Origin: a virus
Strand: one strand, 5' to 3'
Virus record (IMG/VR): IMGVR_UViG_3300045988_162015
Length of the DNA stretch: 64,000 nt
This document shows, piece after piece, positions 1 through 64,000 of the stretch. The notes below the pieces were generated by a model that worked only from the letters and a program-made list of their open reading frames with translations, ran no database searches and had not been told where the DNA came from. Within the stretch, counting starts at the first letter, position 1. Each line of letters begins with the position of its first letter. The translations under genes were made by a program, and so were the position numbers.

Positions 1-83
1 CACGACCTGCTATATGGTGAAGAAGCATAAGCTTCTTCACCCATTCACCTAACAACCAACTGACATTATATGGAGGTATAACT

Positions 84-419
84 ATGAACCGTATCAACAG
101 AAGAATCGCACGCAAGGAAGCTATGATGAACACTATCACCCGCATTAGCGATGCCATCAGCAAGGTTAACTTCTCTGACCCTAATGGCAAGGCCACTTTT
201 CATAAGCTGCTGGACAAGAAAGACTATATTGCTCAGCAGATCGCCGAAGCCAGCTACACCGAATACTCGATGAAGAGCGACCATCGGGAGCTGAAACGTA
301 TTTTCGCTCATATGGATGAAGACGGCTGCTCTGACTGTGTCAAGTGGGAAGTCGAGTGGCTGGCAGCAAGTCGGCGTCGCTGGTCTATCGCAACAAGCAA
401 GCAAATCTGGTTGAGCTAA
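84..419 (+). CDS. hypothetical early protein (111 aa)
   Basis: ORF with an ATG start and a TAA stop. It overlaps the start of the next gene. No recognisable motif. Confidence 0.4.
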   Translation: MNRINRRIARKEAMMNTITRISDAISKVNFSDPNGKATFHKLLDKKDYIAQQIAEASYTEYSMKSDHRELKRIFAHMDEDGCSDCVKWEVEWLAASRRRWSIATSKQIWLS

Positions 420-454
420 TTGCTCAACCAGAACATCAGAAAGGGGATAATATC

Positions 455-643
455 ATGTACTCTATCTATAATCACACGACTGGCCAGTATGGCATAATCT
501 ACCGCAGCCTGACCGCAGCACGAGCCATGGCACACGCTTACAGCATATGGGCACGGAACGACAGAGATGTCATTGACATGGAGACAGGTGAAGTCATGAG
601 CATATTCGAGAAAGGCAAAGAAACTTACAGAGCCAAGGGTTAA
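455..643 (+). CDS. hypothetical small protein (62 aa)
   Basis: ATG at 455 follows a GGGGATAA ribosome-binding site (RBS). It lies in frame inside track ORF 344..643. Confidence 0.45.
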   Translation: MYSIYNHTTGQYGIIYRSLTAARAMAHAYSIWARNDRDVIDMETGEVMSIFEKGKETYRAKG

Positions 644-677
644 AACCCTTGGCTTCCAATAGAAAGGATGGTACAAT

Positions 678-977
678 ATGGCAACTGCACGAAATCCCTA
701 TGCTGAAATCCGTTTTCTTGATAAGAACAATGTTCAAACTGATTATTGCAGATGGCAATTATCCACTACATTCAACTGCCCTTGGCAGCCTGCCTTCTAC
801 CGCGAACTCGAAGAAAAACTCTACATCATGCAGGAACTGGAAATTGTAGGGTTTGGCAATAGGTCTGCAATATTCAAAGGTGGTATGCTGACAACCTATC
901 ATTTCACAAGCTATCAGATGGTGCAGTGCATTGAACATATGGCAGACCATTTGACGTTAGTGGTGAGGGACATTTGA
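678..977 (+). CDS. hypothetical protein (99 aa)
   Basis: AAGGATGG RBS 8 nt upstream of the ATG. Confidence 0.5.
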   Translation: MATARNPYAEIRFLDKNNVQTDYCRWQLSTTFNCPWQPAFYRELEEKLYIMQELEIVGFGNRSAIFKGGMLTTYHFTSYQMVQCIEHMADHLTLVVRDI

Positions 978-1045
978 GTCCCTCTACCGCTTACCAACCG
1001 CACAATCGAGCACATGAATCCAAAAATCGAAAGGAAAATTTCAAA

Positions 1046-1198
1046 ATGAAAAATCTCAAACTGGCGTTGACCCTATCCGGCATAATTATTATGCTCTGGA
1101 TTTCTGTTTCATTTTGTCAGGTGGTCCGCCATAATAACCCTGCTGGCGGCAGACCTGAATACAGCAGTTGGAATTTCTTCGTGATGATGGATGAGTGA
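1046..1198 (+). CDS. small membrane protein (50 aa)
   Basis: AAGGAAAA RBS. Hydrophobic segment LALTLSGIIIMLWISVSF. Confidence 0.45.
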   Translation: MKNLKLALTLSGIIIMLWISVSFCQVVRHNNPAGGRPEYSSWNFFVMMDE

Positions 1199-1254
1199 AG
1201 GCCATATGACCTTCACTCACAATGGAATGAATTAACAGAAAGGAAATATTTAAT

Positions 1255-1566
1255 ATGATTAACATCCGCACAATCAAGAAACTGGCTGACGGCGATGGCC
1301 TGACCCTTAAAAATGGAAAAATCAAGAGGTACAAGAGCGGCTATCAGGTAGCTACTAATGGCGTCGAGGTCATCAGTCCTGAAATGGCAATACAGGCGGT
1401 TCGAGAGTTCAAGGGCACATGCGGCGTTTGGGTTGAAAATGGCAGATACTACATTGACATTTCCAAACGAGTTTCCACAAAACGCGAGGCAGTTGAAATT
1501 GGCAGGAAATGCAATCAGCTTTCAATTTACAGATGGCGTGGCAATCCTGCCTGTCTTTACATTTAA
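1255..1566 (+). CDS. hypothetical protein, tandem paralog 1 (MINIRTIKK...)
   Basis: GGAAAT RBS. The N-terminus MIN(I/V)RTIKK(L/M)xDGD(G/T)L and the KNGKIK(R/K)YK(S/G)G(Y/F)QV block are shared with the next gene. Confidence 0.55.
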   Translation: MINIRTIKKLADGDGLTLKNGKIKRYKSGYQVATNGVEVISPEMAIQAVREFKGTCGVWVENGRYYIDISKRVSTKREAVEIGRKCNQLSIYRWRGNPACLYI

Positions 1567-1588
1567 TATTTGAGAGGAGAAATAAAAA

Positions 1589-1906
1589 ATGATTAACGTG
1601 AGAACTATTAAGAAAATGCTGGATGGCGATACCCTGAACATCAAGAACGGAAAAATCAAAAAGTACAAGGGCGGTTTTCAGGTGAATGTGCAGACTGAGG
1701 AACATGACAATCCTGAATCTGCTATCTTTTGGGCGAAAATGCTTAACGCTCTGGACGGCGGTTGTAGTATTCAGTTCAAAAATGGAAAATATTACGTCAG
1801 CACCACGAAGCACGCCTACACCAGACGGCAGGCAAAAGAAATGGCAAATGATGCAGGTCAGGACGCCATTTATGAATGGCAGAATCTGGCTCATATGGCA
1901 GTTTAA
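1589..1906 (+). CDS. hypothetical protein, tandem paralog 2 (MINVRTIKK...)
   Basis: GAGGAGAAATAAAAAATG RBS. Clear paralog of 1255..1566. Confidence 0.55.
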   Translation: MINVRTIKKMLDGDTLNIKNGKIKKYKGGFQVNVQTEEHDNPESAIFWAKMLNALDGGCSIQFKNGKYYVSTTKHAYTRRQAKEMANDAGQDAIYEWQNLAHMAV

Positions 1907-2219
1907 TCCTGAAATTCCAAGGGCTGGAAATTGGAAACAGTTTCCAGCCCATTTTTCAAATCATCTTCTTTACATCATCATCACTTTAATCAAATGAATT
2001 GCCTCGCCGGGGCGTGGCGAAATTGCTATATCCACAGCAGGCTCGCCACGCCCCGCATTTTCCATTTAATACCAATTCCGAATATTTCCAGTCAAATTTT
2101 ACCATATCTGACATTATGTTCCATTTCCCATATCCTACCAGCTTATGGTATATAATTCCATACCAAATGTTTCCAGAATCTTTGTGCATATTGACGAATA
2201 AAAAAATTTGACTTTCCTA

Positions 2220-2248
2220 TTGACATTTGCCATAGGGTGTGCTAATAT
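2220..2248. promoter_or_regulatory. sigma-70-like promoter (TTGACA, 17 bp spacer, TGcTAATAT)
   Basis: -35 TTGACA at 2220 and an extended -10 gtgcTAATAT at 2240-2248. A second TTGACT lies just upstream. Confidence 0.5.
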
Positions 2249-2296
2249 ATAATTGTTCCAAGGGAACGAATAAAAAATGAAATGGAGATACAAAAA

Positions 2297-2458
2297 ATGA
2301 CTACTGAAAAAATCGCTGAATTGCTGAACGAATGGATTGATAATGACCATGATTTCAGTGCGGAATCCATCAATGACTTCTGCAATACATATGCCCGCAA
2401 CTACGACGAGTATATGGGCCTGTGGTACACAGTCTGCGGTTGCATCGAGGAGGACTAA
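2297..2458 (+). CDS. small acidic protein (53 aa)
   Basis: GGAGATACAAAAAATG RBS. The track fused this gene with the next one in another frame. Confidence 0.45.
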   Translation: MTTEKIAELLNEWIDNDHDFSAESINDFCNTYARNYDEYMGLWYTVCGCIEED

Positions 2459-2462
2459 CATC

Positions 2463-2603
2463 ATGTTTGAATTTGAAATGTACAACGTCAACACGGGCGA
2501 AACTGAAACTGCATATGGCTACTCCCTAGCAGACGCTAGGGAAAGAAGCCAAAAGTATGAGAGCCGTGAATGGGTTTGTCTAATGTCTACTTATATTGAT
2601 TAA
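2463..2603 (+). CDS. small protein (46 aa)
   Basis: GAGGAGGA RBS 7 nt upstream. It is the C-terminal part of track ORF 2337..2603. Confidence 0.4.
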   Translation: MFEFEMYNVNTGETETAYGYSLADARERSQKYESREWVCLMSTYID

Positions 2604-2805
2604 GGGGGAAATGAAAATGAAAATGTCTGAATTTGTAAATAACGTCCTTGATAAGGATATGCTGATTGACATTATCAGCCACCTAGATGATTGTGAAGCT
2701 TGTCCTTTCAAAATGGCTTGTCGGGATGCGGCATATGATAATCCGGATGAATCTTGTGAACAGTTCCTTAACCGTTGGATTGAAGATGATAGGAATGAGG
2801 GCTGA
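2596..2805 (+). CDS. small Cys-motif protein (DDCxxCPxxMxCRD), paralog of 6385..6558
   Basis: AAGGGGGAA RBS. The motif HLDDCEACPFKMACRD matches FDDCACCPLMFKCRD at 6385. The exact start among three adjacent ATGs is uncertain. Confidence 0.45.
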   Translation: MIKGEMKMKMSEFVNNVLDKDMLIDIISHLDDCEACPFKMACRDAAYDNPDESCEQFLNRWIEDDRNEG

Positions 2806-2835
2806 AAAGCCCTCTTCCAAAAGGAGGAAATTAAA

Positions 2836-3159
2836 ATGGATATTACAAAATTGCAAGTCAGTCAGCATATCAAGGAAGACCGCTTGGACAGATATGTTGA
2901 AATTCAAATGAATACCGGACTTGGCGAACCTGTTGCAAAATTCAAATATGAGGATAAATGGCAGATTATTACAAGCACAGGAGTGATTTTGATTACAGAT
3001 AGCCGGATGGAATTTCTAATCACATTATATTATGTCAACATGGATAAAGCAACTGCAATTTTCAGACGAAACGGACAGATGAAAATGCCGAAAGTGGTAT
3101 ATGAAGCAATTCAGAAGAACATGGCGAAAAAGCTAATTAAACATAGAAAGGAAAAATAA
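2836..3159 (+). CDS. hypothetical protein (107 aa)
   Basis: AAGGAGGAAATTAAAATG RBS. Confidence 0.55.
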   Translation: MDITKLQVSQHIKEDRLDRYVEIQMNTGLGEPVAKFKYEDKWQIITSTGVILITDSRMEFLITLYYVNMDKATAIFRRNGQMKMPKVVYEAIQKNMAKKLIKHRKEK

Positions 3160-3161
3160 AA

Positions 3162-3389
3162 ATGAAAATCGAATATGAAAAGCCCAGACAGGTTATCCAC
3201 TTCGCGGCTCTGGACGTTGGAACTGTATTCCGCGACCCGTCTGATGATACAGCTTATATGAAAATTGAATATATTGATAATAATGGTGATGAAATCAATT
3301 CGATTGATTTGTCTACGGGAGCACTTGGTGGTTTCTCTGATGACGCAAAAGTCTATCCCATAAATGCTACATTATATGTTAAGGAGTGA
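3162..3389 (+). CDS. hypothetical protein (75 aa)
   Basis: AAGGAAAAATAAAAATG RBS. Translationally coupled to the upstream gene. Confidence 0.5.
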   Translation: MKIEYEKPRQVIHFAALDVGTVFRDPSDDTAYMKIEYIDNNGDEINSIDLSTGALGGFSDDAKVYPINATLYVKE

Positions 3390-3394
3390 TAAAA

Positions 3395-3604
3395 ATGACA
3401 GGAGATAAGACATGGAAATATCTGGTAATCAATTTCAACCCTACGGAAGACTGGCCGCGTCTGTTTTTTGTAGATGCCTCGTGCCGTTCAGAAGCTGAAT
3501 CTCATATTCAGAAGCACTGTGGAAAAGACTATATGTTAGTCGAAAATGATGAACCTGTCGCAAGAGTTCTTGACGTTTCCGAAATTCCGCATTATAAATT
3601 CTAA
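3395..3604 (+). CDS. hypothetical protein (69 aa)
   Basis: AAGGAGTGATAAAAATG RBS. In frame with track ORF 3386. Confidence 0.5.
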   Translation: MTGDKTWKYLVINFNPTEDWPRLFFVDASCRSEAESHIQKHCGKDYMLVENDEPVARVLDVSEIPHYKF

Positions 3605-3616
3605 AAACAATTTGAG

Positions 3617-3650
3617 TTTCCTCCCAGATTTTGGGAGGAAATTCTTATTT
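3617..3650 (+). terminator. rho-independent terminator
   Basis: Stem TTTCCTCCC/GGGAGGAAA followed by a T-rich tail. Confidence 0.6.
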
Positions 3651-3780
3651 GAAAATTATAAAAAAAAATAATATAATTTTTTATATAAAAAAAATAATTT
3701 TTATTTCTGTTTCAATTCTATAATTTTCCAGTCAAAAAATCAAATGCGGCAAATTTTGGCAATCCCATAATCTGGGAATT

Positions 3781-3830
3781 CATTTGAGCCGGCCGCGATC
3801 CCACGCCGCGGCCGGAATTTCGCGAATTAA
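3781..3830. repeat. GC-rich hairpin repeat, copy 1 of 5 (CATTTGAGCC-[10 bp GC stem]-ATTT)
   Basis: Perfect inverted repeat GCCGGCCGCG...CGCGGCCGGC. Related copies lie at 6230, 7903, 10221 and 11448. Confidence 0.55.
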
Positions 3831-3933
3831 AGTGCTAACGTAAAAAAGTTTTCCAAATCCTTCCAGCCCAGCTCTTGGAAATTTTTCCCAAAATGTTTGT
3901 GCAATTTGACGAAAGCATTTTCCATTTTATGTC

Positions 3934-3962
3934 TTGACATTTGGCTTGCCCTGTGCTATACT
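3934..3962. promoter_or_regulatory. sigma-70-like promoter (TTGACA, 17 bp spacer, TGcTATACT)
   Basis: Canonical spacing. It drives 3996..4163. Confidence 0.55.
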
Positions 3963-3995
3963 ATAAACAATCCAAGAGGAAAGGAAGTAAATCAA

Positions 3996-4163
3996 ATGAC
4001 TGACCGCGAAGCCCTCAACCAGATTCTGGAACATCTGGACAAAAGTCTACAACCTATTATTACCAGCACTGATGTATATGTCGAAATTGAGAACGCCTGT
4101 CTTGGGGAAGACATTGTGTTTGAATTTGACAAAAATGGAAATATTTTGTCAATCGGTTCTTGA
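3996..4163 (+). CDS. hypothetical protein (55 aa)
   Basis: AGGAAAGGAAGTAAATCAAATG RBS. It lies downstream of the promoter that sits inside track ORF 3897. Confidence 0.5.
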   Translation: MTDREALNQILEHLDKSLQPIITSTDVYVEIENACLGEDIVFEFDKNGNILSIGS

Positions 4164-4177
4164 AAGGAGAATTTGAT

Positions 4178-4561
4178 ATGAAAATCTATATGGCTGGTGC
4201 ATTTTTCCGTCCTGAAACAAAATCAAGAATTGATTCATATGCGGCAGGTTTCCGGCGGCTTGGGTATGATGTATTTGTGCCGCAAGAACATACAGTCCCG
4301 AACGCTTGGGAGATGTCGCAAGAAGATTGGGCAAGGGAAGTTTTCAAAATGGATATTGCCGCAATTCAAGAATGTGACATGGTGTTTGTCGTATATGATG
4401 GTCTGTATTCTGATTCTGGAACAGCTTGGGAAATCGGATATGCTTATGCTCTTGGGAAAAATATCCAAATGAGTGTAAATAATGGTGTAAAAGATATGTC
4501 TATTATGCCATTTGCAAGTGCTTGGGCTATTGAAAACTATACAAATATTAAATTAGTTTGA
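4178..4561 (+). CDS. nucleoside 2-deoxyribosyltransferase-like protein
   Basis: MKIYMAGAFF N-terminus and the (S)DSGTAWEIGYAYALGK block are typical of the NDT family. Confidence 0.55.
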   Translation: MKIYMAGAFFRPETKSRIDSYAAGFRRLGYDVFVPQEHTVPNAWEMSQEDWAREVFKMDIAAIQECDMVFVVYDGLYSDSGTAWEIGYAYALGKNIQMSVNNGVKDMSIMPFASAWAIENYTNIKLV

Positions 4562-4568
4562 AAAAACA

Positions 4569-4597
4569 CTTGACAAATTTGGTTGAACCTGTTATAA
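4569..4597. promoter_or_regulatory. sigma-70-like promoter (TTGACA, 17 bp spacer, TATAAT)
   Basis: Consensus hexamers. Confidence 0.55.
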
Positions 4598-4630
4598 TTA
4601 AAGCACACCAAAAGGAAAGGAAATGATAAA

Positions 4631-5104
4631 ATGATTAAGGAACTTGTTTTTGATATGGACGGCACGATTGCCGACCTGTTTGGCGTGGAAAATTGGCTTG
4701 ATAAAATTCGAGCCTATGACCCTACACCCTATCAGACCGCCGAACCGCTGGTTGATATGGCAGAACTTGCTTGTCTGCTCCGTAGCTTGCAGAATTGCGG
4801 TATCAATGTCGCGGTTATCACTTGGCTGTCAAAAGAGCCGAACAAGCAGTATGATGATGAAGTCAGAAAAGCGAAGCGAGCTTGGCTGAAAGAATATGGT
4901 TTTCCGTTTGACAGTCTGCGATGTGTAGCTTATGGAACGCCGAAGCATAAGGTTGAAGCCGCACGACTTGCTGATGATGAAGAAGCCCTGATTTTTGATG
5001 ATGATGCAAGAGTCCGCAGGGATTGGGACTTGGGCGGAGCAATCGACCCGACTAAGGTTGACATTCTGGAAGTATTGAAAGAAATTTTGAATGGGCTGGA
5101 ATAA
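4631..5104 (+). CDS. HAD-superfamily 5'(3')-deoxyribonucleotidase-like hydrolase
   Basis: N-terminal FDMDGTIAD is the HAD motif I (DxDGT) found in NT5C-type deoxynucleotidases. Confidence 0.6.
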   Translation: MIKELVFDMDGTIADLFGVENWLDKIRAYDPTPYQTAEPLVDMAELACLLRSLQNCGINVAVITWLSKEPNKQYDDEVRKAKRAWLKEYGFPFDSLRCVAYGTPKHKVEAARLADDEEALIFDDDARVRRDWDLGGAIDPTKVDILEVLKEILNGLE

Positions 5105-5128
5105 TCCAGCCCATAAGAGGAAAATAAA

Positions 5129-5347
5129 ATGAATGATATTCTTAAAGAACTTGCCGACTTGGCAAACCGGATTGGAAAATTAGCTGGAAAAATTTACTGT
5201 GAAAAAAAGAATATCTCAAATCCTTATGATTTTACAAATGCACAAGAATTAAGTGATAAATTGTTTGAAATCCATTCTAATTTACAAAATGACTGCTATA
5301 CATTGGCTGTCACTATTTGGGGAGACGATGAAGATGATGATTCCTAA
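5129..5347 (+). CDS. hypothetical protein (72 aa)
   Basis: GAGGAAAATAAAATG RBS. Confidence 0.45.
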   Translation: MNDILKELADLANRIGKLAGKIYCEKKNISNPYDFTNAQELSDKLFEIHSNLQNDCYTLAVTIWGDDEDDDS

Positions 5348-5519
5348 AAAAATTACTGTCAAGTATTCAGGCTTTGATAAAAGAGGACTATATTATAACC
5401 ATGAAATAGATTTTCCTACGGAACGAGATGCTGACCTTTTTATTCTGGATATAAAAATGTTGATGTTTGGACTGCAATCTTATACAAAAATTATCACTTG
5501 GGAAAAAAGGAAGGAATAA
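5328..5519 (+). CDS. hypothetical protein (63 aa)
   Basis: ATG overlaps the end of the upstream gene. In frame with track ORF 5253. Confidence 0.4.
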   Translation: MKMMIPKKITVKYSGFDKRGLYYNHEIDFPTERDADLFILDIKMLMFGLQSYTKIITWEKRKE

Positions 5520-5608
5520 TAAATGAATGACGAACAGCTTGACATTTTGCTTGAAGAAGCAACGGACATTAAAATTTTAATTGCCTTGGGCTGAAAGGAT
5601 TGATAAAA

Positions 5609-5860
5609 ATGAAATTTATTGCGTATGTCACAAAATGTGTTCCCGTAGAAGTAGAAGTTGATGATAAGTGGAAGCCGATGGAAGATTATGGCAACCATGT
5701 TGATGAAACAACAGAAGAAGAAAATAGATATTTTGATGCAAATATTGAAGATTTCCTGACTGACATTGAAAATAAACTTAAAAAAATGGATGAAGATTTT
5801 TCATTCGATAATCTATGTGCCGTCTGGACAATGGAAGATAATTATATTACTGAACTCTGA
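5609..5860 (+). CDS. acidic hypothetical protein
   Basis: AAAGGATTGATAAAAATG RBS. Confidence 0.5.
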   Translation: MKFIAYVTKCVPVEVEVDDKWKPMEDYGNHVDETTEEENRYFDANIEDFLTDIENKLKKMDEDFSFDNLCAVWTMEDNYITEL

Positions 5861-5874
5861 AAGGATGGATAAAA

Positions 5875-6162
5875 ATGGGAACAAAATTTATTTGGGTAGT
5901 TCATTTTGAAGAAGCAGATTTCAACGACTTGGACTGTGCCTTCGACAGTTTTGAAATGGCGAAAGAGGCAGTCCAGACAATTTTTGACAAAGTTTCCGCA
6001 GTAAATCCTGCTTGGCAGAATCTAATGCTGGATGATGAAGATATCGAAGATGAATGGGCTGTTTTCAGTTTTGATTATATTGGAGAAGATGCCAAATTTT
6101 TGTTAAAGCCAAATATTGGTATCACAGTTTTCCCAGCTCCTTACAATTCACTTCCTATTTGA
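5875..6162 (+). CDS. acidic hypothetical protein
   Basis: AAAGGATGGATAAAAATG RBS. Confidence 0.5.
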   Translation: MGTKFIWVVHFEEADFNDLDCAFDSFEMAKEAVQTIFDKVSAVNPAWQNLMLDDEDIEDEWAVFSFDYIGEDAKFLLKPNIGITVFPAPYNSLPI

Positions 6163-6229
6163 AAAATTTGGGAATCCAAAATCTGGATTCCCATTTTCTT
6201 ACTTGTCTATTGGAAATAATTTACATTTT

Positions 6230-6275
6230 CATTTGAGCCTGCCGCGATCCCACGCCGCGGCAGGCATTTTAGATT
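6230..6275. repeat. GC-rich hairpin repeat, copy 2
   Basis: CATTTGAGCCTGCCGCGATCCCACGCCGCGGCAGGCATTTT. It shares the ATCCCACG loop with copy 1. Confidence 0.55.
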
Positions 6276-6324
6276 TTCAGCATTTTCACCAATTTTTCGC
6301 CCAGAAATTTGTGCAAAATGACAG

Positions 6325-6353
6325 TTGACTTTTCTCCCGATACCTGTTATACT
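6325..6353. promoter_or_regulatory. sigma-70-like promoter (TTGACT, 17 bp spacer, TGtTATACT)
   Basis: It is preceded by the conserved TTTCAGCATTTTCACCAATTTTTC...AAATTTGTGCAAAATGACA module. Confidence 0.5.
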
Positions 6354-6384
6354 ATTGGTACAAGGTTAAGGGAGGGAATACCTA

Positions 6385-6558
6385 ATGACTTCTGACGAAA
6401 AACTTAAATACTGCATTGAGCAATGGGTCGAAACATTTGATGATTGTGCTTGTTGTCCTCTGATGTTCAAATGCCGAGATGATGAAGATATTCAAGGCAT
6501 TGACTGCATTGAATGTGGTGAAAAAATTATTGATTGGTTAAAGGAGAATGAACAATGA
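6385..6558 (+). CDS. small Cys-motif protein (57 aa), paralog of 2596..2805
   Basis: GGGAGGGAATACCTAATG RBS. Carries the CCPLMFKCRDDED motif. Confidence 0.45.
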   Translation: MTSDEKLKYCIEQWVETFDDCACCPLMFKCRDDEDIQGIDCIECGEKIIDWLKENEQ

Positions 6559-6968
6559 AAAATCTGTACTGGAAACGCATTTACATGAAAATGAATGATG
6601 GTCAAGAGCCTATTCTGAATTGGGACCCGCAGCTTGTTTATCGCCCCGAACCGCCTGAAAATGAAACACTGACAATTAAAAACACAACAGACCTTGCAGT
6701 AGCTATTTGTAGTAATTATGTCAATGGTTCTATCCAGCGTGGAACTTTTGACAGAAGAATCAAAAAATTCCATATCGAGAATATGAGATACTGGAAAGGC
6801 GAAGAATACAAGCCCGAAAAAATCAGTTTCCCTGTTTCACGTGAAACAATTTATAAACCAGTTGATTATGACATGAGTTTCAAGAAGTTGTCGGGAGAAT
6901 TGTCCGCAGAAGATTTTATCCGCTGGATGAAAGATAACGGAATGAACACTTGCCCGATTATGAAATAA
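6555..6968 (+). CDS. hypothetical protein (137 aa)
   Basis: ATGA overlap with the upstream gene. AAGGAGAATGAACAATG RBS. Confidence 0.55.
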   Translation: MKNLYWKRIYMKMNDGQEPILNWDPQLVYRPEPPENETLTIKNTTDLAVAICSNYVNGSIQRGTFDRRIKKFHIENMRYWKGEEYKPEKISFPVSRETIYKPVDYDMSFKKLSGELSAEDFIRWMKDNGMNTCPIMK

Positions 6969-7014
6969 ATGGTAGGCTTAACAGCCTACCATAATAAGGA
7001 AAGGAATTGATACA

Positions 7015-7347
7015 ATGAATAAAAAGAATAAAGAAAACTTAACCAGAGTATTAAATCTCTTGGATGACCTTATTTCTGATGAAGTAGAAGAACGCACCGC
7101 AGAACTTGAAAAAGAAGTTTCTCATTTTAAATGTTCAAGTGCCCGATATAAGGATTTAATTAAATTCCTTGTCAGAGAATCTAAACTCGATATCCCTGCT
7201 AAAACTGCGGAAGCATTGGAAGAATTTAGAAGTGCAAAAAAATGCGATGATAGAAACGGTTATTTTGCTTATACAAGCTATACAAATCAAAAAGGTTATG
7301 TTTACGAAAGCTACGAAATGATTAAAAAAATTTGTGATAGGGGTTGA
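7015..7347 (+). CDS. hypothetical protein (110 aa)
   Basis: AAGGAAAGGAATTGATACAATG RBS. Confidence 0.5.
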   Translation: MNKKNKENLTRVLNLLDDLISDEVEERTAELEKEVSHFKCSSARYKDLIKFLVRESKLDIPAKTAEALEEFRSAKKCDDRNGYFAYTSYTNQKGYVYESYEMIKKICDRG

Positions 7348-7373
7348 CAAACGACCCCTAATGTGATACAATA
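7345..7373. promoter_or_regulatory. sigma-70-like promoter with a palindromic -35 region (GGGGTTGACAAACGACCCC)
   Basis: TTGACA, a 17 bp spacer and tgtgaTACAAT. The same architecture recurs at 8194 and 9405. Confidence 0.55.
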
Positions 7374-7404
7374 ACTATACAAATTAAGAAAGGAATTAAT
7401 AAAA

Positions 7405-7854
7405 ATGAAAGCAACTGGCATTATTCGCAGAATTGATGACCTTGGACGTGTAGTTATTCCCAGAGACATTCGCCGTAGTTTGAAGATTCATGAGGGTGAC
7501 CCACTTGAAATCTTTATTGAAAATAACGGCGTTTGTTTTCAGAAGTGTTCAACGCTTGGGTCACTTGCGGAAGAATCCTTGCGAATTGCTATCAAAATGG
7601 CGTCAAATTCCGGTTTACGTCCTATTGCAATTTATGACGCTGATACAAAATTGCGAGGTATGGAAAACTTTCCGTCCTATGTCTCGAAAACATGGGAAGA
7701 TGAAGACAAACCATTTGAATACAATGCCACTTACGGCGTTTACCCGATTGACGCAGATGGTGACCGCGTGGGGTATGTGGTTTGCGATTCACAAGACATG
7801 GGCTGTGAAGTGATGATGATTGCTCGCTACCTTAGTACGGTAGTTGAGGATTAA
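7405..7854 (+). CDS. AbrB/SpoVT-family swapped-hairpin DNA-binding protein (N-terminal domain) with a C-terminal extension
   Basis: MKATGIIRRIDDLGRVVIPRDIRRSLKIHEGDPLEIF closely matches the AbrB/MazE N-terminal domain. Confidence 0.65.
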   Translation: MKATGIIRRIDDLGRVVIPRDIRRSLKIHEGDPLEIFIENNGVCFQKCSTLGSLAEESLRIAIKMASNSGLRPIAIYDADTKLRGMENFPSYVSKTWEDEDKPFEYNATYGVYPIDADGDRVGYVVCDSQDMGCEVMMIARYLSTVVED

Positions 7855-7855
7855 A

Positions 7856-7903
7856 AAAAATAACACAAGAGGCTTATTTGTCTAGCCTCTTGTGTTATTT
7901 TTT
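7856..7903 (+). terminator. rho-independent terminator
   Basis: 13 bp stem AACACAAGAGGCT/AGCCTCTTGTGTT followed by ATTTTTTG. Confidence 0.7.
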
Positions 7904-7945
7904 GAGCCTCGCGGCCACGGTCCAGCCGCGAGGATTTTTAGATTT
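7903..7945. repeat. GC-rich hairpin repeat, copy 3
   Basis: GAGCCTCGCGGCCACGGTCCAGCCGCGAGGATTTTTAG. Confidence 0.5.
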
Positions 7946-7993
7946 TCAACACATTGCACAATTTTTTACTCACAAATTTGGTTATTCTGCCAA

Positions 7994-8022
7994 TAGACAA
8001 AAATCCTGAAATCGTGTATAAT
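7994..8022. promoter_or_regulatory. sigma-70-like promoter (TAGACA, 17 bp spacer, TGtTATAAT)
   Basis: The conserved module TGCCAATAGACAAAAATCCTGAAATCGTGTATAAT is also found at 10313. Confidence 0.5.
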
Positions 8023-8054
8023 TAAGATACAAATTAAGAAAGGAATTGAATGCA

Positions 8055-8189
8055 ATGGATTTAGTTATTATTATTTTAGGTGTCCTCTATCTCTGCGGGG
8101 TTAAGGTTGGCACAGCCCTTGCAATCTGTGCTATTATTGAAGGTCTTTTAGTTATTATCAATGCAATTATCAGAAAATTAGAGGAATAA
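8055..8189 (+). CDS. small membrane protein (44 aa)
   Basis: Hydrophobic throughout. AAGGAATTGAATGCAATG RBS. Confidence 0.4.
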   Translation: MDLVIIILGVLYLCGVKVGTALAICAIIEGLLVIINAIIRKLEE

Positions 8190-8193
8190 GGGC

Positions 8194-8222
8194 TTGACAA
8201 ACAAGCCCTAACGTGATACAAT
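8194..8222. promoter_or_regulatory. sigma-70-like promoter with a palindromic -35 region (GGGCTTGACAAACAAGCCC)
   Basis: Near-identical to the promoter at 7345. Confidence 0.55.
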
Positions 8223-8251
8223 AGATTTATCAAAGGAAAGGAATTGATATC

Positions 8252-8563
8252 ATGAATTTTGAATCTGCTATCGTTGAAGCAATGAATTTGCAGGACTTAA
8301 ACGACTACATAAATAACAGGAAGCCGGAAGAATTACAGACCTTGATTGCATTAGCACAGAAAAGAATTAACCAGTTAGACCAAGAGAAAGAAGCAAAATA
8401 CATGGCCGCAATTATCAAGTCTGTTCAAGATTATCTGGATAATGTTGGAGATTTGACATTCCATGTTGAGTACGAAGACGAAGATGGTCAGGACGCAGAA
8501 ACTGACATCACCGTAGACAATCTGAATCCGCCTGCTGGTGGCAATGGAGTTATTTATATTTAA
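8252..8563 (+). CDS. hypothetical acidic protein (103 aa)
   Basis: AAAGGAAAGGAATTGATATCATG RBS. Confidence 0.5.
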   Translation: MNFESAIVEAMNLQDLNDYINNRKPEELQTLIALAQKRINQLDQEKEAKYMAAIIKSVQDYLDNVGDLTFHVEYEDEDGQDAETDITVDNLNPPAGGNGVIYI

Positions 8564-8575
8564 GGAGTGATACAA

Positions 8576-8890
8576 ATGCTTACAAATCCGGGTTTTTATT
8601 TTGCTTGGTTAATTTTGACCATTCTTCCTCTGATGATCGCCGTTGTTGCCCCTGAAACTCGACATGGTAGAGTTGTAGCTGTTCTGATTGCGATTGCTAT
8701 TGGTTTTGGCGTTGCAACTCTATTGTACAAAGAACAAGAAAGCAATCATGACCGCTGGAATAATGGTTATTGTGAATGTGGCGGTCAGTATCAGTTTTCA
8801 AGTGCTACCAACTATCGCGGTTCAAAAGATTATTACTATACTTGCGATGAATGCGGACACACAGAAAGATTTTCTTCAATCATGAAATAA
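8576..8890 (+). CDS. membrane protein with a C-terminal CxxC...CxxC zinc ribbon
   Basis: TAAGGAGTGATACAAATG RBS. Two transmembrane segments followed by CECGG...CDECGH. Confidence 0.5.
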   Translation: MLTNPGFYFAWLILTILPLMIAVVAPETRHGRVVAVLIAIAIGFGVATLLYKEQESNHDRWNNGYCECGGQYQFSSATNYRGSKDYYYTCDECGHTERFSSIMK

Positions 8891-8938
8891 AAAAATGCCG
8901 GTTGGGAAAAAAATTATAAAAAAAATTCCCAACCGGCT

Positions 8939-8967
8939 TGACAAATTAAAAAAAATTTGATATAATA
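8939..8967. promoter_or_regulatory. sigma-70-like promoter (TTGACA, 17 bp spacer, TGaTATAAT)
   Basis: It immediately follows the hairpin GCCGGTTGGGA...TCCCAACCGGC (8897-8938), a possible terminator. Confidence 0.5.
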
Positions 8968-8997
8968 ATAGTACCAAAAGGAAAGGAATTGATAATC

Positions 8998-9408
8998 ATG
9001 ACTGAAATTACAACCTATGAGTGCGACTTCTGCGGGCAGGTGTTCGACGATGAAGAAGAATGTATTCATCACGAATGGAAATGCAGATACGAAGATTTAT
9101 GTAAATCTGAAAATTGCGAACCGTTGAAGCTGTTCGACCTTGAAGGCAAGGAAATTGAGGGATTTAATTATCCTAAATGTGATGAAATTGGAGCGGTAGA
9201 AATTCATTCTTACGCTCAGGCACAATTCATCAATGATTATTTTGATGAAATGGGCTATGAAGTTCCCATTAAAGTTGTCATGGGATTGATTGACTACTAT
9301 GGTCTGTGGTATTATGACCCTGAATACCATTATGGCGAGTGGCGGTCTTATGAAGAAGTTCTTGAAGATATTCAGGAAATCGGAAAGAAATTTAATCAAG
9401 GGGCTTGA
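8998..9408 (+). CDS. zinc-finger protein (137 aa)
   Basis: ECDFCGQVFDDEEECIHHEWKCRY zinc-finger-like motif. AAAGGAAAGGAATTGATAATCATG RBS. Confidence 0.5.
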   Translation: MTEITTYECDFCGQVFDDEEECIHHEWKCRYEDLCKSENCEPLKLFDLEGKEIEGFNYPKCDEIGAVEIHSYAQAQFINDYFDEMGYEVPIKVVMGLIDYYGLWYYDPEYHYGEWRSYEEVLEDIQEIGKKFNQGA

Positions 9409-9433
9409 CAAGCCCCTTGACCTGTGGTATAAT
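9405..9433. promoter_or_regulatory. sigma-70-like promoter with a palindromic -35 region (GGGGCTTGACAAGCCCC)
   Basis: TTGACA, a 17 bp spacer and TGgTATAAT. Confidence 0.5.
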
Positions 9434-9462
9434 TGATTTATCAAAGGAAAGGAAATGATACA

Positions 9463-9738
9463 ATGAATTATCAGGTTATTTTCATGGACAATGAAGGAAC
9501 TGTTCAGGCGGGTATCTGGAATCAGGACAGAGATGAAATTATCTGCGGTTGTTGTGGTGCAACAATCGAATCCGGAGATTTTGTCCTGCTTCATATCTAT
9601 GATGCTTGGCTCAACATCACTGATGAAATCTGTGGGGATGATGGAGATATTCTCCATGAGATTGAAGAAAAGGTCGATAGACTGACTACCTCTGAAATTG
9701 AGGCAATTCTTGATGGAAAGAAGGATTTCAACGAATGA
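9463..9738 (+). CDS. hypothetical Cys-containing protein (91 aa)
   Basis: AAAGGAAAGGAAATGATACAATG RBS. The track ORF begins upstream, inside the promoter. Confidence 0.5.
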   Translation: MNYQVIFMDNEGTVQAGIWNQDRDEIICGCCGATIESGDFVLLHIYDAWLNITDEICGDDGDILHEIEEKVDRLTTSEIEAILDGKKDFNE

Positions 9739-9884
9739 GAGGAAAGAGATTTAACAAGGGCGGTTATACCGCACAAGTTATCCAGTGGGATGATACAGAC
9801 GCCTTGTGGATTTGCCAATACTCTTGGGGCGAATACTTCTATGAAGATGATGAATTTATCAGGGAAAATCTGGTGGAGGATTGA
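9735..9884 (+). CDS. small protein (49 aa)
   Basis: ATGA overlap with the upstream gene. Missed by the track because it is under 60 aa. Confidence 0.35.
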   Translation: MRGKRFNKGGYTAQVIQWDDTDALWICQYSWGEYFYEDDEFIRENLVED

Positions 9885-9886
9885 AA

Positions 9887-10207
9887 ATGGAATTTTTGAT
9901 TGCGGCGATTATTGCTTGGTTTCAGAAAAATGAACTGCCGGTTGTAATTTATGGGGCTGATGGTAGCCCCATTGCCAACTGGAAGATTAAACCAAAGGAT
10001 TGCTATTTTGCAAAGCGGCTGGATGAGGCTGTCCGCGATAGAGATGGATTGTATTGTTATCCATTAAATGCTGATGGTGAATACTGCGGTTGCATTTGCT
10101 GGAAATGGGTGGAAGATGATGATGATTTTGAACAGCCAGAAATTTATGATATTTTGAATATCTGTCAACTTCTGGAAATTGCCTGCGGTTTGGATGAAAA
10201 TTCCTAA
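9887..10207 (+). CDS. hypothetical protein (106 aa)
   Basis: GGTGGAGGATTGAAAATG RBS. Confidence 0.5.
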   Translation: MEFLIAAIIAWFQKNELPVVIYGADGSPIANWKIKPKDCYFAKRLDEAVRDRDGLYCYPLNADGEYCGCICWKWVEDDDDFEQPEIYDILNICQLLEIACGLDENS

Positions 10208-10220
10208 TTCATCAGGGCGG

Positions 10221-10268
10221 TTCATTTGAGCCGCCCGATGTCCTACACACCGGGCGGCATTTTAATTT
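10221..10268. repeat. GC-rich hairpin repeat, copy 4
   Basis: TTCATTTGAGCCGCCCGATGTCCTACACACCGGGCGGCATTTTAA. Confidence 0.5.
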
Positions 10269-10315
10269 TTCAGCATTTTACACAATTTTTTCATGCAAAT
10301 TTTGTGCAATCTGCC

Positions 10316-10344
10316 AATAGACAAGAATCCTGAAATGTGATATA
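10316..10344. promoter_or_regulatory. sigma-70-like promoter (TAGACA, 17 bp spacer, TGaTATACT)
   Basis: Paralogous to the promoter at 7994. Confidence 0.45.
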
Positions 10345-10448
10345 CTCTATAATGTCAAGAGGGAACGGTTAGAGAAAGACCTATTGCTGTTAAGTTAGCA
10401 TCACAGTCTGAAATCCGAAAAAATTTCAAAAATAAATGAAATTCCCTC

Positions 10449-10477
10449 TTGACAATCCCCACCTGATGTGCTATAAT
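10449..10477. promoter_or_regulatory. sigma-70-like promoter (TTGACA, 17 bp spacer, TGcTATAAT)
   Basis: Consensus hexamers. Confidence 0.55.
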
Positions 10478-10527
10478 TAAGTCAACAAGTGAAGGAAACA
10501 CTTAAAAACCAGAAAGGAATTGATACC

Positions 10528-10914
10528 ATGGAAAAGATTAAAGCCCCGACCCGCAAGGAAATGTTCACCCGCGTCTCTGACTTCCTCGCAGAACATGAAG
10601 CAGATACTGCCCTGATTGATTTTGTCAATCACCAGATTGAACTGCTGGACAGCAAGAAGGAAAACAAGAAGCAGGCCAAGGAGCAGGAAGAAAATGCCGC
10701 TTACTCTGATGCAATCTATGAGCAGATGGCATTCGAGCGTAAGTACAGCGTCGCAGAGCTGATGAAGGAGCTTCCGGCTGTCGGCGATTGGAATGCCAAC
10801 CATGAAACCGAACTGTCGGTTCAGAAGCTCGCAAGCCTGTTGAAGCCGCTGGTCGATGGTGGCAAGGTCATTAAGACCACGGAGAAGCGTCGCGTGTTCT
10901 ACACCAAGGCGTGA
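10528..10914 (+). CDS. hypothetical protein, module copy 1 gene A (C-terminus GKVIKTTEKRRVFYTKA)
   Basis: CAGAAAGGAATTGATACCATG RBS. The C-terminal ~60 aa match those of 12809..13186. Confidence 0.55.
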   Translation: MEKIKAPTRKEMFTRVSDFLAEHEADTALIDFVNHQIELLDSKKENKKQAKEQEENAAYSDAIYEQMAFERKYSVAELMKELPAVGDWNANHETELSVQKLASLLKPLVDGGKVIKTTEKRRVFYTKA

Positions 10915-10960
10915 TAAACCATGGGGCGGAGAAATCCGCCCCACTAATTAAGGAGAGCCT

Positions 10961-11359
10961 ATGAGAGAATTGACTGAAAAGGAATGGACGAAAGTCGATA
11001 ATCTTGTTGACAAGCTGGAATGTTCGATTGATGAAGCAGTTGACATTCTGGACGCCGACAAAGCTATTGACCGCAATCAGAAAGTTGATTTTGATTTGAG
11101 TCCAGAAGAACACAAGCAAGCGATGAAACTTGCTAATGTCAAAGAGCATACGGTCAAGAAAAGCAATGTCTACCGCCCGCGTAAGCCTAATGAAATTAAA
11201 GGTGCGATTATCGCCGGTTTGTCAAAATATTTGGCAGAAATGGCAGATTTTGAAGTGATTGAAGAAGAAATCACTAACAAAGAACGCACAATCATGTTCA
11301 CAAGTGGCGGCGAACGGTTTGAATTGACCCTTATCCAGAAAAGAAAGCCAAAAACTTAA
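10961..11359 (+). CDS. hypothetical protein, module copy 1 gene B
   Basis: AAGGAGAGCCTATG RBS. A divergent paralog lies at 13279..13641, with which it shares the (E/R)LTL(I/M)(Q/R)(K/P)RK C-terminus. Confidence 0.5.
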   Translation: MRELTEKEWTKVDNLVDKLECSIDEAVDILDADKAIDRNQKVDFDLSPEEHKQAMKLANVKEHTVKKSNVYRPRKPNEIKGAIIAGLSKYLAEMADFEVIEEEITNKERTIMFTSGGERFELTLIQKRKPKT

Positions 11360-11362
11360 AGA

Positions 11363-11398
11363 AAATGCTGGAAAATGAAAATTTTTCCAGCATTTTTG
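11363..11398 (+). terminator. rho-independent terminator
   Basis: AAATGCTGGAAAA...TTTTCCAGCATTT followed by TTGT. Confidence 0.6.
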
Positions 11399-11447
11399 TA
11401 TAATTTAATGAATTTTTAAGGATTTTTTGTGCATTTTTATCTATTGA

Positions 11448-11492
11448 CATTTGGGCTGCCCGGCCACGACCTAGCCGGGCAGAATTTCCAAT
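11448..11492. repeat. GC-rich hairpin repeat, copy 5
   Basis: GGGCTGCCCGGCCACGACCTAGCCGGGCAGAATTT. Confidence 0.5.
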
Positions 11493-11529
11493 ATTTACCA
11501 GTTTTACCAATTTTTTTACCAAAACCCAG

Positions 11530-11661
11530 CTTCATTTGATTAAAGTGTTAAATCCTTAAAGTGCCGCACTTTACCACATTAAAGTGTTAAAGCGTGCATA
11601 AATATTCATTGAAAATGAATAAATATTCTTCTTGACATTTTGGGCAAGGTGTGATAATATA
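11530..11661. promoter_or_regulatory. operator-like repeats plus a sigma-70 promoter upstream of the exonuclease gene
   Basis: Two copies of TTAAAGTGTTAAA. A palindrome AAAGTGCCGCACTTT. An inverted repeat ATTCATTGAAAATGAAT. The promoter is TTGACA(11632), a 17 bp spacer, then TGaTAATAT. Confidence 0.45.
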
Positions 11662-11722
11662 TAAGAGCAATGAGGGAGCGATGGCAAACCCTGATTGACA
11701 TTATTAAAAGGATGGAATCCCT

Positions 11723-12580
11723 ATGACTAAACTGGATAAGCGTCGAAAGTATTACCTGATTCTGGATTGTGAGACGGCTACTCTGCCGTATGCCGCAAAG
11801 TTTCCCGCAGATATGAAGAAGAATGTAGCAATCGCCAAGCCGCTAATTTATGATTTGGGATGGCAGATTGTGGATATTCGGGGCAAGGTCTATAAGCGTG
11901 CGTCTTATCTCATTTCTGAAATTTTCAGTGTTCCCGCAGTTTTCAATACTGCATATTATGCAAGCAAGCGACCGATTTATCTTGACCGCTTGAAGAATAA
12001 GGAAATTGCCCTTGCTGATTGGAACACGGCTGTCGCAGAACTGATTGAAGATTTGGACGCTGTTGTAGCTGTTGGAGCTTATAACAGTATGTTCGACTTT
12101 AAGAAGGCTATTCCATTTACTGACCTTTATGTCTCCAAGCTGTATTCGCCTGATTTCTTTGAATGGGAATCTTATCAGAATGAACGATGTGAAGCAATCG
12201 CCCACGGAAGTAAGCCCCATTCGCAGAAAGAGTTTGAACCTGATGTTTTCCGCTTCCATGGCAAGGCGTATCCGCTGTTTGACCTGTGGGGCTTGTCTTG
12301 TGAACATCTGTTGAATAATCCCGACTATAAGCAGATGTGTTATGATAATGAGTGGAGAACGGCAAGCGGCAAATATTATCCGACTAATGCGGAAAAGGCA
12401 TTTGCCTATTGTTTCCAGCAGGAAGATTTTGAAGAAGCACATACTGCAATCGAGGACGCAATCATTGAATCCATGCTGTTTGCCCTCATTGGAGAAAAGA
12501 CCAAGCACAAGTTTGAGATGGGTATTGAATATTTCCCCTACAAAAAGTTGGGAAGATTTGACAGTGATTGGGAGCTGTAA
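11723..12580 (+). CDS. DEDDh-family 3'-5' exonuclease (DnaQ-like)
   Basis: Exo I LILDCETAT. Exo II AYNSMFDF. Exo III HTAIEDAIIE. Confidence 0.7.
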   Translation: MTKLDKRRKYYLILDCETATLPYAAKFPADMKKNVAIAKPLIYDLGWQIVDIRGKVYKRASYLISEIFSVPAVFNTAYYASKRPIYLDRLKNKEIALADWNTAVAELIEDLDAVVAVGAYNSMFDFKKAIPFTDLYVSKLYSPDFFEWESYQNERCEAIAHGSKPHSQKEFEPDVFRFHGKAYPLFDLWGLSCEHLLNNPDYKQMCYDNEWRTASGKYYPTNAEKAFAYCFQQEDFEEAHTAIEDAIIESMLFALIGEKTKHKFEMGIEYFPYKKLGRFDSDWEL

Positions 12581-12708
12581 AAGGCTCCCATCCTTCCCAA
12601 AATTTTCATAGCTACGGTATTGAAATTGCCATTTTGACAAATACTTCCAGCGTTTCACGATACTTTATTCAAGTCGAAAAAAAATCGTGGAAAATTCAAA
12701 ATAAGGTA

Positions 12709-12737
12709 TTGACAAATCAATAGGTTTGTGATACAAT
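12709..12737. promoter_or_regulatory. sigma-70-like promoter (TTGACA, 17 bp spacer, TGaTACAAT)
   Basis: Consensus hexamers. Confidence 0.55.
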
Positions 12738-12808
12738 ATAATTGTTCCAAGAGAGGAACACAAAACAAATAAGGGTTGCGACCTACCGCTAGAAAGGAAT
12801 TGATAATT

Positions 12809-13186
12809 ATGGAAAAGAAGATTACCTACGCTCAGGCCCTGCACACTGTCCTTGACAATGAGAACATCGTCCTTGCTTCTGATGTGCGGGAGAAGCTGGA
12901 AGCCCTGCTTTCTTCTGTTTCTAAGAAGTCCGGCGAAAAGAAGGAAACTGCACAGCAGGTGGAGAACGCCACGATGGTGGAGCGGATTTATCAGGAGATG
13001 GAAGCCAACCGCACCTACTCTATCGCCGAACTGATTAAGGAACTGCCGGTTGTAGCTGATTTCAATGCCAAGCATGAGAATGATATGACCACGCAGAGAA
13101 TTGCGAACCTGCTCAGAACCCTTGTGGAGAATGGCAAGGTTATCAAGACCACTGAAAAGCGGCGTGTCTATTACACCAAGGCATAA
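12809..13186 (+). CDS. hypothetical protein, module copy 2 gene A (C-terminus GKVIKTTEKRRVYYTKA)
   Basis: Paralog of 10528..10914. Confidence 0.55.
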   Translation: MEKKITYAQALHTVLDNENIVLASDVREKLEALLSSVSKKSGEKKETAQQVENATMVERIYQEMEANRTYSIAELIKELPVVADFNAKHENDMTTQRIANLLRTLVENGKVIKTTEKRRVYYTKA

Positions 13187-13195
13187 GCGAAAAAG

Positions 13196-13232
13196 AAGTA
13201 AGGGGAGTTTTCTCCCCTTACTTCTCCCAGCT
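13196..13232 (+). terminator. hairpin terminator candidate
   Basis: GAAGTAAGGGGAG-TTTT-CTCCCCTTACTTC. The T-tail is weak. Confidence 0.45.
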
Positions 13233-13278
13233 AATTCCAGATAGCTTCCAGCAAACAAAATTCTAATGGGATGGTAAA

Positions 13279-13641
13279 ATGTCAATGACCGCAGAAAAGT
13301 TGGCAAATTCACTTAAAATCTCTATTGAAGAAGCCAAACAAGTTTTGGAAATGGACAAGCGAATTGATAGGGGCGAAAAGCTGTTTGAGTTGCCGCCGGA
13401 GCTTGAAGCAGGTGCGAAAAAGGCAAGACGTGCTGACCGGAAGAAAGTGGAAAATGTAAAACGGGAACGCAAACCTGATGAAGATAAAAGGGAGCTAATC
13501 CAGTATTTGGAAAGTTCTTTGGAAGATGCCTACCCCGATTTGGATTTGGGTAATATTACCATTACAAATCCAGAACGAGAAATGGAATTTACTTACAATG
13601 GAATTAAATACCGGTTGACCCTGATGCGTCCAAGGAAATAA
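13279..13641 (+). CDS. hypothetical protein, module copy 2 gene B
   Basis: Paralog of 10961..11359. Confidence 0.5.
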   Translation: MSMTAEKLANSLKISIEEAKQVLEMDKRIDRGEKLFELPPELEAGAKKARRADRKKVENVKRERKPDEDKRELIQYLESSLEDAYPDLDLGNITITNPEREMEFTYNGIKYRLTLMRPRK

Positions 13642-13680
13642 TTGGAATGGGAGAAAATTCCATTCCAATTTTTGGAATCA
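13641..13680 (+). terminator. rho-independent terminator
   Basis: ATTGGAATGG...CCATTCCAAT followed by TTTTGG. Confidence 0.55.
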
Positions 13681-13917
13681 TAATTGGAAAATTTTTCCAA
13701 GGAAAATATTGGAACAGATGGTAATTTTAGCCGGTCGTCACTGGAAGTGATGACCGGAATTCTAGAAAAATCTACCATATGGCAATTTTTTGCTCAATCC
13801 AGCGGCCTCTCATATGCCGCATGTTTTTCCCGAAACTTGCAATTTTTAAAAAAATATTTTATAATATATATACAGAATAAAGAGTTCTGTAAATCTTTAT
13901 AAAGAGGTAATATACAT

Positions 13918-14313
13918 ATGTATGATTTTTATGATCGTCTGATGAAGGGTGAATCCGCAGAGGATATTGCCAAGAGCATCACTGATGAACTGAACAAGGC
14001 ACAGGCCAAGAGAACAGAAGAATTGAAGGCTCAGGCCGAAAAGTCCAAGAGAGATCAGACAATGGCAGCGGATGCAGAGGTTATCTGCACTGGCCTGATG
14101 AAGTTTGCAAAGGATTATTATGGCTATGATATTGAGGTCAAGCCGGAAGACCTGATGAAGGTTTTTGATATGGCTGATAAGATTGGCCGTGCCATTGAAG
14201 ACCTTGGTAAGACGGTTGAGAAGCCTGCTGAAAAAGTAAAGGCTAAGGTATACAAGGTCAATGGCTCTGCTGATGAAGTCATTGATAAGTTCCTTGATAT
14301 GATGGGGTGGTAA
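13918..14313 (+). CDS. hypothetical charged/coiled protein (131 aa)
   Basis: AGAGGTAATATACATATG RBS. Confidence 0.5.
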   Translation: MYDFYDRLMKGESAEDIAKSITDELNKAQAKRTEELKAQAEKSKRDQTMAADAEVICTGLMKFAKDYYGYDIEVKPEDLMKVFDMADKIGRAIEDLGKTVEKPAEKVKAKVYKVNGSADEVIDKFLDMMGW

Positions 14314-14342
14314 GGAAAAGGGCATATGCCCTTTTCTTTTTA
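14314..14342 (+). terminator. rho-independent terminator (end of the early region)
   Basis: AAAGGGCATATGCCCTTTT followed by CTTTTT. Confidence 0.6.
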
Positions 14343-14678
14343 GCCTGAAATGGAAATTTTTGGAAAGTCAAATTTGACTTTTATAAAAAAATATGATATA
14401 ATATTAAAAAAAGATATAATTGCATTAGGGTAGAGATTATTTGTTATCGGTCGATATAGCAATAATAGGGGTGCCACTGGTGCAGTAGGGGCACACCCAC
14501 TTCTCAGTTTAGCACTATTTTAATACAATTTAATACAATTTTTTTTAGAATTTTCCACAATCTACATAATATAATTTAATATATCTTATATTATATTTTT
14601 TTACATTATTTCAATATCTTACTTTATATTACATTATTTCTCTTACTAATAAGTAGACTAATACACAATTAGTCTACT

Positions 14679-15311
14679 TTATTTATACCTAAATGGCTAT
14701 AATCTACCAGCTATATTTCCACAAGGTTTATATAATAAAATTAACGCAAACTCTATTGTTTTTAAATCAGTAGATGTTATATTCCTATCACACTATAAGT
14801 CTTCTCCTCTTATAATTGATTTAAATTCAATACTATCTCTCTGCTCATTTAATAATTTATATACATATAAACTATTACTATGATTTTTGATATTTCTTTT
14901 ATGTTCATTCCATCTCTTATTAAAATCAACAGTACTACCTATATAAATTAACTATCCATTTCTATATATACCATATACTCCACCATTACATACCTATGAT
15001 ACATTTCTTTTAGACTATCTTTCAAGTAATTTTCGTCTTTCTTCCTACTATCTTATAACCATAGCATCAAATTCATCTTTGGTTCCAAACCAATTATAAT
15101 ACTTCTATTTATAGGTCCAATAAGGTTTAGTTAATTTTTTCTAATCTTCTAAACATATCTCTTTATAATTATCTGGAACTATCATAGCTATATACTCTCG
15201 ATCTAACCAATCATTATACTTACTAAATGATGATAATGGTTCTAACGTTCTATAGATATTTAACAAATTCTCACGATTCTATAACTTCATATTAAATTCA
15301 TAATTTTTCAT
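14679..15311 (-). CDS. GIY-YIG homing endonuclease (210 aa), with 9 in-frame TAG codons
   Basis: Translated by hand from the minus strand: ...GVYGIYRNGQLIYIGSTVDFNKRWNEHK... carries the GIY-YIG motif. The reading frame is open only if TAG is treated as a sense codon. Confidence 0.6.
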
Positions 15312-15394
15312 TTTGTTTTTTCCTTTCAATTTTCATTTCATTTCTCAAAATATTTCTTTACAGCTACTAAGCCCACACTGCCACAGAGGAAATA

Positions 15395-15690
15395 CCCCGT
15401 TTTGTCCTATTATGGCCCGAATGGGACATAATAGGACAATTATGTTATGTTCGATGTCCTGAATAGGACAAATCGGACAGGACATTTTCTTTCTTCAGCT
15501 TTTGTCGCATTTGTCGCATTTGTCCTAAATTAAATCATTTTGCTAATTTTTTTAGATTTTTATTTAGTTATGTCGCATTTGTCCTATCAGCATTTTAATA
15601 CTTTCATTTAAAAATAGGACAAAACTCATTTGTCCCATTCAAGACAAATGTCTGCTTTTGTCTCATTTGTCGCATTTGTCCTATAAGTTC
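15395..15690. repeat. iteron cluster (TTTGTC[G/C][C/T]A direct and inverted repeats), putative origin of replication
   Basis: At least 12 copies of TTTGTCGCA/TTTGTCCTA/TAGGACAAA. Includes the palindromes TGTCCTGAATAGGACA and TTGTCCTATTATG...CATAATAGGACAA. Confidence 0.55.
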
Positions 15691-16147
15691 CATTTAATAC
15701 CTTCTAGGCCAATTCAAATATCTATGGAGCTTTATATTCTACTCTATCTAATGCTCTAGTGCTAATCTTCTAACCAAAAATTTTAAAATAAGCATCAGCT
15801 GCTTGCTATTTAGTAGGAACTCCATTTTTATCTTTAGTGGCTTTTACTATTGCTTTTTCTATATCTTCTTTATATATTCTCTACTATGCACCACCAGCTG
15901 CTCCTGCTTCTGCCTTCTATTTACTAACTTCTTTAGACTTATCAATAGTAAGTTTCATAGACTATAATAACATCATAATAATTCCATAATCTTTATCATT
16001 CTCATCAGGTTCAATACCATACAATCCATAATTAGTTAATGCACTATATAATTTATATTTTAATTCTACATCTTCATTCTATTCAATAGTTTCTCTCATA
16101 TTAGCCCAGAAGGTAAATTTGTCTTTATTCGGCTTTTCAACTGCCAT
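15626..16147 (-). CDS. replication initiator/replisome-organizer-like protein (N-terminal domain; 173 aa; 9 in-frame TAG)
   Basis: Minus-strand ORF with a GGAGGTAATTATTTATG RBS. The sequence ...LKYKLYSALTNYGLYGIEPDENDKDYG... resembles the N-terminus of Firmicute phage replication proteins. This resemblance is recalled from memory and unverified. The 3' end runs into the iterons. Confidence 0.4.
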
Positions 16148-16153
16148 AAATAA

Positions 16154-16336
16154 TTACCTCCTTTGAGCTTCAACAAAATCCCTCATAAAATCATCATCAA
16201 CCTTAAATATCCAGCAATTATATTCAGGATATTTGGGATTAGGCATAGTCTATATAGGGAAATGACCATTCTCCACCAACTTTTCCATAACAGCTAATGA
16301 ATAAATAATCATATTTTTATTTTGTTCTTTGTTCAT
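16154..16336 (-). CDS. small hypothetical protein (60 aa; 1 in-frame TAG)
   Basis: MNKEQNKNMIIYSLAVMEKLVENGHFPI(Q)TMPNPKYPEYNCWIFKVDDDFMRDFVEAQRR. Coupled to the downstream gene. Confidence 0.4.
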
Positions 16337-16342
16337 TTTGTA

Positions 16343-16495
16343 TTACTTCTCCTTATCCATATATTCTTTAATGGCTTTTCTAATCAATTGCGAAACACTC
16401 ATATCATTTTCTTTGCAGAATTCATCAATACGTGCCTTCTCTTCATCCTTAACACGAGTCGCAATATTATGATAGCCTTCACGTTTACTTGGCAT
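16343..16495 (-). CDS. ribbon-helix-helix (Arc/CopG-like) DNA-binding protein (50 aa)
   Basis: MPSKREGYHNIATRVKDEEKARIDEFCKENDMSVSQLIRKAIKEYMDKEK shows the typical RHH pattern. Below the 60-aa track cutoff. Confidence 0.55.
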   Translation of the reverse strand: MPSKREGYHNIATRVKDEEKARIDEFCKENDMSVSQLIRKAIKEYMDKEK

Positions 16496-16714
16496 ATATA
16501 TATTCTCCTTTTCTTTTATTAATCTACTATATATAAAAATTAAATCAATATCCTTAACCGCGGTGGCCCAAAAAATTTTAAGTAATTTATAACAAGTTTA
16601 ATTGATATAAGTTGAAATAAAAATATACCTATTAGTTTTATAAATAGTGGAAAAATATAAAAATTTTTGATAAAATATATATAAGATAAAAGATAAGAAA
16701 GGAAAATCTCTTAA

Positions 16715-17182
16715 ATGCCAAATTATCGTGAACAGAATGGCGAAGTTGGTAGCTACAACAACCTAAAAGTCTGGGTCCTTAATGGTGAAGAATTCCAAAA
16801 GAGACTACTCACCAAGGGCGGACTTAATGCTACTACCATTTACTGCCTTAAAGAATATGACCCTTATCACAAGCTGCTGCCCGACTGCATGTACGCTTAT
16901 ATGATTAACCCTAATGACCGCGACAACCTCTACTGCCTTGGCACTATGGGCAATTATGGAAAAGTGAATTTCAAGAAAAATATTGCCGCGTGCGAAAAAT
17001 TCTCACTTGCTCCTAAGCCTGTTCCTAAAACCACATTTGAAGTAGATACCACTAACTATGGCGACGCACCTACTCTTACAACCATTGACGCCATTCTTGC
17101 CGATATCCAGAAGTGGAATACAAAGATTGATTATGCAGATTATACTAAAACAGTAGACAAATACTTGGAGGCCCTCGCATGA
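16715..17182 (+). CDS. hypothetical protein (155 aa)
   Basis: AAGAAAGGAAAATCTCTTAAATG RBS. First gene of the plus-strand AT-rich block. Confidence 0.5.
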   Translation: MPNYREQNGEVGSYNNLKVWVLNGEEFQKRLLTKGGLNATTIYCLKEYDPYHKLLPDCMYAYMINPNDRDNLYCLGTMGNYGKVNFKKNIAACEKFSLAPKPVPKTTFEVDTTNYGDAPTLTTIDAILADIQKWNTKIDYADYTKTVDKYLEALA

Positions 17183-17379
17183 CTAACTTCTTCATTTTTG
17201 CCACAAATGATGATAATATGTATTATTACAATTTTGAAGATATTGTTTGTGCAAGATTCTACAAGGATGAATCATACCATATGACTATTACTACTAAATA
17301 CTGTGGTGTTGAAACTTTTAATTTTGATTCTTATGAGGCTTTTGAATTAGCCGTTGAATCATTTAGGAGAGTTAATTAA
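17179..17379 (+). CDS. hypothetical protein (66 aa)
   Basis: ATGA overlap, coupled. Confidence 0.45.
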   Translation: MTNFFIFATNDDNMYYYNFEDIVCARFYKDESYHMTITTKYCGVETFNFDSYEAFELAVESFRRVN

Positions 17380-17672
17380 TGATTAACCCTTACTTCACAT
17401 TTACAACAGATAATGAAAACTTATGTTGTTATAAAACATCAAGCATTATCTACGTTAGTTTCTATACTGACCCAAATGAAAAATATAAAATGCAAATCCA
17501 AGTTACAGGAGATACTGACGAAACCATAGGCGTTTATTCCTTCAAAAGTAAAAGATTATGGCAAGCAGCACAAGATAAATGGATGGACATTATGCGGGCC
17601 ACACGCAATGAAGCAGTAAATAATACCAATATGAAATATTATGGTAGCTATGGAGATGTTGACCCATGGTAA
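17379..17672 (+). CDS. hypothetical protein (97 aa)
   Basis: TAATG overlap, coupled. Confidence 0.45.
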   Translation: MINPYFTFTTDNENLCCYKTSSIIYVSFYTDPNEKYKMQIQVTGDTDETIGVYSFKSKRLWQAAQDKWMDIMRATRNEAVNNTNMKYYGSYGDVDPW

Positions 17673-17866
17673 AAATCTACACAGGCCTGCAACGCCAAAA
17701 GCATGTCAAGGCAACAAACATTCGCACAATCTGTTTCCACCCTACTGAACGCACCATTAATCTCTACTATTGGAATAATCAGAAAGAAACTATTAAGTTT
17801 GATGATGAAGATTACTGCCGTGCCGCCTATCAAAAACTACACGAATATATTGCTTATCCGTTTTAA
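17666..17866 (+). CDS. hypothetical protein (66 aa)
   Basis: Overlapping start. Confidence 0.4.
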   Translation: MVKIYTGLQRQKHVKATNIRTICFHPTERTINLYYWNNQKETIKFDDEDYCRAAYQKLHEYIAYPF

Positions 17867-17873
17867 TTGAAAA

Positions 17874-17910
17874 ATAAATAAAAATATTATAAAATATATA
17901 TATAAAGAAT
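17874..17910. promoter_or_regulatory. phage middle/late promoter motif (AAAAATATTATAAAATATATATATAAA)
   Basis: One of about 15 copies of a conserved AT-rich motif placed 15-30 nt upstream of an RBS. Confidence 0.45.
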
Positions 17911-17926
17911 AGAGGAGAAATAAAAA

Positions 17927-18217
17927 ATGGATAAAACTTTATTCGCTAAACTCACTACTCTTACATCTGAAGCAGAAGTCAATAAAGAGCGTCGGGCGAC
18001 TGAAAAGGCAGAACAAATCATCATAAATAATACCCCAGCCATGTTGCAAGCGGCAACAAATGGTGCTTACGCTTATACCATTGTCATTTCTCCCGATGAT
18101 ACTCCCTCGTCGAACAATTATACCGTTAAGAAACTTCAAGAGATTCTTAACTCAAACAACTTCACAACTCAATATTTCCAAGATAATACAATGATTGTTA
18201 GGTGGCGTGACGCATGA
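17927..18217 (+). CDS. hypothetical protein (96 aa)
   Basis: GAGGAGAAATAAAAAATG RBS. Confidence 0.5.
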   Translation: MDKTLFAKLTTLTSEAEVNKERRATEKAEQIIINNTPAMLQAATNGAYAYTIVISPDDTPSSNNYTVKKLQEILNSNNFTTQYFQDNTMIVRWRDA

Positions 18218-18489
18218 ACCTTGATGAATACCTTGATCGTGCAACTGAAATGCGAAACGAGATTGCCGCTTATGATGAGAAGATAGTACGCCTTTTGGAC
18301 GAAAGAGTTCAATTGGCAAAAAACTTGGTAGAACTCAAAAAAGAACATTCTCGTCCGGCATACACACCAATAGTAGAAGAAAAAAAGATAGAGTATTTAA
18401 GCACTCTAACTTCTTATCCAGATTTGATTAAGATGTTATGGCCTATGATTATGGGTTATAGCCGCATCCCCTATAACGAAAGGATTTAA
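18214..18489 (+). CDS. chorismate mutase (AroQ class)-like protein
   Basis: LDRATEMRNEIAAYDEKIVRLLDERVQLAKNLVELKKEHSRPAYTPIVEEKKIEYL matches the AroQ helical signature. Confidence 0.5.
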   Translation: MNLDEYLDRATEMRNEIAAYDEKIVRLLDERVQLAKNLVELKKEHSRPAYTPIVEEKKIEYLSTLTSYPDLIKMLWPMIMGYSRIPYNERI

Positions 18490-18491
18490 TT

Positions 18492-18644
18492 ATGAAAATG
18501 AAAAACAATGTCTCCGGTAAGACTTACACGATCGCACAAATCTTCCGAGACGATAGCGGATATTTCCGTGTCCTTTACTTTGATCCCGAAGCAAATAGAT
18601 GGCTAACCGAAAGCCTCAACTTCTTTACTCCAGTAGAAAACTAA
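18492..18644 (+). CDS. small protein (50 aa)
   Basis: Coupled start 3 nt after the upstream stop. Confidence 0.35.
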   Translation: MKMKNNVSGKTYTIAQIFRDDSGYFRVLYFDPEANRWLTESLNFFTPVEN

Positions 18645-18669
18645 CTAAAATTAAGAAAGGAAAAGAACA

Positions 18670-20019
18670 ATGGATATTAATCACTGTGGTTATATTGTAA
18701 AAGTTAAAGAGCTGCGGAAGCACCCTAATGCAGACAAGCTCTACATCGCAACTTTCTTCGGCAATGACACTTGCGTTTCCATTGATACGCAGGTTGGCGA
18801 TATTGGTGTCTACTTCCCCTGCGACCTCCAGCTTTCCCTCGAATTTTGCATCGCCAATCATCTGTGCCGCAAGCTTCCTGATGGGACTGCTGACACTGGT
18901 TATATGGAAGTAGATAAGCGTAATATCACCGCTATTAGACTGCGTGGCGAACGTTCTGATGGTCTGTATCTACCGATTAGCTGTTTCAATTATTGCTATG
19001 ACGATGATGCAAGTGCTTATCTAAAGGTGGGTGACATTATCAATGAAGTTAATGGTCATCCTATCTGCAATAAGTATATTCCGCGTACTCGTAAGCAGAA
19101 TAATACTAATAACTCTAATGTAAGCAAGACTCGCAAGCATAAAGATCCGATTGCTCCTCTGTTCAAGGAACATATTGATACTGCCCAGCTTGCTTATAAT
19201 CTCAGTGCATTTAATCCTGGTGACCTTATTGAAATCACTCGTAAGCTCCATGGCACTTCTGCACGAATCGGCTATCTGCCTGTTCTTAAGGGTTATAAGC
19301 GTACTCTGTGGGATAAGATTACTCGTAAAGATGGCAAACCTATCTATCAGTATGATTACATTGACGGCACTCGCCGTACTCTGCTGACTGGCTATGATGG
19401 CGGCTTCTATGGTTCTAATGAATTCCGTAAGCATTTCCATGAAGCAATCGAAGGTAAGCTGCATGAGGGCGAAACCTGTTATGCAGAAATCGTAGGTTTT
19501 ACTGACGATGGCACGCCGATTATGGGTTCTGTCTCTAATAAGAAGACCAATGATAAGGCATTTATTAAGCAGTATGGTGATATGACTACCTTCTCTTATG
19601 GCTGCGACCCTACTGGTGTTACTGCTCCGAAGAATGATTTTTATGTTTATCGTATGACTCTAACTACTCATGATGGTTATACTGTGGAATATTCTCCTGA
19701 ATATACTCGGTATCGTTGTGAGCAGATGGGCGTGAAATTCGTTCCTGTTGAATGGCGTGGCTATATCCCCGAGCATCCGGCATCTGAAAATGATGATACT
19801 ATCACCGCAGGCGAATGGATTATGAACAAGGCAGAACAGTATTATGATGGTCCTGAGCCGATTGATCCGCGACATGTGCGTGAAGGTGTTGTTGTGCGTC
19901 TGGTTGATAAGCCTTCATTTACTGCTTATAAAATTAAAAATTTTTCATTCAAACTAATCTCCGGCATTGCGGTTGCTGATACTACTCCAGTAGATGAAAC
20001 AATCGCGGAGGAACTGTAA
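18670..20019 (+). CDS. tRNA-binding-domain (Myf/CsaA-like OB fold) fused to an Rnl2-family RNA ligase
   Basis: N-terminus IVKVKELRKHPNADKLYIATF...DIGVYFPCDL...RLRGERSDGLYL is tRNA-binding-domain-like. Ligase motif I is KLHGTS, motif IV is EGVVVR and motif V is YKIKN. Confidence 0.65.
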   Translation: MDINHCGYIVKVKELRKHPNADKLYIATFFGNDTCVSIDTQVGDIGVYFPCDLQLSLEFCIANHLCRKLPDGTADTGYMEVDKRNITAIRLRGERSDGLYLPISCFNYCYDDDASAYLKVGDIINEVNGHPICNKYIPRTRKQNNTNNSNVSKTRKHKDPIAPLFKEHIDTAQLAYNLSAFNPGDLIEITRKLHGTSARIGYLPVLKGYKRTLWDKITRKDGKPIYQYDYIDGTRRTLLTGYDGGFYGSNEFRKHFHEAIEGKLHEGETCYAEIVGFTDDGTPIMGSVSNKKTNDKAFIKQYGDMTTFSYGCDPTGVTAPKNDFYVYRMTLTTHDGYTVEYSPEYTRYRCEQMGVKFVPVEWRGYIPEHPASENDDTITAGEWIMNKAEQYYDGPEPIDPRHVREGVVVRLVDKPSFTAYKIKNFSFKLISGIAVADTTPVDETIAEEL

Positions 20020-20242
20020 TGATTATTGGAATGATTTGCATCTTAATTGGTGCAATTGTAGGAATTGTATTAGCGAGGGCTACTGATTAATGGGACTATT
20101 TTTCTTAACCATTTTTATTTGTCTTATCTTTTATGCTCTTGGCAGTTTGTATAATGATTAAAATATTTATTTTTGGTTTTGTAATCATTGCATTCGTAAT
20201 GTATTTATTCTGTAAAACAAATGATTTATAAGGAGAATTAAT

Positions 20243-20545
20243 ATGAGAAGTAGAAGTGGTAGTGTTGCAGTAATTCTTATTACAATTATTCTTGTAATTG
20301 GTCTTTTGGTTCTTACTTTCAGTGGTGCGAATTTCCAGCGTACCATTAAGAGTTGGAGAAGTAATTACACCGGCGGTCTTTATCGTATTGTGTCTGTCTA
20401 TGATTACAATGGTAATCTCTTGCGGGAATATGGTCCAGCAATGATTGATATTAGCGAGTCAGAAAATGAAACATTCTTTGATTATAATGGTAATCGTATT
20501 GTAATTCATAATGCTATTGTAATCGTTGAAGAAGTAAATAAATAA
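20243..20545 (+). CDS. membrane-anchored hypothetical protein (100 aa)
   Basis: AAGGAGAATTAATATG RBS. N-terminal transmembrane segment. Confidence 0.5.
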   Translation: MRSRSGSVAVILITIILVIGLLVLTFSGANFQRTIKSWRSNYTGGLYRIVSVYDYNGNLLREYGPAMIDISESENETFFDYNGNRIVIHNAIVIVEEVNK

Positions 20546-20547
20546 CC

Positions 20548-20580
20548 AAAGAGCCAGAACAAATCTGGCTCTTTTATTTT
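20548..20580 (+). terminator. rho-independent terminator
   Basis: AAAGAGCCAGA...TCTGGCTCTTT followed by TATTTTTAT. Confidence 0.6.
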
Positions 20581-20620
20581 TATAAAAAAATTTGTTAAAA
20601 TATATATATAAAAATGAGGG
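20578..20620. promoter_or_regulatory. phage middle/late promoter motif
   Basis: TTTTATAAAAAAATTTGTTAAAATATATATATAAAAATGAGGGAG. Confidence 0.45.
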
Positions 20621-20632
20621 AGAAAATAAATT

Positions 20633-20965
20633 ATGAAGTATGTTGCTTATGATTATTTTGATAACTTCTATCCTAGTATTCTTGGTATTTGCAATACTGA
20701 AGCCGATGTACAGGAACTAATTCTTGCCGCCGCCGAAGAAGAAGCATATAATGCATTCCTTGATGATTATTATTATGATGAAACAGGAATTACAGTAGAG
20801 CCTGGTGAAAATCCTATTGAAGTTTATCTCAATGATAAAATTCTTGACTGGAAAGAGTATAATAAATTTAGATTTCCATTTGACGATAAAAATATTTCTT
20901 TCTATGGTTGGACTCTTCTTATGGCTAGTGAATATTATAATTATTCTATTGGAGAGGAGTACTAA
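20633..20965 (+). CDS. tandem paralog 1 of 5 (MKY..ICNTEADVQELILAAAEEEAYN)
   Basis: Shared MKY start, the motif (I/F)C(N/A)T.(A/E)DA(E/Q)(E/D)LIL(A/S).(A/V)EE and Tyr-rich tails. Confidence 0.55.
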   Translation: MKYVAYDYFDNFYPSILGICNTEADVQELILAAAEEEAYNAFLDDYYYDETGITVEPGENPIEVYLNDKILDWKEYNKFRFPFDDKNISFYGWTLLMASEYYNYSIGEEY

Positions 20966-20967
20966 AA

Positions 20968-21237
20968 ATGAAATATCTTGTTATTTATGATGATAGAGAA
21001 AATCATAAACCCATTGGCATTTGTGCCACTAAAGAAGATGCTCAAGATTTAATTCTCTCTATTGTTGAAGAAAAAGAATATAATAAAGTTATGGCTGATG
21101 GGTTTGAGCATTTCAATAAAATCTATAATCATATCAGGAAAAAATATGGACCTACCTGCATTAAAAATCTTGATGCTTGGTATTATTATACCGAAAGTCT
21201 TGACTATTATATTCGTAAAATAGGAGAATACTCATGA
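20968..21237 (+). CDS. tandem paralog 2 of 5
   Basis: GICATKEDAQDLILSIVEEKEYN. Confidence 0.55.
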   Translation: MKYLVIYDDRENHKPIGICATKEDAQDLILSIVEEKEYNKVMADGFEHFNKIYNHIRKKYGPTCIKNLDAWYYYTESLDYYIRKIGEYS

Positions 21238-21509
21238 AATATTTAATTTCTGAAATTGATGATGATGCTTGTTGCGAAATCCCTCGATTTATTTGCAACA
21301 CTCGTGCAGATGCCGAAGAAGCTATTCTTGCATTAACTGAAGAAGATGTATATTATCAAGCAATGTATGAAAGTGTAGATAACTTCTTCAATAACAGCTT
21401 TGAATTTAGAAAATCAAGACATCCAGAAGTGAAATGCCAAACTCATTACGGCACAGCTCTTTGGTTTATGAGTGGTCGATTTATTATTGAAGAATTAGGA
21501 GAATATTAA
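21234..21509 (+). CDS. tandem paralog 3 of 5
   Basis: FICNTRADAEEAILALTEEDVYY. Confidence 0.55.
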   Translation: MKYLISEIDDDACCEIPRFICNTRADAEEAILALTEEDVYYQAMYESVDNFFNNSFEFRKSRHPEVKCQTHYGTALWFMSGRFIIEELGEY

Positions 21510-21785
21510 ATGAAATATATTGTTTGGAATAGCTGTAATGATGATTTAATTTGCTGTGATAACCGAGCTTCTGCCGAAGAACTTGTTCTGTCTATCGCCG
21601 AAGAAGAAGCATTTATCGAATATAATTATGGCATTAACAAACTTGATGATGCCGATACTCTTGAAGAATATACAGATACATTACGTGATTGGTGGAAGAA
21701 ATACCATTGTAGTAATGAATGCATTGTTCTTTTCTTTGGCGGGATTAATTATTATATTAGAACTATTCCAAGTTTGGAGAACTAA
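21510..21785 (+). CDS. tandem paralog 4 of 5
   Basis: ICCDNRASAEELVLSIAEEEAF. Confidence 0.55.
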   Translation: MKYIVWNSCNDDLICCDNRASAEELVLSIAEEEAFIEYNYGINKLDDADTLEEYTDTLRDWWKKYHCSNECIVLFFGGINYYIRTIPSLEN

Positions 21786-21787
21786 TT

Positions 21788-22081
21788 ATGACTATTTATA
21801 CTGTAATGCGTCATAGTATTTTCAATTTTGATATTGACGCTACTATTTCATTTAAAGAGCGTGGCGATGCCGAAGAATTTGTATTAGCTTGTGCCCAAGA
21901 AGATGAAGTAAATTATTTTAATGATGATGTTCAAAACTTTTCCTTCCCATTCGATGAACCCACAGGAGAAAATGTACTTGCCTGTTGGATTGCAAGTGCC
22001 AAAGCTATGGGTCGGAGCCTTGAAAGTTATAGCCTTTTTAAAGCATCTGACAGATTTATTGTGAGGAATGAATTAAAATAA
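21788..22081 (+). CDS. tandem paralog 5 of 5 (most divergent)
   Basis: ERGDAEEFVLACAQEDEVNYF. Confidence 0.5.
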   Translation: MTIYTVMRHSIFNFDIDATISFKERGDAEEFVLACAQEDEVNYFNDDVQNFSFPFDEPTGENVLACWIASAKAMGRSLESYSLFKASDRFIVRNELK

Positions 22082-22099
22082 ATTTTTGGAGAATTAAAT

Positions 22100-22330
22100 A
22101 TGTATTTTAGATATAAAATAAATTGGAATTTTGATGATAAGCCAAGAGATGAAACAGGACTTATATATGCCGATGAGGAAGTTGATGAGGGCTATACTGA
22201 TGCTATGGAAAAGATTTGTAAATACTTCGATAGTATTAATAAGGTAGAGCTTGAAGCGTTCGCACCTGATGATTGTCTTGAAGTAAGTGCCGAAGCACTT
22301 GATGCAATTCAGGAGACTGTAATTTGGTAA
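22100..22330 (+). CDS. hypothetical acidic protein (76 aa)
   Basis: TGGAGAATTAAATATG RBS. Confidence 0.45.
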   Translation: MYFRYKINWNFDDKPRDETGLIYADEEVDEGYTDAMEKICKYFDSINKVELEAFAPDDCLEVSAEALDAIQETVIW

Positions 22331-22539
22331 ATCTACGGCGATGCGGCAGATGCGGCTATCGTATTCAAGGCCAATGCCGCATCGTCTCTGGCTTACGTGT
22401 CGATGATGAAGACCCAGGCTGCAAATTCTTCTGCTCTAATCCGCCGCATTGTACCAGGTGCGGCACAGTCCTTCAAAATAATCAAGTCCTTATTGTAGAT
22501 GACAAAATCTATTGTAAAAATTGTGGGAGTAATATATGA
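22324..22539 (+). CDS. zinc-ribbon protein (4 CxxC pairs)
   Basis: CGRCGYRIQGQC...CKFFCSNPPHCTRCG...CKNCG. Confidence 0.5.
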   Translation: MVNLRRCGRCGYRIQGQCRIVSGLRVDDEDPGCKFFCSNPPHCTRCGTVLQNNQVLIVDDKIYCKNCGSNI

Positions 22540-22742
22540 TTTATAAAATTAAAGCTGAAGGATATCCATATCCTATTCATATTAATACTGCTGTTATTCC
22601 TATTATGTATATCATTAAAATTGAAAAAAATTTGTACGAATTAACAATGGTTGAATCTTTATCAAAAAGGTATAAACTTACTATTAATGCTCTCGAAAAC
22701 CGCGATTTTATTGAATATATGGGAGGAAAAGTAGAAGAATGA
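22536..22742 (+). CDS. hypothetical protein (68 aa)
   Basis: ATGA overlap. Confidence 0.45.
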   Translation: MIYKIKAEGYPYPIHINTAVIPIMYIIKIEKNLYELTMVESLSKRYKLTINALENRDFIEYMGGKVEE

Positions 22743-23236
22743 TTTTTTTCTTGATCGCCGCTGCCATTACTATTGTTTATAGTATTCAGCAGTATATTAA
22801 ATATTATAGTTTTTCAGAAATTTGGAAGTGGTTTAAGGCCGAATTCCTGTGGATGGCATTTGCCACTTGTGCGGTTGCTCTTATGATTAGTGGACTATTA
22901 GCTGTTATTTATTGTGAAGTTCCAAGCAGCAAAGAACATTCAGTAATTGAAGTAGAAAACTACCATGACCTTAAGCCATTTACTGAAGATACATATGTTC
23001 AGTGGGGTGCAGATAATTCTATTGTTGTTCTTTTAGATAATGGGTATTATCAGACATATAACCTTGATAATGTTTCAACATTCATTAAAACTTGTGCAGA
23101 TGATGAAACACCTAATGTAAAAACAATTAAGTACACAAAATATGATGATTATCGTCAATGGCTCTGTCTCTGGAATGCCCTTAGTGATGAAACATTTATT
23201 ACACTTCCTCCTGGAGTTTATAAACCTATTACATAA
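22739..23236 (+). CDS. membrane protein (165 aa)
   Basis: Two N-terminal transmembrane segments. Confidence 0.5.
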   Translation: MIFFLIAAAITIVYSIQQYIKYYSFSEIWKWFKAEFLWMAFATCAVALMISGLLAVIYCEVPSSKEHSVIEVENYHDLKPFTEDTYVQWGADNSIVVLLDNGYYQTYNLDNVSTFIKTCADDETPNVKTIKYTKYDDYRQWLCLWNALSDETFITLPPGVYKPIT

Positions 23237-23268
23237 GCCGATTGGTTAATGCCATTCGGCTTCTTTTA
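23236..23268 (+). terminator. hairpin terminator
   Basis: AGCCGATTGG-TTAAT-GCCATTCGGCT followed by TCTTTTATTTTT. Confidence 0.5.
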
Positions 23269-23312
23269 TTTTTATAAAAAAATATTATAAAATATATATA
23301 TAAAGAAATGAG
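23266..23312. promoter_or_regulatory. phage middle/late promoter motif
   Basis: TTTTTATAAAAAAATATTATAAAATATATATATAAAGAAATGAG. Confidence 0.45.
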
Positions 23313-23342
23313 AAATAAAAAAATTGTCAAGGAGGATATATC

Positions 23343-23696
23343 ATGAGTGTTGAATATGAAGCGTTTGTTGGTCGCGGTTTTATGTTTGGTGAAGACGGAA
23401 CTTCTACTTTCAGAGAATATTGCGAACGAGTAAAGATTGATCCGAATGAAGCATTTGAAATTCTTCAAGAAGATGACCTTGTAATTTCTGATTGCTATGG
23501 CTATGATTGGCTGGATCATATCTTTTTTGGTTATCGCCTTTTTAGTATTGACCTTGATTCGTCATTTAATTATAATCGTCTTAACCATTTTGAAATTGAT
23601 GTAAATAAAGAACATGAAATGGAAAAGAAGTTTAATAAAGTATTTGGCGAATACCCGCCGATTTTTAGCAATTATATTGTAGAGAGGGCATATTAA
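23343..23696 (+). CDS. hypothetical protein (117 aa)
   Basis: AAGGAGGATATATCATG RBS. Confidence 0.5.
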   Translation: MSVEYEAFVGRGFMFGEDGTSTFREYCERVKIDPNEAFEILQEDDLVISDCYGYDWLDHIFFGYRLFSIDLDSSFNYNRLNHFEIDVNKEHEMEKKFNKVFGEYPPIFSNYIVERAY

Positions 23697-24028
23697 TGGA
23701 TGGCTTAATTATTATTAATCATTTGCCGCTTGATGAAGGCAATTATGATTTTATGGATACATATAATTTTATTGCCTTGACGCCCCAGCTTACTTGGCAA
23801 GAAACGTTCCAAGAGATTGAAGAAGTGCGGCGGGCGGTTGTGGAGGATGTGGCAGATGAACTTATCTATTACATCCAAAAGCAAATCTATGAAACAAGCC
23901 TTGAAGCAGCAGAACAGTGGTTTCTATATGAAACGTCTTGCCTGCTTGGGCAAGGTAAATTGGCATTTATGTCTTATGTAGACAAATTTATTGAATTTAT
24001 TTATGTGGAGGGTGTAAAACAATGGTAA
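23696..24028 (+). CDS. hypothetical protein (110 aa)
   Basis: TAATG overlap. Confidence 0.45.
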   Translation: MDGLIIINHLPLDEGNYDFMDTYNFIALTPQLTWQETFQEIEEVRRAVVEDVADELIYYIQKQIYETSLEAAEQWFLYETSCLLGQGKLAFMSYVDKFIEFIYVEGVKQW

Positions 24029-24357
24029 TAACTGACGAGGATAAGCTGATTACTGAAGGAGTAATTGGTCCCAAGGATTGTGCGAGTAGAGTTATTTATA
24101 AGTCACTGAAATCTATCCCTGACAGTGCATTAATGGTGCAGTCAAATCTGGCTAATACATTTAGCACTTGGATTGTGCGTGAAGGCATGGTGCAGACGGT
24201 TAAGATTGCACTTGATAGATGCGGCTATCATAAGGATATTGACTATACTGTTATTGATAATCCGCCTTATTATGATGCAATTTTTGTTGTAGTAAAAGAC
24301 CCGACAGATTATTCTAAAGGTATGTATCAGTATAGAATTAAGGAGTGGAAGAAGTAA
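24022..24357 (+). CDS. hypothetical protein (111 aa)
   Basis: Overlapping start. Confidence 0.45.
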   Translation: MVITDEDKLITEGVIGPKDCASRVIYKSLKSIPDSALMVQSNLANTFSTWIVREGMVQTVKIALDRCGYHKDIDYTVIDNPPYYDAIFVVVKDPTDYSKGMYQYRIKEWKK

Positions 24358-24698
24358 TGGATAAGAATGACAAGTATTGGGAAAGTTCTCACAGTTCCAA
24401 TAGTAAGAAGAATCTGAAACATAAGATTATTCATCGTATCAAGAAGATGAATAAGAATTTGCAAGACGACCCTCTGTGGCAGGGCAGATTTGAAATCCGT
24501 TGTGACGATATTTTCCATGCAACTTATGGAGATGGCAGCGGTAATTATGCCACTGTATATCTAACTATTCGAGATAAGGAAAAGAAGTTGTTCGGCAGTA
24601 AGAGATTTGATGACCTTGATTTTACTATGTTTAATGGTTATCATTTTTGGGAATGGGTAAATCAGTTTGTCTGTGATTGTAGCATGGAGGATAAATAA
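24357..24698 (+). CDS. hypothetical protein (113 aa)
   Basis: AAGGAGTGGAAGAAGTAATG RBS. Confidence 0.45.
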   Translation: MDKNDKYWESSHSSNSKKNLKHKIIHRIKKMNKNLQDDPLWQGRFEIRCDDIFHATYGDGSGNYATVYLTIRDKEKKLFGSKRFDDLDFTMFNGYHFWEWVNQFVCDCSMEDK

Positions 24699-25151
24699 AT
24701 GATTCTTGCAGCTCTTGTTATTGGTATTATTCTTATTGTTGTTGGTGGCATTGTAAATATGATAAGCTATAAAGACGGTTATGCATATCAAATTATTGGT
24801 GGTTGTATTATTGCTTTTGCTACTCTTGGTCTTCTTATTTGTGGTTCTATCATTGGTAAAGTGCCTGAATACAATAAGAAAATTGAAGTATATGAAACTG
24901 AAATGCAAACCATCCAAGTGACAATTAATGATGTAGTCGCTAATTATCTTGACCACGAAAAAGATACATATGCTGCATTGACTCCTGAAAATGCTGTTAT
25001 CTTCGCATCTATTTATCCTGAATTGTCCAGTAGTGAATTAGTTAAACGGCAGTTGGAAATTTACAATAATTATCTAGTAAGCATTAAGAATTGTAAACTT
25101 GCCCTTGCAGAAGTATCTACGGCAAAGTGGTGGTTGTATTTTGGTCATTAA
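24699..25151 (+). CDS. membrane protein (150 aa)
   Basis: Two N-terminal transmembrane segments. Confidence 0.5.
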   Translation: MILAALVIGIILIVVGGIVNMISYKDGYAYQIIGGCIIAFATLGLLICGSIIGKVPEYNKKIEVYETEMQTIQVTINDVVANYLDHEKDTYAALTPENAVIFASIYPELSSSELVKRQLEIYNNYLVSIKNCKLALAEVSTAKWWLYFGH

Positions 25152-25341
25152 ATTAATGTTGGCAATTATTCATTCTACATTAGACCCGTTATGGTTTCTC
25201 ATTCCGGGTCTAATCCTATTAGGAATAGCTATTTACTTGCGTTTACATTTAGAAGATTAATTTTATACAGAACTATTTTCTAAATATATTATACAAAAAA
25301 ATTTTAACTATGTCAAGCCATTTTGGGCAAAGGAGGATAAT

Positions 25342-25782
25342 ATGGATAAAGATTATTTATACGAATTTTGGTCGCCAGAAGGCGATTATTAGAAAGTGCG
25401 TGCAACACCTACCGAAGCACGAAGACATGATATCACTGGCAGCATGTTAATGGATGTAGCTTGTGATTGCTATGAGAAACATTCAGATAAGTATCGCGAT
25501 GTAGCTGATGTATTGAGTCAATGTTATTATACTAAAACTTTAATTACAGATGAAGCTTGTTATAAAAAGGATAAAGATTGTTTTAGACTTACAGGTTATA
25601 CTCCTTATGGAGAATATAGCACTTGGCTTATTGCTAATGGGTCTGATAGTATAGAACAATTTGAACATGGAATGAAAACAGAATTAACAGCAGAGTGGTG
25701 GCCGGAACATCGTGATGAATACGATGAAAAAGAAGATTTCTATAACGCTTGTTATTGTGTAATAGAAAAAATTGAAAAATAA
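25342..25782 (+). CDS. Cys-rich hypothetical protein (146 aa) with an in-frame TAG at 25390
   Basis: AAAGGAGGATAATATG RBS. MDKDYLYEFWSPEGDY[TAG]KVRATPTE... continues in frame into track ORF 25396. Confidence 0.5.
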
Positions 25783-25822
25783 AAAATAATATTATATAAT
25801 ATTTATATAATAAAGGAGGAAA
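25783..25822. promoter_or_regulatory. phage promoter motif, variant B (TATTATATAATATTTATATA)
   Basis: AAAAATAATATTATATAATATTTATATAATAAAGGAGG. Confidence 0.45.
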
Positions 25823-25828
25823 TATTAT

Positions 25829-26986
25829 ATGAGTTATTTATTTACCAGTGAGAGCGTTTTTGCCGGTCACCCTGATAAGGTTTGTGATTAGGTAAGTGAT
25901 GCTATTCTGGATTATGTCCTCCAGCTTGATCCTGATGCACGAGTAGCTTGTGAATGTACTATTAGCCCAGGTCTTTTCCATATCATGGGAGAGATTACAG
26001 CTAAAACAGAACAATCTATTCCTTATCAGGAAATTGCAAGAGAGACTTTAAGATTTATTGGTTATGACAATGATGAAGCAGGATTTAACTGTGACACTTG
26101 TTCATATATTATTAATGTAGTAAATCAATCTCCTGACATCGCTGCGGGTGTTGATAGGGATGGTGCTGGCGACCAAGGCATGATGTTTGGTTATGCAACC
26201 AATGAAACAGAAAATTATATGCCTATTGCCCAGCAGCTTGCTAATAATATCTCGGTCATTATGTTCAGCAAGTATAAGAATGATTTGCTACCTTGGGCAT
26301 TACCTGATGGTAAATGTCAGATAACTGTCCAATACGATGATAATGGTAACTTTGAAGGGGTAGATACAATTGTCGTATCGGCCCAACACAAAGACAAGTA
26401 TAGTATTAAGGAAATAACACCCGATATTACGAACATTTGTAATATTGCCCTTCAAGGTTATGCCATTAAAAAAGATTGTAAATTTTATATTAACCCAACA
26501 GGTAAGTTTGTAGAGGGCGGACCTGCGGCTGATACTGGATTAACTGGACGTAAAATTGTCGTAGATACATATGGTGGCTACGCTCCGCATGGTGGTGGAG
26601 CATTCAGTGGCAAAGACCCCAGTAAGGTAGACCGTAGTGGTGCATATATGGCACGTTATGTAGCTAAAAATCTTGTAGCTTCTGGCGTTTGTGATAAATG
26701 TATGATTCAAGTTGCTTATATTATTGGGCAGACAGAACCTGCATCTATTGATATTAATTGTTTTGGCACAGAAAAGAAACCTATTGCTGAAATTCTTGAA
26801 GCAGTTAATCAAACATTTGATTTTGCACCGCGTAGTATTATTCATAAATTTGATTTAAAGCATACTCGTTATCTGCCCTATGCTTGCTTCGGTCATTTTG
26901 GTCGCATTGAATGCAATAGTCCTTGGGAACAACTTGATAAAGTAGACGAATTAAAAACAATTTTTAATTTTGAAAAGGAGAACTAA
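25829..26986 (+). CDS. metK: S-adenosylmethionine synthetase (MetK), with an in-frame TAG at 25889 that aligns with a conserved Gln
   Basis: LFTSESV..GHPDKVCD[TAG]VSDA aligns with E. coli MetK HPDKIADQISDA. The motifs GAGDQG, DTYGG and GGAFSGKDPSKVDRS are also present. Confidence 0.9.
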
Positions 26987-26987
26987 T

Positions 26988-27074
26988 ATGGACCCCGTAA
27001 TTATTCTTGTTATTGCTATTGTTGTTATTGGTGGATTGTATTTCTATAACTATAAGAAAGGAACCAAGTATTAA
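26988..27074 (+). CDS. tiny membrane peptide (28 aa)
   Basis: MDPVIILVIAIVVIGGLYFYNYKKGTKY. GGAGAACTAATATG RBS. Speculative. Confidence 0.3.
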   Translation: MDPVIILVIAIVVIGGLYFYNYKKGTKY

Positions 27075-27075
27075 T

Positions 27076-27309
27076 ATGATTTATTGCCTTGTTCCAAAAG
27101 AGGAATTAAAAGATTTGCTCTATGATAGCTTGAAGCTTCAAGCATTAGACTGTGGCGGCGTTGACAATTGGGATTGGTACGGTGCATCTATTGGAGATTT
27201 TATTGATGCTGCCAAGGCAGACTATAATGTTCCAGAAGATGATGATGATTTCGACATTGGCGATATGGCTGATGTAGATGTTGAAGGTTATAGAACAGTG
27301 GAGGAATAA
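27076..27309 (+). CDS. acidic hypothetical protein (77 aa)
   Basis: In frame with track ORF 27007. Starts at the second ATG. Confidence 0.45.
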   Translation: MIYCLVPKEELKDLLYDSLKLQALDCGGVDNWDWYGASIGDFIDAAKADYNVPEDDDDFDIGDMADVDVEGYRTVEE

Positions 27310-27311
27310 TT

Positions 27312-27722
27312 ATGTTATTATATCTTCTTGCTATTGTTGTTTGCGTAGTTTGTTTTATCATTGGAAAAATTTTAAGTGATAATTTTAGTGATTGGAGTGT
27401 TCTTCCATTCACAGTAGGTTTTATGACGGCTCTTGTAGTATTTATTAGCACTATTGTTTTTATCAGTCAAGGAGTCAGAGAACCTATTGACCGTGCTAAT
27501 GTAGAAGCCGAACGAGATGTTATTATTTATCAGATAGAACACCATGATAGTTTCCTTGAAACTTCAAGGGTTGGTGTAAATGAATTATATTATACTCAAG
27601 TAAAAGAGTTCAATGAAAAAGTGCGTGTTCATCAGTTTTATAGGAGTAATCCTTGGACAAGCTGGTATGAGCAGCCATTTTGGTCAGAAATTGAATTGAT
27701 TGATTATACAGAGGAGTCTTGA
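27312..27722 (+). CDS. membrane protein (136 aa)
   Basis: Two N-terminal transmembrane segments. Confidence 0.5.
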   Translation: MLLYLLAIVVCVVCFIIGKILSDNFSDWSVLPFTVGFMTALVVFISTIVFISQGVREPIDRANVEAERDVIIYQIEHHDSFLETSRVGVNELYYTQVKEFNEKVRVHQFYRSNPWTSWYEQPFWSEIELIDYTEES

Positions 27723-27745
27723 TAAGAGACTCCTCTTTTATTTTT
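27711..27745 (+). terminator. rho-independent terminator
   Basis: GAGGAGTCT...GAGACTCCTC followed by TTTTATTTTT. Confidence 0.6.
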
Positions 27746-27785
27746 ATAAAAAAATATTATAAAATATATATATAAAGAAATGAGA
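27740..27785. promoter_or_regulatory. phage middle/late promoter motif
   Basis: TATTTTTATAAAAAAATATTATAAAATATATATATAAAGAAATGAGAG. Confidence 0.45.
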
Positions 27786-27815
27786 GATATAAAGAATTTT
27801 AAAGGAGACGATACT

Positions 27816-27974
27816 ATGGACAAGATTAGAAACGAAGAAGTTGTTAATGCTTATAATAAGGTTGTTGATCTTTGTGTAAGTAATTATGAGTATATTGACA
27901 ATGCTGAAGCGGAAGAAATTGACATGGCTCTTGATATTCTTTATAAGCAGCTTTTTGAGGAGGGTGACAGATAA
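27816..27974 (+). CDS. hypothetical protein (52 aa)
   Basis: AAAGGAGACGATACTATG RBS. Confidence 0.4.
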   Translation: MDKIRNEEVVNAYNKVVDLCVSNYEYIDNAEAEEIDMALDILYKQLFEEGDR

Positions 27975-28684
27975 TGGCTCTTGTTGCTAAGTCTTATCAG
28001 GATTTGGAAATTATCCGTGATACTTATATTGAAAATGGCAAGCGTTATTGTGATGTGCGGACCAAGGATGGCAAGATCAAAAAAGTTAAATCGTATACCA
28101 CAGCAGAGTATGACCGCTATTATCCTCCTGTGAAAATTATTAAACCTGGCAACCGCAAGCATATTCTTGGTTTTGATAATGGTTATATTACTCTGTTTAA
28201 GGGTAATACCTATGAAAATCTTGAATGGTTTAAACGCTCTAATGCTCGTTTCCACACTATATTTAAGTGGTATGTTGTTTCTACAGAAGAAGTTCCTGCC
28301 GATGTACCGGAAGGTATTACGCCTGTGCAGCTGCCTTGGGAGCTCGTAGGTAATGACGACGGCACTCTGAAAGATACAGTAGTTATTAATAAGGTAGTTG
28401 AAAACCTTATTTATGATGAAGGCAATAGCCGCTATCAGGGTGAAGTTGGGGACAAGATTGAGCGTGATGTAAAAGTAATTAAAAACATTGAAGCAGAAAA
28501 TTATTATGGTGTTAACCATATTATGACATTCATTGATGCCAATGAGAATCTGTACTGTTGGAGTACAGCAGCCAAGAATTGGGAAATTGGCAAGGAACTT
28601 ACCATTAAGGGAACTATTAAGTCTCTTGGAACTTACCAGAAGCAGAAAATTACTTATTTGACGAGGTGTAGTGAAGTTGGATAA
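27974..28684 (+). CDS. hypothetical protein (236 aa)
   Basis: Coupled start (TAATG). Confidence 0.5.
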   Translation: MALVAKSYQDLEIIRDTYIENGKRYCDVRTKDGKIKKVKSYTTAEYDRYYPPVKIIKPGNRKHILGFDNGYITLFKGNTYENLEWFKRSNARFHTIFKWYVVSTEEVPADVPEGITPVQLPWELVGNDDGTLKDTVVINKVVENLIYDEGNSRYQGEVGDKIERDVKVIKNIEAENYYGVNHIMTFIDANENLYCWSTAAKNWEIGKELTIKGTIKSLGTYQKQKITYLTRCSEVG

Positions 28685-28952
28685 TTGGATGGATGTATTT
28701 GATGCATATGCTGAAGAAGTTTATCAGCATATGATTATTGAAAAGCATTCTAATGTTCTTAAATATGGTAAGATTGCTATTGATTTACAGAGTGAAGAGA
28801 ATGGAAACTATTATCGTTTGCGTATAATCCTTTGGGATGATATGGTTTATGCAGATTGGATGCGTAATGGAATAGTTATTTTTTGTGAGCCGATTTCTGA
28901 CAAGAAAAGTTATAATGAAAGGATTGAAATGAGTAATTGGAATTTGACATGA
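28671..28952 (+). CDS. hypothetical protein (93 aa)
   Basis: Overlapping start. Confidence 0.4.
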   Translation: MKLDNWMDVFDAYAEEVYQHMIIEKHSNVLKYGKIAIDLQSEENGNYYRLRIILWDDMVYADWMRNGIVIFCEPISDKKSYNERIEMSNWNLT

Positions 28953-29365
28953 GCAAGGTAATGTCTGGTCCAGGCAATCCTTTTGTATTTAATCAGATGG
29001 ATTTTTTAATGGGTCGTATTAAGAAAGAAGACACATTAAATAAATACCATATGCTTCTTAAATCAGGCAAAGTTATTCTTGAAGACTATTGGTGTTGGCA
29101 TGGTCATGAATGGTATAAAGCATTAGTTAAATGTCTTAATGATTTTTATATTGTAATTATATCAGAAATAGATGTAATTAGTATAGAAAGAATAGAAAAT
29201 CCAACAGTAGATTCTATCTATATGGAATATATATTGGCGAGCAGAATGAGAGGAGATGAAGTTGATGGCGACTCTATATATGATGTGCGGCTTGAGTGCA
29301 AATGGAAAGACTACATTCGCGAAATCCTTCGCAAAGATGAATCACATCCGATATGTAAATCCTGA
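28937..29365 (+). CDS. hypothetical protein (142 aa)
   Basis: Overlapping start. Confidence 0.4.
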   Translation: MEFDMSKVMSGPGNPFVFNQMDFLMGRIKKEDTLNKYHMLLKSGKVILEDYWCWHGHEWYKALVKCLNDFYIVIISEIDVISIERIENPTVDSIYMEYILASRMRGDEVDGDSIYDVRLECKWKDYIREILRKDESHPICKS

Positions 29366-29801
29366 TGAATTGTATGCTGTTTTTAATGGTGATGAATGCA
29401 ACCGTAGTCATAAGTTCGAAGTTTGGCAGACATTGTATCAGATTGTGCATTGTGCAGAAATGGATAATGCAGACATTATCATTGATACTAATTGCTTGAC
29501 TTTTGGACAGCGAGAAGAAATCAGAAGCCGTTTCCCCCATTTCGATAACTATCAGCTTATGGTTATTATTGCCAGCGTAGAAAATTCAAAGGAATGGAAC
29601 TCCAAGAGACATAGAGTAGTGCCGCAGCAGGAGCTTGAACGGCAGGCACGTATTGTAGACTGGCCTAATTTGACTGACCATTATAATGGTTGGAATAATA
29701 TTAGATATTATTACAATGATGGTTCTCTGTTCACTAAATATCGTGAAATCTATGATGGCGAAGATCATGATCTGCGACAGGAGAAGGAGGATAATAAGTA
29801 A
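29256..29801 (+). CDS. P-loop kinase, polynucleotide-kinase-like
   Basis: Walker A MCGLSANGKTTFAKSF. Walker B-like IIIDTNCLT. The start is one of the ATGs at 29256, 29265, 29280 or 29283, and it overlaps the upstream ORF. Confidence 0.5.
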   Translation: MKLMATLYMMCGLSANGKTTFAKSFAKMNHIRYVNPDELYAVFNGDECNRSHKFEVWQTLYQIVHCAEMDNADIIIDTNCLTFGQREEIRSRFPHFDNYQLMVIIASVENSKEWNSKRHRVVPQQELERQARIVDWPNLTDHYNGWNNIRYYYNDGSLFTKYREIYDGEDHDLRQEKEDNK

Positions 29802-30400
29802 TGTTTTTGATTGTTTTAGGTATTTTTATTGTATTTGCTATTATTTGTTTTATAGTATTTAGTTATTTCAAAGATTGGGAAAATTATCAAGGTTTTAAAG
29901 AAGGAGCTATTAAATGGCATGAAAAAACTGTTGAGCTTACCTTCGATGATGTAATGAGATATTCTGCTATTAAACCTGATAAATGGTGTGTTACTGGTAA
30001 TAGCATTTCTTATAAGACTGGTAAGCGTACTCGTAATGGCGGCGAAAATAATTTTTATGTATATTTTGGTTCTTATAAGGAATACCGTAAATTTATTCAA
30101 TGGTGGATAAATAAAAAGAATAAAGTAAAGCAAGAAGAGGAACTACTTAAAGGTCTTGAATTCTGCGACCTTATGAGAAAAGATTGTCAGGCACTTAAAG
30201 AAGAAAGCCAAGAGGCAATTCGTAAGGCGGCAATTAGTAGTGCCCAGCTTATTAAGCAAACGGTTGAAAATGATGCTGAACTTAAACATATTTATAAGTG
30301 TGTAGTTAATAAAGATGGCACTGTTGAACTTGTTAAGTATGATTGTACTAAAACGGCACAATTGAGTGAGCAGCCGGAAGGTTCTATTACTTGCTCGTAA
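29801..30400 (+). CDS. membrane-anchored hypothetical protein (199 aa)
   Basis: N-terminal transmembrane segment. TAATG coupling. Confidence 0.5.
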   Translation: MFLIVLGIFIVFAIICFIVFSYFKDWENYQGFKEGAIKWHEKTVELTFDDVMRYSAIKPDKWCVTGNSISYKTGKRTRNGGENNFYVYFGSYKEYRKFIQWWINKKNKVKQEEELLKGLEFCDLMRKDCQALKEESQEAIRKAAISSAQLIKQTVENDAELKHIYKCVVNKDGTVELVKYDCTKTAQLSEQPEGSITCS

Positions 30401-30401
30401 A

Positions 30402-30445
30402 TTTGAAAAAAATAAAAAAATATTATATAATATTTATATAAAAGA
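30402..30445. promoter_or_regulatory. phage promoter motif, variant B
   Basis: AAAAAATAAAAAAATATTATATAATATTTATATAAAAGATAAGGAG. Confidence 0.45.
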
Positions 30446-30460
30446 TAAGGAGTAATTAAT

Positions 30461-30685
30461 ATGTTTGGTTTTGATGATAGCTATTTTCTGTTCATGAATG
30501 AAGCAGAGGGTACTGGAATGGTAAACACTCGTACTGGATGTATTAATACTCTGGTACGTAAGATGCAAGAAAGTCCTCGATGGTATGTTGAGGAAAATTT
30601 TAATATTATGTGTGAAGAGTGCGGGATTGAAGATATTACACCTGCCGAAGAAGATATGGTATGGGAGATGTATAGCCGAGGATGA
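30461..30685 (+). CDS. hypothetical protein (74 aa)
   Basis: AAGGAGTAATTAATATG RBS. Confidence 0.5.
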   Translation: MFGFDDSYFLFMNEAEGTGMVNTRTGCINTLVRKMQESPRWYVEENFNIMCEECGIEDITPAEEDMVWEMYSRG

Positions 30686-32313
30686 AAGTTTATTTAAAAG
30701 GAATTGGTTTTAAGGATTATCGAAGAACTTATAGTCCAGTTTATGATTCTAAGGTCTATGATAAAGAAGCTTGGAAAGAACTACTAGAAGATTTTAACGA
30801 GAATGTTAAAGTAGGAACTTATAACAAATTGCCTTATGCCGATTGGAAAATTCTTCGTCTGATGGATGGAGATTACAAGGTAGTATGGTTTGAAATTGAT
30901 AATGTATATCTTGCTCCTATTGTAGTTCATATCCAAGAATTTAAATATTTAAAAGATTCAGATAGTTTTAGAATGGTAGGTACTGATAAGAAGTATGATA
31001 CCTTTGAAGCTTATTCATTTGGTGCATATTTAGCTGATATGCTGTTCTATGATTATTTTGATTGTGTGGAAACGGCGGAAACTCCTGGAAGGATAGATGA
31101 TTATAGACTATTTGGCTTGGATAATTTAGGAGCATATGACTCAGAAGATAATATCGGTTGGCGTGCTCTTAACTGGGCACTTAATCCCGCTGTGGAGGGC
31201 AAAACCGGTAAAATGATTTTTGAAAATGTAAAAGATAATATTAAGAATCTTAGTTATGAATTTGATAAAACTACTAAAATTCTTAATGATTGTTATAATA
31301 TCTATAAAGATAGTAATAAAGAATGGCTTAATACTGTTTACAAAGATGTAGATAGAGTAAAGACTTCGGCATCAGATTGTACAAATGTTGAAGTTAATCC
31401 TATTAGAGCGATTACAAAGGATGAAGCCCAGCAGTCAGTTCAGGATTTTCTGAATTCTCAAATTTCTACTGAAGCTTCTACAGCAGTTGCATCTACTGAT
31501 TGGAAATATAATACATCTATTTCTAAGACAGTGCCTATTGTTGGTGGAGGAGTTTCTGATTTTTCCACTATTAAAATTAGTAATGATGGCTCTTATGGCA
31601 CAGCCACTATTTCAATTGATGATAACTTAACTCATCGTATTGATACAATGGAAGAAAGAATTAATAAACTTGAAACAAACAATGATGATATGAAAGGTAA
31701 AGGAAATAATATGAAGATGTTTAATTTTGATTTTGGTCCGATTAAGGATAATGATGCTATTCGTATGTCGCCGTATGGTCTGGCTGTTAAGAATGTTAAT
31801 GGCACTTATCAGGCATATGATAAGAAAAATGGTGAGATTATGGATGTTGATGTTTTCAACTTCAAGGCTGATAATATGTTCTTCAAGATTCCTGTCGGCA
31901 TTGATGCAATTGAAGCCGGCGACGTAATCATCTTTAACAGACGCCCGTGTTTTGTATTCGGTTTCTCCGAGCAGGGTGATGTGATTGCAATTGATATTGC
32001 AATGGGTGAGAAGAAGACTATTATGCCGACCCGCAGCCCGTTTGGCTTTAATTTCATTACGAAGGTTATGTCTCTGGCAGACAATATGTTTGGCGATACT
32101 CCTTCTGCTGATAATCCTTTCGGTAATATGTGGATGTTTGCAATGATGGATGATAATTCTTCTATGAAGGATATGCTGCCGATGATGATGCTGATGAATG
32201 GCAAGGTCGGCAGTACAATGGACCCGATGATGCTGTACTTCATGATGAAGGACGGCAAGGGTGATGATGAAAGTATGCTTCCTCTTCTTCTTATGATGAA
32301 TATGAAGAAGTAA
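30682..32313 (+). CDS. large hypothetical protein (543 aa) with a Met-rich C-terminal tail
   Basis: ATGA coupling. The last ~90 aa contain about 25 Met residues, for example MMMLMNGKVGSTMDPMMLYFMMKDG...LLLMMNMKK. Confidence 0.5.
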   Translation: MKVYLKGIGFKDYRRTYSPVYDSKVYDKEAWKELLEDFNENVKVGTYNKLPYADWKILRLMDGDYKVVWFEIDNVYLAPIVVHIQEFKYLKDSDSFRMVGTDKKYDTFEAYSFGAYLADMLFYDYFDCVETAETPGRIDDYRLFGLDNLGAYDSEDNIGWRALNWALNPAVEGKTGKMIFENVKDNIKNLSYEFDKTTKILNDCYNIYKDSNKEWLNTVYKDVDRVKTSASDCTNVEVNPIRAITKDEAQQSVQDFLNSQISTEASTAVASTDWKYNTSISKTVPIVGGGVSDFSTIKISNDGSYGTATISIDDNLTHRIDTMEERINKLETNNDDMKGKGNNMKMFNFDFGPIKDNDAIRMSPYGLAVKNVNGTYQAYDKKNGEIMDVDVFNFKADNMFFKIPVGIDAIEAGDVIIFNRRPCFVFGFSEQGDVIAIDIAMGEKKTIMPTRSPFGFNFITKVMSLADNMFGDTPSADNPFGNMWMFAMMDDNSSMKDMLPMMMLMNGKVGSTMDPMMLYFMMKDGKGDDESMLPLLLMMNMKK

Positions 32314-32369
32314 GGTTGATATAAATATTTCTAAATATTGCCAGTTTAGAAAATCACTTCCTTTATGAA

Positions 32370-32405
32370 ATAGACCTCGGTTATCCGGGGTCTATTTTAT
32401 TTTTA
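32370..32405 (+). terminator. rho-independent terminator
   Basis: TAGACCTCGG...CCGGGGTCTA followed by TTTTATTTTT. Confidence 0.55.
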
Positions 32406-32445
32406 TAAAAAAATATTATAAAATATATATATAAATTAAAAGGAA
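32399..32445. promoter_or_regulatory. phage middle/late promoter motif
   Basis: TTTTTATAAAAAAATATTATAAAATATATATATAAATTAAAAGG. Confidence 0.45.
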
Positions 32446-32458
32446 AAGGTGAATTAAA

Positions 32459-34123
32459 ATGACAGATTTGAGGACTCTTATTCCAGAAGAAGAAAAGAAT
32501 CTGCTGCACGATTATATTAAAGAGTACCTTCATTCTGATAATTACTGTACTGTAGATGAAATTAATCATCTTCTGCGGTTTTGGGCTGCCGAAAAGCCTG
32601 ACCTGTATAAGCTGCTGGGCAACAATCTGATGGTTAAAGACCATATTGCTTATCAGGCATCTGAAGAGGATTTGATGGATAAGTTCAGTGAAATGTATGA
32701 AGAAATTTATAATAATCCTGAATTAGCAAACGTTAAAAAATTCATTGACTCTTACGAGCAGATTACTAATATTTATTATTCTTGGATGGATGCCACTCTT
32801 GATAAGGATGAACGGGCTATGTGTTGTAGCATGATTGAGCATTGCCTTGATAGTGAATCTCTCGTGGCCAATAAAAATGTGTATATGTTTGATTGGGGTC
32901 GCAAATCTGTTACTATTCGCCGTGGTCCGCATGCAGATACTTCAAAGCCGCTTGAACTGAAGAGTGATATGAAGTTGATGCGAATGATGGCTAAAATTGT
33001 CGATTGGTTTGAGTTGGACAAAGAAGCATTTGAGCAGTTTCGTATTCTTCATTCGCGTGTTTTGAATGATCGTATGATTAATGCTGATATTGTACTATCT
33101 ATTCATCCGCTTGATTATCTTACTATGAGTGACAATGCTTGTGATTGGGAGAGCTGTATGAACTGGTATCAGGGTGGCGATTATCGTCTTGGTACTGTTG
33201 AAATGATGAATTCTCCTGTCATCCTTGAAGCATATGTTGAATCCGAGCATCCTTATTGTCCCATTGACCGTGACAAAAGGACTTGGAGCAATAAGCGTTG
33301 GCGGTGTCTCTATATTGTTAATAGGGATATCATTACTGAAATCAAGCAGTATCCTTATAATAACATTTATCTGCGTGACTATGTGCTGAATAAGATTAAG
33401 CAGTTGGCTGAACAGAATATGGGTTGGCATTATGATGAAAAGATGTACGAGGTTTGGCAGAATCAGCCTAATGATACTGATTTTGGTCAGGTTTATATTC
33501 GCATGAGGACTGGAGCTATGTATAATGATTATTATGATAATCATTATGCTTATATCAATCCAGAAGTCAAAGAAGTAGAAGTTTACTATTCTGGTGTAGC
33601 TGAATGTATGTGTTGCGGCAAAGGCTACGAAGCTGATCCGAGTGGAAATGTAGATGCATTTGTAGAATGTGATAAAGTCGTATGTGCAACCTGCGAAGGC
33701 AAAGTACAGTGCGATGATTGTGGTTCTTGGATTGATAGTGAAGATGCTTGGTTTTGTAGTGAAGATGGGGCAACATATTGTAGCTGGTGTGCAGAGGGCC
33801 GCACCCAGATTTGTAGCTGCTGCGGAGAAACTAAATGGCTTGATTATGATTTCAAGAAGCAGGCTCTTCCCTATATGTTTGAAGTAAAAACTCCTAATGG
33901 TAAGCATCGTCGAGATGTTGGAAATCCGATTGATGTTTGCGATGATTGTTATGAAGACTATGATTTCGATGATGTACCGAAGGAGCCAGACCCGTGGGGC
34001 GATTTTCAGTATATTGATGTTGACAAGGTAGATAGGAAGGTATGGGAGCCATTTCTGTCCCTTGAAAGAATTGCTGATGCCAAGGAACGGTTAAAGGCAA
34101 CTTACCCTAATGATTATGTTTAG
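32459..34123 (+). CDS. large Cys-rich protein, family member A (HPLDYLTMSDN...WESCMNW core plus C-terminal CxxC zinc-ribbon repeats)
   Basis: 554 aa. Paralogous to 40422..42065 and 44661..45983. Confidence 0.55.
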   Translation: MTDLRTLIPEEEKNLLHDYIKEYLHSDNYCTVDEINHLLRFWAAEKPDLYKLLGNNLMVKDHIAYQASEEDLMDKFSEMYEEIYNNPELANVKKFIDSYEQITNIYYSWMDATLDKDERAMCCSMIEHCLDSESLVANKNVYMFDWGRKSVTIRRGPHADTSKPLELKSDMKLMRMMAKIVDWFELDKEAFEQFRILHSRVLNDRMINADIVLSIHPLDYLTMSDNACDWESCMNWYQGGDYRLGTVEMMNSPVILEAYVESEHPYCPIDRDKRTWSNKRWRCLYIVNRDIITEIKQYPYNNIYLRDYVLNKIKQLAEQNMGWHYDEKMYEVWQNQPNDTDFGQVYIRMRTGAMYNDYYDNHYAYINPEVKEVEVYYSGVAECMCCGKGYEADPSGNVDAFVECDKVVCATCEGKVQCDDCGSWIDSEDAWFCSEDGATYCSWCAEGRTQICSCCGETKWLDYDFKKQALPYMFEVKTPNGKHRRDVGNPIDVCDDCYEDYDFDDVPKEPDPWGDFQYIDVDKVDRKVWEPFLSLERIADAKERLKATYPNDYV

Positions 34124-34149
34124 TTTAAATTCTTGCCAAAATTGAATAC

Positions 34150-34195
34150 TCGAAAATTTATAAAAAATTTGATATAATATATATAGAAAGGATGG
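34150..34195. promoter_or_regulatory. phage promoter motif
   Basis: ATTTATAAAAAATTTGATATAATATATATAGAAAGGATGGGAG. Confidence 0.4.
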
Positions 34196-34202
34196 GAGAG
34201 AT

Positions 34203-34649
34203 ATGGAACACATTTATAGATTGACTTATGGACCTGACTACGAAGAGCAAGTACTTGGTTATCTCACTGAAGATAAGTTGAATGATTACCTTGAAGAGTT
34301 GTTTAATTCTGCTCTTATTCAGAGTAGTATTCGTAGCCATATTGAAACTCTTAAAGTGCAAAAAATGGCATATGAAACTCAACGGCATCATATTGTTCAA
34401 GACATGAATAAATGTCTTCCTATCCTTCAAGATGGCAAGACAAATCCTAAATATAAAGAAACTAAAAAAGAATACAGAAAATATGAACGAGCTGTTATTG
34501 ATTGTAAATGGCAGATAAAGAAAATAGATAAGCTACTTGAAGAATGTGATAAATGGACAGCAACTGATTGGCTTCATTGGACTGATTATAATTGGGAACC
34601 TATTGAACTTAATGTAGTCAGACCAGTTAATGAGGAGGAAGATTGGTAA
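34203..34649 (+). CDS. hypothetical protein, tandem paralog a (148 aa)
   Basis: LTEDKLNDYLEELFNS...DWLHWTDYNWEPI is shared with the next gene. Confidence 0.5.
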   Translation: MEHIYRLTYGPDYEEQVLGYLTEDKLNDYLEELFNSALIQSSIRSHIETLKVQKMAYETQRHHIVQDMNKCLPILQDGKTNPKYKETKKEYRKYERAVIDCKWQIKKIDKLLEECDKWTATDWLHWTDYNWEPIELNVVRPVNEEEDW

Positions 34650-35107
34650 TGACAATTTATAAGGTAAGCCGCGGCAATGCTTGGGATGAATATGACATTG
34701 CTTATCTTACAGAAGATAAGTTGGAAGAATATCTCAATGCTGTTTACAATAGCTCTTGGATGGAACGGCATAAGCATAATCATCTTGATGGTATTAATGA
34801 GACAGAGAAAGATTACAAAGAAAGTCTTGATAGATATATTCAAAGCTGTAATTTCTATCTTCATGCTCCAAAACATGGACAGTTAAGTAAAGAAGCTTCT
34901 AAAAATAATTTCAATCAGTGTGAACGAAAAATTATAGAAACACGCAATAGACTTCAGCAAATCCAAGAGATTAAAGAAGAAGTAGTCAATTGGAGCAAGG
35001 AAGATTGGCTGCATCATGCACATTATAATTGGGAACCCATCCGAATTAACGATATGGAAAATCTTGAAAGACCTGATGATGACAGAACAAGTGAGGATTG
35101 GATGTAA
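34643..35107 (+). CDS. hypothetical protein, tandem paralog b (154 aa)
   Basis: LTEDKLEEYLNAVYNS...DWLHHAHYNWEPI. Confidence 0.5.
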   Translation: MVMTIYKVSRGNAWDEYDIAYLTEDKLEEYLNAVYNSSWMERHKHNHLDGINETEKDYKESLDRYIQSCNFYLHAPKHGQLSKEASKNNFNQCERKIIETRNRLQQIQEIKEEVVNWSKEDWLHHAHYNWEPIRINDMENLERPDDDRTSEDWM

Positions 35108-35343
35108 TGGAAAAGAAAGAAATGGTAATTAAAATCCTTAAAGAAAGCGGCACTCTTACTGCAAAGCAAATTTCAGCATTTGCAAAGCGTAAGTATGATT
35201 TTGATATTACACCACAGGGTGCTTCGGGTGTGATGCGTGGCCTTATTGGTCAGGGGCTTGCGGCGAGTTCTAAAGATGGTAGTAATCAGACACGATACTG
35301 GCTTAATACTTGTACATGGAAGGATATGATGGCAAATGATTAA
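35107..35343 (+). CDS. small putative winged-helix-like protein (78 aa)
   Basis: KILKESGTLTAKQISAFAKRK. Weak helix-turn-helix-like pattern. Confidence 0.35.
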   Translation: MEKKEMVIKILKESGTLTAKQISAFAKRKYDFDITPQGASGVMRGLIGQGLAASSKDGSNQTRYWLNTCTWKDMMAND

Positions 35344-35566
35344 AAAATGTGTTATAACAATCCTATTGATTATAGCTGCCGGAATGATTCTTATTTCCTC
35401 TTGGAATTATACTTCTAATAGGATTCGTATTTTCCCTGATGCTATTGGTTCTCAAGGTGTTGAAATTCAAAAGCGAGATGGATATAAAATTGATCTTCAT
35501 CATCCGTATGAAATGGTTGAAACGGAAGAAGGTTATGATTTAATCATTCATTTTGTAGAGGAATAA
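35336..35566 (+). CDS. membrane protein (76 aa)
   Basis: N-terminal transmembrane segment. Confidence 0.45.
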   Translation: MIKKCVITILLIIAAGMILISSWNYTSNRIRIFPDAIGSQGVEIQKRDGYKIDLHHPYEMVETEEGYDLIIHFVEE

Positions 35567-35568
35567 GT

Positions 35569-35739
35569 ATGGCTGAATGTATTTATTTTAGCTATGAAGA
35601 TACAACTCCTTGGCATGGTGATGTATTTGACCATCCTGATTATGAGTATTATTGTTTAAAGAATGAAAAGAAAAAGAAAATTTTTTCTTGGTCCTGTTCA
35701 AAATGTCCTTATTATGAGGAGGGAAAAAATGATTCATAA
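35569..35739 (+). CDS. small Cys-containing protein (56 aa)
   Basis: GAGGAATAAGTATG RBS. Under 60 aa, so missed by the track. Confidence 0.35.
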   Translation: MAECIYFSYEDTTPWHGDVFDHPDYEYYCLKNEKKKKIFSWSCSKCPYYEEGKNDS

Positions 35740-36007
35740 AATGATTGCGTGCTCAGAAGAATGTCTTCGCTTGGCCTGTTGCAATGTTTGTAAATACGTT
35801 ATTCAAGATTATTTTTTTGAAAAAGACAAAGATGGGAATACACAGATTGTAAATGGTGGACCATATGGTTGTTCTCTTCATAAAGATAGCGACCATCAGA
35901 TGATTGCTGAAAGTTTTGGTTATTGTCCAGATTTTCATTGCAGAAATGCGACTGAAGATAATAAAGATAATTGGGTTGTAAAGGAGTTCGCAGATGAAGA
36001 GCATTAG
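35729..36007 (+). CDS. Cys-rich protein (92 aa)
   Basis: GGAGGGAAAAAATG RBS. In frame with track ORF 35663. Confidence 0.45.
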   Translation: MIHKMIACSEECLRLACCNVCKYVIQDYFFEKDKDGNTQIVNGGPYGCSLHKDSDHQMIAESFGYCPDFHCRNATEDNKDNWVVKEFADEEH

Positions 36008-36159
36008 AACTTGGGCACAACTCTATGACAGGCTGGGTAGACAGCTTCTGTGTAAAACAAGAGACCAAAGAATTATTTTAAAGAAAAATAATAAAGTAAT
36101 TCCATTATATTTAGTATATAATGAAAATGGAACGGATTGGTGGCTGGAGGAAGATACTG

Positions 36160-36405
36160 ATGACTGAATATAAATGTAAAGTATATTTAATTGAACCGCA
36201 GATAGGTTGGCATGGATTTAGTCTAGTTGCTGCCCTTGATGCTGAACATGCTAATCAAATTATTCGGAAAGCCGCAGGAGAGAGTAGATATTATTGGGGT
36301 TATTCGCATGTGCGAGAGTATGATGCTATTGATAATGTTTATTCTGATACTATTGGATTTGTATATGAAGGAATTTTTGAACACGAGGAGTTTTCAATGA
36401 TTTAA
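36160..36405 (+). CDS. hypothetical protein (81 aa)
   Basis: GGAGGAAGATACTGATG RBS. In frame with track ORF 36121. Confidence 0.45.
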   Translation: MTEYKCKVYLIEPQIGWHGFSLVAALDAEHANQIIRKAAGESRYYWGYSHVREYDAIDNVYSDTIGFVYEGIFEHEEFSMI

Positions 36406-36419
36406 GGAGTTGATATTTT

Positions 36420-37226
36420 ATGAATTATCATTCTGATAAATGGGTTATGGATAAGGTAGAAACTCATTTAGAAGCAGCTAATGTTAAGGGAGAAAATTGG
36501 GTTAGCTTAATGGCTTATGGTAGTCAGAATTATGGTCTTGATACTCAATCGTCTGATGTAGATACACGGCTTATTGTTCTTCCTTCATTTGAAGATATTG
36601 TATTAAATAAGAAGCCAGTATCTTATACCAAGGTTCTTCCTAATGAAGAGCATATTGATTTTAAGGATATTCGTTTGTTCATTGATTGTTTGAAGAAACA
36701 GAATATGGCTTATCTTGAATGCATCTTCACGTCTTATAAAATGGCATCAAGCACGTATTGGAATGAGTGGCAGGCACTGCTTAATGAGCGTGAAGCTATT
36801 GCACGCTATAATCCTTACAAGGCAGTTAAGACAATGAAGGGTATTGCTATGGAAAAATATCATGCAATGGAACATAGATATCCTACTAAAACTCATCTGA
36901 TTGATACATATGGTTATGATAGCAAGCAGCTTATGCATCTGCTTCGTATTGAAAGATACCTTGGACGTTATATTGATGGTGTTAAATATGCAGATTGTCT
37001 TCAAGCCCCAATGGGTGATTATCTTCTTAATGTAAAAAATTATCATTATGATCTTGAAACTGCACGAATTGTAGCCAATACTGCTATTAGTAATATTACA
37101 AGAGTAGCTGATGATTATTGTTCTAAGACTAAGGACGAAGGCAATGAAGAGCTTGAAGATTTTATGAATAAAGTTATTTATATTATTATGAAAAAAAGAA
37201 TTGTAAAGGAAATGTTAGATGTCTGA
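36420..37226 (+). CDS. Pol-beta-superfamily nucleotidyltransferase
   Basis: YGSQNYGLDTQSSDVDTRLIV is the G[SG]x(9-13)DxD nucleotidyltransferase signature. Confidence 0.55.
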   Translation: MNYHSDKWVMDKVETHLEAANVKGENWVSLMAYGSQNYGLDTQSSDVDTRLIVLPSFEDIVLNKKPVSYTKVLPNEEHIDFKDIRLFIDCLKKQNMAYLECIFTSYKMASSTYWNEWQALLNEREAIARYNPYKAVKTMKGIAMEKYHAMEHRYPTKTHLIDTYGYDSKQLMHLLRIERYLGRYIDGVKYADCLQAPMGDYLLNVKNYHYDLETARIVANTAISNITRVADDYCSKTKDEGNEELEDFMNKVIYIIMKKRIVKEMLDV

Positions 37227-37410
37227 AGATAATATGACTATTGAAATTGATAGTCGAGATATTGAAGAAATTGAAAATAATTTTGATGATCTTGGTAAAT
37301 GGTTGACTGAACATTTTACCAGATTTGGTGCTCAAGCTGTTGTGCTTAGTGCAGTTATAGAAAAAGTAGAAGAATTAAAGGAAGAGTTGGCTAAAGAAGA
37401 AAATACGTAA
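37219..37410 (+). CDS. acidic hypothetical protein (63 aa)
   Basis: Overlapping start. Confidence 0.4.
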   Translation: MSEDNMTIEIDSRDIEEIENNFDDLGKWLTEHFTRFGAQAVVLSAVIEKVEELKEELAKEENT

Positions 37411-37423
37411 GGAGGGAACTTCA

Positions 37424-38248
37424 ATGTTCAAGGACTGGGTTGTCCGAGGCGATTGTCATGGCGATTTCACATGGCTTAACGCAAGAATGTTTAAAATTTT
37501 AAATCCAAAAGACTACGCAATTATTATCCTTGGTGATGTAGGTTTTAATAGTGGCAATACATTCAGGGATGATATGAAGAAAAAGTATGCAAGCCAGTTT
37601 GGATATTCTATCTATTGCGTGCGTGGCAATCACGAGGTACGTCCTGAAAATGTTGAAGGTATGGAGCGTATTTGGGATAGTAATGTCCAAGCTAACGTAT
37701 GGTATGAGCCGGCCTACCCTCTGATTAGGTATTTTGACAATTATGGTATCTATTATCTTAAAACAGAAGATAAAGAATATCGCACATTGGTAATTTGCGG
37801 TGCTTATTCTATTGATAAATATTATCGCCTTAAAAATAATCTGCTCTGGTGGAAAGATGAGCAGTTGACTGATACAGAAAAATCAGAAGTAGAGAGACTT
37901 ATTCGGCAGACTAACAAGCATTTTGACCTTGTGCTCTCGCACACTTGCCCTTATTCATGGGAGCCAAGAGATTTATTTTTACCTTGTGTGGACCAATCTA
38001 CTGTTGATAACAGTATGGAATTATGGTTAGAAAATATAGAAAAAGATATAGATTGGAACATTTGGCTTTGGGCACATTTTCACTGTGATAGAATTCAAGG
38101 CCCTCATTGTGAAATTTTTTATAACAATATAGATTTTCTTTCTGAAATTTGGGATAGATGGAATAATAATGATAAAGAAAGAAAAGATAGAATGAAAAAA
38201 AGTTTAGTTTTTTTCATTGAAAATAAATGGTCCAAAGAGTTTAAATAA
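37424..38248 (+). CDS. calcineurin-like metallophosphoesterase (lambda Ser/Thr-phosphatase-like)
   Basis: Motifs RGDCHGDF (GDxHG), ILGDVGFN (GDxxxRG-like) and VRGNHE (GNHE). Confidence 0.65.
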   Translation: MFKDWVVRGDCHGDFTWLNARMFKILNPKDYAIIILGDVGFNSGNTFRDDMKKKYASQFGYSIYCVRGNHEVRPENVEGMERIWDSNVQANVWYEPAYPLIRYFDNYGIYYLKTEDKEYRTLVICGAYSIDKYYRLKNNLLWWKDEQLTDTEKSEVERLIRQTNKHFDLVLSHTCPYSWEPRDLFLPCVDQSTVDNSMELWLENIEKDIDWNIWLWAHFHCDRIQGPHCEIFYNNIDFLSEIWDRWNNNDKERKDRMKKSLVFFIENKWSKEFK

Positions 38249-38271
38249 TTTTTTATAATATTTATAATAAG

Positions 38272-38315
38272 TATGGAGAGTGGAATTTTTTCTCCACTCT
38301 CCATACTTATTTAAT
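38272..38315 (+). terminator. hairpin terminator
   Basis: 16 bp stem AAGTATGGAGAGTGGA/TCCACTCTCCATACTT. Confidence 0.55.
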
Positions 38316-38333
38316 TTATTAGGGAGACTATTT

Positions 38334-39110
38334 ATGGATAAAAAAACATCAAAAGATATTTAGGTTGGAGCAAAATTTGGAAGATGGACAATTCTTGAAA
38401 TAAATACTAAAAATCCTAAAAGTAAAGCAGCACGACCTCCTAGAGTTGCGTTATGTCAATGTGAATGTGGTACTAAACGATATAAAGAATATAGAGATTT
38501 ATATTCAGGACGCTCTCAATCTTGTGGCTGTAGAGCCAGAGAACAGATAATATAGATGAATTATAATAAAGGAATCATCGAAGAAGGAACAAGATTTGGG
38601 TATTTAACATTTGTTAAAGATTTAGGATATAGAAAACAACAATGTCGAGATAAAAAAGAACGATGGAGTTTATGCCAATGTGATTGTGGAAATTTTATTG
38701 AAGTTAATAATAATAATTTAAAAAGTGGTGGAACTACTTCTTGCGGTTGTGTAAAATCTAGAGGAGAGAGAATTATAGGAGAACTTTTAAGGAAAAATAA
38801 TATAAATTTTTCTACTCAATATACTTTTTCAGATTTAAGAAGTGACAAAAATACTTTATTACGTTTCGATTTTGCTATTTTTATTAATAATCAGTTATAT
38901 GAATTAATAGAGTTTGATGGCAGGCAGCATTTCCAAGGTCCTGATGCTACTTGGAAAAACTCTGATAGTTTAGAAACTATTTAGCGAAGAGATAATTTAA
39001 AAAATGAATATTGTAAAAATCATAATATAAAATTAGTTAGAATACCTTATACTCAAATTAATAATATTAATTTAAAAACATTAGAATTAGATAACATTGA
39101 CCGCATCTAA
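38334..39110 (+). CDS. homing-endonuclease-like protein: two zinc-ribbon modules plus a Vsr/DUF559-like PD-(D/E)xK domain, with 3 in-frame TAG codons
   Basis: Tandem FGRWTIL...CQCECG...SCGC and FGYLTFV...CQCDCG...SCGC modules, then FDFAIF...IEFDGRQH. TAG codons at 38361, 38553 and 38982 link track ORFs 38556..38984 and beyond in one frame. It may instead be two genes split at 38553. Confidence 0.45.
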
Positions 39111-39203
39111 ACGGTCAATTCTTTTTAGCTATTAATTTTGACTTTTCATATAAAATATAGTATTATTTACTAGCTATTTATTTTATATTAAAGGAGAATT
39201 AAT

Positions 39204-39791
39204 ATGCGAAAATTCTTAAATGTCATTCTTGTAATCGCTATGGTTGCTTTAATGATGATGCCAGTAAATGCTTTTAACGTAATAAGTTATAGTGCTGATG
39301 GCGGAGACAGATTAGAAATCGAATACGGTCCTACAGAATATTGTAATTGCGGAATCGACCATACTAATAAACCCTTTGAATGGTGGACTGATATTACATC
39401 TACTGATAGTCCTCAATGGGATTTAATTCATAATTATTTAACTGTTTAGGAGAACGGCACATTAGCTACTGATGATGGCTATACTGCTTGTGCTCTTGGA
39501 AGGTATTTCGGTAAGATTGGTTCAAAATGGATTTTTATTTGTGAAGATGGTTCAGAAATTAAGGTAGTTAAAGCTGATGAAAAGCAAGACCGCCATACAA
39601 AAAACTGGGATTTAATTCACGGTATTATTTGTGATGAATTAATTGAGCTTGTTGTAGATAGTAAGATTAGTCAAACTTGCCCAACTGGTAATTTCAAAGA
39701 CCTTGAAGGTTTTGAAGGTAACATAATTGGGTGGAAAGAAGTCCTTAATAATGAATTGCCCGATTTGTTAAAAGGAACAATTTATAAATAA
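39204..39791 (+). CDS. secreted/membrane hypothetical protein (195 aa) with an in-frame TAG at 39447
   Basis: AAAGGAGAATTAATATG RBS. N-terminal signal-like hydrophobic segment. The frame continues for 114 codons past the TAG. Confidence 0.4.
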
Positions 39792-39817
39792 AATAATATT
39801 AAATGAGGTAATATAAA

Positions 39818-40318
39818 ATGAGCGTAGTTGCCGCGAAGGTATATGATAATAATATTCAAATGTCTGCAGATAGTATTTTAACTAATGGATGGGAAAAAGA
39901 CCCCAATACTAACTTTACTAAAATTATTTCTTTAAATGATATGATTGTTGGTAGTGTTGGTAATGCGGATGAATGTAGTCTTATGTGGCTGTATATGGAA
40001 AATCATCAACCGCTTAATGCTACAGAGAGAGAAATTCTTAATTATTTTGCTGAATTTGGTAAATGGAAAGGTGATATTGCTAATACTCGTGATATTAAGA
40101 ATAGTTATTTAATGGCTTTTGAAGGTCATCTTTTCCAAATTTGTGGATATTTGGTTAGAGAAATTAAAGATTATTATGCCATCGGTGCTGGTGCTCCTTA
40201 TGCTTTGACAGCACTTTATCTTGGACATGATTCAGAAGAAGCTGTTAAAGTTTCTTGTGCTATGTGTTGCTTCGTTTGTGAACCTATTGTGACATATAAT
40301 CAGAAAAAAGATAATTAA
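39818..40318 (+). CDS. HslV/proteasome-beta-like Ntn-hydrolase peptidase
   Basis: SVVAAKVYDNNIQMSADSILTNG...MIVGSVGNADEC...YYAIGAGAPYALTALYLG follows the HslV pattern. The N-terminal residue after Met is Ser. Confidence 0.45.
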   Translation: MSVVAAKVYDNNIQMSADSILTNGWEKDPNTNFTKIISLNDMIVGSVGNADECSLMWLYMENHQPLNATEREILNYFAEFGKWKGDIANTRDIKNSYLMAFEGHLFQICGYLVREIKDYYAIGAGAPYALTALYLGHDSEEAVKVSCAMCCFVCEPIVTYNQKKDN

Positions 40319-40327
40319 ACATAGATA

Positions 40328-40365
40328 AAAAGGGATAAAGATTTGATTCTTTATCCCTTTTTTAT
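40328..40365 (+). terminator. rho-independent terminator
   Basis: AAGGGATAAAG...CTTTATCCCTT followed by TTTTATTTTTAT. Confidence 0.65.
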
Positions 40366-40410
40366 TTTTATAAAAAAATATTATAAAATATTTATAGAAA
40401 AAATAAAGGG
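40364..40410. promoter_or_regulatory. phage middle/late promoter motif
   Basis: TTTTTATAAAAAAATATTATAAAATATTTATAGAAAAAATAAAGGGAG. Confidence 0.45.
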
Positions 40411-40421
40411 AGTAAATAATC

Positions 40422-42065
40422 ATGACACCTTATGAAGCATTAACGGCACAAGATAAGAAATATATTACTGAATATATTGAAACATGGGGTGGCGTTAATT
40501 CCCCTATTAAACTCAAAGCATCTCTTGATTATATCCTTCGAGAATGGAATAAGAGTAAACAAACTCTATTTAATATTTTTGGCGAAAAGTTAATGCTGGA
40601 GAAGGAAATCCAGGTTGAAGATGGAGATAATAAAAAAGTAAGAGAAGTTAATGAGTATCTCTATAGCACTAATCCTGGTATCAATTTTATTACAAATCTT
40701 CGTAGATTATTTGAATCTGATACTACTTATTTTGAAAATACTTATGCAACAAGGCATGCAATATATAATTTAATTCAAGCTTATCAACTTTTTACTAATA
40801 GAGTTGTTAAAGGATTTACTTATCACAATAAAGATGGTAAAGTAGTTAAAGTTCCAGAAGGAGCTAAGGTAATGAAAGTTCTTCAGAAAATGGCTAAAGA
40901 ATTTGATTTGCCTGATTTTGAAATTTTTCGCAATCATGTTTCACGTATTACTGAAGTACGTAAATCTAAAATTAAGTTTACATTATCTATTCATCCCTTG
41001 GATTATATGACTATGAGCGATAATGTAAATGGTTGGGAAAGTTGTATGAACTGGACTCAAGGGCCAGGCTCCTATCGTGCTGGTACTATTGAGATGATGA
41101 ACAGTCCTGTGGCTGTTGTAGCTTATATTACTACTAAGCCTTATTATCCAGCAAATACTTCAATTGAATGGACTTCCAAGAGTTGGAGAGAATTGATTAT
41201 TGTTCATCCAAATGCTATTTGTTCTGTAAAATCTTATCCTTATTACAATATTGCATTTGATAAAGCTCTTGTTAATTGGCTTGCTAATTTGGTTGAAGAA
41301 AAAACTGAATGGCGTTATAACAGAAAAAAGCCACAAGAAAGTTTAGATAGTTGTTCTTATATCGAAGCTTGGCAAGATAAAGAAGATGAAGATAATCATT
41401 TCCTGTTGGATTTTGAAACAAATGAAATGTATAATGATTTTGGTAATACAGAGAATTATGGAATTTTTTCAATTAATCCACCAGACAATAAATATCGTAC
41501 ATTCGCAATTAATTATTCTGGTTTAATGACTTGTATGTGCTGCGGCGGAAAAGATTATTGGGATGATGATACTGAAGCAGTTGTTTGCGAAGAATGCGAC
41601 CCACCTGAGTATTGTTATTGCTGTGGCGAACGAATTAATGCAAGTAATTCAATTGAAGTAGATGGCGAATTAGTTTGTGAAGATTGTTATCATGATTTGC
41701 CTAGATGTATGTGTTGTGAAGATGCTCATTTTGAGGATGATGTTACTCCGGTATTCGTTGGACACATCGATAATCAAACTATTAATATTGACTATGATGA
41801 GCATTATATTTGCAACGAATGTCTTGCCAATAAAGAATTGCCGAAATATCTTGATGATTCTAACGTTAGGACTAAAATAACTAAATTAGATGGCGGTCCT
41901 TATTATGGTAGGACAGCTCTCTTGATTGAAGAAGATGATTTAGATGTAGAAGCTAAAAAGATAATTTCTAATGATCCTTATTCTACTATAATTACTGATT
42001 ATACTTATGCTATTCGTCGTTATCCTGAACGTTTTTATAGTTACAATACATCAATCGCAATTTAA
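40422..42065 (+). CDS. large Cys-rich protein, family member B (HPLDYMTMSDN...WESCMNW plus C-terminal zinc ribbons)
   Basis: 547 aa. Paralog of 32459..34123. Confidence 0.55.
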   Translation: MTPYEALTAQDKKYITEYIETWGGVNSPIKLKASLDYILREWNKSKQTLFNIFGEKLMLEKEIQVEDGDNKKVREVNEYLYSTNPGINFITNLRRLFESDTTYFENTYATRHAIYNLIQAYQLFTNRVVKGFTYHNKDGKVVKVPEGAKVMKVLQKMAKEFDLPDFEIFRNHVSRITEVRKSKIKFTLSIHPLDYMTMSDNVNGWESCMNWTQGPGSYRAGTIEMMNSPVAVVAYITTKPYYPANTSIEWTSKSWRELIIVHPNAICSVKSYPYYNIAFDKALVNWLANLVEEKTEWRYNRKKPQESLDSCSYIEAWQDKEDEDNHFLLDFETNEMYNDFGNTENYGIFSINPPDNKYRTFAINYSGLMTCMCCGGKDYWDDDTEAVVCEECDPPEYCYCCGERINASNSIEVDGELVCEDCYHDLPRCMCCEDAHFEDDVTPVFVGHIDNQTINIDYDEHYICNECLANKELPKYLDDSNVRTKITKLDGGPYYGRTALLIEEDDLDVEAKKIISNDPYSTIITDYTYAIRRYPERFYSYNTSIAI

Positions 42066-42125
42066 TTGAAATTTTAAAAATAAAATAATATAATATATAC
42101 ATAAAATAAAGGAAAAATAAAAGGA
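42066..42125. promoter_or_regulatory. phage promoter motif, variant B
   Basis: AAATTTTAAAAATAAAATAATATAATATATACATAAAATAAAGGAAAAATAAAAGGAG. Confidence 0.4.
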
Positions 42126-42136
42126 GTTATTAAATT

Positions 42137-42532
42137 ATGGAAAAGAAGTTTACGAAGCGTGAGCTGTATGATGCTCTGATTGGCAAGCTGTGCGGTGAAG
42201 AGGTTGAGGTTGATGCACAGACTCTGGTTGATTTTTGTCAGGCAGAGATTGACCGTATTGATCAGCGTAATGCCAAGGACCGCGAGAAGCGTGAAGCCAA
42301 GAAGGCTGAGCCTGATGTCGCACGCGAGAAGGTATTTGCCGCAGTTGACGACCAGTTCCGTACTGCTGATGTGATTCATGATTCTATTGATGATGAAGAT
42401 ATTACCCTGGGTAAGGTTCGTCATCGTCTGGCCGGTCTTGTCCGCGATGGTCTGGTAAAGAAGCAGGAGATGAAGATTCCTGGCGGCGAGGGTGAGAAGA
42501 CGCGGCACGCCATGTGCTACGCAAGAGCTTAA
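42137..42532 (+). CDS. hypothetical charged protein (131 aa; GC-richer)
   Basis: AAAGGAGTTATTAAATTATG RBS. Confidence 0.5.
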   Translation: MEKKFTKRELYDALIGKLCGEEVEVDAQTLVDFCQAEIDRIDQRNAKDREKREAKKAEPDVAREKVFAAVDDQFRTADVIHDSIDDEDITLGKVRHRLAGLVRDGLVKKQEMKIPGGEGEKTRHAMCYARA

Positions 42533-42540
42533 TAAACGAA

Positions 42541-42570
42541 GGGTCGGGAAACCGACCCTTTTGTTTTGCC
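42541..42570 (+). terminator. rho-independent terminator
   Basis: AGGGTCGGGAAACCGACCCT followed by TTTGTTTTG. Confidence 0.65.
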
Positions 42571-42699
42571 ATTTTAAGGTGCTGCTCCGGCCAAGGTCAA
42601 GCGTCTATACCGAACATCCAAATTGAAAAGCGTTTTAAGAATTTTTTTGACTAAATGCTAATAATATGGTAAAATAATATAAAAAAGGAGTAGATAAAA

Positions 42700-43527
42700 A
42701 TGAAAGTTTGTTTAAGACATAATCAAGAAGAACAATATCTCCAAAAGGCAGATTAGGTTGAGGTTAAATGGGCATATATTGACCAACTTCTTGATTTAGT
42801 AGAAAAATATCCTGATAAAGATTTTGTCATAGATGCTCCAAAAGGCAAACCAATGGATTGGAAAAGTATAGCCACTTGTAAGGCCGGCCTACATTAGGGT
42901 CATACCTTTTATATCCGGCTACATGATTTAAATCCATTGCTTACATTACGCTGGATGGAGAAATACGATTTTAAATTTTTTTATAGTGAACCAGCAAAAA
43001 CATATTATGAGTTATATAATCTAAAAAAATTAGGTGTGTCATATGCTTATATTGATGCTCCCATTTTCTTTGATTTAAATGAAGTAAAAAAAGTAGATAT
43101 TCCTTTAAGACTTGTGCCAAATCGGGCATATATTCAAGGGCATATTCCACAAATGAGTGGCTTACATGGCACTTGGGTTCGTCCAGAAAAGCTTGATATT
43201 TATGAACCATATTTTGATGTTTGTGAATTTGAAAATGATGGACCTACGCAAGAACGAGCCTTCTACCGCATTTATTTTGAAGATAAGTCTTGGCCGAATG
43301 ACATGAATTCATTAATTTTTGGTCTTAATACTAATATTGATGATAGATTAGTATATGAAGGTCTTGATGAAATGCGGCTTAATTGTAAACAAGTATGTGA
43401 AACGCCAAAACCTTATTGTCAAATGTGTGATAAAGTATTGTATTTTGAACGTGCCGGACGTCAATGGGCTAAGGAATATATTGCTGAGCACGAGAAAGAA
43501 GATCAAGAACAGATAAGCCCTAATTGA
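42700..43527 (+). CDS. hypothetical protein (275 aa) with 2 in-frame TAG codons (42754, 42895)
   Basis: AAAAAAGGAGTAGATAAAAATG RBS. The frame joins track ORF 42937 through the TAGs. Confidence 0.45.
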
Positions 43528-43575
43528 TTCTTTAATAAAATTATTATATAATATTTATATAATAATAGAAGGGAA
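43528..43575. promoter_or_regulatory. phage promoter motif, variant B
   Basis: TTCTTTAATAAAATTATTATATAATATTTATATAATAATAGAAGGG. Confidence 0.45.
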
Positions 43576-43581
43576 TAAGAA

Positions 43582-44580
43582 ATGGGTAAAAAAGTTTTAG
43601 TTCCTGAGTTTACTGAAAATTGTAGAGGGCTTTTGGAAGGGCTATTCAAGATTAGTGAAGTAGGTCTTTTGAAAGCTCTTGGTGATTTTGTATCTAATAA
43701 ATATTCTAATGTAGAGATTACAGAAGATTATGTATATGCTGAAGGCAATATTCCTGTAATGCTTATCGCACACGTAGATACTGTATTTAGACAGCCAATT
43801 CGTCAATTTACTTATAATGAAAAAAGAGCTGTTTATAAAGGCAAGGAAGGTCTTGGAGCAGACGATAGAGCAGGTGTTTTTGCGATTATTCAGATTTTAC
43901 GCAAAAAGTATAGACCTTATGTTCTTTTTACAACAGATGAAGAAATGGGTGGCTATGGGGCACATATATTTGTTGAAGAGCATCCAGTAGCTCCAAATAT
44001 TAAGTACATGATTGAGCTTGATAGAGCTGGGGAAAGAGATTGTGTCTTCTATGAGTGTGAAAATTTTACATTCATGGATTATGTTGAAAGTTTTGGATTT
44101 AAGCAAGCAATTGGATCATTTACAGATATTAGTATTATTATGCCTGAATGGGAAATTGCCGGAGTAAATTTATCAGTTGGCTATCATCATGAACATACTC
44201 AAAATGAAGATTTGCATATTAGAACATTGTATAATACAATTAATAAAGTATGTAAAATGCTTGATGATATCGAAAATGCAGATAAATATAAGTTTATTCC
44301 CAGCAAGGAATATCTTCAGTGGATTACATTAACTAATAAATATCATATGCCTTATGATTTTGATGATGATAAACTTCTTAATTGTAGTTTTTGTAATCAG
44401 TTGTATTATGAGTGGGAAGATTTTCCTCTTGATATTGATGGAGTAAAGGTCCATGTATGTCCTGAATGCTTGGCTCTTGACCCTAATATTCATCAATGTG
44501 AAAAATGTTATAATTTATTTTATTCAAATAATATGAAAGAAAGAGTATGTAATAAATGTCGAGTCCCTGTTGTAATTTAA
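43582..44580 (+). CDS. Zn-dependent peptidase (M20/M28/M42-like) with a C-terminal zinc ribbon
   Basis: IAHVDTV, GADDRAG, EEMGGYG and HHEHT fit the metal-ligand pattern of co-catalytic Zn peptidases. The C-terminus carries CxxC...CxxC. Confidence 0.5.
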   Translation: MGKKVLVPEFTENCRGLLEGLFKISEVGLLKALGDFVSNKYSNVEITEDYVYAEGNIPVMLIAHVDTVFRQPIRQFTYNEKRAVYKGKEGLGADDRAGVFAIIQILRKKYRPYVLFTTDEEMGGYGAHIFVEEHPVAPNIKYMIELDRAGERDCVFYECENFTFMDYVESFGFKQAIGSFTDISIIMPEWEIAGVNLSVGYHHEHTQNEDLHIRTLYNTINKVCKMLDDIENADKYKFIPSKEYLQWITLTNKYHMPYDFDDDKLLNCSFCNQLYYEWEDFPLDIDGVKVHVCPECLALDPNIHQCEKCYNLFYSNNMKERVCNKCRVPVVI

Positions 44581-44660
44581 ATGAACTTAAAGAACAAGTA
44601 AAGAAGGTTATTGCCTATTCATAGGGGCTGGACATTAACCTTTTAAATATTGATAAATTA

Positions 44661-45983
44661 ATGAATGATTGGGAAGAGAATAAATGCAAATTTTATAGTA
44701 GGCTTCCTGGTAATAAATTAATTTATCAAAGTCATACACCTATTACAATGTCTATTTCAGAAGATGATAAAAAAGCTGAATTAGATTGTTTTATTGACAA
44801 CATTCGTTGGCGTTATGGCTTATTTGAATTAAGAGATTTTGTTGAAAATAATAGAAAAAATTTTTATAATAATATTTTAAGCGAAGATTATTCAATGAAT
44901 AATGGAACTATCATTCCAAAAGGAATGAAAATAATTAAAGCATTTAAATATTTTGTAGAAGATAAGGAAATTCTTACTGAAATACAAGATAAGGCTAGTA
45001 TGCTTATTCAAAACACAAAAATTAGTGGATATTTTTGTATGTCAGTTCATCCATTGGATTATCTTAGTTTAAGTGAAAATACACATAACTGGCGGTCATG
45101 CCATGCACTTGATGGAGAATACCGTGCTGGTAATTTATCTTATATGGCAGATAATTGTACAATTATATGCTATATTAAGAGTGAACATAATGCGGTTTTA
45201 CCTAGATTCCCAGATGATGTACCATGGGCAGATAAGAAGTGGCGTATGCTTCTTCATGTATCTGATGATGATACTATGGTTATTTCAGGCCGGCATTATC
45301 CTTATGAAAGTAAAGGATTGCAAGATTTTGCTCTTGAATTATATGAAACATTTTTCGGGCAAGGATACCGTTTTACTGATTGGTGTCATGAAAAATATAA
45401 TACATTTACAATAAATGATAAAATCTTTTCTAATGATAGCCGTTTATTGCCTACTGGATATGTAATGACTCCAGATATTAAGGTTATTGTTGACCCAAAA
45501 AATCCTTTACATTATAATGACCCTCTTCATTCTACTGTATATGACTATTGGTTTAGTATTGCTTATAGTGAACCTTATTGGCATGAAGAAGGTATTCCGC
45601 AAGATAAATTAATTCTTCCAAGAACTCGTACCACTACTAAAGTTAATATAGGACATGATGTAAAATGCTGTATTTGTGGTAAAAATGATTGTGTTTTAAC
45701 AGATACGATGCTTTGTATTGATTGTGAACTTAAATATGGTACAGAAGAAACAGAAGATTTTACTTTCTGCAGAGGATGCGGTAGACGTATTTATATTCCT
45801 GAAGCAATATCATTAGATGATGATGATGGTTATGTATGCCGCAGTTGCGGAGACAATTATTAGATATGTGATAATTGTAATATGTATTATGATAAAAAAG
45901 ATTTAATTTATGATGAAGAAAACAATGCTTACTACTGTGAAGCTTGTTATGATGAAATTTTATTTGATAGGGAGAATGAATAA
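44661..45983 (+). CDS. large Cys-rich protein, family member C (HPLDYLSLSEN...WRSCHAL plus zinc ribbons), with an in-frame TAG at 45861
   Basis: The frame continues past the TAG into 41 more codons of CxxC ribbons (ICDNCNMYY...CEACYDE), which matches the C-termini of paralogs A and B. Confidence 0.5.
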
Positions 45984-46291
45984 TGGCAAAAGGTAGTATT
46001 GCTAAAGATGCTGTTGTAGAAAAAATTGCAGAAGCATTTGGCGAAGATTTCCTCGGATCTTATGATAAAAAGTATTATGTGCGAGCTAAAGAAAATGGAC
46101 AATATATTCAGATTGCAATTAGTCTAACTTGTCCAAAAACACCTGTTGAATCTTTTGGTTCTATGGATTTTGGCAATAATGAACTTAATTTTGAAGATGG
46201 AGCAACAATTCAGCCTGCAAAAAAGGCTACAGAAATTAGTCCAGAAGAAGAAGAAAATTTAAAAACTTTAATTGAAAAGCTTGGTTTGTAA
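45983..46291 (+). CDS. hypothetical protein (102 aa)
   Basis: TAATG coupling. Confidence 0.5.
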   Translation: MAKGSIAKDAVVEKIAEAFGEDFLGSYDKKYYVRAKENGQYIQIAISLTCPKTPVESFGSMDFGNNELNFEDGATIQPAKKATEISPEEEENLKTLIEKLGL

Positions 46292-46325
46292 GAGAAAGTC
46301 AAATTGACTTTCTCTTATTTTTATG
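46291..46325 (+). terminator. rho-independent terminator
   Basis: AGAGAAAGTCAA/TTGACTTTCTCT palindrome followed by TATTTTTAT. Confidence 0.6.
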
Positions 46326-46398
46326 TTATAATTATTTATATAGGGCATATTATATTAATTAAATAATTAAATTTCTTATATAAGAAAGGAATAAAAAT

Positions 46399-46680
46399 AT
46401 GAAGAAGATTATAATTCCTCAAGAAGAAGTAAATTATCTTTAGAAATTAAATTATGAAATTGAAGCTAGAAAAAATTTATGTCAATTTTTAATTAGACAA
46501 AATATTAGAAATAAAGCTTTTGATGATTATCATAATGAGTATATAGAATTATTTGCTGAATATGAATTAGCTAAATTAGAATTAGAAAATAATTATATTA
46601 AACCAGTAATTGGAAATCAAACTTGTAATTGGAATTTAGATTTTTAGACAAACGAGGTAAATATTGATGTTATTTCCTAA
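46399..46680 (+). CDS. small protein upstream of the radical SAM gene (93 aa; 2 in-frame TAG); possible peptide-recognition partner
   Basis: AAGAAAGGAATAAAAATATG RBS. Overlaps the radical SAM start by 14 nt. The function is a guess. Confidence 0.35.
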
Positions 46681-48007
46681 GATAATTAATATTCCTGAAG
46701 AATTTTCTGATTTTATAAGTCGTTTATATTCTAATGATTGCTTAAATTCTTAGGCTGTATTTACATTAACTTTTTAGGTTACAGATGATTGTTGTCTAAA
46801 TTGTGTTTATTGTTATCAAGGACATAAAGGAAAACATAAATTATCCTTTAATACAGCTAAATAGATGATTGATTAGATACTAACAAGAGACAATAAAGTT
46901 ATTAATTATATTGATTCTTATAAAATACCAGGAGTAGTAATAGAATTTATAGGTGGAGAGCCATTTTTAGAAATTGAATTAATTGATTAGATTACTGATT
47001 ATTTTATTAATAAAATGATTGAATTGCGGCATCCTTGGGCCACTAAATATAAAATTTCAATTAGTTCTAATGGTATTTTATATTTTGAACCAAAAGTACA
47101 AGAGTATATTAAAAAAAATAATGAAAATTTAAGTTTATCAATTTCTATTGATGGAAATAAAAAATTACATGATGCTTGTAGAGTTTTCCCTGATGGTAGT
47201 GGTAGTTATGATAAAGCATTGTCTGCTGCATTACATTATAGCCATAATTATAATAAATGGATTGGGAGTAAAATGACTATCTCTCCATTTAATATAGATT
47301 ATTTATATGACGCTGTTTTAGAAATGATAAACAATGGTTATAATCAAATCAATCTAAATTGTGTGTATGAAAAAGGTTGGGAACTTAACCATGCCACTAC
47401 ATTATATTATTAGTTAAAAAAAATTGCTGATTATTTATTAAATAATGATTTGTGGGATAAAGTTTATTTATCTATTTTTTATATTAATGATGGAAGTAAA
47501 AATTTATCTAATGATAATTGGTGCGGCGGGAATGGTCGTATGTTAGCCTTAAATTGGAAAGGTAAATATTATCCCTGTTTACGTTATATGGAAGATAGCA
47601 TAAGTAATCAGCCAGAATATTATATTGGAGATATTTATTAGGGAATAGGCCAAGATAATTTAACCATCAATAGATTAAAAGATTTATCTGAAATAACAGT
47701 TATTAGTCAATCTCCTCAAGAATGTTTAGATTGTGAAATTTCTGGAGGATGCTCTTGGTGTACAGCTTATAATTATCAAGAAACAGGTAATGTTAATAAA
47801 AGAGTTACTTATATTTGTGATATGCATTATGCTACAGTTCTAGCTTCTTTATATTATTTAAATTCTATTTTAAAAAAAATAAACTCGAATAAACGATTTA
47901 AATTTAATGGAGATATGGAAAAAGCATTAAAAATTATCTCTTAGGATGAATATAATATAATAAAGGAGGCAATGACAAATGAAAATAGGAACGACAATAA
48001 CTTCTGA
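46667..48007 (+). CDS. radical SAM/SPASM-domain peptide-maturase-like enzyme (446 aa; 9 in-frame TAG)
   Basis: Cx3Cx2C motif DDCCLNCVYCYQG. GGEPFL glycine-rich motif. SISSNG and SISIDG motifs. C-terminal SPASM cysteines CGGNG...YYPC and CLDCEISGGCSWC. Confidence 0.75.
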
Positions 48008-48629
48008 TAGATTTAATGAATTAAAGAAAAAAATAAAGGCTGAATGTTTACGTCGTAAATATACAGGTAGTGTAAGTTCATATGGAGGGACTTCTTATGA
48101 TTATACTACTTAGCCTAATAATGGAAAAGTTATTTCAAAAGAACATATAACAAAACTGGTAGAACCTATGGCGGCAATAAATATTGAAAATCAGAATGAA
48201 AATATAAATGTTATTAAAGATGATGATTTAAGTACATTAGAGGCAAAAATTACAGCTTATCAAGCTATGGGATTAACTGATTCGAATACTGGATGTTCAG
48301 CTTATTGCACTGGATTATGTTCTACCAGTTGTAGTGAAAGTTGTGGAGTACAATGTCAGGGAACTTGTTTAGGCAGTTGTAAGAATACTTGCCAAGGAGG
48401 CTGCCAAAACACTTGCAGAGGCGGATGTCGAAGCAGTTGTAGTGGCAGTTGTGATGGATGTAGTGGGTCTTGTTCAGGTGGATGCCGAACTGGATGTAGC
48501 GGATGCAGCGGTAGTTGTACAAGACATTGTGCTAACGATTGTACTGGATTATGCGGAGGAAGCTGTTCAGGCTTATGTACAAGTTGTACTGGTACATGTA
48601 GTGGCACAGGTAGAAATGAACCATTATAA
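47979..48629 (+). CDS. Cys-rich repeat precursor-like protein (216 aa): a ~110-aa leader followed by about 25 tandem Cx3C repeats, with one in-frame TAG at 48111
   Basis: AAGGAGGCAATGACAAATG RBS. The core reads GCSAYCTGLCSTSCSESCGVQCQGTCLGSC...CTGTCSGTG. It sits immediately downstream of the radical SAM/SPASM gene. Confidence 0.6.
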
Positions 48630-48747
48630 TTTAAAAATATTTATCGAAAATACATATAACTGTAAGATATATTATATGTATCTTATACAAGATAATATTT
48701 TATTTTGTATAAGTAATTATAAGAATATAAATTTTCAAAAATATAAT

Positions 48748-49317
48748 ATGGATATTTAGATTTTATCTGTTTATGAATATTTATGTCAAAAATATATTTT
48801 ACATAAGGATATATTAAAACAATATAAAGGTATAGAATTATATAAAATTATGGAAATTCAAGATAAAATTTTTATTAATAGATATAAATTATTATTGTAG
48901 ATTATTAATAATAATTATAATTTTGATAATTAGTTAATATACACTGATTTTAATAATTTTAATTTTGAACAAAATATTAGTTATATAAATTATTGTTTAA
49001 AATTACTATTTAATAATTTTAAAAAAATAGATAAACAATTTTGGAAAATTTTAGATTAGATTTATTTTTTAATTAATGGTAAAACTAATTTATTTTTATT
49101 GTTGGGAAATTTTTATTTGAATAAAAGTAATTTATAGCAATTTACTGAAGAAATAAAAAAAATTCCTGGAATTAAAGAATAGCTCTCTTTTAGTTATACA
49201 GCTTTAAATTTAGCTATTGAAATTGATAAAGTTGCAGAAAATAAAAATTATCTTAATGAATTAATTGAAATTATTGATAATCATTCACAAGAAAAAATTT
49301 ATAAATTTGATATTTAA
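48748..49317 (+). CDS. AT-rich hypothetical protein (189 aa; 7 in-frame TAG)
   Basis: Open only if TAG is sense. Lies downstream of the precursor. Low-complexity Asn/Ile/Lys-rich sequence. Confidence 0.35.
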
Positions 49318-49360
49318 TAAAAATTAATATATAATATATATACAAAATAAAGAAAATAAA

Positions 49361-49480
49361 GACTTTAACAGCAAAGAAATGGACAGTAAATCCGTCGCAA
49401 ATGCTACGCAGGTTCGAATCCTGCCCTCCCCACCATTATATGGCGGAGGTAGGGAAGCGGTTAAACCCAATGGGACCAAA
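49361..49480 (+). pseudogene. tRNA-like fragments: a 3' half (T-arm GGTTCGAATCC plus CCA) followed by a 5'-half-like D-arm
   Basis: GCAGGTTCGAATCCTGCCCTCCCCACCA, then GGCGGAGGTAGGGAAGCGGTTAAACCC. The acceptor halves do not pair. Confidence 0.35.
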
Positions 49481-49504
49481 CCAAATAAGTCTTGTTTGAA
49501 TAAA

Positions 49505-49555
49505 ATAATTATTTGATTTTTAATAAAAAATATTATATAATATTTATATAGAAAA
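49505..49555. promoter_or_regulatory. phage promoter motif, variant B
   Basis: TTAATAAAAAATATTATATAATATTTATATAGAAAAGG. Confidence 0.4.
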
Positions 49556-49687
49556 GGCTTTTACAGCAATTTAAACTTCTTTCCGTGGTCGAATAACTGG
49601 ATAATTCATTAGAATTAATTCTGAAAATAAGGATTCGAATTCCTTCCTTGGAGCAAAGTATAAAAAGTCTTGGGTAAATTTCTTAAT

Positions 49688-49740
49688 TTGAAAAAATTAA
49701 AAAAATATAATATAATATATAAGTAATCAATAAGAAATCA
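49688..49740. promoter_or_regulatory. phage promoter motif, variant B
   Basis: AAAAAATTAAAAAAATATAATATAATATATAAG. Confidence 0.4.
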
Positions 49741-49747
49741 AATAAAT

Positions 49748-49822
49748 GGGGTCGTGGCCAAGCGGTAAGGCCGACAACTTATAATTGTCAAATCGTTGGT
49801 TCGAACCCAACCGGCCCCACCA
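49748..49822 (+). tRNA. tRNA-Ile (anticodon UAU)
   Basis: Cloverleaf GGGGTCG/CGGCCCC. Anticodon loop CTTATAA. T-loop TTCGAAC. Encoded CCA. Confidence 0.7.
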
Positions 49823-49848
49823 TATTCCAATAGAAAGGAATTAAAATA

Positions 49849-50088
49849 ATGAAGTTGACAAATATTAAGCAGGTTGAAGATTTTATCGCAGCAGTTAATC
49901 GGGCACATAGTAATGTATGGCTGGTAAGTCCGCAGGGTGATAGATATAATATGAAATCTGCACTTTCACAGTATATTGCACTTGGTGCATTGCTCGGCCA
50001 GCATGGCGATGAATTGGAACTTTTCTGTGATAGTAAGCAGGATGAAGGCTTGTTTATTGAATTTTTTGTTCGTCACCCTGAAGTTTAA
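49849..50088 (+). CDS. hypothetical protein (79 aa)
   Basis: AGAAAGGAATTAAAATAATG RBS. Confidence 0.5.
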   Translation: MKLTNIKQVEDFIAAVNRAHSNVWLVSPQGDRYNMKSALSQYIALGALLGQHGDELELFCDSKQDEGLFIEFFVRHPEV

Positions 50089-50115
50089 TAAAAACATTAG
50101 AGAGGGAGGGGAAGA

Positions 50116-51075
50116 ATGACTGTTATTGAATTGTTCGCAGGAATTGGAACATAGATTTCAGCCTTGAGCGAGATTGATCCAAATATTAGATCAATTGGTA
50201 TTAGTGAAATTGATGAACGACCATTGAAAGCGTATAAAGTTTTGAATGGTGAATATAATAATTTTGGTGATATCACAAAAATTGATACTTTGCCCTACGC
50301 AGATATTTGGACTTATTCTTTCCCTTGTACTGATTTATCTATTGCAGGGAAGCAAGAAGGTTTTCAAGGAAAAAATTCTTCATTAATTTATGAGGTATAC
50401 CGTCTCTTGCTTTCTTCTCCAAAGCCAAAAATTCTTTTAATGGAAAATGTGGCCAATATTTGTAATAATACTTTTATGCCAAAATTTCAAGAGTGGATTA
50501 ATAGTTTAGCTGAATTAGGTTATGTATCTAGTTGGAAGAAAATAAAAGCTTATGAATATGGCGGAGCAACTATTAGAGATCGTGTATTCATGATTTCAGT
50601 AATTTCTCCTTTAAAAAAGTTTATTTTCCCTTTAGCTGAAAATGTTAAAACTACTTTAAAAGATTTTTTGGAGCCAATTAACGAAGAATATTTCATTGAT
50701 AGTTATGATGGCCCAAGTGATATTACTACACCATATTATAATGGAGCTAAAAAACTCTGTGATTATAAAAATGGTGGTCAAGGAAATCGAATTTATTCTA
50801 TATTTGGACAAGGAGTTACATTAACTGCTTCTGGTGGAGGAAAAGCCGGATCAAGTGGTGGTTTGTATCTTCGTAATAATAGTATTTATAAACTTACTCC
50901 AATTGAGATTTGTAAAGTAATGGGTTGGACTAAAGTAGAAGCAGAAAAGATTTGTTCTGTTTTAACCCCTAGAGAAGTGGGTTTTTGCTTGGGCAATGCC
51001 ATTGATAGAAATGTGTTAATTCATATTTTTAAAGGGATAAAGGAACAATACTATGATGAATTGGGAGAAAAGTGA
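50116..51075 (+). CDS. DNA (cytosine-5)-methyltransferase, with an in-frame TAG at 50152
   Basis: Motif I ELFAGIGT. Motif IV FPCTDLSIAG (PC motif). Motif VI ENV. GGGGAAGAATG RBS. Confidence 0.7.
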
Positions 51076-51679
51076 AAAGAAAGCATTTGAATGGTTTAAA
51101 AATAACTATGATAATGATGCGGTTTACCAAGGACATAATAATTCTACTATTTCAGATATTTATTCTCCTTTATATAATTGCTATATTGAAGTAAAAGATA
51201 TTACTAATGGTGCTCGATGCGGGCAATTTACTAAAAGTACCATCAGTAATAACCCATATGCTGAAGCTATTTATTTGGGTAAAAATGATGAAGAAACTTG
51301 TATAAATTTTGTAAAAGAGCATTATAGAGCTAAACGAGTAGGGGCTTTTATTATTATTAATAATAATAATATTTCTCTTGTGGCTTTTGATGATTTTTTT
51401 AATAATTATACTTTTGAAATTCAAAAGCCTTATTGCAAAAGAAGCGGCACTTCATCGGCTCCAATTAAAGATAAAGAAACTCTTTTAAAATTTAATACAG
51501 GATTTTATCAAGAAAATAATAAAGTTTTTTGTTCTGATCAAAATTTATTTGGTACTTATTGTTCAGTATTTAATCCTTTTGATTATTTTATCAGTAAAAC
51601 AACTGGTGAATTAAGAAAAAGAAGTAATACTAATAATATGACTTGGCATATTGTAATTAAAGAAAAATTGAAAAATTAA
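51053..51679 (+). CDS. putative PD-(D/E)xK nuclease partner of the methyltransferase (possible Type II restriction endonuclease)
   Basis: Overlaps the methyltransferase 3' end. SDIY...CYIEVKD is a possible D...ExK motif. Weak. Confidence 0.3.
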   Translation: MMNWEKSEKKAFEWFKNNYDNDAVYQGHNNSTISDIYSPLYNCYIEVKDITNGARCGQFTKSTISNNPYAEAIYLGKNDEETCINFVKEHYRAKRVGAFIIINNNNISLVAFDDFFNNYTFEIQKPYCKRSGTSSAPIKDKETLLKFNTGFYQENNKVFCSDQNLFGTYCSVFNPFDYFISKTTGELRKRSNTNNMTWHIVIKEKLKN

Positions 51680-51715
51680 AAAAAATATTATAAAATATAT
51701 ATACAAAATAAATGA
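51662..51715. promoter_or_regulatory. phage middle/late promoter motif
   Basis: AAAAATTAAAAAAAATATTATAAAATATATATACAAAATAAATGAG. Confidence 0.4.
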
Positions 51716-51735
51716 GAAATAAATTCTCATTTGTA

Positions 51736-51812
51736 TGGGACAGTAGCTTACGAGGTCGGAGCATTGGTCTGAAAAACCAAAGGATGGAGGCTCGATACCT
51801 CCCTGTCCCACC
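51736..51812 (+). tRNA. tRNA-Phe (anticodon GAA)
   Basis: Acceptor GGGACAG/CTGTCCC. Anticodon loop CTGAAAA. Atypical T-loop CTCGATA. Encoded CCA. Confidence 0.6.
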
Positions 51813-51895
51813 AATTGGTCTTACACATGGGGTTTCCGATTTGAACTAGGCAGATTAGTCACCTGCCGTTGGCAATAGACCAATTAAAAATAAAC
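51813..51895 (+). ncRNA. structured hairpin element (9 bp outer stem AATTGGTCT/AGACCAATT enclosing an inner GGCAG/CTGCC stem-loop)
   Basis: Nested inverted repeats lying between two tRNAs. Function unknown. Confidence 0.3.
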
Positions 51896-52031
51896 TGAGG
51901 CAAAGGGAAATCGGGTAGTTATGATGAACTTCATAATGAAATCCTCTTGTAATCAAGCTAATTGGGAGAGAGGTAGCACGGGAACGGGGAGAAGCGTGCT
52001 ATAAAAGGTGAAATACTTCTTTCCACCATAT

Positions 52032-52107
52032 GCCGGTGTAGCCGAATGGCATAGGCGAATGATTTAGGATCATTAATCTGAAGGTTCGAATCCTTTCACC
52101 GGTACCA
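52032..52107 (+). tRNA. tRNA with anticodon UAG (Leu-decoding) but a type I body (5-nt variable loop)
   Basis: Acceptor GCCGGTG/CACCGGT. Anticodon stem AATGA/TCATT with loop TTTAGGA. Variable loop AATCT. Encoded CCA. Confidence 0.6.
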
Positions 52108-52176
52108 TAAGCCGATATCTTTGTACTATCCGGTGGTTGGTGGCTCCATCGTTATGTAAATAAGCCATATATATAT

Positions 52177-52247
52177 TACTTCTTGGTGTAATGGAAGCAC
52201 GCTGCCTGAAGGGGGCGGAGGTATTGGTTCAATTCCAATAGAAGGAT
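52177..52247 (+). tRNA. tRNA-like gene, anticodon unresolved (loop TGAAGGG with G33); possibly a pseudogene
   Basis: D-arm GTG-TAATGGAAG-CAC. T-arm ATTGG-TTCAATT-CCAAT. The acceptor pairs 6 of 7. Confidence 0.35.
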
Positions 52248-52597
52248 TAATTAAAGCTGGGAAATAATAGTCGCCCATAACTAATTATTTAATATAGGAC
52301 TATTATTAAAGATTATTTAAGTTAAAGAAATGCGGTTGAAGTTATTACTTACTTGATCATAAAATAATATAACCGCAAGACGAGTGTTTGAAGCTTGTCT
52401 ATAAACAAATTCTTCATATGTTGTCTTTTTATACTTACTCTTTGGCTGTTTCTTGACATATAAGTAAAGGCGAAAAGGGAGTTAAAGGTTTAACTAAAAA
52501 ACCAGTTTGTTTTTTGATAAGATTTTAAAGGTTAGGTGGCAAAATCTTATTTGAGTGACGCTGCTCAGGAGGGTCCGGAACCTCTAAAATGCGATAT

Positions 52598-52730
52598 GCG
52601 CCAGTGGCCAAGTGGTATGGCACCTGCCTTTGTGGGATTGATGTAAGTAGCATTTTAATGTATTGGTTCAAATCCAATATTCCGCACCATAAGCAGGGCA
52701 ACGCGGGTTCGATCCCCGCCTGGCGCACCA
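52598..52730 (+). tRNA. tRNA interrupted in the anticodon loop by a 58-nt insertion (52632-52689) that itself resembles an anticodon-arm-less mini-tRNA
   Basis: Outer tRNA: acceptor GCGCCAG/CTGGCGC, D-arm GCC-AAGTGGTAT-GGC, and anticodon stem halves CCTGC(52623)...GCAGG(52693) separated by the insert. The T-arm is GCGGG-TTCGATC-CCCGC with an encoded CCA. Insert: acceptor GTGGGAT/ATTCCGC, D-arm ATG-TAAGTAG-CAT, T-arm ATTGG-TTCAAAT-CCAAT, then ACCA. Confidence 0.45.
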
Positions 52731-53064
52731 GGTCAAGTTTGAGAAATTTCATAGAGCATTGCTGACGTTAAATGGTTCTTATATGAAAGCGCGTAATTAG
52801 TATAAGAAACAAAATTCTCGTAGTTCATCCCATTAGAGAATCTTAAAGAGTAATGGCAAGGTCATATCGCGGGAGACCGTGCGTATGAGATACCTAAATA
52901 AAGGTAGCACATTCTGTGTTGAGCAGAATACTAGTGGAAATCAAGCGGGTCCACCTTACTGGGCCTACTGTAATAGCCAGTTTAATATGCCCTCCATACC
53001 CAATGAGGAATTTTTATAAAAGTCTATTTAATTTTTCTTGGCAGTTTAGTTAAATAGACTATAT

Positions 53065-53141
53065 GCGGGATTAGCTCAGCTGGTTAGAGCGTTTGGTTTA
53101 CACCCAAGAGGTCATTGGTTCGAATCCAATATCCTGCACCA
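53065..53141 (+). tRNA. tRNA-Val (anticodon UAC)
   Basis: GCGGGAT/ATCCTGC. D-arm TAGCTCAGCTGGTTAGAGC. Anticodon loop TTTACAC. Encoded CCA. Confidence 0.7.
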
Positions 53142-53142
53142 A

Positions 53143-53200
53143 TAAATTTGAAAATTTAAAAAAAATATTATATAATATTTATATAATAATAAAGGAGATA
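53143..53200. promoter_or_regulatory. phage promoter motif, variant B
   Basis: AAAAAAATATTATATAATATTTATATAATAATAAAGGAG. Confidence 0.4.
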
Positions 53201-53206
53201 TTTGAA

Positions 53207-53374
53207 ATGGCAACTACTAAGAAACCTGCTATCAAGATGGATAATGAAGAGTTGAATGAGTATCTTCTGTTTCGCCGTCGTAGATCAATTGTCCCTGCCA
53301 AGAAAGGTAAGGGTATGGAATATGATAGAGCGAAGGAAAAAGAAAAATCTGAAAAAATGATTTCTGATGAATAA
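53207..53374 (+). CDS. small basic protein (55 aa)
   Basis: AAAGGAGATATTTGAAATG RBS. Confidence 0.4.
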   Translation: MATTKKPAIKMDNEELNEYLLFRRRRSIVPAKKGKGMEYDRAKEKEKSEKMISDE

Positions 53375-53441
53375 ATATGCTCCCATCGACAAGTGGTCTA
53401 AGTCACCAGCCTTTCACGCTGGAGTCGCCGGTTCAAATCCG
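53369..53441 (+). tRNA. tRNA-Glu (anticodon UUC)
   Basis: GCTCCCA/TGGGAGT. Anticodon loop CTTTCAC. T-arm GCCGG-TTCAAAT-CCGGC. No encoded CCA. Confidence 0.6.
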
Positions 53442-53535
53442 GCTGGGAGTAGAGATACAAATTCTACAACCTTCACGCGGTGTATCTTGTTTTAACTAAT
53501 GTAGAATAAAGTAAATAAAAAGGAGCTGTTTAATT

Positions 53536-54159
53536 ATGGCATACATTTATTAGATTATTAATGATATAAATTAGAAAATTTATGTTGGTAAAACTGAATT
53601 TTCTATTGAAAAACGTTTTAAAGAACATTGTAAAGATGCTTTTAGAGAGCGCAATGAAAAACGTCCATTATATTCAGCAATGCGAAAATATGGAGTAGAA
53701 CATTTTCATATTGAACTAATTGAAGAAACTGATGATGCTAATAATCGAGAAACTTATTGGATTGAAAAATTAGGTTCTTTTAAATGGGGATATAATGCTA
53801 CAATAGGCGGAGATGGTAAAAAGTATCTTGATTATGATTTAATTATTGCTTCTTATCAAGAAATTAAAAATATTGAAGAAACTGCTCGTAAATTAGGAAT
53901 TTCTTCTGATAGTGTAGAAAGAATTCTTAAAGAAAAAAAAGAAAAAATTTATTCTCAACAAGAAGTTAATTTAGTTAAATCAGGTAAAAAAGTTGCTCAA
54001 TGTGATAAAAAAACTGGAAAAATTTTAAATATATTTCCATCTATTGGAAGTGCAGGTAGAGCTATTAATAAACCTGATATTACTCATATAAGCGCTGTAT
54101 GCTTAGGTAAAAGACAAAGTGCTTATGGTTATAAATGGAAATTTATTGAAAATAATTAA
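53536..54159 (+). CDS. GIY-YIG homing endonuclease (I-TevI-like), with 2 in-frame TAG codons
   Basis: MAYIY[TAG]IINDIN[TAG]KIYVGKT aligns with I-TevI GIYQIKNTLNNKVYVGS, placing the first TAG at the I-TevI Gln. A C-terminal helix-turn-helix-like region follows. Confidence 0.7.
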
Positions 54160-54183
54160 AATTATTCTTATATGGTGCTATAG

Positions 54184-54260
54184 TTCAGTTGGCTAGAATG
54201 TCGGACTGTCTCTCCGAAGGTCAGGGGTTCGAGTCCCCTTAGCATCGCCACCGCACTCGC
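54184..54260 (+). tRNA. tRNA-Asp (anticodon GUC)
   Basis: GGTGCTA/TAGCATC. Anticodon loop CTGTCTC. T-arm AGGGG-TTCGAGT-CCCCT. Encoded CCA. Confidence 0.7.
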
Positions 54261-54352
54261 GGGATGATACTACAAATGCACAACAGATAATTAAAATTGG
54301 CAGCATAGAACTTGATAGAGCGTTCTATTAATCTGATTAAATTAAGTTTTAT
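54261..54352 (+). repeat. post-tRNA repeat element, copy 1 (CCGCACTCGCGG hairpin ... GCATAGAACTTGATAGAGCGTTCTATTAATCTGAT ... ATTAAGTTTTATAAC)
   Basis: A near-identical unit follows tRNA-Asn at 54570. It contains a small GC hairpin directly 3' of the CCA and an ATAGAAC/GTTCTAT hairpin. Confidence 0.55.
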
Positions 54353-54355
54353 AAC

Positions 54356-54431
54356 TATCGAATATGGGGCTTTAGCTCAACTGGGAGAGCGCCTGTCTTG
54401 CACACAGGAGGTAGCGAGTTCGACCCTCGCA
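54356..54431 (+). tRNA. tRNA-Ala (anticodon UGC)
   Basis: GGGGCTT/AAGTTCC. Anticodon loop CTTGCAC. T-arm GCGAG-TTCGACC-CTCGC. Encoded CCA. Confidence 0.65.
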
Positions 54432-54493
54432 AGTTCCACCATTAAGTGTGATATATTCCAAACACGTAGGGTGGTAAGCACACGGGTTTTCTA

Positions 54494-54569
54494 GAAGCCT
54501 TCCCTATGAATATGGATGCATAGCTCAGTTGGTAGAGCAATTGACTGTTAATCAATGGGTCGGAGGATC
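54494..54569 (+). tRNA. tRNA-Asn (anticodon GUU)
   Basis: GGATGCA/TGCATCC. D-arm TAGCTCAGTTGGTAGAGC. Anticodon loop CTGTTAA. Encoded CCA. Confidence 0.7.
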
Positions 54570-54690
54570 ATACCCTTCTGCATCCGCCACCGCACTCGCG
54601 GAAAACATACAACTCAACTGGTGCATAGAACTTGATGGAGCGTTCTATTAGTCTGATGCCTGCATTAGATTAAGTTTTATAACCATTATA
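54570..54690 (+). repeat. post-tRNA repeat element, copy 2
   Basis: CCGCACTCGCGGAAAACATACAACTCAACTGGTGCATAGAACTTGATGGAGCGTTCTATTAGTCTGAT...ATTAGATTAAGTTTTATAACC. Confidence 0.55.
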
Positions 54691-54719
54691 TTTATAAAAG
54701 ACAATTTCAGCAATTATAA

Positions 54720-54825
54720 ATTTGCTTGGGGAGCCGTAGGTTATAGGTTCAAGTCCTATTGTTCGGCAGAATGCCGGATATGGCGTAATTGGTAGCGCGA
54801 CGTATAAAAATTGTCTTGTTAATAT
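54720..54825 (+). pseudogene. tRNA fragments (a 3'-half-like T-arm ATAGG-TTCAAGT-CCTAT followed by a 5'-half-like GCCGGATATGGCGTAATTGGTAGCGC)
   Basis: The halves are in 3' then 5' order and their acceptor strands do not pair. Degenerate. Confidence 0.3.
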
Positions 54826-54898
54826 TGCGGGGTCGTCAAGTGGTTAAGACACAAGCCTCATAAACTTGTTATCGTGGGTTCGAATCCTACCCCCGCAA
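54826..54898 (+). tRNA. tRNA-Met (anticodon CAU)
   Basis: TGCGGGG/CCCCGCA pairs 7 of 7, with U8. Anticodon loop CTCATAA with a 31-39 C-A mismatch. T-arm GTGGG-TTCGAAT-CCTAC. Confidence 0.6.
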
Positions 54899-55099
54899 GA
54901 GATACATTAATCAAACCTCCACGTGGTGTATCTTGGGTAACGCTAATTGATTAAATGAGTATAATTAATAATGTTTTATGAAAAGCCCACACAGCAATTT
55001 TTAATAGGTTAAATAAGAAATTCTGCAAAAATTTTTTAGAGTTGGTTCAAATCCAGCAAATGATTTTAGGGCTTTGTTAAAATTGTTAAGGAGAAAATA

Positions 55100-55285
55100 A
55101 TGAAGTTTAATCCAGGAGATAAGGTCTGGTGTAAGAGGTACGGTAAGGGTAAGTGCCGTAAGGCTGATAATAAGGATAATTTTATGACTTATCTTTTCAG
55201 ATTTTATGATGGCACTTTGATTTGGATGCCGAAACGTCAGGCTGAACATTTTGTAAAAGTTCGTTCCACCGAGGCCACGGTGTGA
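55100..55285 (+). CDS. small basic protein (61 aa)
   Basis: AAGGAGAAAATAATG RBS. Lies within the tRNA island. Confidence 0.4.
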   Translation: MKFNPGDKVWCKRYGKGKCRKADNKDNFMTYLFRFYDGTLIWMPKRQAEHFVKVRSTEATV

Positions 55286-55444
55286 ATATAAAGTCCGGTT
55301 ATAGGAAATCCTGTCATTAGGCGGCAGGCTACCGGTAATCCTTTCTTATATATTTAAATATGTAAGGAACAAAAACTATACAATAGATAGAGTTTTTACG
55401 CCTTGGCGCGATGCTTGTTTTTTACTATCTATTTTTCTATATTC

Positions 55445-55531
55445 GGAGTCGTGGGATAATGGTATTCCAATGGATTGCTAATCCATCCTACCTCTTGGGT
55501 AGTCCGCGTTCGAGTCGCGGCGATTCCGCCA
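55445..55531 (+). tRNA. tRNA-Ser (anticodon GCU), type II
   Basis: GGAGTCG/CGATTCC. Anticodon loop TTGCTAA. 17-nt variable arm. T-arm CCGCG-TTCGAGT-CGCGG. Encoded CCA. Confidence 0.7.
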
Positions 55532-55537
55532 TTATAT

Positions 55538-55625
55538 GTAGGAGTGCCAGAGTGGTCGATTGGGTTAGTCTCCAAAACTAATTGTAGCTGCACATCCAGG
55601 GTTCGAATCCCTTGCTCCTATGCCA
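55538..55625 (+). tRNA. type II (long variable arm) tRNA with anticodon CCA
   Basis: Acceptor GTAGGAG/CTCCTAT, U8, D-arm CCAG-AGTGGTCGA-TTGG. Anticodon stem TTAGT/ACTAA with loop CTCCAAA. About 15-nt variable arm. T-loop TTCGAAT. Encoded CCA. Confidence 0.5.
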
Positions 55626-55896
55626 TACGTATTAAGACTCATTTTCAGCAAACTTTTGCCTGTAAAGGCTCTACAATACTTATTTATTACTAATAGATGA
55701 AAAAGTATAATAAAGAAAATAAAGTATATTTTGAAAAGTTTTTTCTTTTTAGCTGATTTAGTAAGCTAAATTCCGCGTTTTTATTTTGGCTTTTCAATGA
55801 GTCTTGTTTATTAAAATAATTGGTATCGCTAAGCTTCATAGTAATTGTGGCGTATTTAAATCATAGATAGCTAAGGGTCTATAGCCAATTATGATA

Positions 55897-55985
55897 TGCG
55901 GAATTAACTTGCCCGGCGGTAAGCCTTGTCTTGAAAACAAGTGGTCCTGTGATAGGGATGGGGATCGACACCTCAGTTCCGCGCC
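55897..55985 (+). tRNA. tRNA-Ser-like (anticodon UGA), type II, with an irregular D-arm
   Basis: GCGGAAT/GTTCCGC. Anticodon stem CTTGT/ACAAG with loop CTTGAAA. 17-nt variable arm. T-arm TGGGG-ATCGACA-CCTCA. Encoded CCA. Confidence 0.45.
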
Positions 55986-56028
55986 ACTCGTTTCAGATTC
56001 GTTCATTGCATTTCATCCTTTCTATAAA

Positions 56029-56070
56029 GATGGACTGATTAGATTAATCAGTCCATCTTTTTTTTTATAT
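56029..56070 (+). terminator. rho-independent terminator (end of the tRNA island)
   Basis: 14 bp stem AGATGGACTGATTA/TAATCAGTCCATCT followed by T9. Confidence 0.7.
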
Positions 56071-56218
56071 ATTTTAAAGACAGTAGGTTATGGGTTGCTC
56101 TGGCCGGTTTGGACCATTAAAACCGAATGCTTGAATTAAAATTCCATTTAAGAAATTTTCGGTCTAACAGGTATAGAGCAATATAAAATAATTTTAAATA
56201 TGAAAGGAGAAGGACAAT

Positions 56219-56332
56219 ATGAAAATGTTTATTCTTTCATATAAGGGCGGCAAAGATGGCGGCGATATTGACAAAGAAGATACTTCCAAGTCAACAGGCG
56301 GCTGGGATGGCGGCTCTATAGATGATGATTAA
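56219..56332 (+). CDS. small Gly/Asp-rich protein (37 aa)
   Basis: AAAGGAGAAGGACAATATG RBS. Speculative. Confidence 0.3.
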   Translation: MKMFILSYKGGKDGGDIDKEDTSKSTGGWDGGSIDDD

Positions 56333-56349
56333 AGAAAGGAGAACACAAG

Positions 56350-57411
56350 ATGGCTGAAATTATTAAGTTAAGACGCGGTAAATCAACCAGTTGGTCTAAA
56401 AAGAATATAGTCCTGGCAGCTGGTGAAATCGGCGTAGAACTTGATACACATTAGATTAAAGTCGGTGATGGTTCAACCCCTTGGAATGAACTATCTTATG
56501 TAGGCGGAACTAAAGTTGTTAATGTTCAAGAATACACTGATAATCCAGCAGTTGTAGATGGTGTGCCTTATCAATCTATTGATGTAGCATTTATGAAGGC
56601 TCCAGCAGGAAGTACAATTCGTCTTAATGCTAACTTTGATAACAGTGTTTCTATTGATAAAGCATTGACTATTGAATTAAATGGTAATGATATTATTAAT
56701 AATGAAAAAACTCCAATAAATATCAAAGCAAACGGCGATTTAACTATTAAGGGCCAAGGTACTATTGAATGTAATAAGAATGAAAATGCCGCGGTTTTTA
56801 ATAATGGTAATATTACTATTAATAATGGTAAATTACAACGTACTACTGATATATCAGGCAACGGTTATTATACTGCTGTTAATCATGGCACTATGACAAT
56901 TAATGGCGGCATGTTTATGAGTGGTGGCGAATTTTCTAGCATGATTGAAAATGGCTATTGGGATTATCACGCTGGTAATGCTACTAATGGTTATGTTCAA
57001 GGTCAAAATGCTGAAATGCCTACATTAACTATTAATGATGGTACATTCGCTGGCGGCTTATATGCTATAAAAAATGATGATAATGCTGTTTTAAATATTA
57101 ATGGCGGCACATTCTATAATACTATTCTTGCTAATGGTAAGTCAATAACTATCACTGATGGGTATTTTGAAAATAGTAAGCCAAGTCAAGGCGAATATAA
57201 TTTTTATCTTCGTAAATTAAGTGAAGATTTAAATCCTCAAAATACATATATTAGTGGCGGTACATTTATTACTGCACAAGATAAGAATTTCAAGGTTGAG
57301 GGCGATCCTCATATTGAAATTAGCGGTGGCCGTTTTAATAGAGAATTAGATCCTTCTTATCTAGCTCCTGGCTATAGACAAGTACTTGTCAATGGCTTCT
57401 ATACTGTCTAG
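56350..57411 (+). CDS. tail fibre/tail spike protein with a beta-helix-like Asn/Gly-rich repeat region, and an in-frame TAG at 56452
   Basis: N-terminal motif IKLRRGKSTSW...GEIGVELDTH[TAG]IKVGDGSTPWNELSYVGG is shared with four other genes. The repeats are NGN.IT.N.G-type. Confidence 0.55.
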
Positions 57412-57426
57412 AAGGAGGAATAATCT

Positions 57427-57942
57427 ATGGCTGATATCATCAAGTTCAAAAGAGGTCGATCAACTACATGGCGTGAAAAGAACTTATTGCTTAAGGATGG
57501 CGAGCCTGGATTTGAATTAGATACTCATAAACTGAAAATTGGTGATGGTAAAACCTTATGGAATGATTTACCATATATCGGTGGCGAAAGTGGTACAATT
57601 GATCTTCCTGATAATGTAATGGAATTTTTAGGCACAGTTGATGCACTTCCAGCTACTGCTGAAGATGGAGAAATGTGTATTTATGATGGTAAATTATATA
57701 TTTACGATGGTAAATGGACAACTACAGAAACTTCTTCTTCAGCACAAAATTCTTTCAATTCTTTAGTAGATGCAATTAACTATATTACTTAGCATAATTG
57801 TGTTGGTCAAATTGTATCTATCTTTTAGAATAATAAATGGTTGCCTTATATTGTAGATGTAAATAATAATCTTGTACCTATTCAATATGGAGAAGATCAT
57901 TATGATATTCTTAATGGCGGCAACGCAAATACTCTTAATTAA
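57427..57942 (+). CDS. tail-fibre-motif protein (171 aa; 2 in-frame TAG)
   Basis: IKFKRGRSTTW...GFELDTHKLKIGDGKTLWNDLPYIGG. The frame continues past the TAGs at 57790 and 57826. Confidence 0.5.
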
Positions 57943-57964
57943 TTTTATAGGAGGAAAATAATTT

Positions 57965-59182
57965 ATGGCTGAAAATATTCTTAATACTCGCATTCAAGTA
58001 TTAAATGACACGGCTGAAGCTCTTAAAGCAAAAGGTAGTGCAGTCCCAAAAGCTGGCGAAATTGTTTATGAGAACGATACTCGTAAAATGAAAATCGGTG
58101 ATGGTACTACTACTCTTGAAAACTTAAAATATTTTGGTGGCGAAGCCGCTCAAAATTTTGAAACTATTCCAACAGGTGAAGAAACTGACGTTCAGGCTAT
58201 TACTCGTATTGTAGCTTCTGCAGAACTTCACAATGGCGATACTGCTATTGTAAAGCGTGCTATTACTGGCGATAAGACTTCTTATACTGCTTACGTATAT
58301 GACGGCGAATGGAAAGCTATGGATGGCAATTATCGTGCTGATAATGTTTATTTTGATGATGACATTACTTATACTGTTGCTATTGGCACTTTAGCTAAGC
58401 CATCTGGTTCTGCTAAATTTGCAGCTAAAGGTAAGAGCGTTGAACAGGTCCTTTCTACCTTAATGGCCAAGGAAGCTAATCCTTCTAAGTCTGATCCTGC
58501 TGTTAGTTTCAGCTCTACTAGCGGACTTGGTACATTTGAAATTGGCACGAAGAAGAATTTAACATATACAGCAGCTCTATCTGCTGGTAGTTATACTTAT
58601 GGTCCAGCTACTGGTATTACAGCTCAGAGTTGGAGTGTAAAATGCACTGGTGTTGAAGATGTCCTTGCTACTGCTACTGGTTCTTTCGATAATGTTGTTG
58701 CTGAAGCAACAGCTAAAAAAATTACTGCAACCGCAACTTATGGCGACGGCACTATTCCTAAGACCAATCTAGGTAATTCTTATCCTGCTAGCCAGATTAA
58801 GGCAGGCTCAGCATCTAACGATAGCAATGTCCTTTAGGGTGTCCGTCATATGTTCTATGGTCCTATGACTACTGATGCAGCTCTTGATAGTACTACTATT
58901 CGTGGATTAAAACATGAAGCTGCTAATAAAAAGCCTATTACTACATTTGGTGCAGGTGCTGGAGCAAAGAAAGTTGTTATTGCTTGTCCTGCTGGATATA
59001 ATGTAACTAAGGTTCTTATGCCTAGTGCTATGAATGCTGATGCTACTGCTAACTTTGTAAAGCAAGCTGGTACTGTTAATGTTGAGGGTGCTGAAGGATA
59101 TACTGCAGTTCCTTATACTGTTTGGGTATATTAGCCCGCCTCAATTGATAGTACTGAAACTTATGCTGTTACAATTGGTTAA
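57965..59182 (+). CDS. tail fibre protein (405 aa; 2 in-frame TAG)
   Basis: N-terminal motif GEIVYENDTRKMKIGDGTTTLENLKYFGG. In frame with track ORFs 57965 and 58850 through the TAG at 58838. Confidence 0.5.
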
Positions 59183-59206
59183 TTTATAAAGGAGGAATAA
59201 TATAAT

Positions 59207-61897
59207 ATGGCTACTATTTTAAAAGATGCTGCCTATATGGCTCTTCCTATGAATATCAAGCGTGGTAATCCTATCCCTCTTGATACTACTGCTGTATGGT
59301 ATGATAAAACTGAACTAAATAAGTATGCAGCTTCTGGTGCTACTGCATATGTTGGTCAGATTCTAACATTATGTGCCGATAATAAGTGTGAAGCTTATAT
59401 GATTTCTAATGAAGCTGGTACATTAATTAAACTAGCTTCTACAACCGCTTCTGGTGACCTTGCTGGCGATGTTACTACTCTACAAGGTCAAGTTACAAAT
59501 CTTATTTCTAAGGTTGGTAAAGCAGCTGATGGTGAAGTCGCAGCTACTGGTCTATATAAAGAAATTGCTGATGTTCTAGCTATTGCTAATGGCAAGGTTG
59601 CTTCTGTTAAGGCAGCTGATAAGTCCATTATGGTTGGTGGCAATGCTACTGAGCCTACTGTTAAGGTAGCTATTGCATCTGGTGAGGATAATGCTCTTTC
59701 ACTTGCAGCTGATGGTCTGAAGGTTGTTATTCCTGAAGTGACCGTGCCTGAATATAGCATGAAGAAGCTGGATGTCGCTACTGAGGGCATGTCCGCATCT
59801 TATCAGCTAACTAAGGATGGCACAGCTATTGGTGCAGTTATCGACATTCCAAAAGACATGGTTGTTAAGTCTGGTTCTGTTCAGACATTTGCAGCTGGTG
59901 AAGTACCCGCTGGTGTTACTGAGGCTGGTACATATATTGTATTAGTTCTAGCTAATACTACTAATGATAAATTATATATTAGAGTCAATGATTTAATTGA
60001 ATATGTCACCTCTGGCTCTGCTGCAGATGATATGGTATTCATCAATATTGATCCTAAGACTCATAAGGTAACAGCAAAAATTACTGACGGTAGCATCACT
60101 GAAGCTAAACTAGCAAAAGCTGTTACTGATAAGCTCGCTTTAGCTTCTTCTGCTATTCAGAAGGTCGAATCTGGTACTGCTAATGGCACTATTGCCGTTG
60201 ATGGTACTGATATTGCTGTCACTGGACTAAGGAGTGCTGCATATACCGATTCCACTGCTTATGATACTGCTGGTACTGCTGCTGGTATAAAGACAGCTCT
60301 TGAAGGTGCTGATGCTGATAAGGCTGATGCTCTTACCATTAAGGGTGCTAAGAAATATGCTGAGGAAAAAGCAACTGCAGCTCAGAGTGCTGCTGAAACA
60401 ACTGCAAAGGGCTATGTTAATGGCCTAAATCTTGCTGATAAAGCTGTTACCAAACAGCTCGTTTCTGCCGTTACGCAGACTAATGGTCAAATTGCAGTTA
60501 TTCGCCGTGAACTAGTTGCTGATGATATTCCCACTCTTGGTATTTCTAAGATTGATGGTCTTCAGGGTGCTCTTGGCGCTAAGTAGGATACCGTCGTATT
60601 TGATGGTGAATATTCAGCAAGTAATAAAGCTGCTACAGTAAGCACTGTTAATACTGCTGTTGATAATTTACGTCATACTGTTGATGGTAAAGGTAAAGAT
60701 ATTGATACCCAAGATAGTCAAACTATCCATGGTGCAAAAATTTATGCTGATGAAGTCAGTAAGGCTACTCTTGGTTAGGCTAAAACTTATGCTGATAGCT
60801 TAGTCGGTGATAGTTCTGCTATTGCTGGTCGTGTAACTACTCTTGAAGGCAAAGTTGATGTAGCAAAGGTTAGTACTGCTATCTCTACTGCTAAGAATGA
60901 GGCTATTGAGGCCGCAGCAACAGATGCCGCATCTAAGGATACTGCTTTAAAGACTGAGATCCTTGGGGACGGATATACTGGTACTGTAAAGGAAGCTTAT
61001 GACCTTGCTAATAAGAAAACTACTATGACTGAGGTTGAGGCTAAGGGCTATGCTGTTAAGACTGAAGTTGATACTGCTGTTGCTGATGCAAAGAAAGCTG
61101 GCACCGATGCTCAGACTTCTGTTGATACATTAAGTGGTAAAGTTGGTACTATTCCAGTAGGCGCTAAAGCTACTACTGTTATTGGTTATGTAGATGAAAA
61201 AATTGCGGCTATTCCTTCATAGGTTAATTATACCGTTACTGCTGATGTTAGTAGTCCTACTGGCATTGCCAAACGATATGTCCTTAGCCAGAATGGTAGT
61301 GATATTGTAACCATTGATATCCCCAAAGATATGGTGGTCAGCTCTGGTACTGTTGAAACTAAGGCTGATGCTGGTGTATGGGGGGTTGCAGGTACTTATC
61401 TAGTTCTTACTCTAGCTAATGCAACCTCTGACAAGGTATACATTAATGTTGGCGACCTTATTGAATATGTAACTAGCGGCTCTTAGGCTGACGATATGGT
61501 CGAAATCAAGATTGATGCCGAGCATAAGGTCACTGCCGTTATCAATGATGGTACGATTACAAAGGCAAAGCTAGCTTAGGCTGTACAAGATAGCCTAGAT
61601 AAAGCTGATACAGCACTATAGATGGCCGATCTTGCACCATATGCAAAGACTGCTGATATTAAAGCTGGCTATGTTGCAAAAGAAGATGGCAAACAGCTAA
61701 TGACCGCTGCTGAAAGCACTAAATTGGCCGGTATTGCTGCTAATGCACAGGTCAACGTGATTGAAGTCGTTAAGGTTGGCGGCACTGCTCTTGAAATTGC
61801 TGATAAAGCTGTTAATATTGAAACAATCAGTACTGATCTATTAACTCAAGGTGCTAAAACTCTTATTCTCAATGGTGGCACCGCTGCTTCTCTTTGA
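59207..61897 (+). CDS. large Ala/Thr-rich tail fibre/virion structural protein (896 aa; 6 in-frame TAG) with an internal ~100-aa duplication
   Basis: Joins track ORFs 59207, 61025 and 61622 in one frame. The duplication is IDIPKDMVV(K/S)SG(S/T)V...YVTSGS.ADDMV...KAKLA. Confidence 0.55.
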
Positions 61898-61964
61898 TAT
61901 ATATATATACTAGGGAGAGAGAAATCTCTCCCTTCCAATAGTAAAAGAGAAAGGGGAATAAAGA

Positions 61965-62306
61965 ATGGCTCAAAAAGAATTTAATACACGAATTAAATTA
62001 AAGTATGATACTTTAGATAAATGGTTAAAGAATACATCAGTTGTACTGCTTAAAGGCGAAATTGGCTTATGCTATGTGCCAGCGATTACATCTGGTACAA
62101 CGACCACAGCTCCTACTGTATTATTTAAAGTTGGTGATGGTACAACCACATGGGAAAAACTACCTTGGGGTGCAGGGCTTGGAGCAGATGTCCCGGCATG
62201 GGCTAAGGCACCTGCAAAGCCATCTTATACCCTTGATGAAATAGGTGCTAATCCTGATACTAACTATGTAATTTTCGATTGTGGTTCTTCTACTATAAAT
62301 ATATAA
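61965..62306 (+). CDS. tail-fibre-motif protein (113 aa)
   Basis: KGEIGLCYVPA...FKVGDGTTTWEKLPW. Confidence 0.5.
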   Translation: MAQKEFNTRIKLKYDTLDKWLKNTSVVLLKGEIGLCYVPAITSGTTTTAPTVLFKVGDGTTTWEKLPWGAGLGADVPAWAKAPAKPSYTLDEIGANPDTNYVIFDCGSSTINI

Positions 62307-62310
62307 GAAT

Positions 62311-62345
62311 AAAGACTCCATTTTGGAGTCTTTATTTTTTTTACC
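62311..62345 (+). terminator. rho-independent terminator
   Basis: AAGACTCCA-TTTT-GGAGTCTTT followed by T8. Confidence 0.7.
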
Positions 62346-62423
62346 TGGACTAATTTTATTAATTTAATATTTTTATTTTTTATATAAATTTAGAATAAGA
62401 AACATTGAAAGGAGGAACTTTCA

Positions 62424-63566
62424 TTGGCAGATAAACAATTAAAATCATTATAGTTTCCTAATATAAGTGATAAATATGTCGTTAAATTAACAGTAGAAGA
62501 ATTACAAAATTTATTATCTGATATTAGACTTAATGGCGGAATAGCTTATTAGAAAGATATAGTTACAAGCTACAATGATTTAAATGATAAACCTAAGATT
62601 TTAACAGAAAAAAATTTATCTGAAGAAGTAAATAATAAATTTGTAGAACTAAAATGTGTAACATTAGATGATTTAAAAAATCATACTAAAATGTTAGAAG
62701 CAAAATTTAATGGTAATGAAGAAAATGATTTAAGTGAAACCTGGATTATTCATAAAGCCCCATCTTTCTATTTTAAAAGTAATATTGAATTTGTTTCTAA
62801 TGGAATAACTTATTCTTCTATAGAATATAAAAAAAATACTTAGCCCAAGAAAGATGGTATTATTCTTGAAGATATGTTATATTATGATACCACTTGTGTT
62901 GGTCATAGTCCTCAAGATAATTCTGCTATTAATTACAAAGAAATATCTTGGGAAAATTAGGCTTATAATATAATTAAATTTACCAAAGAAAAGCCAACAG
63001 GTGATTTATTAAGATGGTTACAAGAAGATGGAACAATTAAAGGACCTAATACATTTCAAGGATTATTTAATTATGTAAATAATTAGGATAATGAAACTTT
63101 AAAAAAGGCTAAAACGTATATAAATGATGTCATGAATAATTATCATGCTCCAATAGCTAGTGAAAATACATTAGGTATAGTTATGGGCGGCGGAACTGGT
63201 ATCGGTATTGATGAAAATGGTAGATTATATGCAACAGGAGAAATTATAGCTGATGCAAATATCTTATGGTCTAAGATAGTAGAAAAACCTACTACTTTAG
63301 AAGCAATCAGCAAAGATGCAATGTGTCGAGCTATTATAAATAGTTTACCATCTAGTAGTTAGTCAGGTAATTATGCTGATTTATTAAATAAACCAGATTT
63401 ATCTAAATATGCTTTAAAAACAGATATATCTGAATATACATTACCAACTGCTTCAACCTCTACTCTTGGCGGTGTAAAAATAGATAATAGTACAATTGGT
63501 ATTAGTGATGGATTTATTTATGTAAAAAATACTAATTCAGCCGTTTGGACTAAATGGACAGGATAA
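62424..63566 (+). CDS. tail fibre protein (380 aa; TTG start; 6 in-frame TAG)
   Basis: AAAGGAGGAACTTTCATTG RBS. C-terminal ASENTLGIVMGGGTGIGIDENG...STLGGVKIDNSTIGISDGFIYV is like a fibre tip. Confidence 0.45.
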
Positions 63567-63638
63567 GTTTGAAATTGATAACTTATTTATTATAATCTTT
63601 ACTCTTTTGAAAATAGATGATTGAGAAAGATATTTAAT

Positions 63639-63700
63639 ATAGGGAAATAAATATCTTGAACTATTTTCAAGATATTTATTTCCCTATATTTTTGTTTAAG
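63639..63700 (+). terminator. rho-independent terminator
   Basis: Long stem ATAGGGAAATAAATATCTTGAA/TTCAAGATATTTATTTCCCTAT followed by ATTTTTG. Confidence 0.7.
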
Positions 63701-63711
63701 GAGGAAATATA

Positions 63712-64000
63712 ATGGCAAATAATACATTCCAAGGCCGTATGATTTAGAAGCATGATACAAAAGCTAATTGGGATAAAGCAACTAATTTTGTCCCCTTAAA
63801 AGGCGAAATTATTATATATGATGATTTAAAGAAAATAAAAATAGGTGATGGAGCTACTAAAGTAGGAAATCTGGTTTTTATTAATGACTTAGATACTATA
63901 AATGGAAAATATTTACCTCTTGCTGGCGGTACTATGACTGGTAATATTAATATTAATAATAAAACAATTACTAATTTAAAAACTCCAACAGCCGATACAG
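63712..64000 (+). CDS. tail-fibre-motif protein (partial; runs off the window; in-frame TAG at 63745)
   Basis: AAGGAGGAAATATAATG RBS. KGEIIIYDDLKKIKIGDGATKVGNLVF. Confidence 0.45.

What the first reader, a model, noticed from the sequence alone, without database searches (positions are those of the whole stretch)
14340..16700. Hidden minus-strand AT-rich module invisible to the ORF track: RHH regulator, replisome-organizer-like protein, iteron array and GIY-YIG endonuclease
This 2.3 kb stretch looks gene-empty in the six-frame track because every minus-strand ORF is interrupted by TAG. Manual translation gives a compact, translationally coupled operon (16495 down to 14679) in the order RHH protein, 60-aa protein, replication-protein-like ORF, then GIY-YIG endonuclease. 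A dense array of TTTGTCGCA/TTTGTCCTA iterons and palindromes lies at 15395-15690, starting inside the 3' end of the replisome-organizer-like ORF at 15626 and continuing downstream of it. An iteron array inside or beside a replication initiator gene is a classic phage or plasmid origin. The block sits exactly at the boundary between the early region and the recoded regions. It may also be a mobile insertion carried by the endonuclease.
Basis: seen in the sequence. Interest (0 to 1): 0.7.

Follow-up and report, generated by a model that had tools for sequence, protein, structure and literature searches.

The report
TAG-gated phage replication-origin cassette
A hidden four-gene operon in a roughly 188-kb gut-type phage that reads TAG as glutamine encodes a small repressor, a DUF6291 DNA-binding protein sitting on about 19 of its own binding-site repeats, and a GIY-YIG nuclease; it is most likely a replication origin with its initiator, and it can be translated only after the phage changes the genetic code.

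Summary
With TAG read as Gln, the minus strand of 14679-16495 encodes four genes:
- a ribbon-helix-helix (RHH) protein;
- a 60-aa protein (ORF B);
- a 173-aa DUF6291 protein with a C-terminal helix-turn-helix (HTH)-like domain, here called the organizer;
- a 210-aa GIY-YIG nuclease.

Nineteen GACA-core 9-bp repeats lie in 15403-15684. They start inside the last 19 codons of the DUF6291 gene.

The cassette keeps this order in eight related loci, whose contigs reach 121-214 kb. Three more distant, standard-code relatives keep the DUF6291-like gene plus a GGGACA array without the nuclease. An unrelated 38-kb TAG-recoded contig has the same five-part layout with a different repeat, TTGCAA.

The protein's C-terminal domain co-varies with the repeat sequence. 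Its N-terminal domain, the RHH protein and ORF B stay nearly invariant.

Elsewhere, DUF6291 genes sit directly upstream of DnaB helicase or DnaC-like loader genes, or are fused to DnaD-type domains. An initiator-plus-iteron origin is therefore the best reading (about 0.6). It is not proven.

The block is a TAG island inside about 25 kb of TAG-free genes, not a boundary. It is also not a sporadic mobile insertion, although a 1.4-kb segment inside it is swapped between near-identical backbones.

I rate it a new variant of a known kind.

The parts
16496..16714 (.). Divergent control region between the RHH operon (minus strand) and the plus-strand gene that starts at 16715. It holds a conserved block 16500-16625 with the unique GC island GGGCCACCGCGGTTAA (16554-16569, minus strand), a candidate RHH operator.
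   Evidence: The alignment of six loci is nearly invariant here. The motif is unique in the window. Assignment as promoter or operator is inference.
16343..16495 (-). RHH (CopG/Arc-type) protein, 50 aa, no TAG. It is the only product of the operon that can be translated in the standard code.
   Evidence: Pfam RHH_1, 29.1 bits against 20.5. PHROG transcriptional repressor. 94-100% identical in eight related loci.
16153..16335 (-). ORF B, 60 aa, one TAG at codon 29. A small conserved partner protein, distantly DUF5659-like.
   Evidence: 88-100% identical in relatives. Homologues lie directly upstream of the organizer gene in L018 and L017. The L019 counterpart fits an ORF B profile only weakly (13.8 bits). 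The L019 copy scores 17 bits to DUF5659, below the cut-off. The window copy hits no family.
15626..16147 (-). Organizer/initiator candidate, 173 aa, 9 TAG. It has a DUF6291 N-terminal domain (residues 10-84, nt 15896-16120), a Gly-rich linker, a four-helix HTH-like C-terminal domain (residues 93-151, nt 15695-15871) and a tail encoded by iterons.
15401..15684 (.). Iteron array of 19 GACA-core 9-bp units, consensus AT(A/G)(G/C)GACAAAT on the minus strand. Direct triplets lie at 15501-15527 and 15657-15683, a doublet at 15569-15586, and inverted copies at 15422, 15432, 15464 and 15615.
   Evidence: The same order and orientation of units is seen in L001, L011, L012, L005 and L013.
15528..15568 (.). 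AT-rich spacer between the iteron doublet and triplet. It is one candidate DNA-unwinding element.
   Evidence: The 40-bp stacking energy is -39.8 kcal/mol against a window mean of -48.4 with sd 4.8. An equivalent AT-rich gap is present in relatives.
15627..15650 (-). Hairpin made of two inverted iterons across the organizer stop codon, followed by a T-run. It is a possible attenuator or roadblock ahead of the nuclease gene.
   Evidence: Terminator-like hit on both strands. Conserved in L001-L003. The function is inference.
14679..15311 (-). GIY-YIG nuclease, 210 aa, 10 TAG. Residues 1-105 are an N-terminal domain of unknown type. Residues 110-205 are the catalytic domain.
   Evidence: Pfam GIY-YIG, 27.4 bits against 22.6. 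Y113 is nearly invariant, and Y123, G125, R133, H137, E187 and N199 are invariant across 13 homologues. The closest solved relative is T4 endonuclease II (2wsh, E 9.6e-6), followed by I-TevI.
14651..14679 (+). 12-bp hairpin abutting the nuclease stop codon. Its T-run is on the plus strand, so it looks like a terminator for transcripts coming from the promoter at 14374.
   Evidence: L005 and L013 carry a different hairpin whose T-run is also on that strand.
14515..14650 (.). The least stable, AT-rich DNA of the region, with loose 10-11-bp repeats. It is a second candidate unwinding element and belongs to the lineage-variable segment.
14346..14510 (+). Conserved non-coding unit. It holds TGGAAA-N5-TGGAAA, the palindrome GTCAAATTTGAC (14367-14378), a promoter-like TTGACT-17-TATAAT (14374-14402) and a conserved stem/hairpin (about 14434-14500). 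It may encode a plus-strand small RNA or activate the origin by transcription.
   Evidence: 93-98% nt identity to L005 and L013 where the adjacent proteins are 36-64% identical. No Rfam match.

Best explanation
This is the conserved replication-origin cassette of a roughly 188-kb phage that reads TAG as Gln.

Shown directly:
- An operon in the order RHH, ORF B, DUF6291/HTH protein, iteron array, GIY-YIG nuclease.
- About 19 GACA-core 9-bp repeats that overlap the 3' end of the DUF6291 gene and run 230 bp beyond it, with an AT-rich gap between clusters.
- Strict conservation of this layout in relatives.
- TAG supplying 20 of 24 Gln codons (83%) across the three TAG-bearing genes, while both flanks have none.

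Inferred:
1. The RHH protein has no TAG and is made at once. It autoregulates the operon through the conserved GGGCCACCGCGGTTAA region, like CopG in a copG-rep operon.
2. ORF B, the organizer and the nuclease can be completed only once TAG is decoded as Gln. The cassette therefore fires after the code switch.
3. The organizer's variable C-terminal HTH domain reads the iterons.
4. The organizer's invariant DUF6291 N-terminal domain oligomerises, or recruits a helicase or loader, and opens an adjacent AT-rich segment.
5. The GIY-YIG enzyme is an accessory, time-gated nuclease and is not needed for the core function. It may be an EndoII- or Seg-like weapon against host or competitor DNA, or it may process DNA at the origin.
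For: (a) The repeats are non-random: 10 of the window's 11 TTTGTCSYA sites lie in 283 bp, and 0 of 100 shuffles reach 11. GACA density is ten times that of the flanks.

(b) The array follows the gene everywhere.
- It sits at the same place, with the same order and orientation of units, in L001-L003, L005 and L011-L013.
- Distant standard-code homologues carry GGGACA arrays that overlap the 3' end of their genes (L006, L017, L018).
- In L019 all 11 TTGCAA hexamers of a 10.4-kb locus lie in the 184 bp after the organizer-like gene.

(c) Specificity covaries. The C-terminal domain drops to about 30% identity exactly where the repeat changes from GGACAAAT to GGGACAT. The N-terminal domain stays 95-98% identical there, and RHH and ORF B stay 98-100%.

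(d) The DUF6291 family sits in replication modules.
- Directly upstream of DnaB_C helicase genes (L009, L016).
- Directly upstream of an IstB/DnaC-like loader gene (L007, L008).
- In an ERF/SSB module (L015).
- Fused to DnaB_2 (DnaD-type) or Phg_2220_C domains.
- BFVD neighbours are named 'DnaD domain protein' and 'putative replisome organizer'.

(f) There is a precedent. SPP1 gp38 binds direct repeats of oriL inside its own gene, next to an AT-rich unwinding element (PMC6316719).

(g) TAG stands for Gln. The Q62 column is Q in 10 of 11 distant homologues, three of them confirmed standard-code, and it aligns with a TAG.

(h) TAG density. TAG supplies 20 of 24 Gln codons (83%) in the three TAG-bearing genes, 0 of 143 in the flanks and 4-26% in the later regions. 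High TAG use in the organizer and nuclease genes is conserved in relatives.
Against: - No helicase, loader, primase or polymerase gene lies next to the cassette. None was found among the 15 large window ORFs scanned.
- GC skew is positive on both sides of the locus. The only inflection matches the strand-inverted genes, so there is no bidirectional-origin signature.
- DnaA boxes are not enriched: 22 found against 25 expected.
- The protein hits neither Phage_rep_org_N nor any solved initiator.
- No DUF6291 protein has been characterised; no paper in the library mentions the family.
- The AT-rich spacer inside the array is not the least stable DNA nearby.
- Heavy TAG use would make this a late-acting function, which is unusual for a primary origin.
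Confidence: 0.6

Rival explanations
1. The cassette is a non-replicative regulatory or DNA-organising module. The DUF6291/HTH protein would be a transcription factor, silencer or centromere-binding protein. The array would be its operator or centromere-like site, acting for example as a late-phase switch, a roadblock controlling the nuclease gene, or a partition site.
For: - The C-terminal domain resembles repressor HTH domains.
- Some family members carry sigma-70 region 4 or LuxR-type HTH domains.
- An inverted iteron pair forms a terminator-like hairpin at the stop codon, ahead of the nuclease gene.
- RHH proteins also serve partition systems (general knowledge).
- There is no adjacent replisome gene and no skew switch.
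Against: - No ParA or ParM-type ATPase gene is present in the cassette or in any relative.
- DUF6291 genes elsewhere are embedded in replication and recombination modules and are fused to DnaD-type domains.
- Sixteen to 26 sites with an internal AT-rich gap is far more than a promoter operator needs.
- Heavy TAG use argues against a role in a quiescent plasmid state.
Confidence: 0.17
2. The whole block is a selfish mobile insertion, or a homing cassette driven by the GIY-YIG endonuclease. The repeats would be its degenerate ends or target sites.
For: - GC content is 30% against 40-44% in the flanks.
- The block is a strand-inverted island in both the window and L019.
- A 1.4-kb segment (about 15930-14510) is only 44-70% identical between backbones that are otherwise 93-100% identical. 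That pattern resembles co-conversion around homing endonucleases.
- The nuclease gene appears frameshifted in L005.
- Borges et al. describe a preferentially recoded intron endonuclease in Agate phages.
Against: - All eight related loci carry the block at the same site, and no empty site was seen.
- RHH, ORF B, the organizer and the array occur without any GIY-YIG gene in L018. The organizer and array do so in L006.
- The iterons are not terminal repeats flanking the block.
- The nuclease scores below the cut-off for group I intron endonucleases (30.4 against 56.05).
- Its relatives are confined to two phage lineages and always sit in this cassette.
Confidence: 0.08
3. The cassette is a packaging-initiation module. 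The DNA-binding protein would be a small-terminase-like recogniser, the array a pac site, and the nuclease a helper in cutting.
For: - Late, TAG-dense expression would suit a packaging function.
- Pac sites often lie in or beside the gene of their binding protein (general knowledge).
- One weak BFVD match is named 'Terminase' (rank 8, E 0.044).
Against: - No large terminase or portal gene lies next to the cassette in the window or in any relative.
- DUF6291 genes elsewhere lie in early replication modules, not next to terminase genes.
- There is no Pfam terminase hit.
Confidence: 0.05

Closest known systems
Bacillus phage SPP1 gp38 (replisome organizer) with oriL and oriR
   Same: An origin-binding protein whose direct-repeat binding sites lie within its own gene, next to an AT-rich unwinding element (PMC6316719). 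The setting is a phage of Firmicutes type. DUF6291 genes elsewhere occupy the gp38 position upstream of loader or helicase genes.
   Different: There is no sequence-family membership, since Phage_rep_org_N was not hit. No gp39/gp40-like genes are adjacent. An RHH gene and ORF B lie upstream and a GIY-YIG gene downstream. The DNA-reading domain appears to be C-terminal. The genes are TAG-recoded.
Lambda O protein with ori-lambda (iterons inside the O gene)
   Same: The iterons lie in the initiator's coding sequence. Related phages differ in a matched pair of DNA-binding domain and iterons while the partner-interaction domain stays conserved (textbook knowledge). The pattern and 102 matches this.
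   Different: The protein family is unrelated. The domain order is reversed. No P-like loader gene follows.
Plasmid pMV158 copG-repB operon and iteron plasmids (P1 RepA with incC/incA, R6K, F)
   Same: A small RHH repressor is the first gene of the initiator operon. An iteron array lies downstream of the rep gene, as with incA. Sub-threshold hits to plasmid copy-control RHH families were seen (ORF56 family, RepB-RCR_reg).
   Different: The initiator is neither a HUH nuclease nor a winged-helix Rep protein. The element is a large lytic-type phage. TAG density argues against expression in a standard-code carrier state.
T4 endonuclease II (DenA), the Seg endonucleases and I-TevI (GIY-YIG nucleases of phages)
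   Same: The catalytic domain is GIY-YIG with the full Tyr/Tyr/Arg/His/Glu/Asn set. The best solved match is EndoII, 2wsh, at E 9.6e-6, followed by I-TevI at E 0.0023.
   Different: The catalytic domain is C-terminal, behind a 105-aa domain of unknown type. The gene is fixed in a replicon cassette in two phage lineages rather than scattered or inside an intron.
Stop-codon-recoded gut phages (Borges et al., bioRxiv 10.1101/2021.08.26.457843)
   Same: The phage is TAG-recoded with TAG-free early genes. The paper reports a preferentially recoded endonuclease and notes that replication genes are variably recoded.
   Different: Here an origin-type cassette is the most densely recoded stretch of the window, and it sits alone inside a TAG-free region. 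The paper does not describe origins defined by iterons.

Membership tests
Ribbon-helix-helix, CopG family (Pfam RHH_1, PF01402) | Profile match above the curated cut-off across the beta-strand, helix and helix | tested here: met
   29.1 bits against 20.5, residues 14-47. PHROG repressor families also match.
DUF6291 (PF19808) | Profile match above the curated cut-off over the whole 79-position domain | tested here: met
   33.9 bits against 27.2, residues 11-88 on profile positions 2-78. Forty-eight of 61 profile-search relatives also match.
Phage replisome organizer (SPP1 gp38 type; Pfam Phage_rep_org_N) | Sequence match to the N-terminal organizer domain | tested here: not met
   No hit at E <= 0.1 in Pfam, none in NCBIfam and no solved relative by profile.
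Phage replisome organizer (SPP1 gp38 type; Pfam Phage_rep_org_N) | The gene is directly followed by helicase-loader or DnaB-helicase genes | tested here: not met
   Not in this window or its close relatives, where a GIY-YIG gene follows. It is met for other DUF6291 genes (L007, L009, L016).
DnaD/DnaB-type initiation proteins (Pfam DnaB_2, PF07261) | Presence of the DnaB_2 domain | tested here: not met
   Absent from this protein. Present as a fusion partner of DUF6291 in other family members.
Iteron-type replication origin | A cluster of at least three direct repeats of one short unit, beyond chance | tested here: met
   Nineteen GACA-core units including two tandem triplets. Zero of 100 shuffles reach the observed count.
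Iteron-type replication origin | An adjacent AT-rich DNA-unwinding element | tested here: inconclusive
   The spacer 15528-15568 is about 1.8 sd less stable than the window mean. Less stable DNA lies at 14515-14650 and 14382-14421.
Iteron-type replication origin | A cognate initiator gene adjacent, with specificity that tracks the repeats | tested here: met
   C-terminal-domain identity and iteron consensus change together across lineages. A different HTH comes with a different repeat in L019. This is covariation, not binding.
Iteron-type replication origin | Initiator binding and autonomous replication | not testable with these tools
   This needs EMSA or footprinting and an origin-cloning assay.
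Iteron-type replication origin | A GC-skew switch at the locus | tested here: inconclusive
   The skew is positive on both sides, and the dip at 15-19 kb coincides with the inverted genes. Only 64 kb of about 188 kb is visible.
GIY-YIG nuclease superfamily (PF01541) | Profile match above the cut-off, with conserved catalytic Tyr, Tyr, Arg, His, Glu and Asn | tested here: met
   27.4 bits against 22.6. Y113 is nearly invariant, and Y123, R133, H137, E187 and N199 are invariant in 13 homologues.
Group I intron / homing GIY-YIG endonucleases (TIGR01453) | Equivalog or subfamily score above the cut-off; location in an intron or sporadic presence | tested here: not met
   30.4 bits against 56.05. 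The gene is free-standing and present in all eight relatives at one site.

The most novel reading that the evidence does not exclude
The cassette is a second, code-switch-gated origin in which the organizer and the nuclease work together. The DUF6291/HTH protein, bound to the iterons, would position the GIY-YIG enzyme to nick or cut at the origin. That cut would launch rolling-circle or recombination-dependent replication late in infection. The pair would be a two-protein analogue of a HUH Rep initiator, and stop-codon recoding would act as the timer for the switch in replication mode.

Two observations are compatible with this:
- The organizer C-terminal domain, the iterons, the nuclease and the AT-rich DNA are swapped as one 1.4-kb unit between near-identical genomes.
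- The same five-part layout recurs with a different repeat in an unrelated recoded phage.

One observation weakens it. Standard-code relatives keep the organizer and array without the nuclease.
Probability: 0.1. Interest if true: 0.8.

Novelty: new variant of a known kind. Interest (0 to 1): 0.55.

Why it matters
- It gives a concrete, testable function to DUF6291, a phage protein family with more than 1200 detected members and no mention in the paper library searched. The proposed function is an origin-binding replication organizer with an exchangeable DNA-reading domain.
- It offers a defined protein-DNA pair in three or four natural specificity variants, which suits binding studies.
- It shows that in a TAG-recoded phage the densest use of the reassigned codon can fall on a replication-type cassette and a nuclease, not only on structural and lysis genes. 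If confirmed, the code switch would time DNA replication or DNA cutting as well as lysis.
- It shows that standard-code gene calling hides whole functional modules in such genomes.

Tried and rejected
- Rfam over the window and over 14250-16800 at E <= 1 found only tRNAs and chance microRNA matches. No known RNA lies in the cassette.
- ARAGORN found no CTA suppressor tRNA in the window.
- DNA and tblastn searches of 50,697 GenBank phage records found nothing useful. One 45-bp DNA hit appeared, and there were no protein hits for the organizer or the nuclease.
- Profile searches of PDB sequences with the organizer family found nothing credible.
- The first AlphaFold2 run, with 13 sequences, left the N-terminal domain at pLDDT below 50. 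I replaced it with a 113-sequence run.
I used the 99% identical P0001 instead.
- The afdb50 fold library was not available.
- DnaA boxes are not enriched.
- A scan of 185,579 species genomes found no relative of the close subfamily, so there is no host clue from prophages.
- No paper mentions DUF6291.
- phAss-1 (PMC10607447) was read as a possible relative, but nothing links it to this lineage.
- A toxin-antitoxin reading of RHH plus ORF B was considered and set aside. The pair always precedes the organizer gene, and ORF B is only 60 aa with no toxin-family hit.
- The 46-aa ORF at 15345-15485 inside the array is made of iteron translations and was treated as spurious.
- Consensus folding of the conserved non-coding element gave a plausible long stem but no compensatory changes in four sequences.
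Full report
**1. What is in the sequence**

The window is phage-like DNA with 28-46% GC in 1-kb windows. Nearly all genes lie on the plus strand. The standard-code ORF list shows only fragments between 14.3 and 16.7 kb.

With TAG read as sense, the minus strand gives four ORFs:

| ORF | Coordinates | Length | TAG codons |
|---|---|---|---|
| RHH | 16343-16495 | 50 aa | 0 |
| ORF B | 16153-16335 | 60 aa | 1 |
| Organizer (DUF6291) | 15626-16147 | 173 aa | 9 |
| GIY-YIG | 14679-15311 | 210 aa | 10 |

The other two minus-strand frames of these stretches are full of TAA and TGA.

Three products pass Pfam's own cut-offs:
- RHH_1, 29.1 bits against 20.5.
- DUF6291, 33.9 bits against 27.2, covering residues 11-88.
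- GIY-YIG, 27.4 bits against 22.6, covering the start of the C-terminal half.

ORF B hits nothing.

TAG stands for Gln. The Q62 column is Q in 10 of 11 distant homologues, three of them confirmed standard-code, and it aligns with a window TAG. Database homologues of the recoded lineage also carry Q at all nine positions, although those translations may assume code 15.

**2. The repeats**

TTTGTCSYA occurs 11 times in 64 kb, against about 2 expected, and 0 of 100 shuffles reach 11. Ten of the 11 lie in 15401-15683.

With a GACA core there are 19 units in 15403-15684. That is 46 per kb against 4.6 per kb outside. Their layout is:
- direct triplets at 15501-15527 and 15657-15683;
- a doublet at 15569-15586;
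- inverted copies at 15422, 15432, 15464 and 15615;
- a 41-bp AT-rich gap at 15528-15568.

The triplet at 15657-15683 and the unit at 15629-15637 lie inside the last 19 codons of the organizer gene. This gives the protein its '...RTNATNETK...' tail.

Two inverted units straddle the stop codon and form a terminator-like hairpin.

**3. Comparative evidence**

Exact-protein look-ups and an IMG/VR scan recovered eight related loci: L001-L005 and L011-L013. The longer ones come from contigs of 121-188 kb. Assemblies that carry the same proteins reach 185-191 kb and up to 214 kb.

All eight loci have RHH, ORF B, the organizer, the array and GIY-YIG in that order. Where the flanks are visible, the neighbours are the same. 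No empty site was seen.

Identity is uneven across the cassette:

| Element | Identity to the window copy |
|---|---|
| RHH | 94-100% |
| ORF B | 88-100% |
| Organizer, N-terminal domain | 86-98% |
| Organizer, C-terminal domain | 30-66% |
| GIY-YIG | 36-94% |

The iteron consensus changes with the C-terminal domain:
- AT(A/G)GGACAAAT in the window and L011.
- ATGGGACAAA in L001 and L012.
- ATGGGACAT in L005 and L013, where the C-terminal domain is only about 30% identical.

The order and orientation of the units are kept throughout.

At the nucleotide level the window is 93-100% identical to L013 and L005 from about 17000 to 15950, and mostly 87-100% from 14500 to 13500. Between about 15930 and 14510 the identity is only 44-70%, apart from one 100-bp window at 15301-15400 that reaches 81% in L013. 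So a 1.4-kb segment has been exchanged between near-identical backbones. It comprises the organizer C-terminal domain, the iterons, the nuclease gene and the AT-rich DNA downstream of the nuclease.

More distant homologues use the standard code:
- L006 keeps a GGGACA array that overlaps the 3' end of the gene.
- L017 keeps the same kind of array and has an ORF B homologue directly upstream.
- L018 keeps the array, an ORF B homologue and an RHH gene.

L006 and L018 have no GIY-YIG gene. The L017 contig ends too early to tell.

The only non-lineage relatives of the nuclease lead to L019 and L020, from a 38-kb contig that is also TAG-recoded. The layout there is:
- an RHH gene;
- a 61-aa gene whose product fits an ORF B profile weakly (13.8 bits) and scores below the cut-off to DUF5659;
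- a divergent DUF6291-like protein with an HTH_7 domain (hhalign E 2e-4, probability 45%; HTH_7 25 bits against 23.8);
- a 184-bp array that holds all 11 TTGCAA hexamers of the 10.4-kb locus;
- the GIY-YIG gene.

The five-part design therefore recurs with a different repeat and a different reading domain.

**4. What the organizer is**

A profile search of 1.84 billion representative proteins found 105 relatives. A broader profile found 1270. Most are DUF6291 proteins of about 200-300 aa. Some are fused to DnaB_2 (the DnaD/DnaB C-terminal domain), to Phg_2220_C or to assorted HTH domains.

I inspected five gene neighbourhoods outside the lineage:

| Locus | Setting | Context of the DUF6291 gene |
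|---|---|---|
| L007, L008 | Listeria ivanovii integrated element | int, cI-like, cro-like, xis, DUF6291, then an IstB/DnaC-like loader |
| L009 | 35-kb phage | followed at once by a DnaB_C helicase gene |
| L016 | integrase-bearing element | DUF6291, then a 430-bp gap with 11-bp repeats, then DnaB |
| L015 | phage contig | in a cluster with ERF and SSB |
| L014 | phage contig | no informative neighbour |

This is the position of the SPP1 gp38-type organizer. SPP1 gp38 itself binds direct repeats inside its own gene, beside an AT-rich unwinding element (PMC6316719).

The AlphaFold2 model made with 113 sequences has mean pLDDT 78. It shows:
- a three-helix N-terminal domain (residues 15-84);
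- a Gly-rich linker;
- a four-helix C-terminal domain (residues 93-151).

No solved relative and no publication on the family was found. The protein is not a member of the gp38 family by sequence.

**5. The nuclease**

The catalytic residues are conserved across 13 homologues. Y113 is nearly invariant, and Y123, G125, R133, H137, E187 and N199 are invariant. The closest solved sequences are T4 endonuclease II (E 9.6e-6) and I-TevI (E 0.0023).

The protein falls below the group I intron endonuclease cut-off. The catalytic domain is C-terminal, behind a conserved 105-aa domain of unknown type.

The gene looks frameshifted in L005. It is absent from the standard-code relatives. It is therefore accessory to the organizer-array core.

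**6. Recoding**

| Region | TAG share of Gln codons |
|---|---|
| Organizer and GIY-YIG genes | 19 of 21 (90%) |
| ORF B | 1 of 3 |
| 45 plus-strand ORFs at 1-14.3 kb and 16.7-25.2 kb | 0 of 143 |
| Later parts of the window | 4-26% |

Across the three TAG-bearing genes TAG supplies 20 of 24 Gln codons. The high density is kept in relatives. The RHH gene is TAG-free in four of the six loci counted, and carries one TAG in L001 and L012.

The cassette is therefore a recoded island inside a TAG-free region, not a boundary.

Under the published model, recoded genes cannot be completed before the code switch. That model also records a preferentially recoded endonuclease and variable recoding of replication genes (bioRxiv 10.1101/2021.08.26.457843). 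On that view, only the RHH protein is available early.

No suppressor tRNA lies in this window.

**7. Mechanism proposed**

All steps below are inferred.
1. The RHH protein represses its own operon through the invariant upstream block that contains GGGCCACCGCGGTTAA.
2. After the code switch, ORF B, the organizer and the nuclease are made.
3. The organizer's C-terminal HTH domain reads the iterons.
4. The invariant DUF6291 N-terminal domain, possibly together with ORF B, builds the nucleoprotein complex and recruits a helicase or loader.
5. Melting happens either at the AT-rich gap inside the array or at the very unstable 14515-14650 segment.
6. That segment is approached by a conserved plus-strand promoter-like site at 14374-14402. 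It is bounded by a hairpin whose T-run is on the plus strand.

**8. Evidence against the origin reading**

- No replisome gene is adjacent.
- GC skew is positive on both sides.
- DnaA boxes are not enriched.
- Late gating is unusual for a primary origin.

I therefore put the origin reading at about 0.6. The narrower claim, that the protein and the array are a cognate binding pair, I judge much more likely, at about 0.85. This second figure is my own estimate.

**9. Rivals**

- A non-replicative regulator, silencer or centromere-like site: 0.17.
- A homing or mobile cassette: 0.08 for the whole block. A selfish or exclusion role for the nuclease alone is compatible with the main model.
- A pac-site module: 0.05.

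**10. Verdict**

The cassette is an iteron-plus-initiator replicon of a known general kind, with three new features:
- an uncharacterised initiator family with an exchangeable reading domain;
- a fixed association with a GIY-YIG nuclease in two recoded lineages;
- the highest density of the reassigned codon in the window.

Noticed in passing
window 14346-14510: This non-coding stretch is more conserved than the neighbouring proteins: 93-98% nt identity to L005 and L013. It holds TGGAAA-N5-TGGAAA, the palindrome GTCAAATTTGAC, an 11/12 sigma-70-like promoter with an extended -10 on the plus strand (14374-14402), and a conserved stem/hairpin around 14434-14500. It could encode a plus-strand RNA of about 270 nt that ends at the 14651-14679 hairpin. 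There is no Rfam match, and four sequences show no compensatory pairs.
   Followed up: partly
window 15930-14510, compared with L005 and L013: There are sharp mosaic boundaries: 93-100% nt identity outside and mostly 44-70% inside. The left boundary falls in the linker between the two domains of the organizer. The right boundary falls at the conserved hairpin.
   Followed up: yes
window 49748-55625: An array of 12 tRNA genes (Ile, Phe, Leu x2, Val, Glu, Asp, Ala, Asn, Met, Ser, Trp) contains no CTA-anticodon suppressor, although the phage reads TAG as sense.
   Followed up: partly
window 52598-52686 (+): Rfam finds an 89-nt tRNA-like sequence (31.1 bits against 29) that ARAGORN misses. It has a 16-nt insertion in the anticodon arm and acceptor-stem mismatches. 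It may be a degenerate or intron-bearing tRNA.
   Followed up: partly
window 32459-34177, 40422-42065, 44556-45983 (+): Three proteins of 475-572 aa look like paralogues by eye. They share an 'HPLDY..(M/L)S.N...W.SC....G.YR.G' core and Cys-rich C-terminal parts. The two that were scanned have no Pfam family.
   Followed up: no
window 18670-20019, 36420-37226, 37424-38248 (+): RNA-repair-type genes are present: RNA ligase, an RlaP nucleotidyltransferase and a calcineurin-like phosphoesterase.
   Followed up: no
window 25829-26986, 46667-48007, 50116-51075 (+): The window encodes SAM synthetase, a borderline radical-SAM/SPASM-like protein (8 TAG codons) and a C5 cytosine DNA methyltransferase. 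These hint at DNA or RNA modification by the phage.
   Followed up: no
window 1-25200 compared with 25200-64000: Codon use and composition are split. ORFs at 1-14.3 kb favour CAG for Gln (66 CAG to 24 CAA), and the genes sampled there have 42-44% GC. Later genes use CAA and TAG and fall to 20-35% GC. TAG is never the stop codon of any of the 92 plus-strand ORFs listed.
   Followed up: partly
L007 5205-5294 and L009 5257-5331: Other DUF6291 genes contain tandem DNA repeats in the linker-coding part. AACAACCTAAAA appears in two unrelated elements. These may be origin repeats inside the gene, or just a conserved low-complexity linker.
   Followed up: no
L005 7290-7411: The GIY-YIG gene of this relative needs a frameshift to align with its L013 counterpart. 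It is either a pseudogene or an assembly error.
   Followed up: no

What the first reader, a model, noticed from the sequence alone, without database searches (positions are those of the whole stretch)
32459..45983. Three large paralogs (554, 547 and 440 aa) that share an HPLDY(L/M)(T/S)(M/L)S(D/E)N...W(E/R)SC core and C-terminal tandem CxxC zinc ribbons, each behind its own phage promoter
The family members are at 32459, 40422 and 44661. Each repeats the same architecture: a divergent N-terminal region, a conserved central block and 4-8 zinc-ribbon pairs. Three copies of a 400-550-aa protein is unusual for a phage. It suggests target-specific variants such as anti-defence, host-takeover or nucleic-acid-binding factors. 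I cannot place the family.
Basis: seen in the sequence. Interest (0 to 1): 0.55.

Follow-up and report, generated by a model that had tools for sequence, protein, structure and literature searches.

The report
Undescribed zinc-ribbon protein family in gut phages
The three look-alike genes are real members of a very large, unnamed phage protein family with an enzyme-like core and three zinc ribbons; they sit in a seven-gene block conserved across about 130-200 kb gut phages, and their biochemical job is still unknown.

Summary
Three paralogs share the exact HPLDY...W(E/R)SC block and C-terminal CxxC ribbons. BLASTP gives A-B 9e-52, A-C 2e-18 and B-C 6e-17.

The phage reads TAG as Gln, so the true products are 572, 547 and 475 aa. 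C starts at 44556, not 44661. Each paralog has exactly six CxxC knuckles, which means three zinc ribbons. Only A and B sit behind the repeated 27-nt phage promoter-like motif. C overlaps the 3' end of a metallopeptidase gene in another unit.

There are two ancient subfamilies, long and short. Both lie in a fixed module: Met-rich protein, long, 131-aa protein, 275-aa Cys-cluster protein, MH-clan peptidase, short, 102-aa protein. This order recurs in about 100 distant phage contigs. A and B are an old, retained duplication. dN/dS is 0.16-0.21.

My best guess is zinc-ribbon-tethered enzymes acting with the peptidase on a macromolecule. That mechanism is inferred, not shown.

The parts
32459..34177 (+). 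Paralog A, long type, 572 aa. It is 554 aa if TAG at 34121 is read as a stop. Helical N-domain aa 1-146, conserved alpha/beta core aa 147-372 (HPLDY...WESC at nt 33104-33157), three Zn ribbons aa 383-497 (nt 33605-33949), basic C-terminal tail.
   Evidence: AF2 pLDDT 93; tail conserved; the TAG-free homologue P0004 has an equivalent tail; source scaffold aa.
40422..42065 (+). Paralog B, long type, 547 aa, no in-frame TAG. HPLDY...WESC at nt 40992-41045. Zn ribbons at nt 41532-41822. This copy keeps the ancestral position next to the 131-aa gene.
44556..45983 (+). Paralog C, short type, 475 aa, with sense TAGs at 44622 and 45861. HPLDY...WRSC at nt 45048-45101. Zn ribbons at nt 45666-45947. Its start overlaps the peptidase gene's 3' end by 25 nt.
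   Evidence: phrog_18912, 1e-19; P0253, 96% identical, 475 aa.
32400..32426 (+). Phage promoter-like 27-mer in front of A, directly after terminator hairpin 32365-32400.
40365..40391 (+). Identical 27-mer in front of B, directly after terminator hairpin 40327-40362.
30682..32313 (+). Module gene 1: 543-aa protein with a conserved beta-rich domain and a Met-rich C-terminus. It sits immediately upstream of the long-type gene in most relatives.
42137..42532 (+). Module gene 3: 131-aa protein, conserved after the long-type gene. Followed by a terminator at 42538-42561.
42700..43527 (+). Module gene 4: 275-aa protein with an invariant C-x3-C-x6-C-x2-C cluster. Sense TAGs at 42754 and 42895. dN/dS 0.017.
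43582..44580 (+). Module gene 5: MH-clan (M28/M20-like) metallopeptidase. It has the HxD, GADD, EE and H motifs and two C-terminal Zn ribbons (four CxxC). It lies directly upstream of the short-type gene in 79 of 80 IMG/VR loci.
45983..46291 (+). Module gene 7: 102-aa protein (MAKG...LTCPK...LGL). Its start codon overlaps C's stop. Terminator at 46288-46318.
34203..40318 (+). Variable island that separates A from B. It holds small orphan genes, an RlaP-like nucleotidyltransferase, a metallophosphoesterase, an HNH homing endonuclease, a 195-aa orphan protein and an HslV-like peptidase. This island is absent between the single long-type gene and the 131-aa gene in most relatives.

Best explanation
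What is shown: A, B and C are two 'long-type' members and one 'short-type' member of a very large, undescribed phage protein family. They are fixed parts of a seven-gene module expressed from the low-TAG (early/middle) part of an about 188 kb TAG-to-Gln recoded human-gut phage. Each protein has a variable helical N-domain and a conserved alpha/beta core carrying about 25 invariant, mostly polar residues (H216, D219, S224, N226, S232, C233, R243, K279, R282, Y298, Y355, D357 in A numbering). Each ends in three Cys4 zinc ribbons.

What is inferred: the core is a catalytic or ligand-binding pocket on a distantly GNAT-like scaffold. The zinc ribbons, and in A a basic tail, tether it to a macromolecule. 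The N-domain sets target specificity. The long and short types are non-redundant partners that work with the tightly linked MH-clan metallopeptidase. I favour a protein substrate, namely processing or modification of host or phage protein termini, but this is unproven.

A and B come from an old duplication of the long type that was kept because the two copies diverged in their N-domains.
For: - Paralogy and shared architecture. hhalign of long against short profiles gives probability 100%, E 2.6e-47, 387 columns.
- Invariant polar residues persist across sequences down to about 23% identity.
- A high-confidence fold: pLDDT 93 for the full length and 88 for the core alone.
- The Zn part matches LIM and double-zinc-ribbon profiles. 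Each paralog has six CxxC knuckles.
- Purifying selection: dN/dS is 0.16-0.21 overall and 0.10-0.11 in the core.
- Module order recurs in about 20 MAG contigs and 80 IMG/VR contigs. The peptidase directly precedes the short type in 79 of 80 loci, and a long type lies upstream in 74 of 80.
- Linkage of peptidase and family members also holds in distant Enterococcus phages.
- The peptidase keeps its metal and catalytic motifs when aligned with PepT 3gb0.
- The three-copy layout is retained in relatives whose A type is 39-47% identical.
- The A clade, B and the short type separate in a tree.
Against: - No activity, ligand or partner is shown.
- The GNAT CoA-binding loop signature is absent. The family has Y-P-Y-x-N where GNATs have Q/R-x-x-G-x-G/A.
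- I could not inspect model coordinates, so clustering of the invariant residues into one pocket is inferred from secondary-structure order only.
- Some lineages lack the short type or the peptidase (L016, L019, L023, L024, L026). The partnership is therefore not obligatory.
- Every other module protein is also an orphan, so context gives little functional leverage.
Confidence: 0.4

Rival explanations
1. They are non-catalytic nucleic-acid-binding or regulatory factors, for example middle/late transcription, replication or translation-associated factors. The three zinc ribbons and A's basic tail would bind DNA or RNA, and the conserved core would be a protein-interaction domain.
For: - There are tandem Cys4 ribbons. 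The weak PDB profile hits for the short type are ribosomal or RNA-binding Zn-ribbon proteins.
- Weak Foldseek hits go to topoisomerase I, which has Zn-ribbon regions.
- The distribution and fixed position look like a core gene.
- The neighbouring 131-aa protein has a C-terminal region that looks like a winged helix. This is by eye and untested.
Against: - All those hits are insignificant and explained by Cys spacing.
- The strongest conservation is in the core, not the ribbons: H, D, S, N, S, C, R, K, R, Y and D are invariant and dN/dS is 0.10. That pattern is more typical of an active site.
- LIM-like modules usually bind proteins.
Confidence: 0.25
2. They are anti-defence or host-takeover inhibitors whose paralogs each neutralise a different host target.
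For: - They lie in the early/middle, low-TAG region.
- In this and related phages the region also carries a T7 Gp5.9-like gene, a Lar restriction-alleviation gene and a SAM synthetase.
- The N-domains diverge most and evolve faster, with dN/dS 0.19-0.30 against 0.10 for the core.
Against: - They hold a fixed syntenic position in about 100 diverse phage contigs, usually as one long and one short copy. Anti-defence genes are typically patchy.
- There is no sign of positive selection.
- There is no PADLOC or other defence-related similarity.
- The A/B duplication is ancient and stable.
Confidence: 0.15
3. They are bona fide GNAT acyl-CoA N-acetyltransferases that acetylate a host or phage protein.
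Against: - No Pfam acetyltransferase model matches any of 58 members even at E 1.
- The pyrophosphate-binding Q/R-x-x-G-x-G/A loop is missing.
Confidence: 0.07
4. They are virion or assembly proteins.
For: They are large and multi-copy. Tail-fibre genes lie 10 kb downstream.
Against: - They lie upstream of the TAG-rich late block, with 1.8 TAG per 1000 codons against 8.7.
- They are surrounded by early-type genes and have their own middle-type promoters.
- No structural PHROG matches them.
Confidence: 0.05

Closest known systems
GNAT (Gcn5-related N-acetyltransferase) fold superfamily, e.g. RimJ 6c30, RimL 1s7f, Gcn5 1ygh; also the GNAT-like FemA/FemX and ATE1 aminoacyl-tRNA transferases
   Different: - No sequence-profile match exists.
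- The CoA pyrophosphate-binding loop motif is absent.
- A roughly 35-residue conserved insert (HPLDY...WESC...YRxG) has no GNAT counterpart.
- The domain is flanked by a 146-aa helical domain and three Zn ribbons.
LIM domains and double zinc ribbons (e.g. CRP2 1cxx; Pfam LIM, DZR)
   Same: Consecutive CxxC...CxxC knuckles with 14-22-residue spacers. The profile hit to CRP2 LIM has E 2.5e-7.
   Different: - All ligands are Cys.
- The linker between fingers is 5 residues rather than 2.
- There are three ribbons, not two.
- Pfam LIM is matched below threshold and in only 7 of 58 members.
PHROG phrog_18912 (unknown function), with the Enterococcus phage EF1, EF5, VRE9 and H1 hypothetical proteins such as ASZ76701 and ASZ76699
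   Same: The short-type paralog C matches phrog_18912 at 1e-19. The Enterococcus phage genes flank an M28-like peptidase gene, as in the window.
   Different: - Identity is only about 24-27%.
- The Enterococcus proteins are shorter (335-399 aa).
- No function is annotated.
- Long-type A and B match no PHROG.
MH-clan metallopeptidases (Pfam Peptidase_M28; PepT 3gb0) - for the linked neighbour, not for the paralogs
   Same: The neighbour at 43582-44580 passes the Pfam M28 threshold and keeps the metal-ligand and catalytic motifs.
   Different: It carries two extra C-terminal Zn ribbons. The paralogs themselves are unrelated to it.

Membership tests
GNAT acyl-CoA N-acyltransferase superfamily | GNAT fold (beta1-alpha1-alpha2-beta2-4-alpha3-beta5-alpha4-beta6) recognised by structure comparison | tested here: inconclusive
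   [not shown]
GNAT acyl-CoA N-acyltransferase superfamily | Pyrophosphate-binding loop Q/R-x-x-G-x-G/A between beta4 and alpha3 | tested here: not met
   The family consensus at the equivalent place is IKxYPYxNxxL, with no Gly-rich loop. The placement rests on secondary-structure order.
GNAT acyl-CoA N-acyltransferase superfamily | Match to a Pfam acetyltransferase, FemAB or ATE profile | tested here: not met
   No such family appeared at E up to 1 for A, B and C or for 58 members.
GNAT acyl-CoA N-acyltransferase superfamily | Acyl-transfer activity or CoA binding | not testable with these tools
   This needs biochemistry.
LIM domain | Two contiguous zinc fingers, C-x2-C-x16-23-H/C-x2-C-x2-C-x2-C-x16-21-C-x2-C/H/D | tested here: inconclusive
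   A has C383-x2-C-x22-C-x2-C-x5-C-x2-C-x19-C-x2-C, so the linker is 5 residues rather than 2. The PDB profile hit to CRP2 has E 2.5e-7. Pfam LIM is sub-threshold and found in 7 of 58 members.
PHROG phrog_18912 (unknown function) | Profile match | tested here: met
   C matches at E 1.2e-19 over residues 87-359 of the 440-aa version. A and B do not match.
Known phage housekeeping families (primase, portal, polymerase and so on) | Any profile or fold match | tested here: not met
   [not shown]
Known anti-phage defence or counter-defence components (PADLOC-DB) | Profile match | tested here: not met
   There were 0 families at E up to 1.
Peptidase M28/M20 (MH clan) - neighbour gene 43582-44580 | Pfam gathering score and the metal-ligand/catalytic motifs HxD, D, EE, H | tested here: met
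   PF04389 scored 32.1 bits against a cut-off of 21.3. HVDTV, GADDRAG, DEEMGG and GYHHEHT align with PepT 3gb0.

The most novel reading that the evidence does not exclude
The module is a phage-run system that remodels protein N-termini. The MH-clan aminopeptidase would trim substrates. The long- and short-type proteins would be a new branch of GNAT-like, CoA-independent transferases, in the manner of Fem, ATE1 or L/F-transferases that use aminoacyl-tRNA, and would add or modify terminal residues. This could redirect host or phage proteins to degradation or protect them from it. In this phage TAG suppression could also gate the system, because the 275-aa gene and C need TAG read-through while B does not.
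Probability: 0.08. Interest if true: 0.8.

Novelty: categorically new. Interest (0 to 1): 0.5.

Why it matters
This is one of the larger protein families in human and animal gut phage metagenomes that still has no name, domain model or solved relative. Thousands of 50%-identity clusters exist, and the 90% clusters around A and C each hold about 1,600 sequences.

The family is confidently foldable, carries an enzyme-like set of invariant residues and is locked into a seven-gene module that behaves like a core function of a whole clade of 130-200 kb phages of gut Bacillota. Working out its activity would annotate thousands of genes at once and could reveal a new enzymatic step in phage infection.

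'New' here means an undescribed family and module. It does not mean a demonstrated new mechanism.

Tried and rejected
- PcfJ-like protein, which I recalled from memory for an HP.D...SC motif: no Pfam hit in 58 members.
- Double-psi-barrel RNA polymerase, via the 'MYNDY' motif: only one Asp is invariant and the fold is alpha/beta.
- Plasmid or bacterial origin: no tblastn hit in PLSDB. All 24 genome-contig hits are MAG contigs; seven lie on contigs of 150-176 kb and most carry the same phage module.
- Cultured phages: A has no hit. The core domain gives only E of about 0.3 in seven Enterococcus phages. C reaches 7e-13.
- Searching with the Enterococcus phage EF1 homologue found 9 unnamed proteins.
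- Names in clusters: only 'hypothetical protein'.
- Module partners: the 102-aa and 275-aa proteins have no Pfam or PDB profile match. The 275-aa protein has no phage hit. The Met-rich protein's domain hits only Bacillus phage G gp39 and one other hypothetical protein.
- U32-peptidase idea for the 275-aa protein: not supported by Pfam.
- I could not walk the rest of the 188 kb scaffold, because only window proteins may be looked up.
- Literature searches found nothing on the family.
Full report
**1. Observation**

Table-11 ORFs exist at 32459-34123 (554 aa), 40422-42065 (547 aa) and 44661-45863 (400 aa). Pairwise BLASTP gives:
- A-B: 31% identity over 447 residues, E 9e-52.
- A-C: E 1.7e-18.
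- B-C: E 5.5e-17.

Identity is lowest in the N-terminal 146 residues (17-24%), highest in the core (27-42%) and about 30% in the Cys-rich part. The paralogy and the three-part architecture are therefore real and far beyond chance.

**2. Gene models and genetic code**

TAG is a sense codon in this phage:
- + strand ORFs at 46.6-63.5 kb carry up to 8 in-frame TAGs.
- TAG density is 8.7 per 1000 codons after 46.3 kb and 1.8 before it.
- The SAM synthetase gene has TAG at codon 21. To my knowledge the MetK signature GHPDKxCDQxSD has Gln there.

C's frame is open from ATG 44556 if TAG 44622 is read through. The extra 35 residues align with the family N-terminus. That TAG falls on a near-invariant Gln: 88 of 93 short-type homologues have Gln there, encoded 52 times by CAA, 25 by CAG and 11 by TAG.

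A's table-11 stop is also TAG. The 17-residue basic extension is conserved in the homologues P0001 and P0002, and the TAG-free homologue P0004 has an equivalent tail.

The window comes from a 187,676-bp human-gut scaffold whose deposited gene calls are 572, 547 and 475 aa. The correct products are therefore A 32459-34177, B 40422-42065 and C 44556-45983.

**3. Transcription units**

The 27-mer TTTTTATAAAAAAATATTATAAAATAT occurs 7 times in the window against 0 expected. Exact copies lie 30-32 nt upstream of the A and B start codons, each immediately after a terminator hairpin.

C has no such element. It overlaps the last 25 nt of the peptidase gene at 43582-44580. By terminator positions (42538, 46288) it belongs to a unit made of the 275-aa gene, the peptidase, C and the 102-aa gene.

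**4. Architecture and structure**

Each paralog has exactly six CxxC knuckles, which means three Cys4 ribbons. The ribbons give weak LIM and double-zinc-ribbon profile hits.

An alignment of 58 long-type proteins shows 46 invariant columns. When C is added, 25 core positions stay invariant. These include K172, S199, S214, H216, P217, D219, S224, N226, W230, S232, C233, Y242, R243, G245, Y259, W276, K279, R282, Y298, P299, Y355 and D357 in A numbering.

AlphaFold2 with this alignment gives pLDDT 93 and pTM 0.78 for A, and pLDDT 88 for the core alone.

Searches against solved structures gave:
- Foldseek: nothing better than E 0.26.

The core is at most distantly GNAT-like. By secondary-structure order, the HPLDY...WESC...YRxGT block occupies the alpha1-alpha2 region. 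The place of the CoA-binding Gly loop is taken by Y-P-Y-x-N. I could not view coordinates, so this mapping is an inference.

**5. Family size and distribution**

- A alone finds 652 proteins and C finds 1,616. None has a name or a Pfam domain.
- A profile search of 1.84 billion cluster representatives finds 4,970 at E 1e-3, 3,270 at 1e-10 and 2,006 at 1e-30. The weakest of these may match only the Zn ribbons.
- Pfam, NCBIfam and PADLOC give nothing. Only C hits a PHROG of unknown function.
- GenBank phages: only seven Enterococcus phages and one faecal contig, at about 24% identity.
- Plasmids: nothing.
- Genome hits are all gut MAG contigs, the longest of them 150-176 kb, mostly binned to Bacillota.
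- IMG/VR hits are contigs up to about 200 kb.
- The long and short profiles are homologous over 387 columns (probability 100%, E 2.6e-47).

**6. Context**

BLASTP of window genes against the related loci shows a fixed order:
1. 543-aa Met-rich protein
2. long type
3. 131-aa protein
4. 275-aa Cys-cluster protein
5. MH-clan peptidase with two Zn ribbons
6. short type
7. 102-aa protein

This order is seen at 30-45% identity. In 80 IMG/VR loci anchored on the short type, the peptidase directly precedes it in 79 loci. A long type lies upstream in 74 loci, and 11 have two. The full seven-gene string is the commonest pattern.

The window lineage has two long types. A stays beside the Met-rich gene and B beside the 131-aa gene, with a 6-kb variable island between them. 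Relatives whose A type is only 39-47% identical keep the same three-copy layout. In a neighbour-joining tree, A's clade, B and the short type are separate, so the duplication is old.

Against the 77%-identical relative, dN/dS is 0.17 for A, 0.21 for B and 0.16 for C. By region it is 0.10-0.11 in the core and 0.19-0.30 in the N-domains. In Enterococcus phage EF1 two distant members flank an M28-like gene. The peptidase keeps the HxD, GADD, EE and H motifs.

**7. Interpretation**

Shown:
- a real, ancient, selectively maintained family with two subfamilies;
- a high-confidence fold without close solved relatives;
- a conserved module tightly linked to a predicted active metallopeptidase.

Inferred: the invariant polar residues form a catalytic or ligand site; the ribbons tether the protein to a macromolecule; the N-domains give specificity; and the long type, short type and peptidase act in one pathway.

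I put 0.4 on this enzyme-in-a-module reading. I put 0.25 on a non-catalytic nucleic-acid or protein-binding role, 0.15 on anti-defence, 0.07 on a canonical acetyl-CoA GNAT and 0.05 on a structural role.

The anti-defence idea is weakened by the fixed synteny, the near-universal presence in this clade and the absence of diversifying selection. It is kept alive by the early-region location next to Gp5.9-like, Lar-like and SAM-synthetase genes.

One further inference follows from the code. C and the 275-aa gene each need two TAG read-throughs, and A needs one for its tail, whereas B, the peptidase and the small genes need none. Full activity of the module may therefore wait for the code switch described for recoded phages (bioRxiv 10.1101/2021.08.26.457843).

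**8. Novelty**

The family and its module are not in any library searched and have no described relative. In that limited sense they are categorically new. Orphan phage families are common, and no mechanism is demonstrated, so the interest score is moderate at 0.5.

Noticed in passing
window 25889-25891; 44622-44624; whole window: There is direct evidence that TAG encodes Gln. TAG sits at the Gln of the MetK motif GHPDKVCDQVSD, and at a Gln conserved in 88 of 93 short-type homologues. TAG use is 1.8 per 1000 codons before 46.3 kb and 8.7 after it. No suppressor tRNA(CUA) lies in the window.
   Followed up: partly
window 14378, 20577, 23269, 27741, 32400, 40365, 49517 (+ strand): The 27-nt AT-rich motif TTTTTATAAAAAAATATTATAAAATAT occurs 7 times against 0 expected, four of them exact copies. 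The two copies examined (before A and B) lie right after terminator hairpins. It is probably a phage middle promoter with no -35-like TTGACA.
   Followed up: partly
window 43582-44580: An MH-clan (M28/M20-like) peptidase with intact metal motifs carries two C-terminal Zn ribbons. Related peptidase genes occur in 274 GenBank phage records, including KP34-like Klebsiella phages, Pectobacterium, Bacillus, Lactococcus and Thermus P23-45, all without a known role.
   Followed up: partly
window 30682-32313: A 543-aa protein has a Met-rich C-terminus with (D/N)MLP(L/M)MMM-type repeats. Several homologues end in Cys/His-rich tails, which suggests metal binding. Its conserved central domain matches Bacillus phage G gp39.
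   Followed up: partly
window 38280-39110: An HNH/homing endonuclease gene with 3 in-frame TAGs is bracketed by terminator-like hairpins at 38266 and 39096. It is absent at this place in the 77%-identical relative L001, so it is a recent mobile insertion.
   Followed up: partly
window 46664-48629: A radical SAM/SPASM-like enzyme (8 in-frame TAGs) is followed by a 216-aa protein. On the source scaffold that protein carries the precomputed Pfam hit tSAM_targ_Cxxx_rpt, so this looks like a RiPP-like maturase and substrate pair in a phage.
   Followed up: no
window 49748-55625: An array of 12 tRNA genes (Ile-UAU, Phe, 2 Leu, Val, Glu, Asp, Ala, Asn, Met, Ser, Trp) lies between the module and the tail-fibre genes.
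   Followed up: no
window 18670-20019, 29256-29801, 36420-37226, 37424-38248: There is a set of RNA-repair-type genes: RNA ligase, a PNK-like ATPase, an RlaP nucleotidyltransferase and a metallophosphoesterase. An HslV-like peptidase lies at 39818-40318.
   Followed up: no
window 34203-34649 and 34643-35107: Two adjacent small paralogous genes (148 and 154 aa) share a C-terminal W..DW.HW..YNWEPI motif. They lie just downstream of A and have no family match.
   Followed up: no
window 22303-22536: A stand-alone 78-aa ORF with three CxxC knuckles weakly matches the Zn-ribbon part of the family profile (E 5e-4).
   Followed up: no
window 14000-18000, minus strand 14679-15329 and 15626-16147: GC skew is locally inverted here, and two minus-strand ORFs carry 9-10 in-frame TAGs each. 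They may be heavily recoded genes on the opposite strand within the otherwise + strand early region.
   Followed up: no

What the first reader, a model, noticed from the sequence alone, without database searches (positions are those of the whole stretch)
46399..49317. Phage-encoded radical SAM/SPASM maturase next to a 216-aa precursor with about 25 consecutive Cx3C repeats: a candidate ribosomally made, post-translationally modified peptide (RiPP)-like cluster in recoded late DNA
The maturase gene (46667-48007) carries CCLNCVYC, GGEPFL and twin-cluster SPASM cysteines. It is translationally coupled to a small upstream protein that may act as a recognition element. It is followed after 29 nt by a precursor with a ~110-aa leader and a core CSAYCTGLCSTSCSESCGVQCQGTCLGSC... 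This radical SAM-plus-Cys-rich-precursor layout is the hallmark of thioether (sacti-/ranthipeptide-type) or similar cross-linked peptide biosynthesis. I do not know of such a cluster in a phage late region. The genes also carry 12 recoded TAG codons, so the product can only be made once suppression is active. The phage also encodes MetK at 25829, which could feed SAM to this enzyme.
Basis: partly seen in the sequence, partly recalled or inferred. Interest (0 to 1): 0.9.

Follow-up and report, generated by a model that had tools for sequence, protein, structure and literature searches.

The report
Radical-SAM maturase plus Cys-repeat phage protein
The phage carries a real three-gene cassette, already catalogued but never studied in the lab, in which an iron-sulfur radical enzyme probably cross-links a protein with a cysteine at every fourth residue; related genomes suggest this protein is part of the phage tail rather than a free antibiotic-like peptide.

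Summary
The genes are real once TAG is read as glutamine. They are a 93-aa protein (46399-46680), a 446-aa radical SAM/SPASM enzyme (46667-48007) and a 216-aa protein (47979-48629). The last has a 105-aa N-terminal domain and 27 cysteines at 23 CX3C and 3 CX2C spacings.

The class is not new. The enzyme scores 432 bits against NCBIfam TIGR04115, "radical SAM peptide maturase, CXXX-repeat target family" (cut-off 350). The repeat protein belongs to TIGR04114/PF27846, and RefSeq already uses the TIGR04115 name for a homologue.

Phages and prophages appear to be the usual home of this trio. It recurs in 80 viral contigs and in Bacillota prophages. There it usually sits between baseplate or tail-fibre genes and the lysis genes. 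In some lineages the cysteine repeats are fused to large tail-module proteins.

No peptidase, exporter or recognition-element domain was found. The N-terminal "leader" is predicted to be a folded helical domain.

My best reading is an enzymatically cross-linked (probably thioether) stalk in a tail-associated virion protein, not a diffusible RiPP. The chemistry is untested.

The parts
46288..46332 (+). Terminator-like hairpin of the upstream gene (46288-46318), overlapped by a promoter-like site (TTGACT, 17 nt, TG-TATAAT; 46304-46332). This is a possible start of the cassette's own transcript.
   Evidence: hairpin of 14 pairs followed by a T-run, and an 11/12 promoter match. Promoter-like sites are no more frequent than in shuffles in this AT-rich DNA, so the evidence is weak.
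46399..46680 (+). Small 93-aa partner protein with 2 TAG codons. Its stop overlaps the enzyme gene's start by 14 nt.
46667..48007 (+). Radical SAM/SPASM maturase, 446 aa, 8 TAG codons, the first at codon 29, ahead of the CX3CX2C motif.
   Evidence: TIGR04115 scores 432.3 bits against a cut-off of 350. It matches phrog_1802. C42/C46/C49 and seven SPASM cysteines are invariant. The best solved relative is CteB (5WGG), E 2e-20, aligned from CteB residue 90, so the enzyme has no N-terminal RRE domain.
47979..48293 (+).
   Evidence: Conserved across 60 aligned homologues: E22, R25, R26 and P63 are invariant, with the motif KAECxRRKYxGSVxxYGGxxYDY. AlphaFold2 pLDDT is 80-95 over residues 1-100 in a 96% identical homologue. 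There is no fold match in the PDB.
48294..48599 (+). Cysteine-every-fourth-residue core, residues 106-207: 27 Cys at 23 CX3C and 3 CX2C spacings. This is the predicted substrate region.
   Evidence: TIGR04114 scores 19.7 bits against a cut-off of 20. The core matches phrog_6085. Homologues carry PF27846, named tSAM_targ_Cxxx_rpt. Purifying selection: 16-18 synonymous against 1-3 non-synonymous differences.
48748..49317 (+). Downstream 189-aa ORF with 6 TAG codons. An in-frame ATG at 48616 would give 233 aa. It is specific to this lineage and probably not part of the core system.
   Evidence: Homologues are found only in the closest phages, L001-L005. It has no Pfam, NCBIfam or PHROG match.
25829..26986 (+). 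Phage S-adenosylmethionine synthetase (MetK). This is context only.
   Evidence: Three Pfam S-AdoMet synthetase domains, E 1e-34 to 6e-60. Any functional link to the cassette is inference.
56350..64000 (+). Run of tail-fibre-like paralogues sharing one N-terminal motif. They lie 7.7 kb downstream of the cassette, beyond a tRNA array. This is context.
   Evidence: One search gives the ORFs. The protein at 56350 hits tail-fibre PHROGs over residues 1-60. In locus L031, proteins with the same N-terminal motif lie directly upstream of the Cys-repeat gene.

Best explanation
This is a member of the 'CXXX-repeat target' radical SAM maturase system (NCBIfam TIGR04115 enzyme, TIGR04114/PF27846 repeat target), carried by a TAG-recoded phage.

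**Shown:**
- Three overlapping genes encode a small helical partner, a radical SAM/SPASM enzyme and a protein with a folded N-terminal domain followed by 27 cysteines at four-residue spacing.
- The enzyme has a complete SAM-cluster motif and a complete seven-cysteine SPASM motif.
- The trio is conserved across many phages and prophages, mostly beside tail-fibre, baseplate and lysis genes.

**Inferred mechanism:**
- The enzyme cleaves SAM to a 5'-deoxyadenosyl radical and abstracts hydrogen from residues in the repeat.
- It joins cysteine sulfurs to backbone or side-chain carbons, repeating this many times along the core.
- The small partner probably presents or chaperones the substrate, because the enzyme has no recognition domain of its own.
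- The product is not cleaved or exported. It stays attached to its N-terminal domain and serves as a covalently stapled, protease- and redox-resistant stalk in a tail-fibre-associated virion protein.
- In this phage the enzyme has a TAG at codon 29, so it can only be made when TAG is decoded as glutamine, that is, late in infection.
For: **Family membership**
- TIGR04115 scores 432 bits against a cut-off of 350.
- RefSeq names the L095 homologue 'radical SAM peptide maturase, CXXX-repeat target family'.
- All SAM-cluster and SPASM cysteines are invariant.

**Thioether chemistry as the likeliest reaction**
- The next-best families are PapB (159 bits), SCIFF/CteB (106) and QhpD (81). All are Cys-thioether formers.

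**Co-occurrence**
- A Cys-repeat ORF lies on the same strand within 6 kb of the enzyme gene in 75 of the 80 viral loci.
- A homologue of the small partner was found in 79 of the 81 viral/phage loci scanned (L001-L081), adjacent to the enzyme gene.

**Structural role**
- In L095 the cassette follows Baseplate_J and a Phage_tail_fib gene and precedes the holin and amidase. L084 has the same position after baseplate and tail-fibre genes.
- In L031 and L047 it lies between tail-fibre or glycine-rich proteins and a GH25 endolysin.
- In L043-L071 the repeats form the N-terminus of an 813-821-aa protein with two ALK_LTK_GRD glycine-rich domains.
- In L100 they form the C-terminal half of a 1380-aa protein. 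That gene is two genes after the tape-measure gene and is followed directly by a radical SAM gene.
- Of 102 loci, 73 have a recognisable tail-type neighbour.

**Not leader-like**
- The N-terminal domain is folded, with pLDDT 80-95.
- That domain is absent where the repeats are fused to other proteins.
- No protease or exporter family was detected in the four cassette ORFs.

**Recoding**
Against: - No experiment exists for any member, and I found none in the paper library.
- The repeat has no conserved acceptor residue: X1 is Ser/Thr, X2 is Gly in 46%, X3 is Ser/Gly/Thr. It lacks PapB's Cys-X3-Asp/Glu motif, so the bond type is a guess.
- The slot between tail-fibre and lysis genes is also a classic place for accessory cargo genes. 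Position alone therefore does not prove a virion role.
- No virion proteomics was available.
- In this window the cassette is not directly beside tail genes. A tRNA array, a methyltransferase and a homing endonuclease lie between them. My neighbour scan found no tail or lysis gene within 6 kb for this lineage.
- AlphaFold gives no confident fold for the core.
- The locus counts are inflated by near-identical contigs. There are perhaps 6-8 independent lineages.
Confidence: 0.55

Rival explanations
1. Classical RiPP. The 105-aa N-terminus is a long leader in the style of nitrile-hydratase or Nif11 leaders. After cross-linking, the Cys-rich core is cut off by a host or unlinked protease. It then acts as a diffusible peptide, for example a bacteriocin-like or signalling product that benefits the phage or lysogen.
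For: - The layout is a radical SAM/SPASM enzyme plus an adjacent Cys-rich substrate, and the nearest characterised families make RiPPs.
- The junction motif TGCxxSCTGLC is highly conserved and could mark a recognition or cleavage site.
- The position between tail-fibre and lysis genes in temperate phages is a common site for accessory cargo genes.
- Long, folded leaders exist in other RiPP classes (established knowledge).
Against: - No peptidase or transporter was detected in the window's four cassette ORFs, and none was noticed among the neighbours annotated in a handful of related loci.
- The enzyme has no RRE, and the small partner is not RRE-like.
- In several lineages the repeats are embedded in proteins of 767-1582 aa, at the N-terminus, in the middle or at the C-terminus. 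One of these is a tail-module protein next to the tape-measure gene.
- A core of 100 or more residues with 13-41 cysteines is far larger than known sactipeptides or ranthipeptides.
Confidence: 0.15
2. The Cys-repeat is a structural or metal-binding module, and the enzyme performs a different reaction. The module could be a disulfide ladder or a zinc- or iron-binding rod. The reaction could be Cys-to-formylglycine or dehydro-residue oxidation, epimerisation, or C-C cross-linking. Alternatively the enzyme acts on another substrate altogether.
For: - No conserved acceptor residue exists in the repeat.
- The SPASM superfamily includes oxidases such as anSME and C-C bond formers, all of which give weak hits.
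- Weak profile similarity was seen to Cys-rich metal-binding or disulfide-rich proteins in the PDB, E 0.1-1, not significant.
- SPN3US pairs its Cys-rich ORFs with two different radical SAM proteins.
Against: - Enzyme and repeat co-occur tightly and co-directionally across distant lineages.
- The closest characterised relatives all join cysteine sulfur to carbon.
- anSME scores only 63 bits against a cut-off of 349, and its C/S-x-P/A-x-R target motif is absent from the core.
Confidence: 0.2
3. Artefact: the ORFs are interrupted pseudogenes and the Cys-rich frame is a chance product of a GC-rich tandem repeat.
For: Under the standard code the enzyme gene is broken into fragments by 8 TAG codons.
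Against: - TAG read-through restores a full-length protein that passes a curated model.
- TAG aligns to Gln in non-recoded homologues.
- Neighbouring late genes also carry in-frame TAG.
- The core is under strong purifying selection and belongs to a family of 826 clusters at E <= 1e-10.
Confidence: 0.01

Closest known systems
CXXX-repeat radical SAM maturase system (NCBIfam/TIGRFAMs TIGR04115 enzyme; TIGR04114 = Pfam PF27846 tSAM_targ_Cxxx_rpt target). From memory, it was defined by comparative genomics by Haft and Basu, J Bacteriol 2011, with a small third partner, TIGR04116.
   Same: - The enzyme passes the curated cut-off (432 against 350 bits).
- An adjacent target has a cysteine at every fourth residue.
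- A small conserved third gene is present.
- RefSeq names a homologue (WP_114295821.1, about 45% identical by tblastn) with this family name.
   Different: - This copy is written in a TAG=Gln code inside a large phage.
- The repeat model scores 19.7 against a cut-off of 20.
- The small partner matches no curated model.
- The family itself has no known chemistry or biological role.
PapB/PapA (freyrasin) ranthipeptide system
   Same: - It is the second-best model for the enzyme, at 159 bits over nearly its full length.
- It is a SPASM enzyme that installs many thioethers on a substrate with regularly spaced cysteines (chemistry from established literature).
   Different: - The score is far below PapB's cut-off of 340.
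- PapA uses six Cys-X3-Asp motifs, with Asp as the acceptor. Here position +4 is the next cysteine, and no acidic residue is conserved.
- PapA is a short peptide with a leader. Here the substrate is a 216-aa protein with a folded domain.
CteB/CteA (SCIFF, thermocellin) thioether maturase, PDB 5WGG
   Same: It is the closest solved structure (E 2e-20), sharing the radical SAM core and a twin-cluster SPASM domain.
   Different: - CteB has an N-terminal RRE of about 85 residues that binds the leader. The phage enzyme's alignment starts at CteB residue 90, so it lacks that domain.
- TIGR03974 scores 106 bits against a cut-off of 425.
QhpD/QhpC (quinohemoprotein amine dehydrogenase gamma subunit)
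   Same: It is a precedent for a SPASM enzyme that staples a protein subunit with several internal Cys thioethers, where the product stays part of a larger assembly rather than being released (established knowledge; weak hit of 81 bits).
   Different: The acceptors are Asp/Glu. The substrate is a periplasmic enzyme subunit, not a phage protein. The score is far below the cut-off of 453.
Anaerobic sulfatase-maturing enzymes (anSME)
   Same: Same SPASM superfamily.
   Different: The score is 63 bits against a cut-off of 349. There is no sulfatase partner and no C/S-x-P/A-x-R motif.

Membership tests
TIGR04115 radical SAM peptide maturase, CXXX-repeat target family | Whole-protein score at or above the curated cut-off (350 bits) | tested here: met
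   432.3 bits, E 1.9e-129, covering profile positions 3-359 of 359.
TIGR04115 radical SAM peptide maturase, CXXX-repeat target family | CX3CX2C radical SAM cluster motif and a complete seven-cysteine SPASM motif | tested here: met
   C42/C46/C49 and C286, C304, C353, C356, C362, C365, C384 are all invariant in 14 homologues.
TIGR04115 radical SAM peptide maturase, CXXX-repeat target family | Encoded next to a protein with Cys-X-X-X repeats | tested here: met
   The overlapping downstream gene has 23 CX3C and 3 CX2C spacings. The same pairing is seen in 75 of 80 viral loci.
TIGR04115 radical SAM peptide maturase, CXXX-repeat target family | Small third partner protein (TIGR04116, recalled from memory) | tested here: inconclusive
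   A conserved protein of 90-130 aa lies next to the enzyme gene (directly upstream in most) in 79 of the 81 viral/phage loci scanned. None of 16 members matches any NCBIfam model at E <= 1. I could not confirm that TIGR04116 is in the library.
TIGR04115 radical SAM peptide maturase, CXXX-repeat target family | SAM-dependent modification of the repeat protein | not testable with these tools
   Needs anaerobic reconstitution and mass spectrometry.
TIGR04114 / PF27846 CXXX-repeat radical SAM target | Repeat model score at or above the cut-off (20 bits) | tested here: inconclusive
   19.7 bits against 20. The 96% identical P0001 and most of the 120 listed homologues carry a precomputed PF27846 hit (name seen).
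PapB-type ranthipeptide maturase (NF047865) | Score at or above 340 bits, and a substrate with Cys-X3-Asp/Glu motifs | tested here: not met
   158.7 bits. Position +4 is Cys, and Asp/Glu make up 10% or less at each X position.
SCIFF maturase / CteB (TIGR03974) | Score at or above 425 bits, an N-terminal RRE domain, and a six-Cys-in-45-residue substrate | tested here: not met
   105.8 bits. The alignment to 5WGG begins at CteB residue 90, so the enzyme has only about 35 residues before the core.
Anaerobic sulfatase maturase (TIGR03942) | Score at or above 349 bits, and a sulfatase partner with a C/S-x-P/A-x-R motif | tested here: not met
   63.2 bits. No sulfatase is in the cassette and the motif is absent from the core.
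RiPP biosynthetic cluster (general definition) | Precursor with a leader that is recognised (usually by an RRE) and removed by a peptidase, often with a dedicated exporter | tested here: not met
   - No PqqD/RRE, peptidase or ABC transporter family was detected in the four cassette ORFs.
- The small partner's fold is a helical hairpin plus beta-hairpin, not a winged helix.
- The flanks in relatives are tail and lysis genes.
- An unlinked host protease cannot be excluded.
Phage tail-fibre module component | Encoded within or fused to the tail, baseplate or fibre genes | tested here: inconclusive
   - Met in relatives: L084, L095, L031, L047 and L100, and 73 of 102 loci overall.
- In the window itself the nearest tail-fibre-like genes are 7.7 kb away, beyond a tRNA array.
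Phage tail-fibre module component | Presence of the protein in purified virions | not testable with these tools
   Needs virion proteomics or cryo-EM.

The most novel reading that the evidence does not exclude
Phages may use a radical SAM/SPASM enzyme to build a 'cysteine ladder': dozens of enzyme-installed thioether staples along a CXXX-repeat stalk of a tail-fibre-associated virion protein. This would be a kind of covalently reinforced structural fibre not described for any virus. It would also be a use of RiPP-type chemistry on a structural protein rather than a natural product. The same module appears in gut Bacillota phages, in recoded large phages and, unannotated, in Salmonella jumbo phage SPN3US.
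Probability: 0.4. Interest if true: 0.8.

Novelty: new member of a known kind. Interest (0 to 1): 0.45.

Why it matters
- **An uncharacterised but common system.** The family has been in curated databases since about 2011, yet no member has a known reaction or role. The sequence data here show it is widespread in phages: 826 clusters at 50% identity for the target and more than 100 viral contigs for the enzyme. They also give it a concrete, testable role in the tail.
- **What a positive result would add.** Enzyme-installed thioether stapling would join the known ways virions are hardened, such as HK97 capsid cross-links. It would also widen the substrate range of SPASM enzymes from short peptides to 100-700-residue repeat domains.
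- **Relevance to genome mining.** These cassettes will be called RiPP clusters by mining tools such as antiSMASH-type ranthipeptide rules. They may therefore inflate counts of 'phage-encoded natural products'.
- **Recoding.** The copy in this window shows that such a late function is locked behind TAG=Gln recoding.

Tried and rejected
- **Literature.** Nine full-text searches found no experimental or descriptive paper on this system. The terms covered CXXX repeat, TIGR04115, SPASM with phage, ranthipeptide with bacteriophage, SPN3US with radical SAM, thioether with structural protein, and RiPP with phage genomes. The Haft and Basu 2011 paper is not held, so what I say about it is from memory.
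- **Fold of the N-terminal domain.** Foldseek found nothing in the PDB at E < 1. In the viral library it found only uncharacterised homologues. The afdb50 library was unavailable.
- **PDB sequence search with the family profile.** Nothing was significant.
- **Annotated phages.** tblastn with the N-terminal domain found nothing, and megablast of the 8-kb region found nothing.
- **A universal fourth gene: rejected.** The 178-202-aa genes beside the cassette in L081, L095 and L101, the 132-aa gene in L047-type loci, and the window's 189-aa ORF are each lineage-specific.
- **Hypervariable core (receptor-binding-like diversification): rejected for this lineage.** Differences from close relatives are almost all synonymous.
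- **Direct structure prediction of the window proteins.** I used database homologues 96% and 99% identical instead.
- **Large repeat proteins.** Pfam and PHROG scans of P0267, P0218, P0346 and P0261 named no domain outside the repeats. My impression that P0267's N-terminus looks like a tail-tip protein rests only on its position after the tape-measure gene.
Full report
**1. What is in the sequence**

The window is 35% GC phage DNA. Many genes, including those of this region, contain in-frame TAG codons, whereas most of the left-hand half of the window has few or none. Under the standard code the region 46399-49317 breaks into fragments. Reading TAG through gives four co-directional genes:

- a 93-aa protein (46399-46680, 2 TAG);
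- a 446-aa radical SAM protein (46667-48007, 8 TAG);
- a 216-aa Cys-rich protein (47979-48629, 1 TAG);
- a 189-aa ORF (48748-49317, 6 TAG).

The first three genes overlap, by 14 nt and 29 nt. GAGG and AAGGAGG Shine-Dalgarno sequences precede the second and third starts. The three core genes hold 11 TAG codons, or 17 with the fourth ORF.

TAG positions in the enzyme align with Gln in homologues that use the standard code. This holds at residues 37, 108 and 249 in most sequences. In the closest non-recoded relative, 5 of 8 TAG positions are Gln. No tRNA with a CTA anticodon lies in the window.

A hairpin with a T-run, overlapped by a good sigma-70-like site, sits just upstream of the first gene. 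Such promoter matches are no more common here than in shuffled sequence.

**2. The enzyme**

The enzyme has CX3CX2C at C42/C46/C49 and GGEPF. It also has a complete SPASM pattern (C286, C304, C353, C356, C362, C365, C384). All of these cysteines are invariant in 14 homologues.

Against NCBIfam it scores 432.3 bits on TIGR04115, 'radical SAM peptide maturase, CXXX-repeat target family'. The curated cut-off is 350. The next models all fall far below their own cut-offs:

| Model | Bits |
|---|---|
| PapB ranthipeptide maturase | 159 |
| SCIFF maturase | 106 |
| CcpM | 98 |
| QhpD | 81 |
| Anaerobic sulfatase maturase | 63 |

The best solved relative is CteB (5WGG, E 2e-20). The alignment begins at CteB residue 90, so the phage enzyme lacks CteB's N-terminal recognition domain. 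RefSeq already names the Anaerobacterium chartisolvens homologue WP_114295821.1 with the TIGR04115 family name. The class is therefore known and curated.

**3. The Cys-rich protein**

Residues 106-207 contain 27 cysteines at 23 CX3C and 3 CX2C spacings. The rest of the core is mostly Gly, Ser and Thr. The repeat model TIGR04114 scores 19.7 bits against a cut-off of 20.

Many of the 438 database homologues carry PF27846. Its name, tSAM_targ_Cxxx_rpt, appears. An exhaustive profile search finds 826 clusters at 50% identity with E <= 1e-10.

Across 120 homologues the spacing is 85% CX3C and 12% CX2C, with 13-41 cysteines per protein. X1 is mostly Ser/Thr, X2 is Gly in 46%, and X3 is Ser/Gly/Thr. 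No acidic acceptor is conserved.

The N-terminal 105 residues are well conserved, with the motif KAECxRRKYxGSVxxYGGxxYDY and the junction TGCxxSCTGLC. AlphaFold2 predicts them as a helical domain with pLDDT 80-95, while the core is unpredicted. This domain has no match in the PDB by fold or by sequence.

Compared with phages 95-97% identical, the core shows 16-18 synonymous but only 1-3 non-synonymous codon changes. Every core position is therefore under constraint.

**4. The small partner**

A homologue of the 93-aa protein lies next to the enzyme gene, directly upstream in most loci, in 79 of the 81 viral/phage loci scanned (L001-L081). It has 97 database clusters. It matches no Pfam or NCBIfam model, including PqqD.

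**5. Where the cassette lives**

The enzyme has more than 100 relatives in IMG/VR contigs. Four are 95-97% identical, on contigs of 105-188 kb. It also has 17 relatives in GTDB genomes, all Bacillota, including Oscillospiraceae and Lachnospiraceae, among them Anaerolentibacter and Anaerobacterium.

The neighbouring genes in those loci are mostly tail or lysis genes:

- **L095.** The gene order is Baseplate_J, tail protein, Phage_tail_fib, Cys-repeat protein, a 185-aa gene, the small partner, the enzyme, a holin-like gene and an amidase.
- **L084.** The trio follows baseplate and tail-fibre genes.
- **L031.** Two tail-fibre proteins lie directly upstream of the repeat gene, and a GH25 endolysin follows. 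These fibre proteins share the N-terminal motif of the window's genes at 56350-64000.
- **L043-L071.** The repeats form the N-terminus of an 813-821-aa protein with two ALK_LTK_GRD glycine-rich domains. It sits beside a paralogue that lacks the repeats, followed by the endolysin, a holin-like gene and then what looks by eye like an integrase (not scanned).
- **L100.** A 1380-aa protein whose C-terminal half is CXXX repeats lies two genes after the tape-measure gene. A radical SAM gene follows it directly.
- **L081.** In this human-gut phage the cassette lies among Ig-domain structural genes.
- **Salmonella jumbo phage SPN3US.** Two unannotated Cys-repeat ORFs sit between a virion structural protein gene and its two radical SAM genes.

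Other repeat proteins of 767-1582 aa place the repeats at either end or in the middle. Of 102 loci, 73 have a recognisable tail-type neighbour and 46 have an endolysin. Many contigs are near-duplicates, so these represent perhaps 6-8 independent lineages.

The enzymes of L081 (301 bits), SPN3US (126 bits) and L100 (best hit PapB, 153 bits) fall below the TIGR04115 cut-off. The pairing of Cys repeats with SPASM enzymes is therefore broader than the curated family.

In the window itself the cassette is followed by a tRNA array, a DNA methyltransferase-like gene and a GIY-YIG-like gene. The tail-fibre paralogues then begin at 56350.

**6. Interpretation**

It is established that this is a genuine member of the CXXX-repeat maturase system. 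The chemistry and the role of the product are inferred.

A thioether-forming reaction is the best guess. Every close characterised relative joins cysteine sulfur to carbon, and cysteine is the only invariant feature of the substrate. The PapB-type acceptor is absent, so the bond type is unknown.

The product is more likely a cross-linked stalk of a tail-associated protein than a released peptide, for four reasons:

- the N-terminus is a folded, conserved domain;
- that domain is dispensable where the repeats are fused to other proteins;
- no peptidase, exporter or RRE was detected in the cassette;
- the repeats occur inside large proteins of the tail module.

Against this, the slot between fibre and lysis genes also hosts accessory cargo genes. 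No proteomic evidence was available, and in this window the cassette is not directly beside tail genes. I put the structural, thioether model at about 0.55. A classical RiPP gets 0.15, and other chemistry or a metal- or disulfide-based module gets 0.2.

The enzyme's first TAG precedes its SAM-cluster motif, so the enzyme cannot be made without TAG suppression. This follows from the sequence. The timing ('late') is inference. MetK is real, but its link to this cassette is speculative.

**7. Verdict**

This is a new member of a known, uncharacterised kind. The interest is moderate. It lies less in this particular copy than in the family-wide association with tail modules, which makes a specific hypothesis testable.

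Noticed in passing
L082 2094-2486 and 2497-2901 (Salmonella phage SPN3US, JN641803.1, about 143.4-144.2 kb, minus strand): Two Cys-rich CXXX-repeat ORFs (130 and 134 aa) are not annotated in the GenBank record. The annotated SPN3US_0166 lies in a different frame over the second one. They sit between 'virion structural protein 20' and the two radical SAM genes (gp164, gp163). They match the Cys-repeat family profile at E 1.5e-16 and 2.2e-11.
   Followed up: partly
window 49380-49480: A tRNA-like 3' end (GGTTCGAATCCTGCCCTCCCCACCA) is followed 6 nt later by what looks like a tRNA 5' half (GGCGGAGGTAGGGAAGCGGTTAAACCC). There are only sub-threshold hits to permuted tmRNA (15.9 bits, E 0.36) and to the tmRNA 3' end (9.5 bits). 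ARAGORN does not call it. It could be a permuted or two-piece tmRNA-like gene, or a tRNA fragment.
   Followed up: partly
window 52598-52686: Rfam finds a thirteenth tRNA (31 bits, 89 nt, possibly with an intron or a long arm) that ARAGORN missed. Its anticodon was not resolved. No tRNA with a CTA (TAG-reading) anticodon was found anywhere in the window, although the late genes are TAG-recoded.
   Followed up: partly
window 47979-48629 compared with L001 and L003 7313-7963: Silent divergence is concentrated in the Cys-core. There are 16-18 synonymous differences in 111 codons, against 2-3 in the 105 N-terminal codons, and almost no amino-acid change. This could reflect recombination among the repeats or a locally raised mutation rate under strong purifying selection.
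   Followed up: no
L100 (Logan ERR10503087 contig) 347-9537; proteins P0218, P0318, P0346: CXXX repeats also occur as domains of 300-700 residues inside giant proteins of 767-1582 aa. One is encoded two genes after a tape-measure gene and directly before a radical SAM gene whose best model is PapB, not TIGR04115. A glycosyltransferase family 9 gene lies two genes further on.
   Followed up: partly
window 50116-51075, 51053-51679, 53536-54159 and the tRNA array at 49748-55625: A tRNA array of 12-13 genes is interspersed with a DNA methyltransferase-like gene and a GIY-YIG-like homing endonuclease gene, identified by eye from the translations. The array separates the cassette from the tail-fibre paralogues.
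   Followed up: no
window 56350-64000: At least five consecutive genes share the same N-terminal motif of about 55 residues (RRG..W...N.vL..GE.g.E.DT...KiGDG.t.W..L.Y). PHROGs labels it tail fibre or hyaluronidase, and it resembles Mtd_N (weak Pfam hit, seen only on the L031 homologue). The genes have different C-terminal domains, which suggests a cassette of alternative receptor-binding proteins.
   Followed up: partly
window 14679-16147 (minus strand): Two minus-strand ORFs of 210 and 173 aa carry 10 and 9 in-frame TAG codons. They lie inside the otherwise TAG-free left half of the window, so recoded genes are not confined to one block.
   Followed up: no
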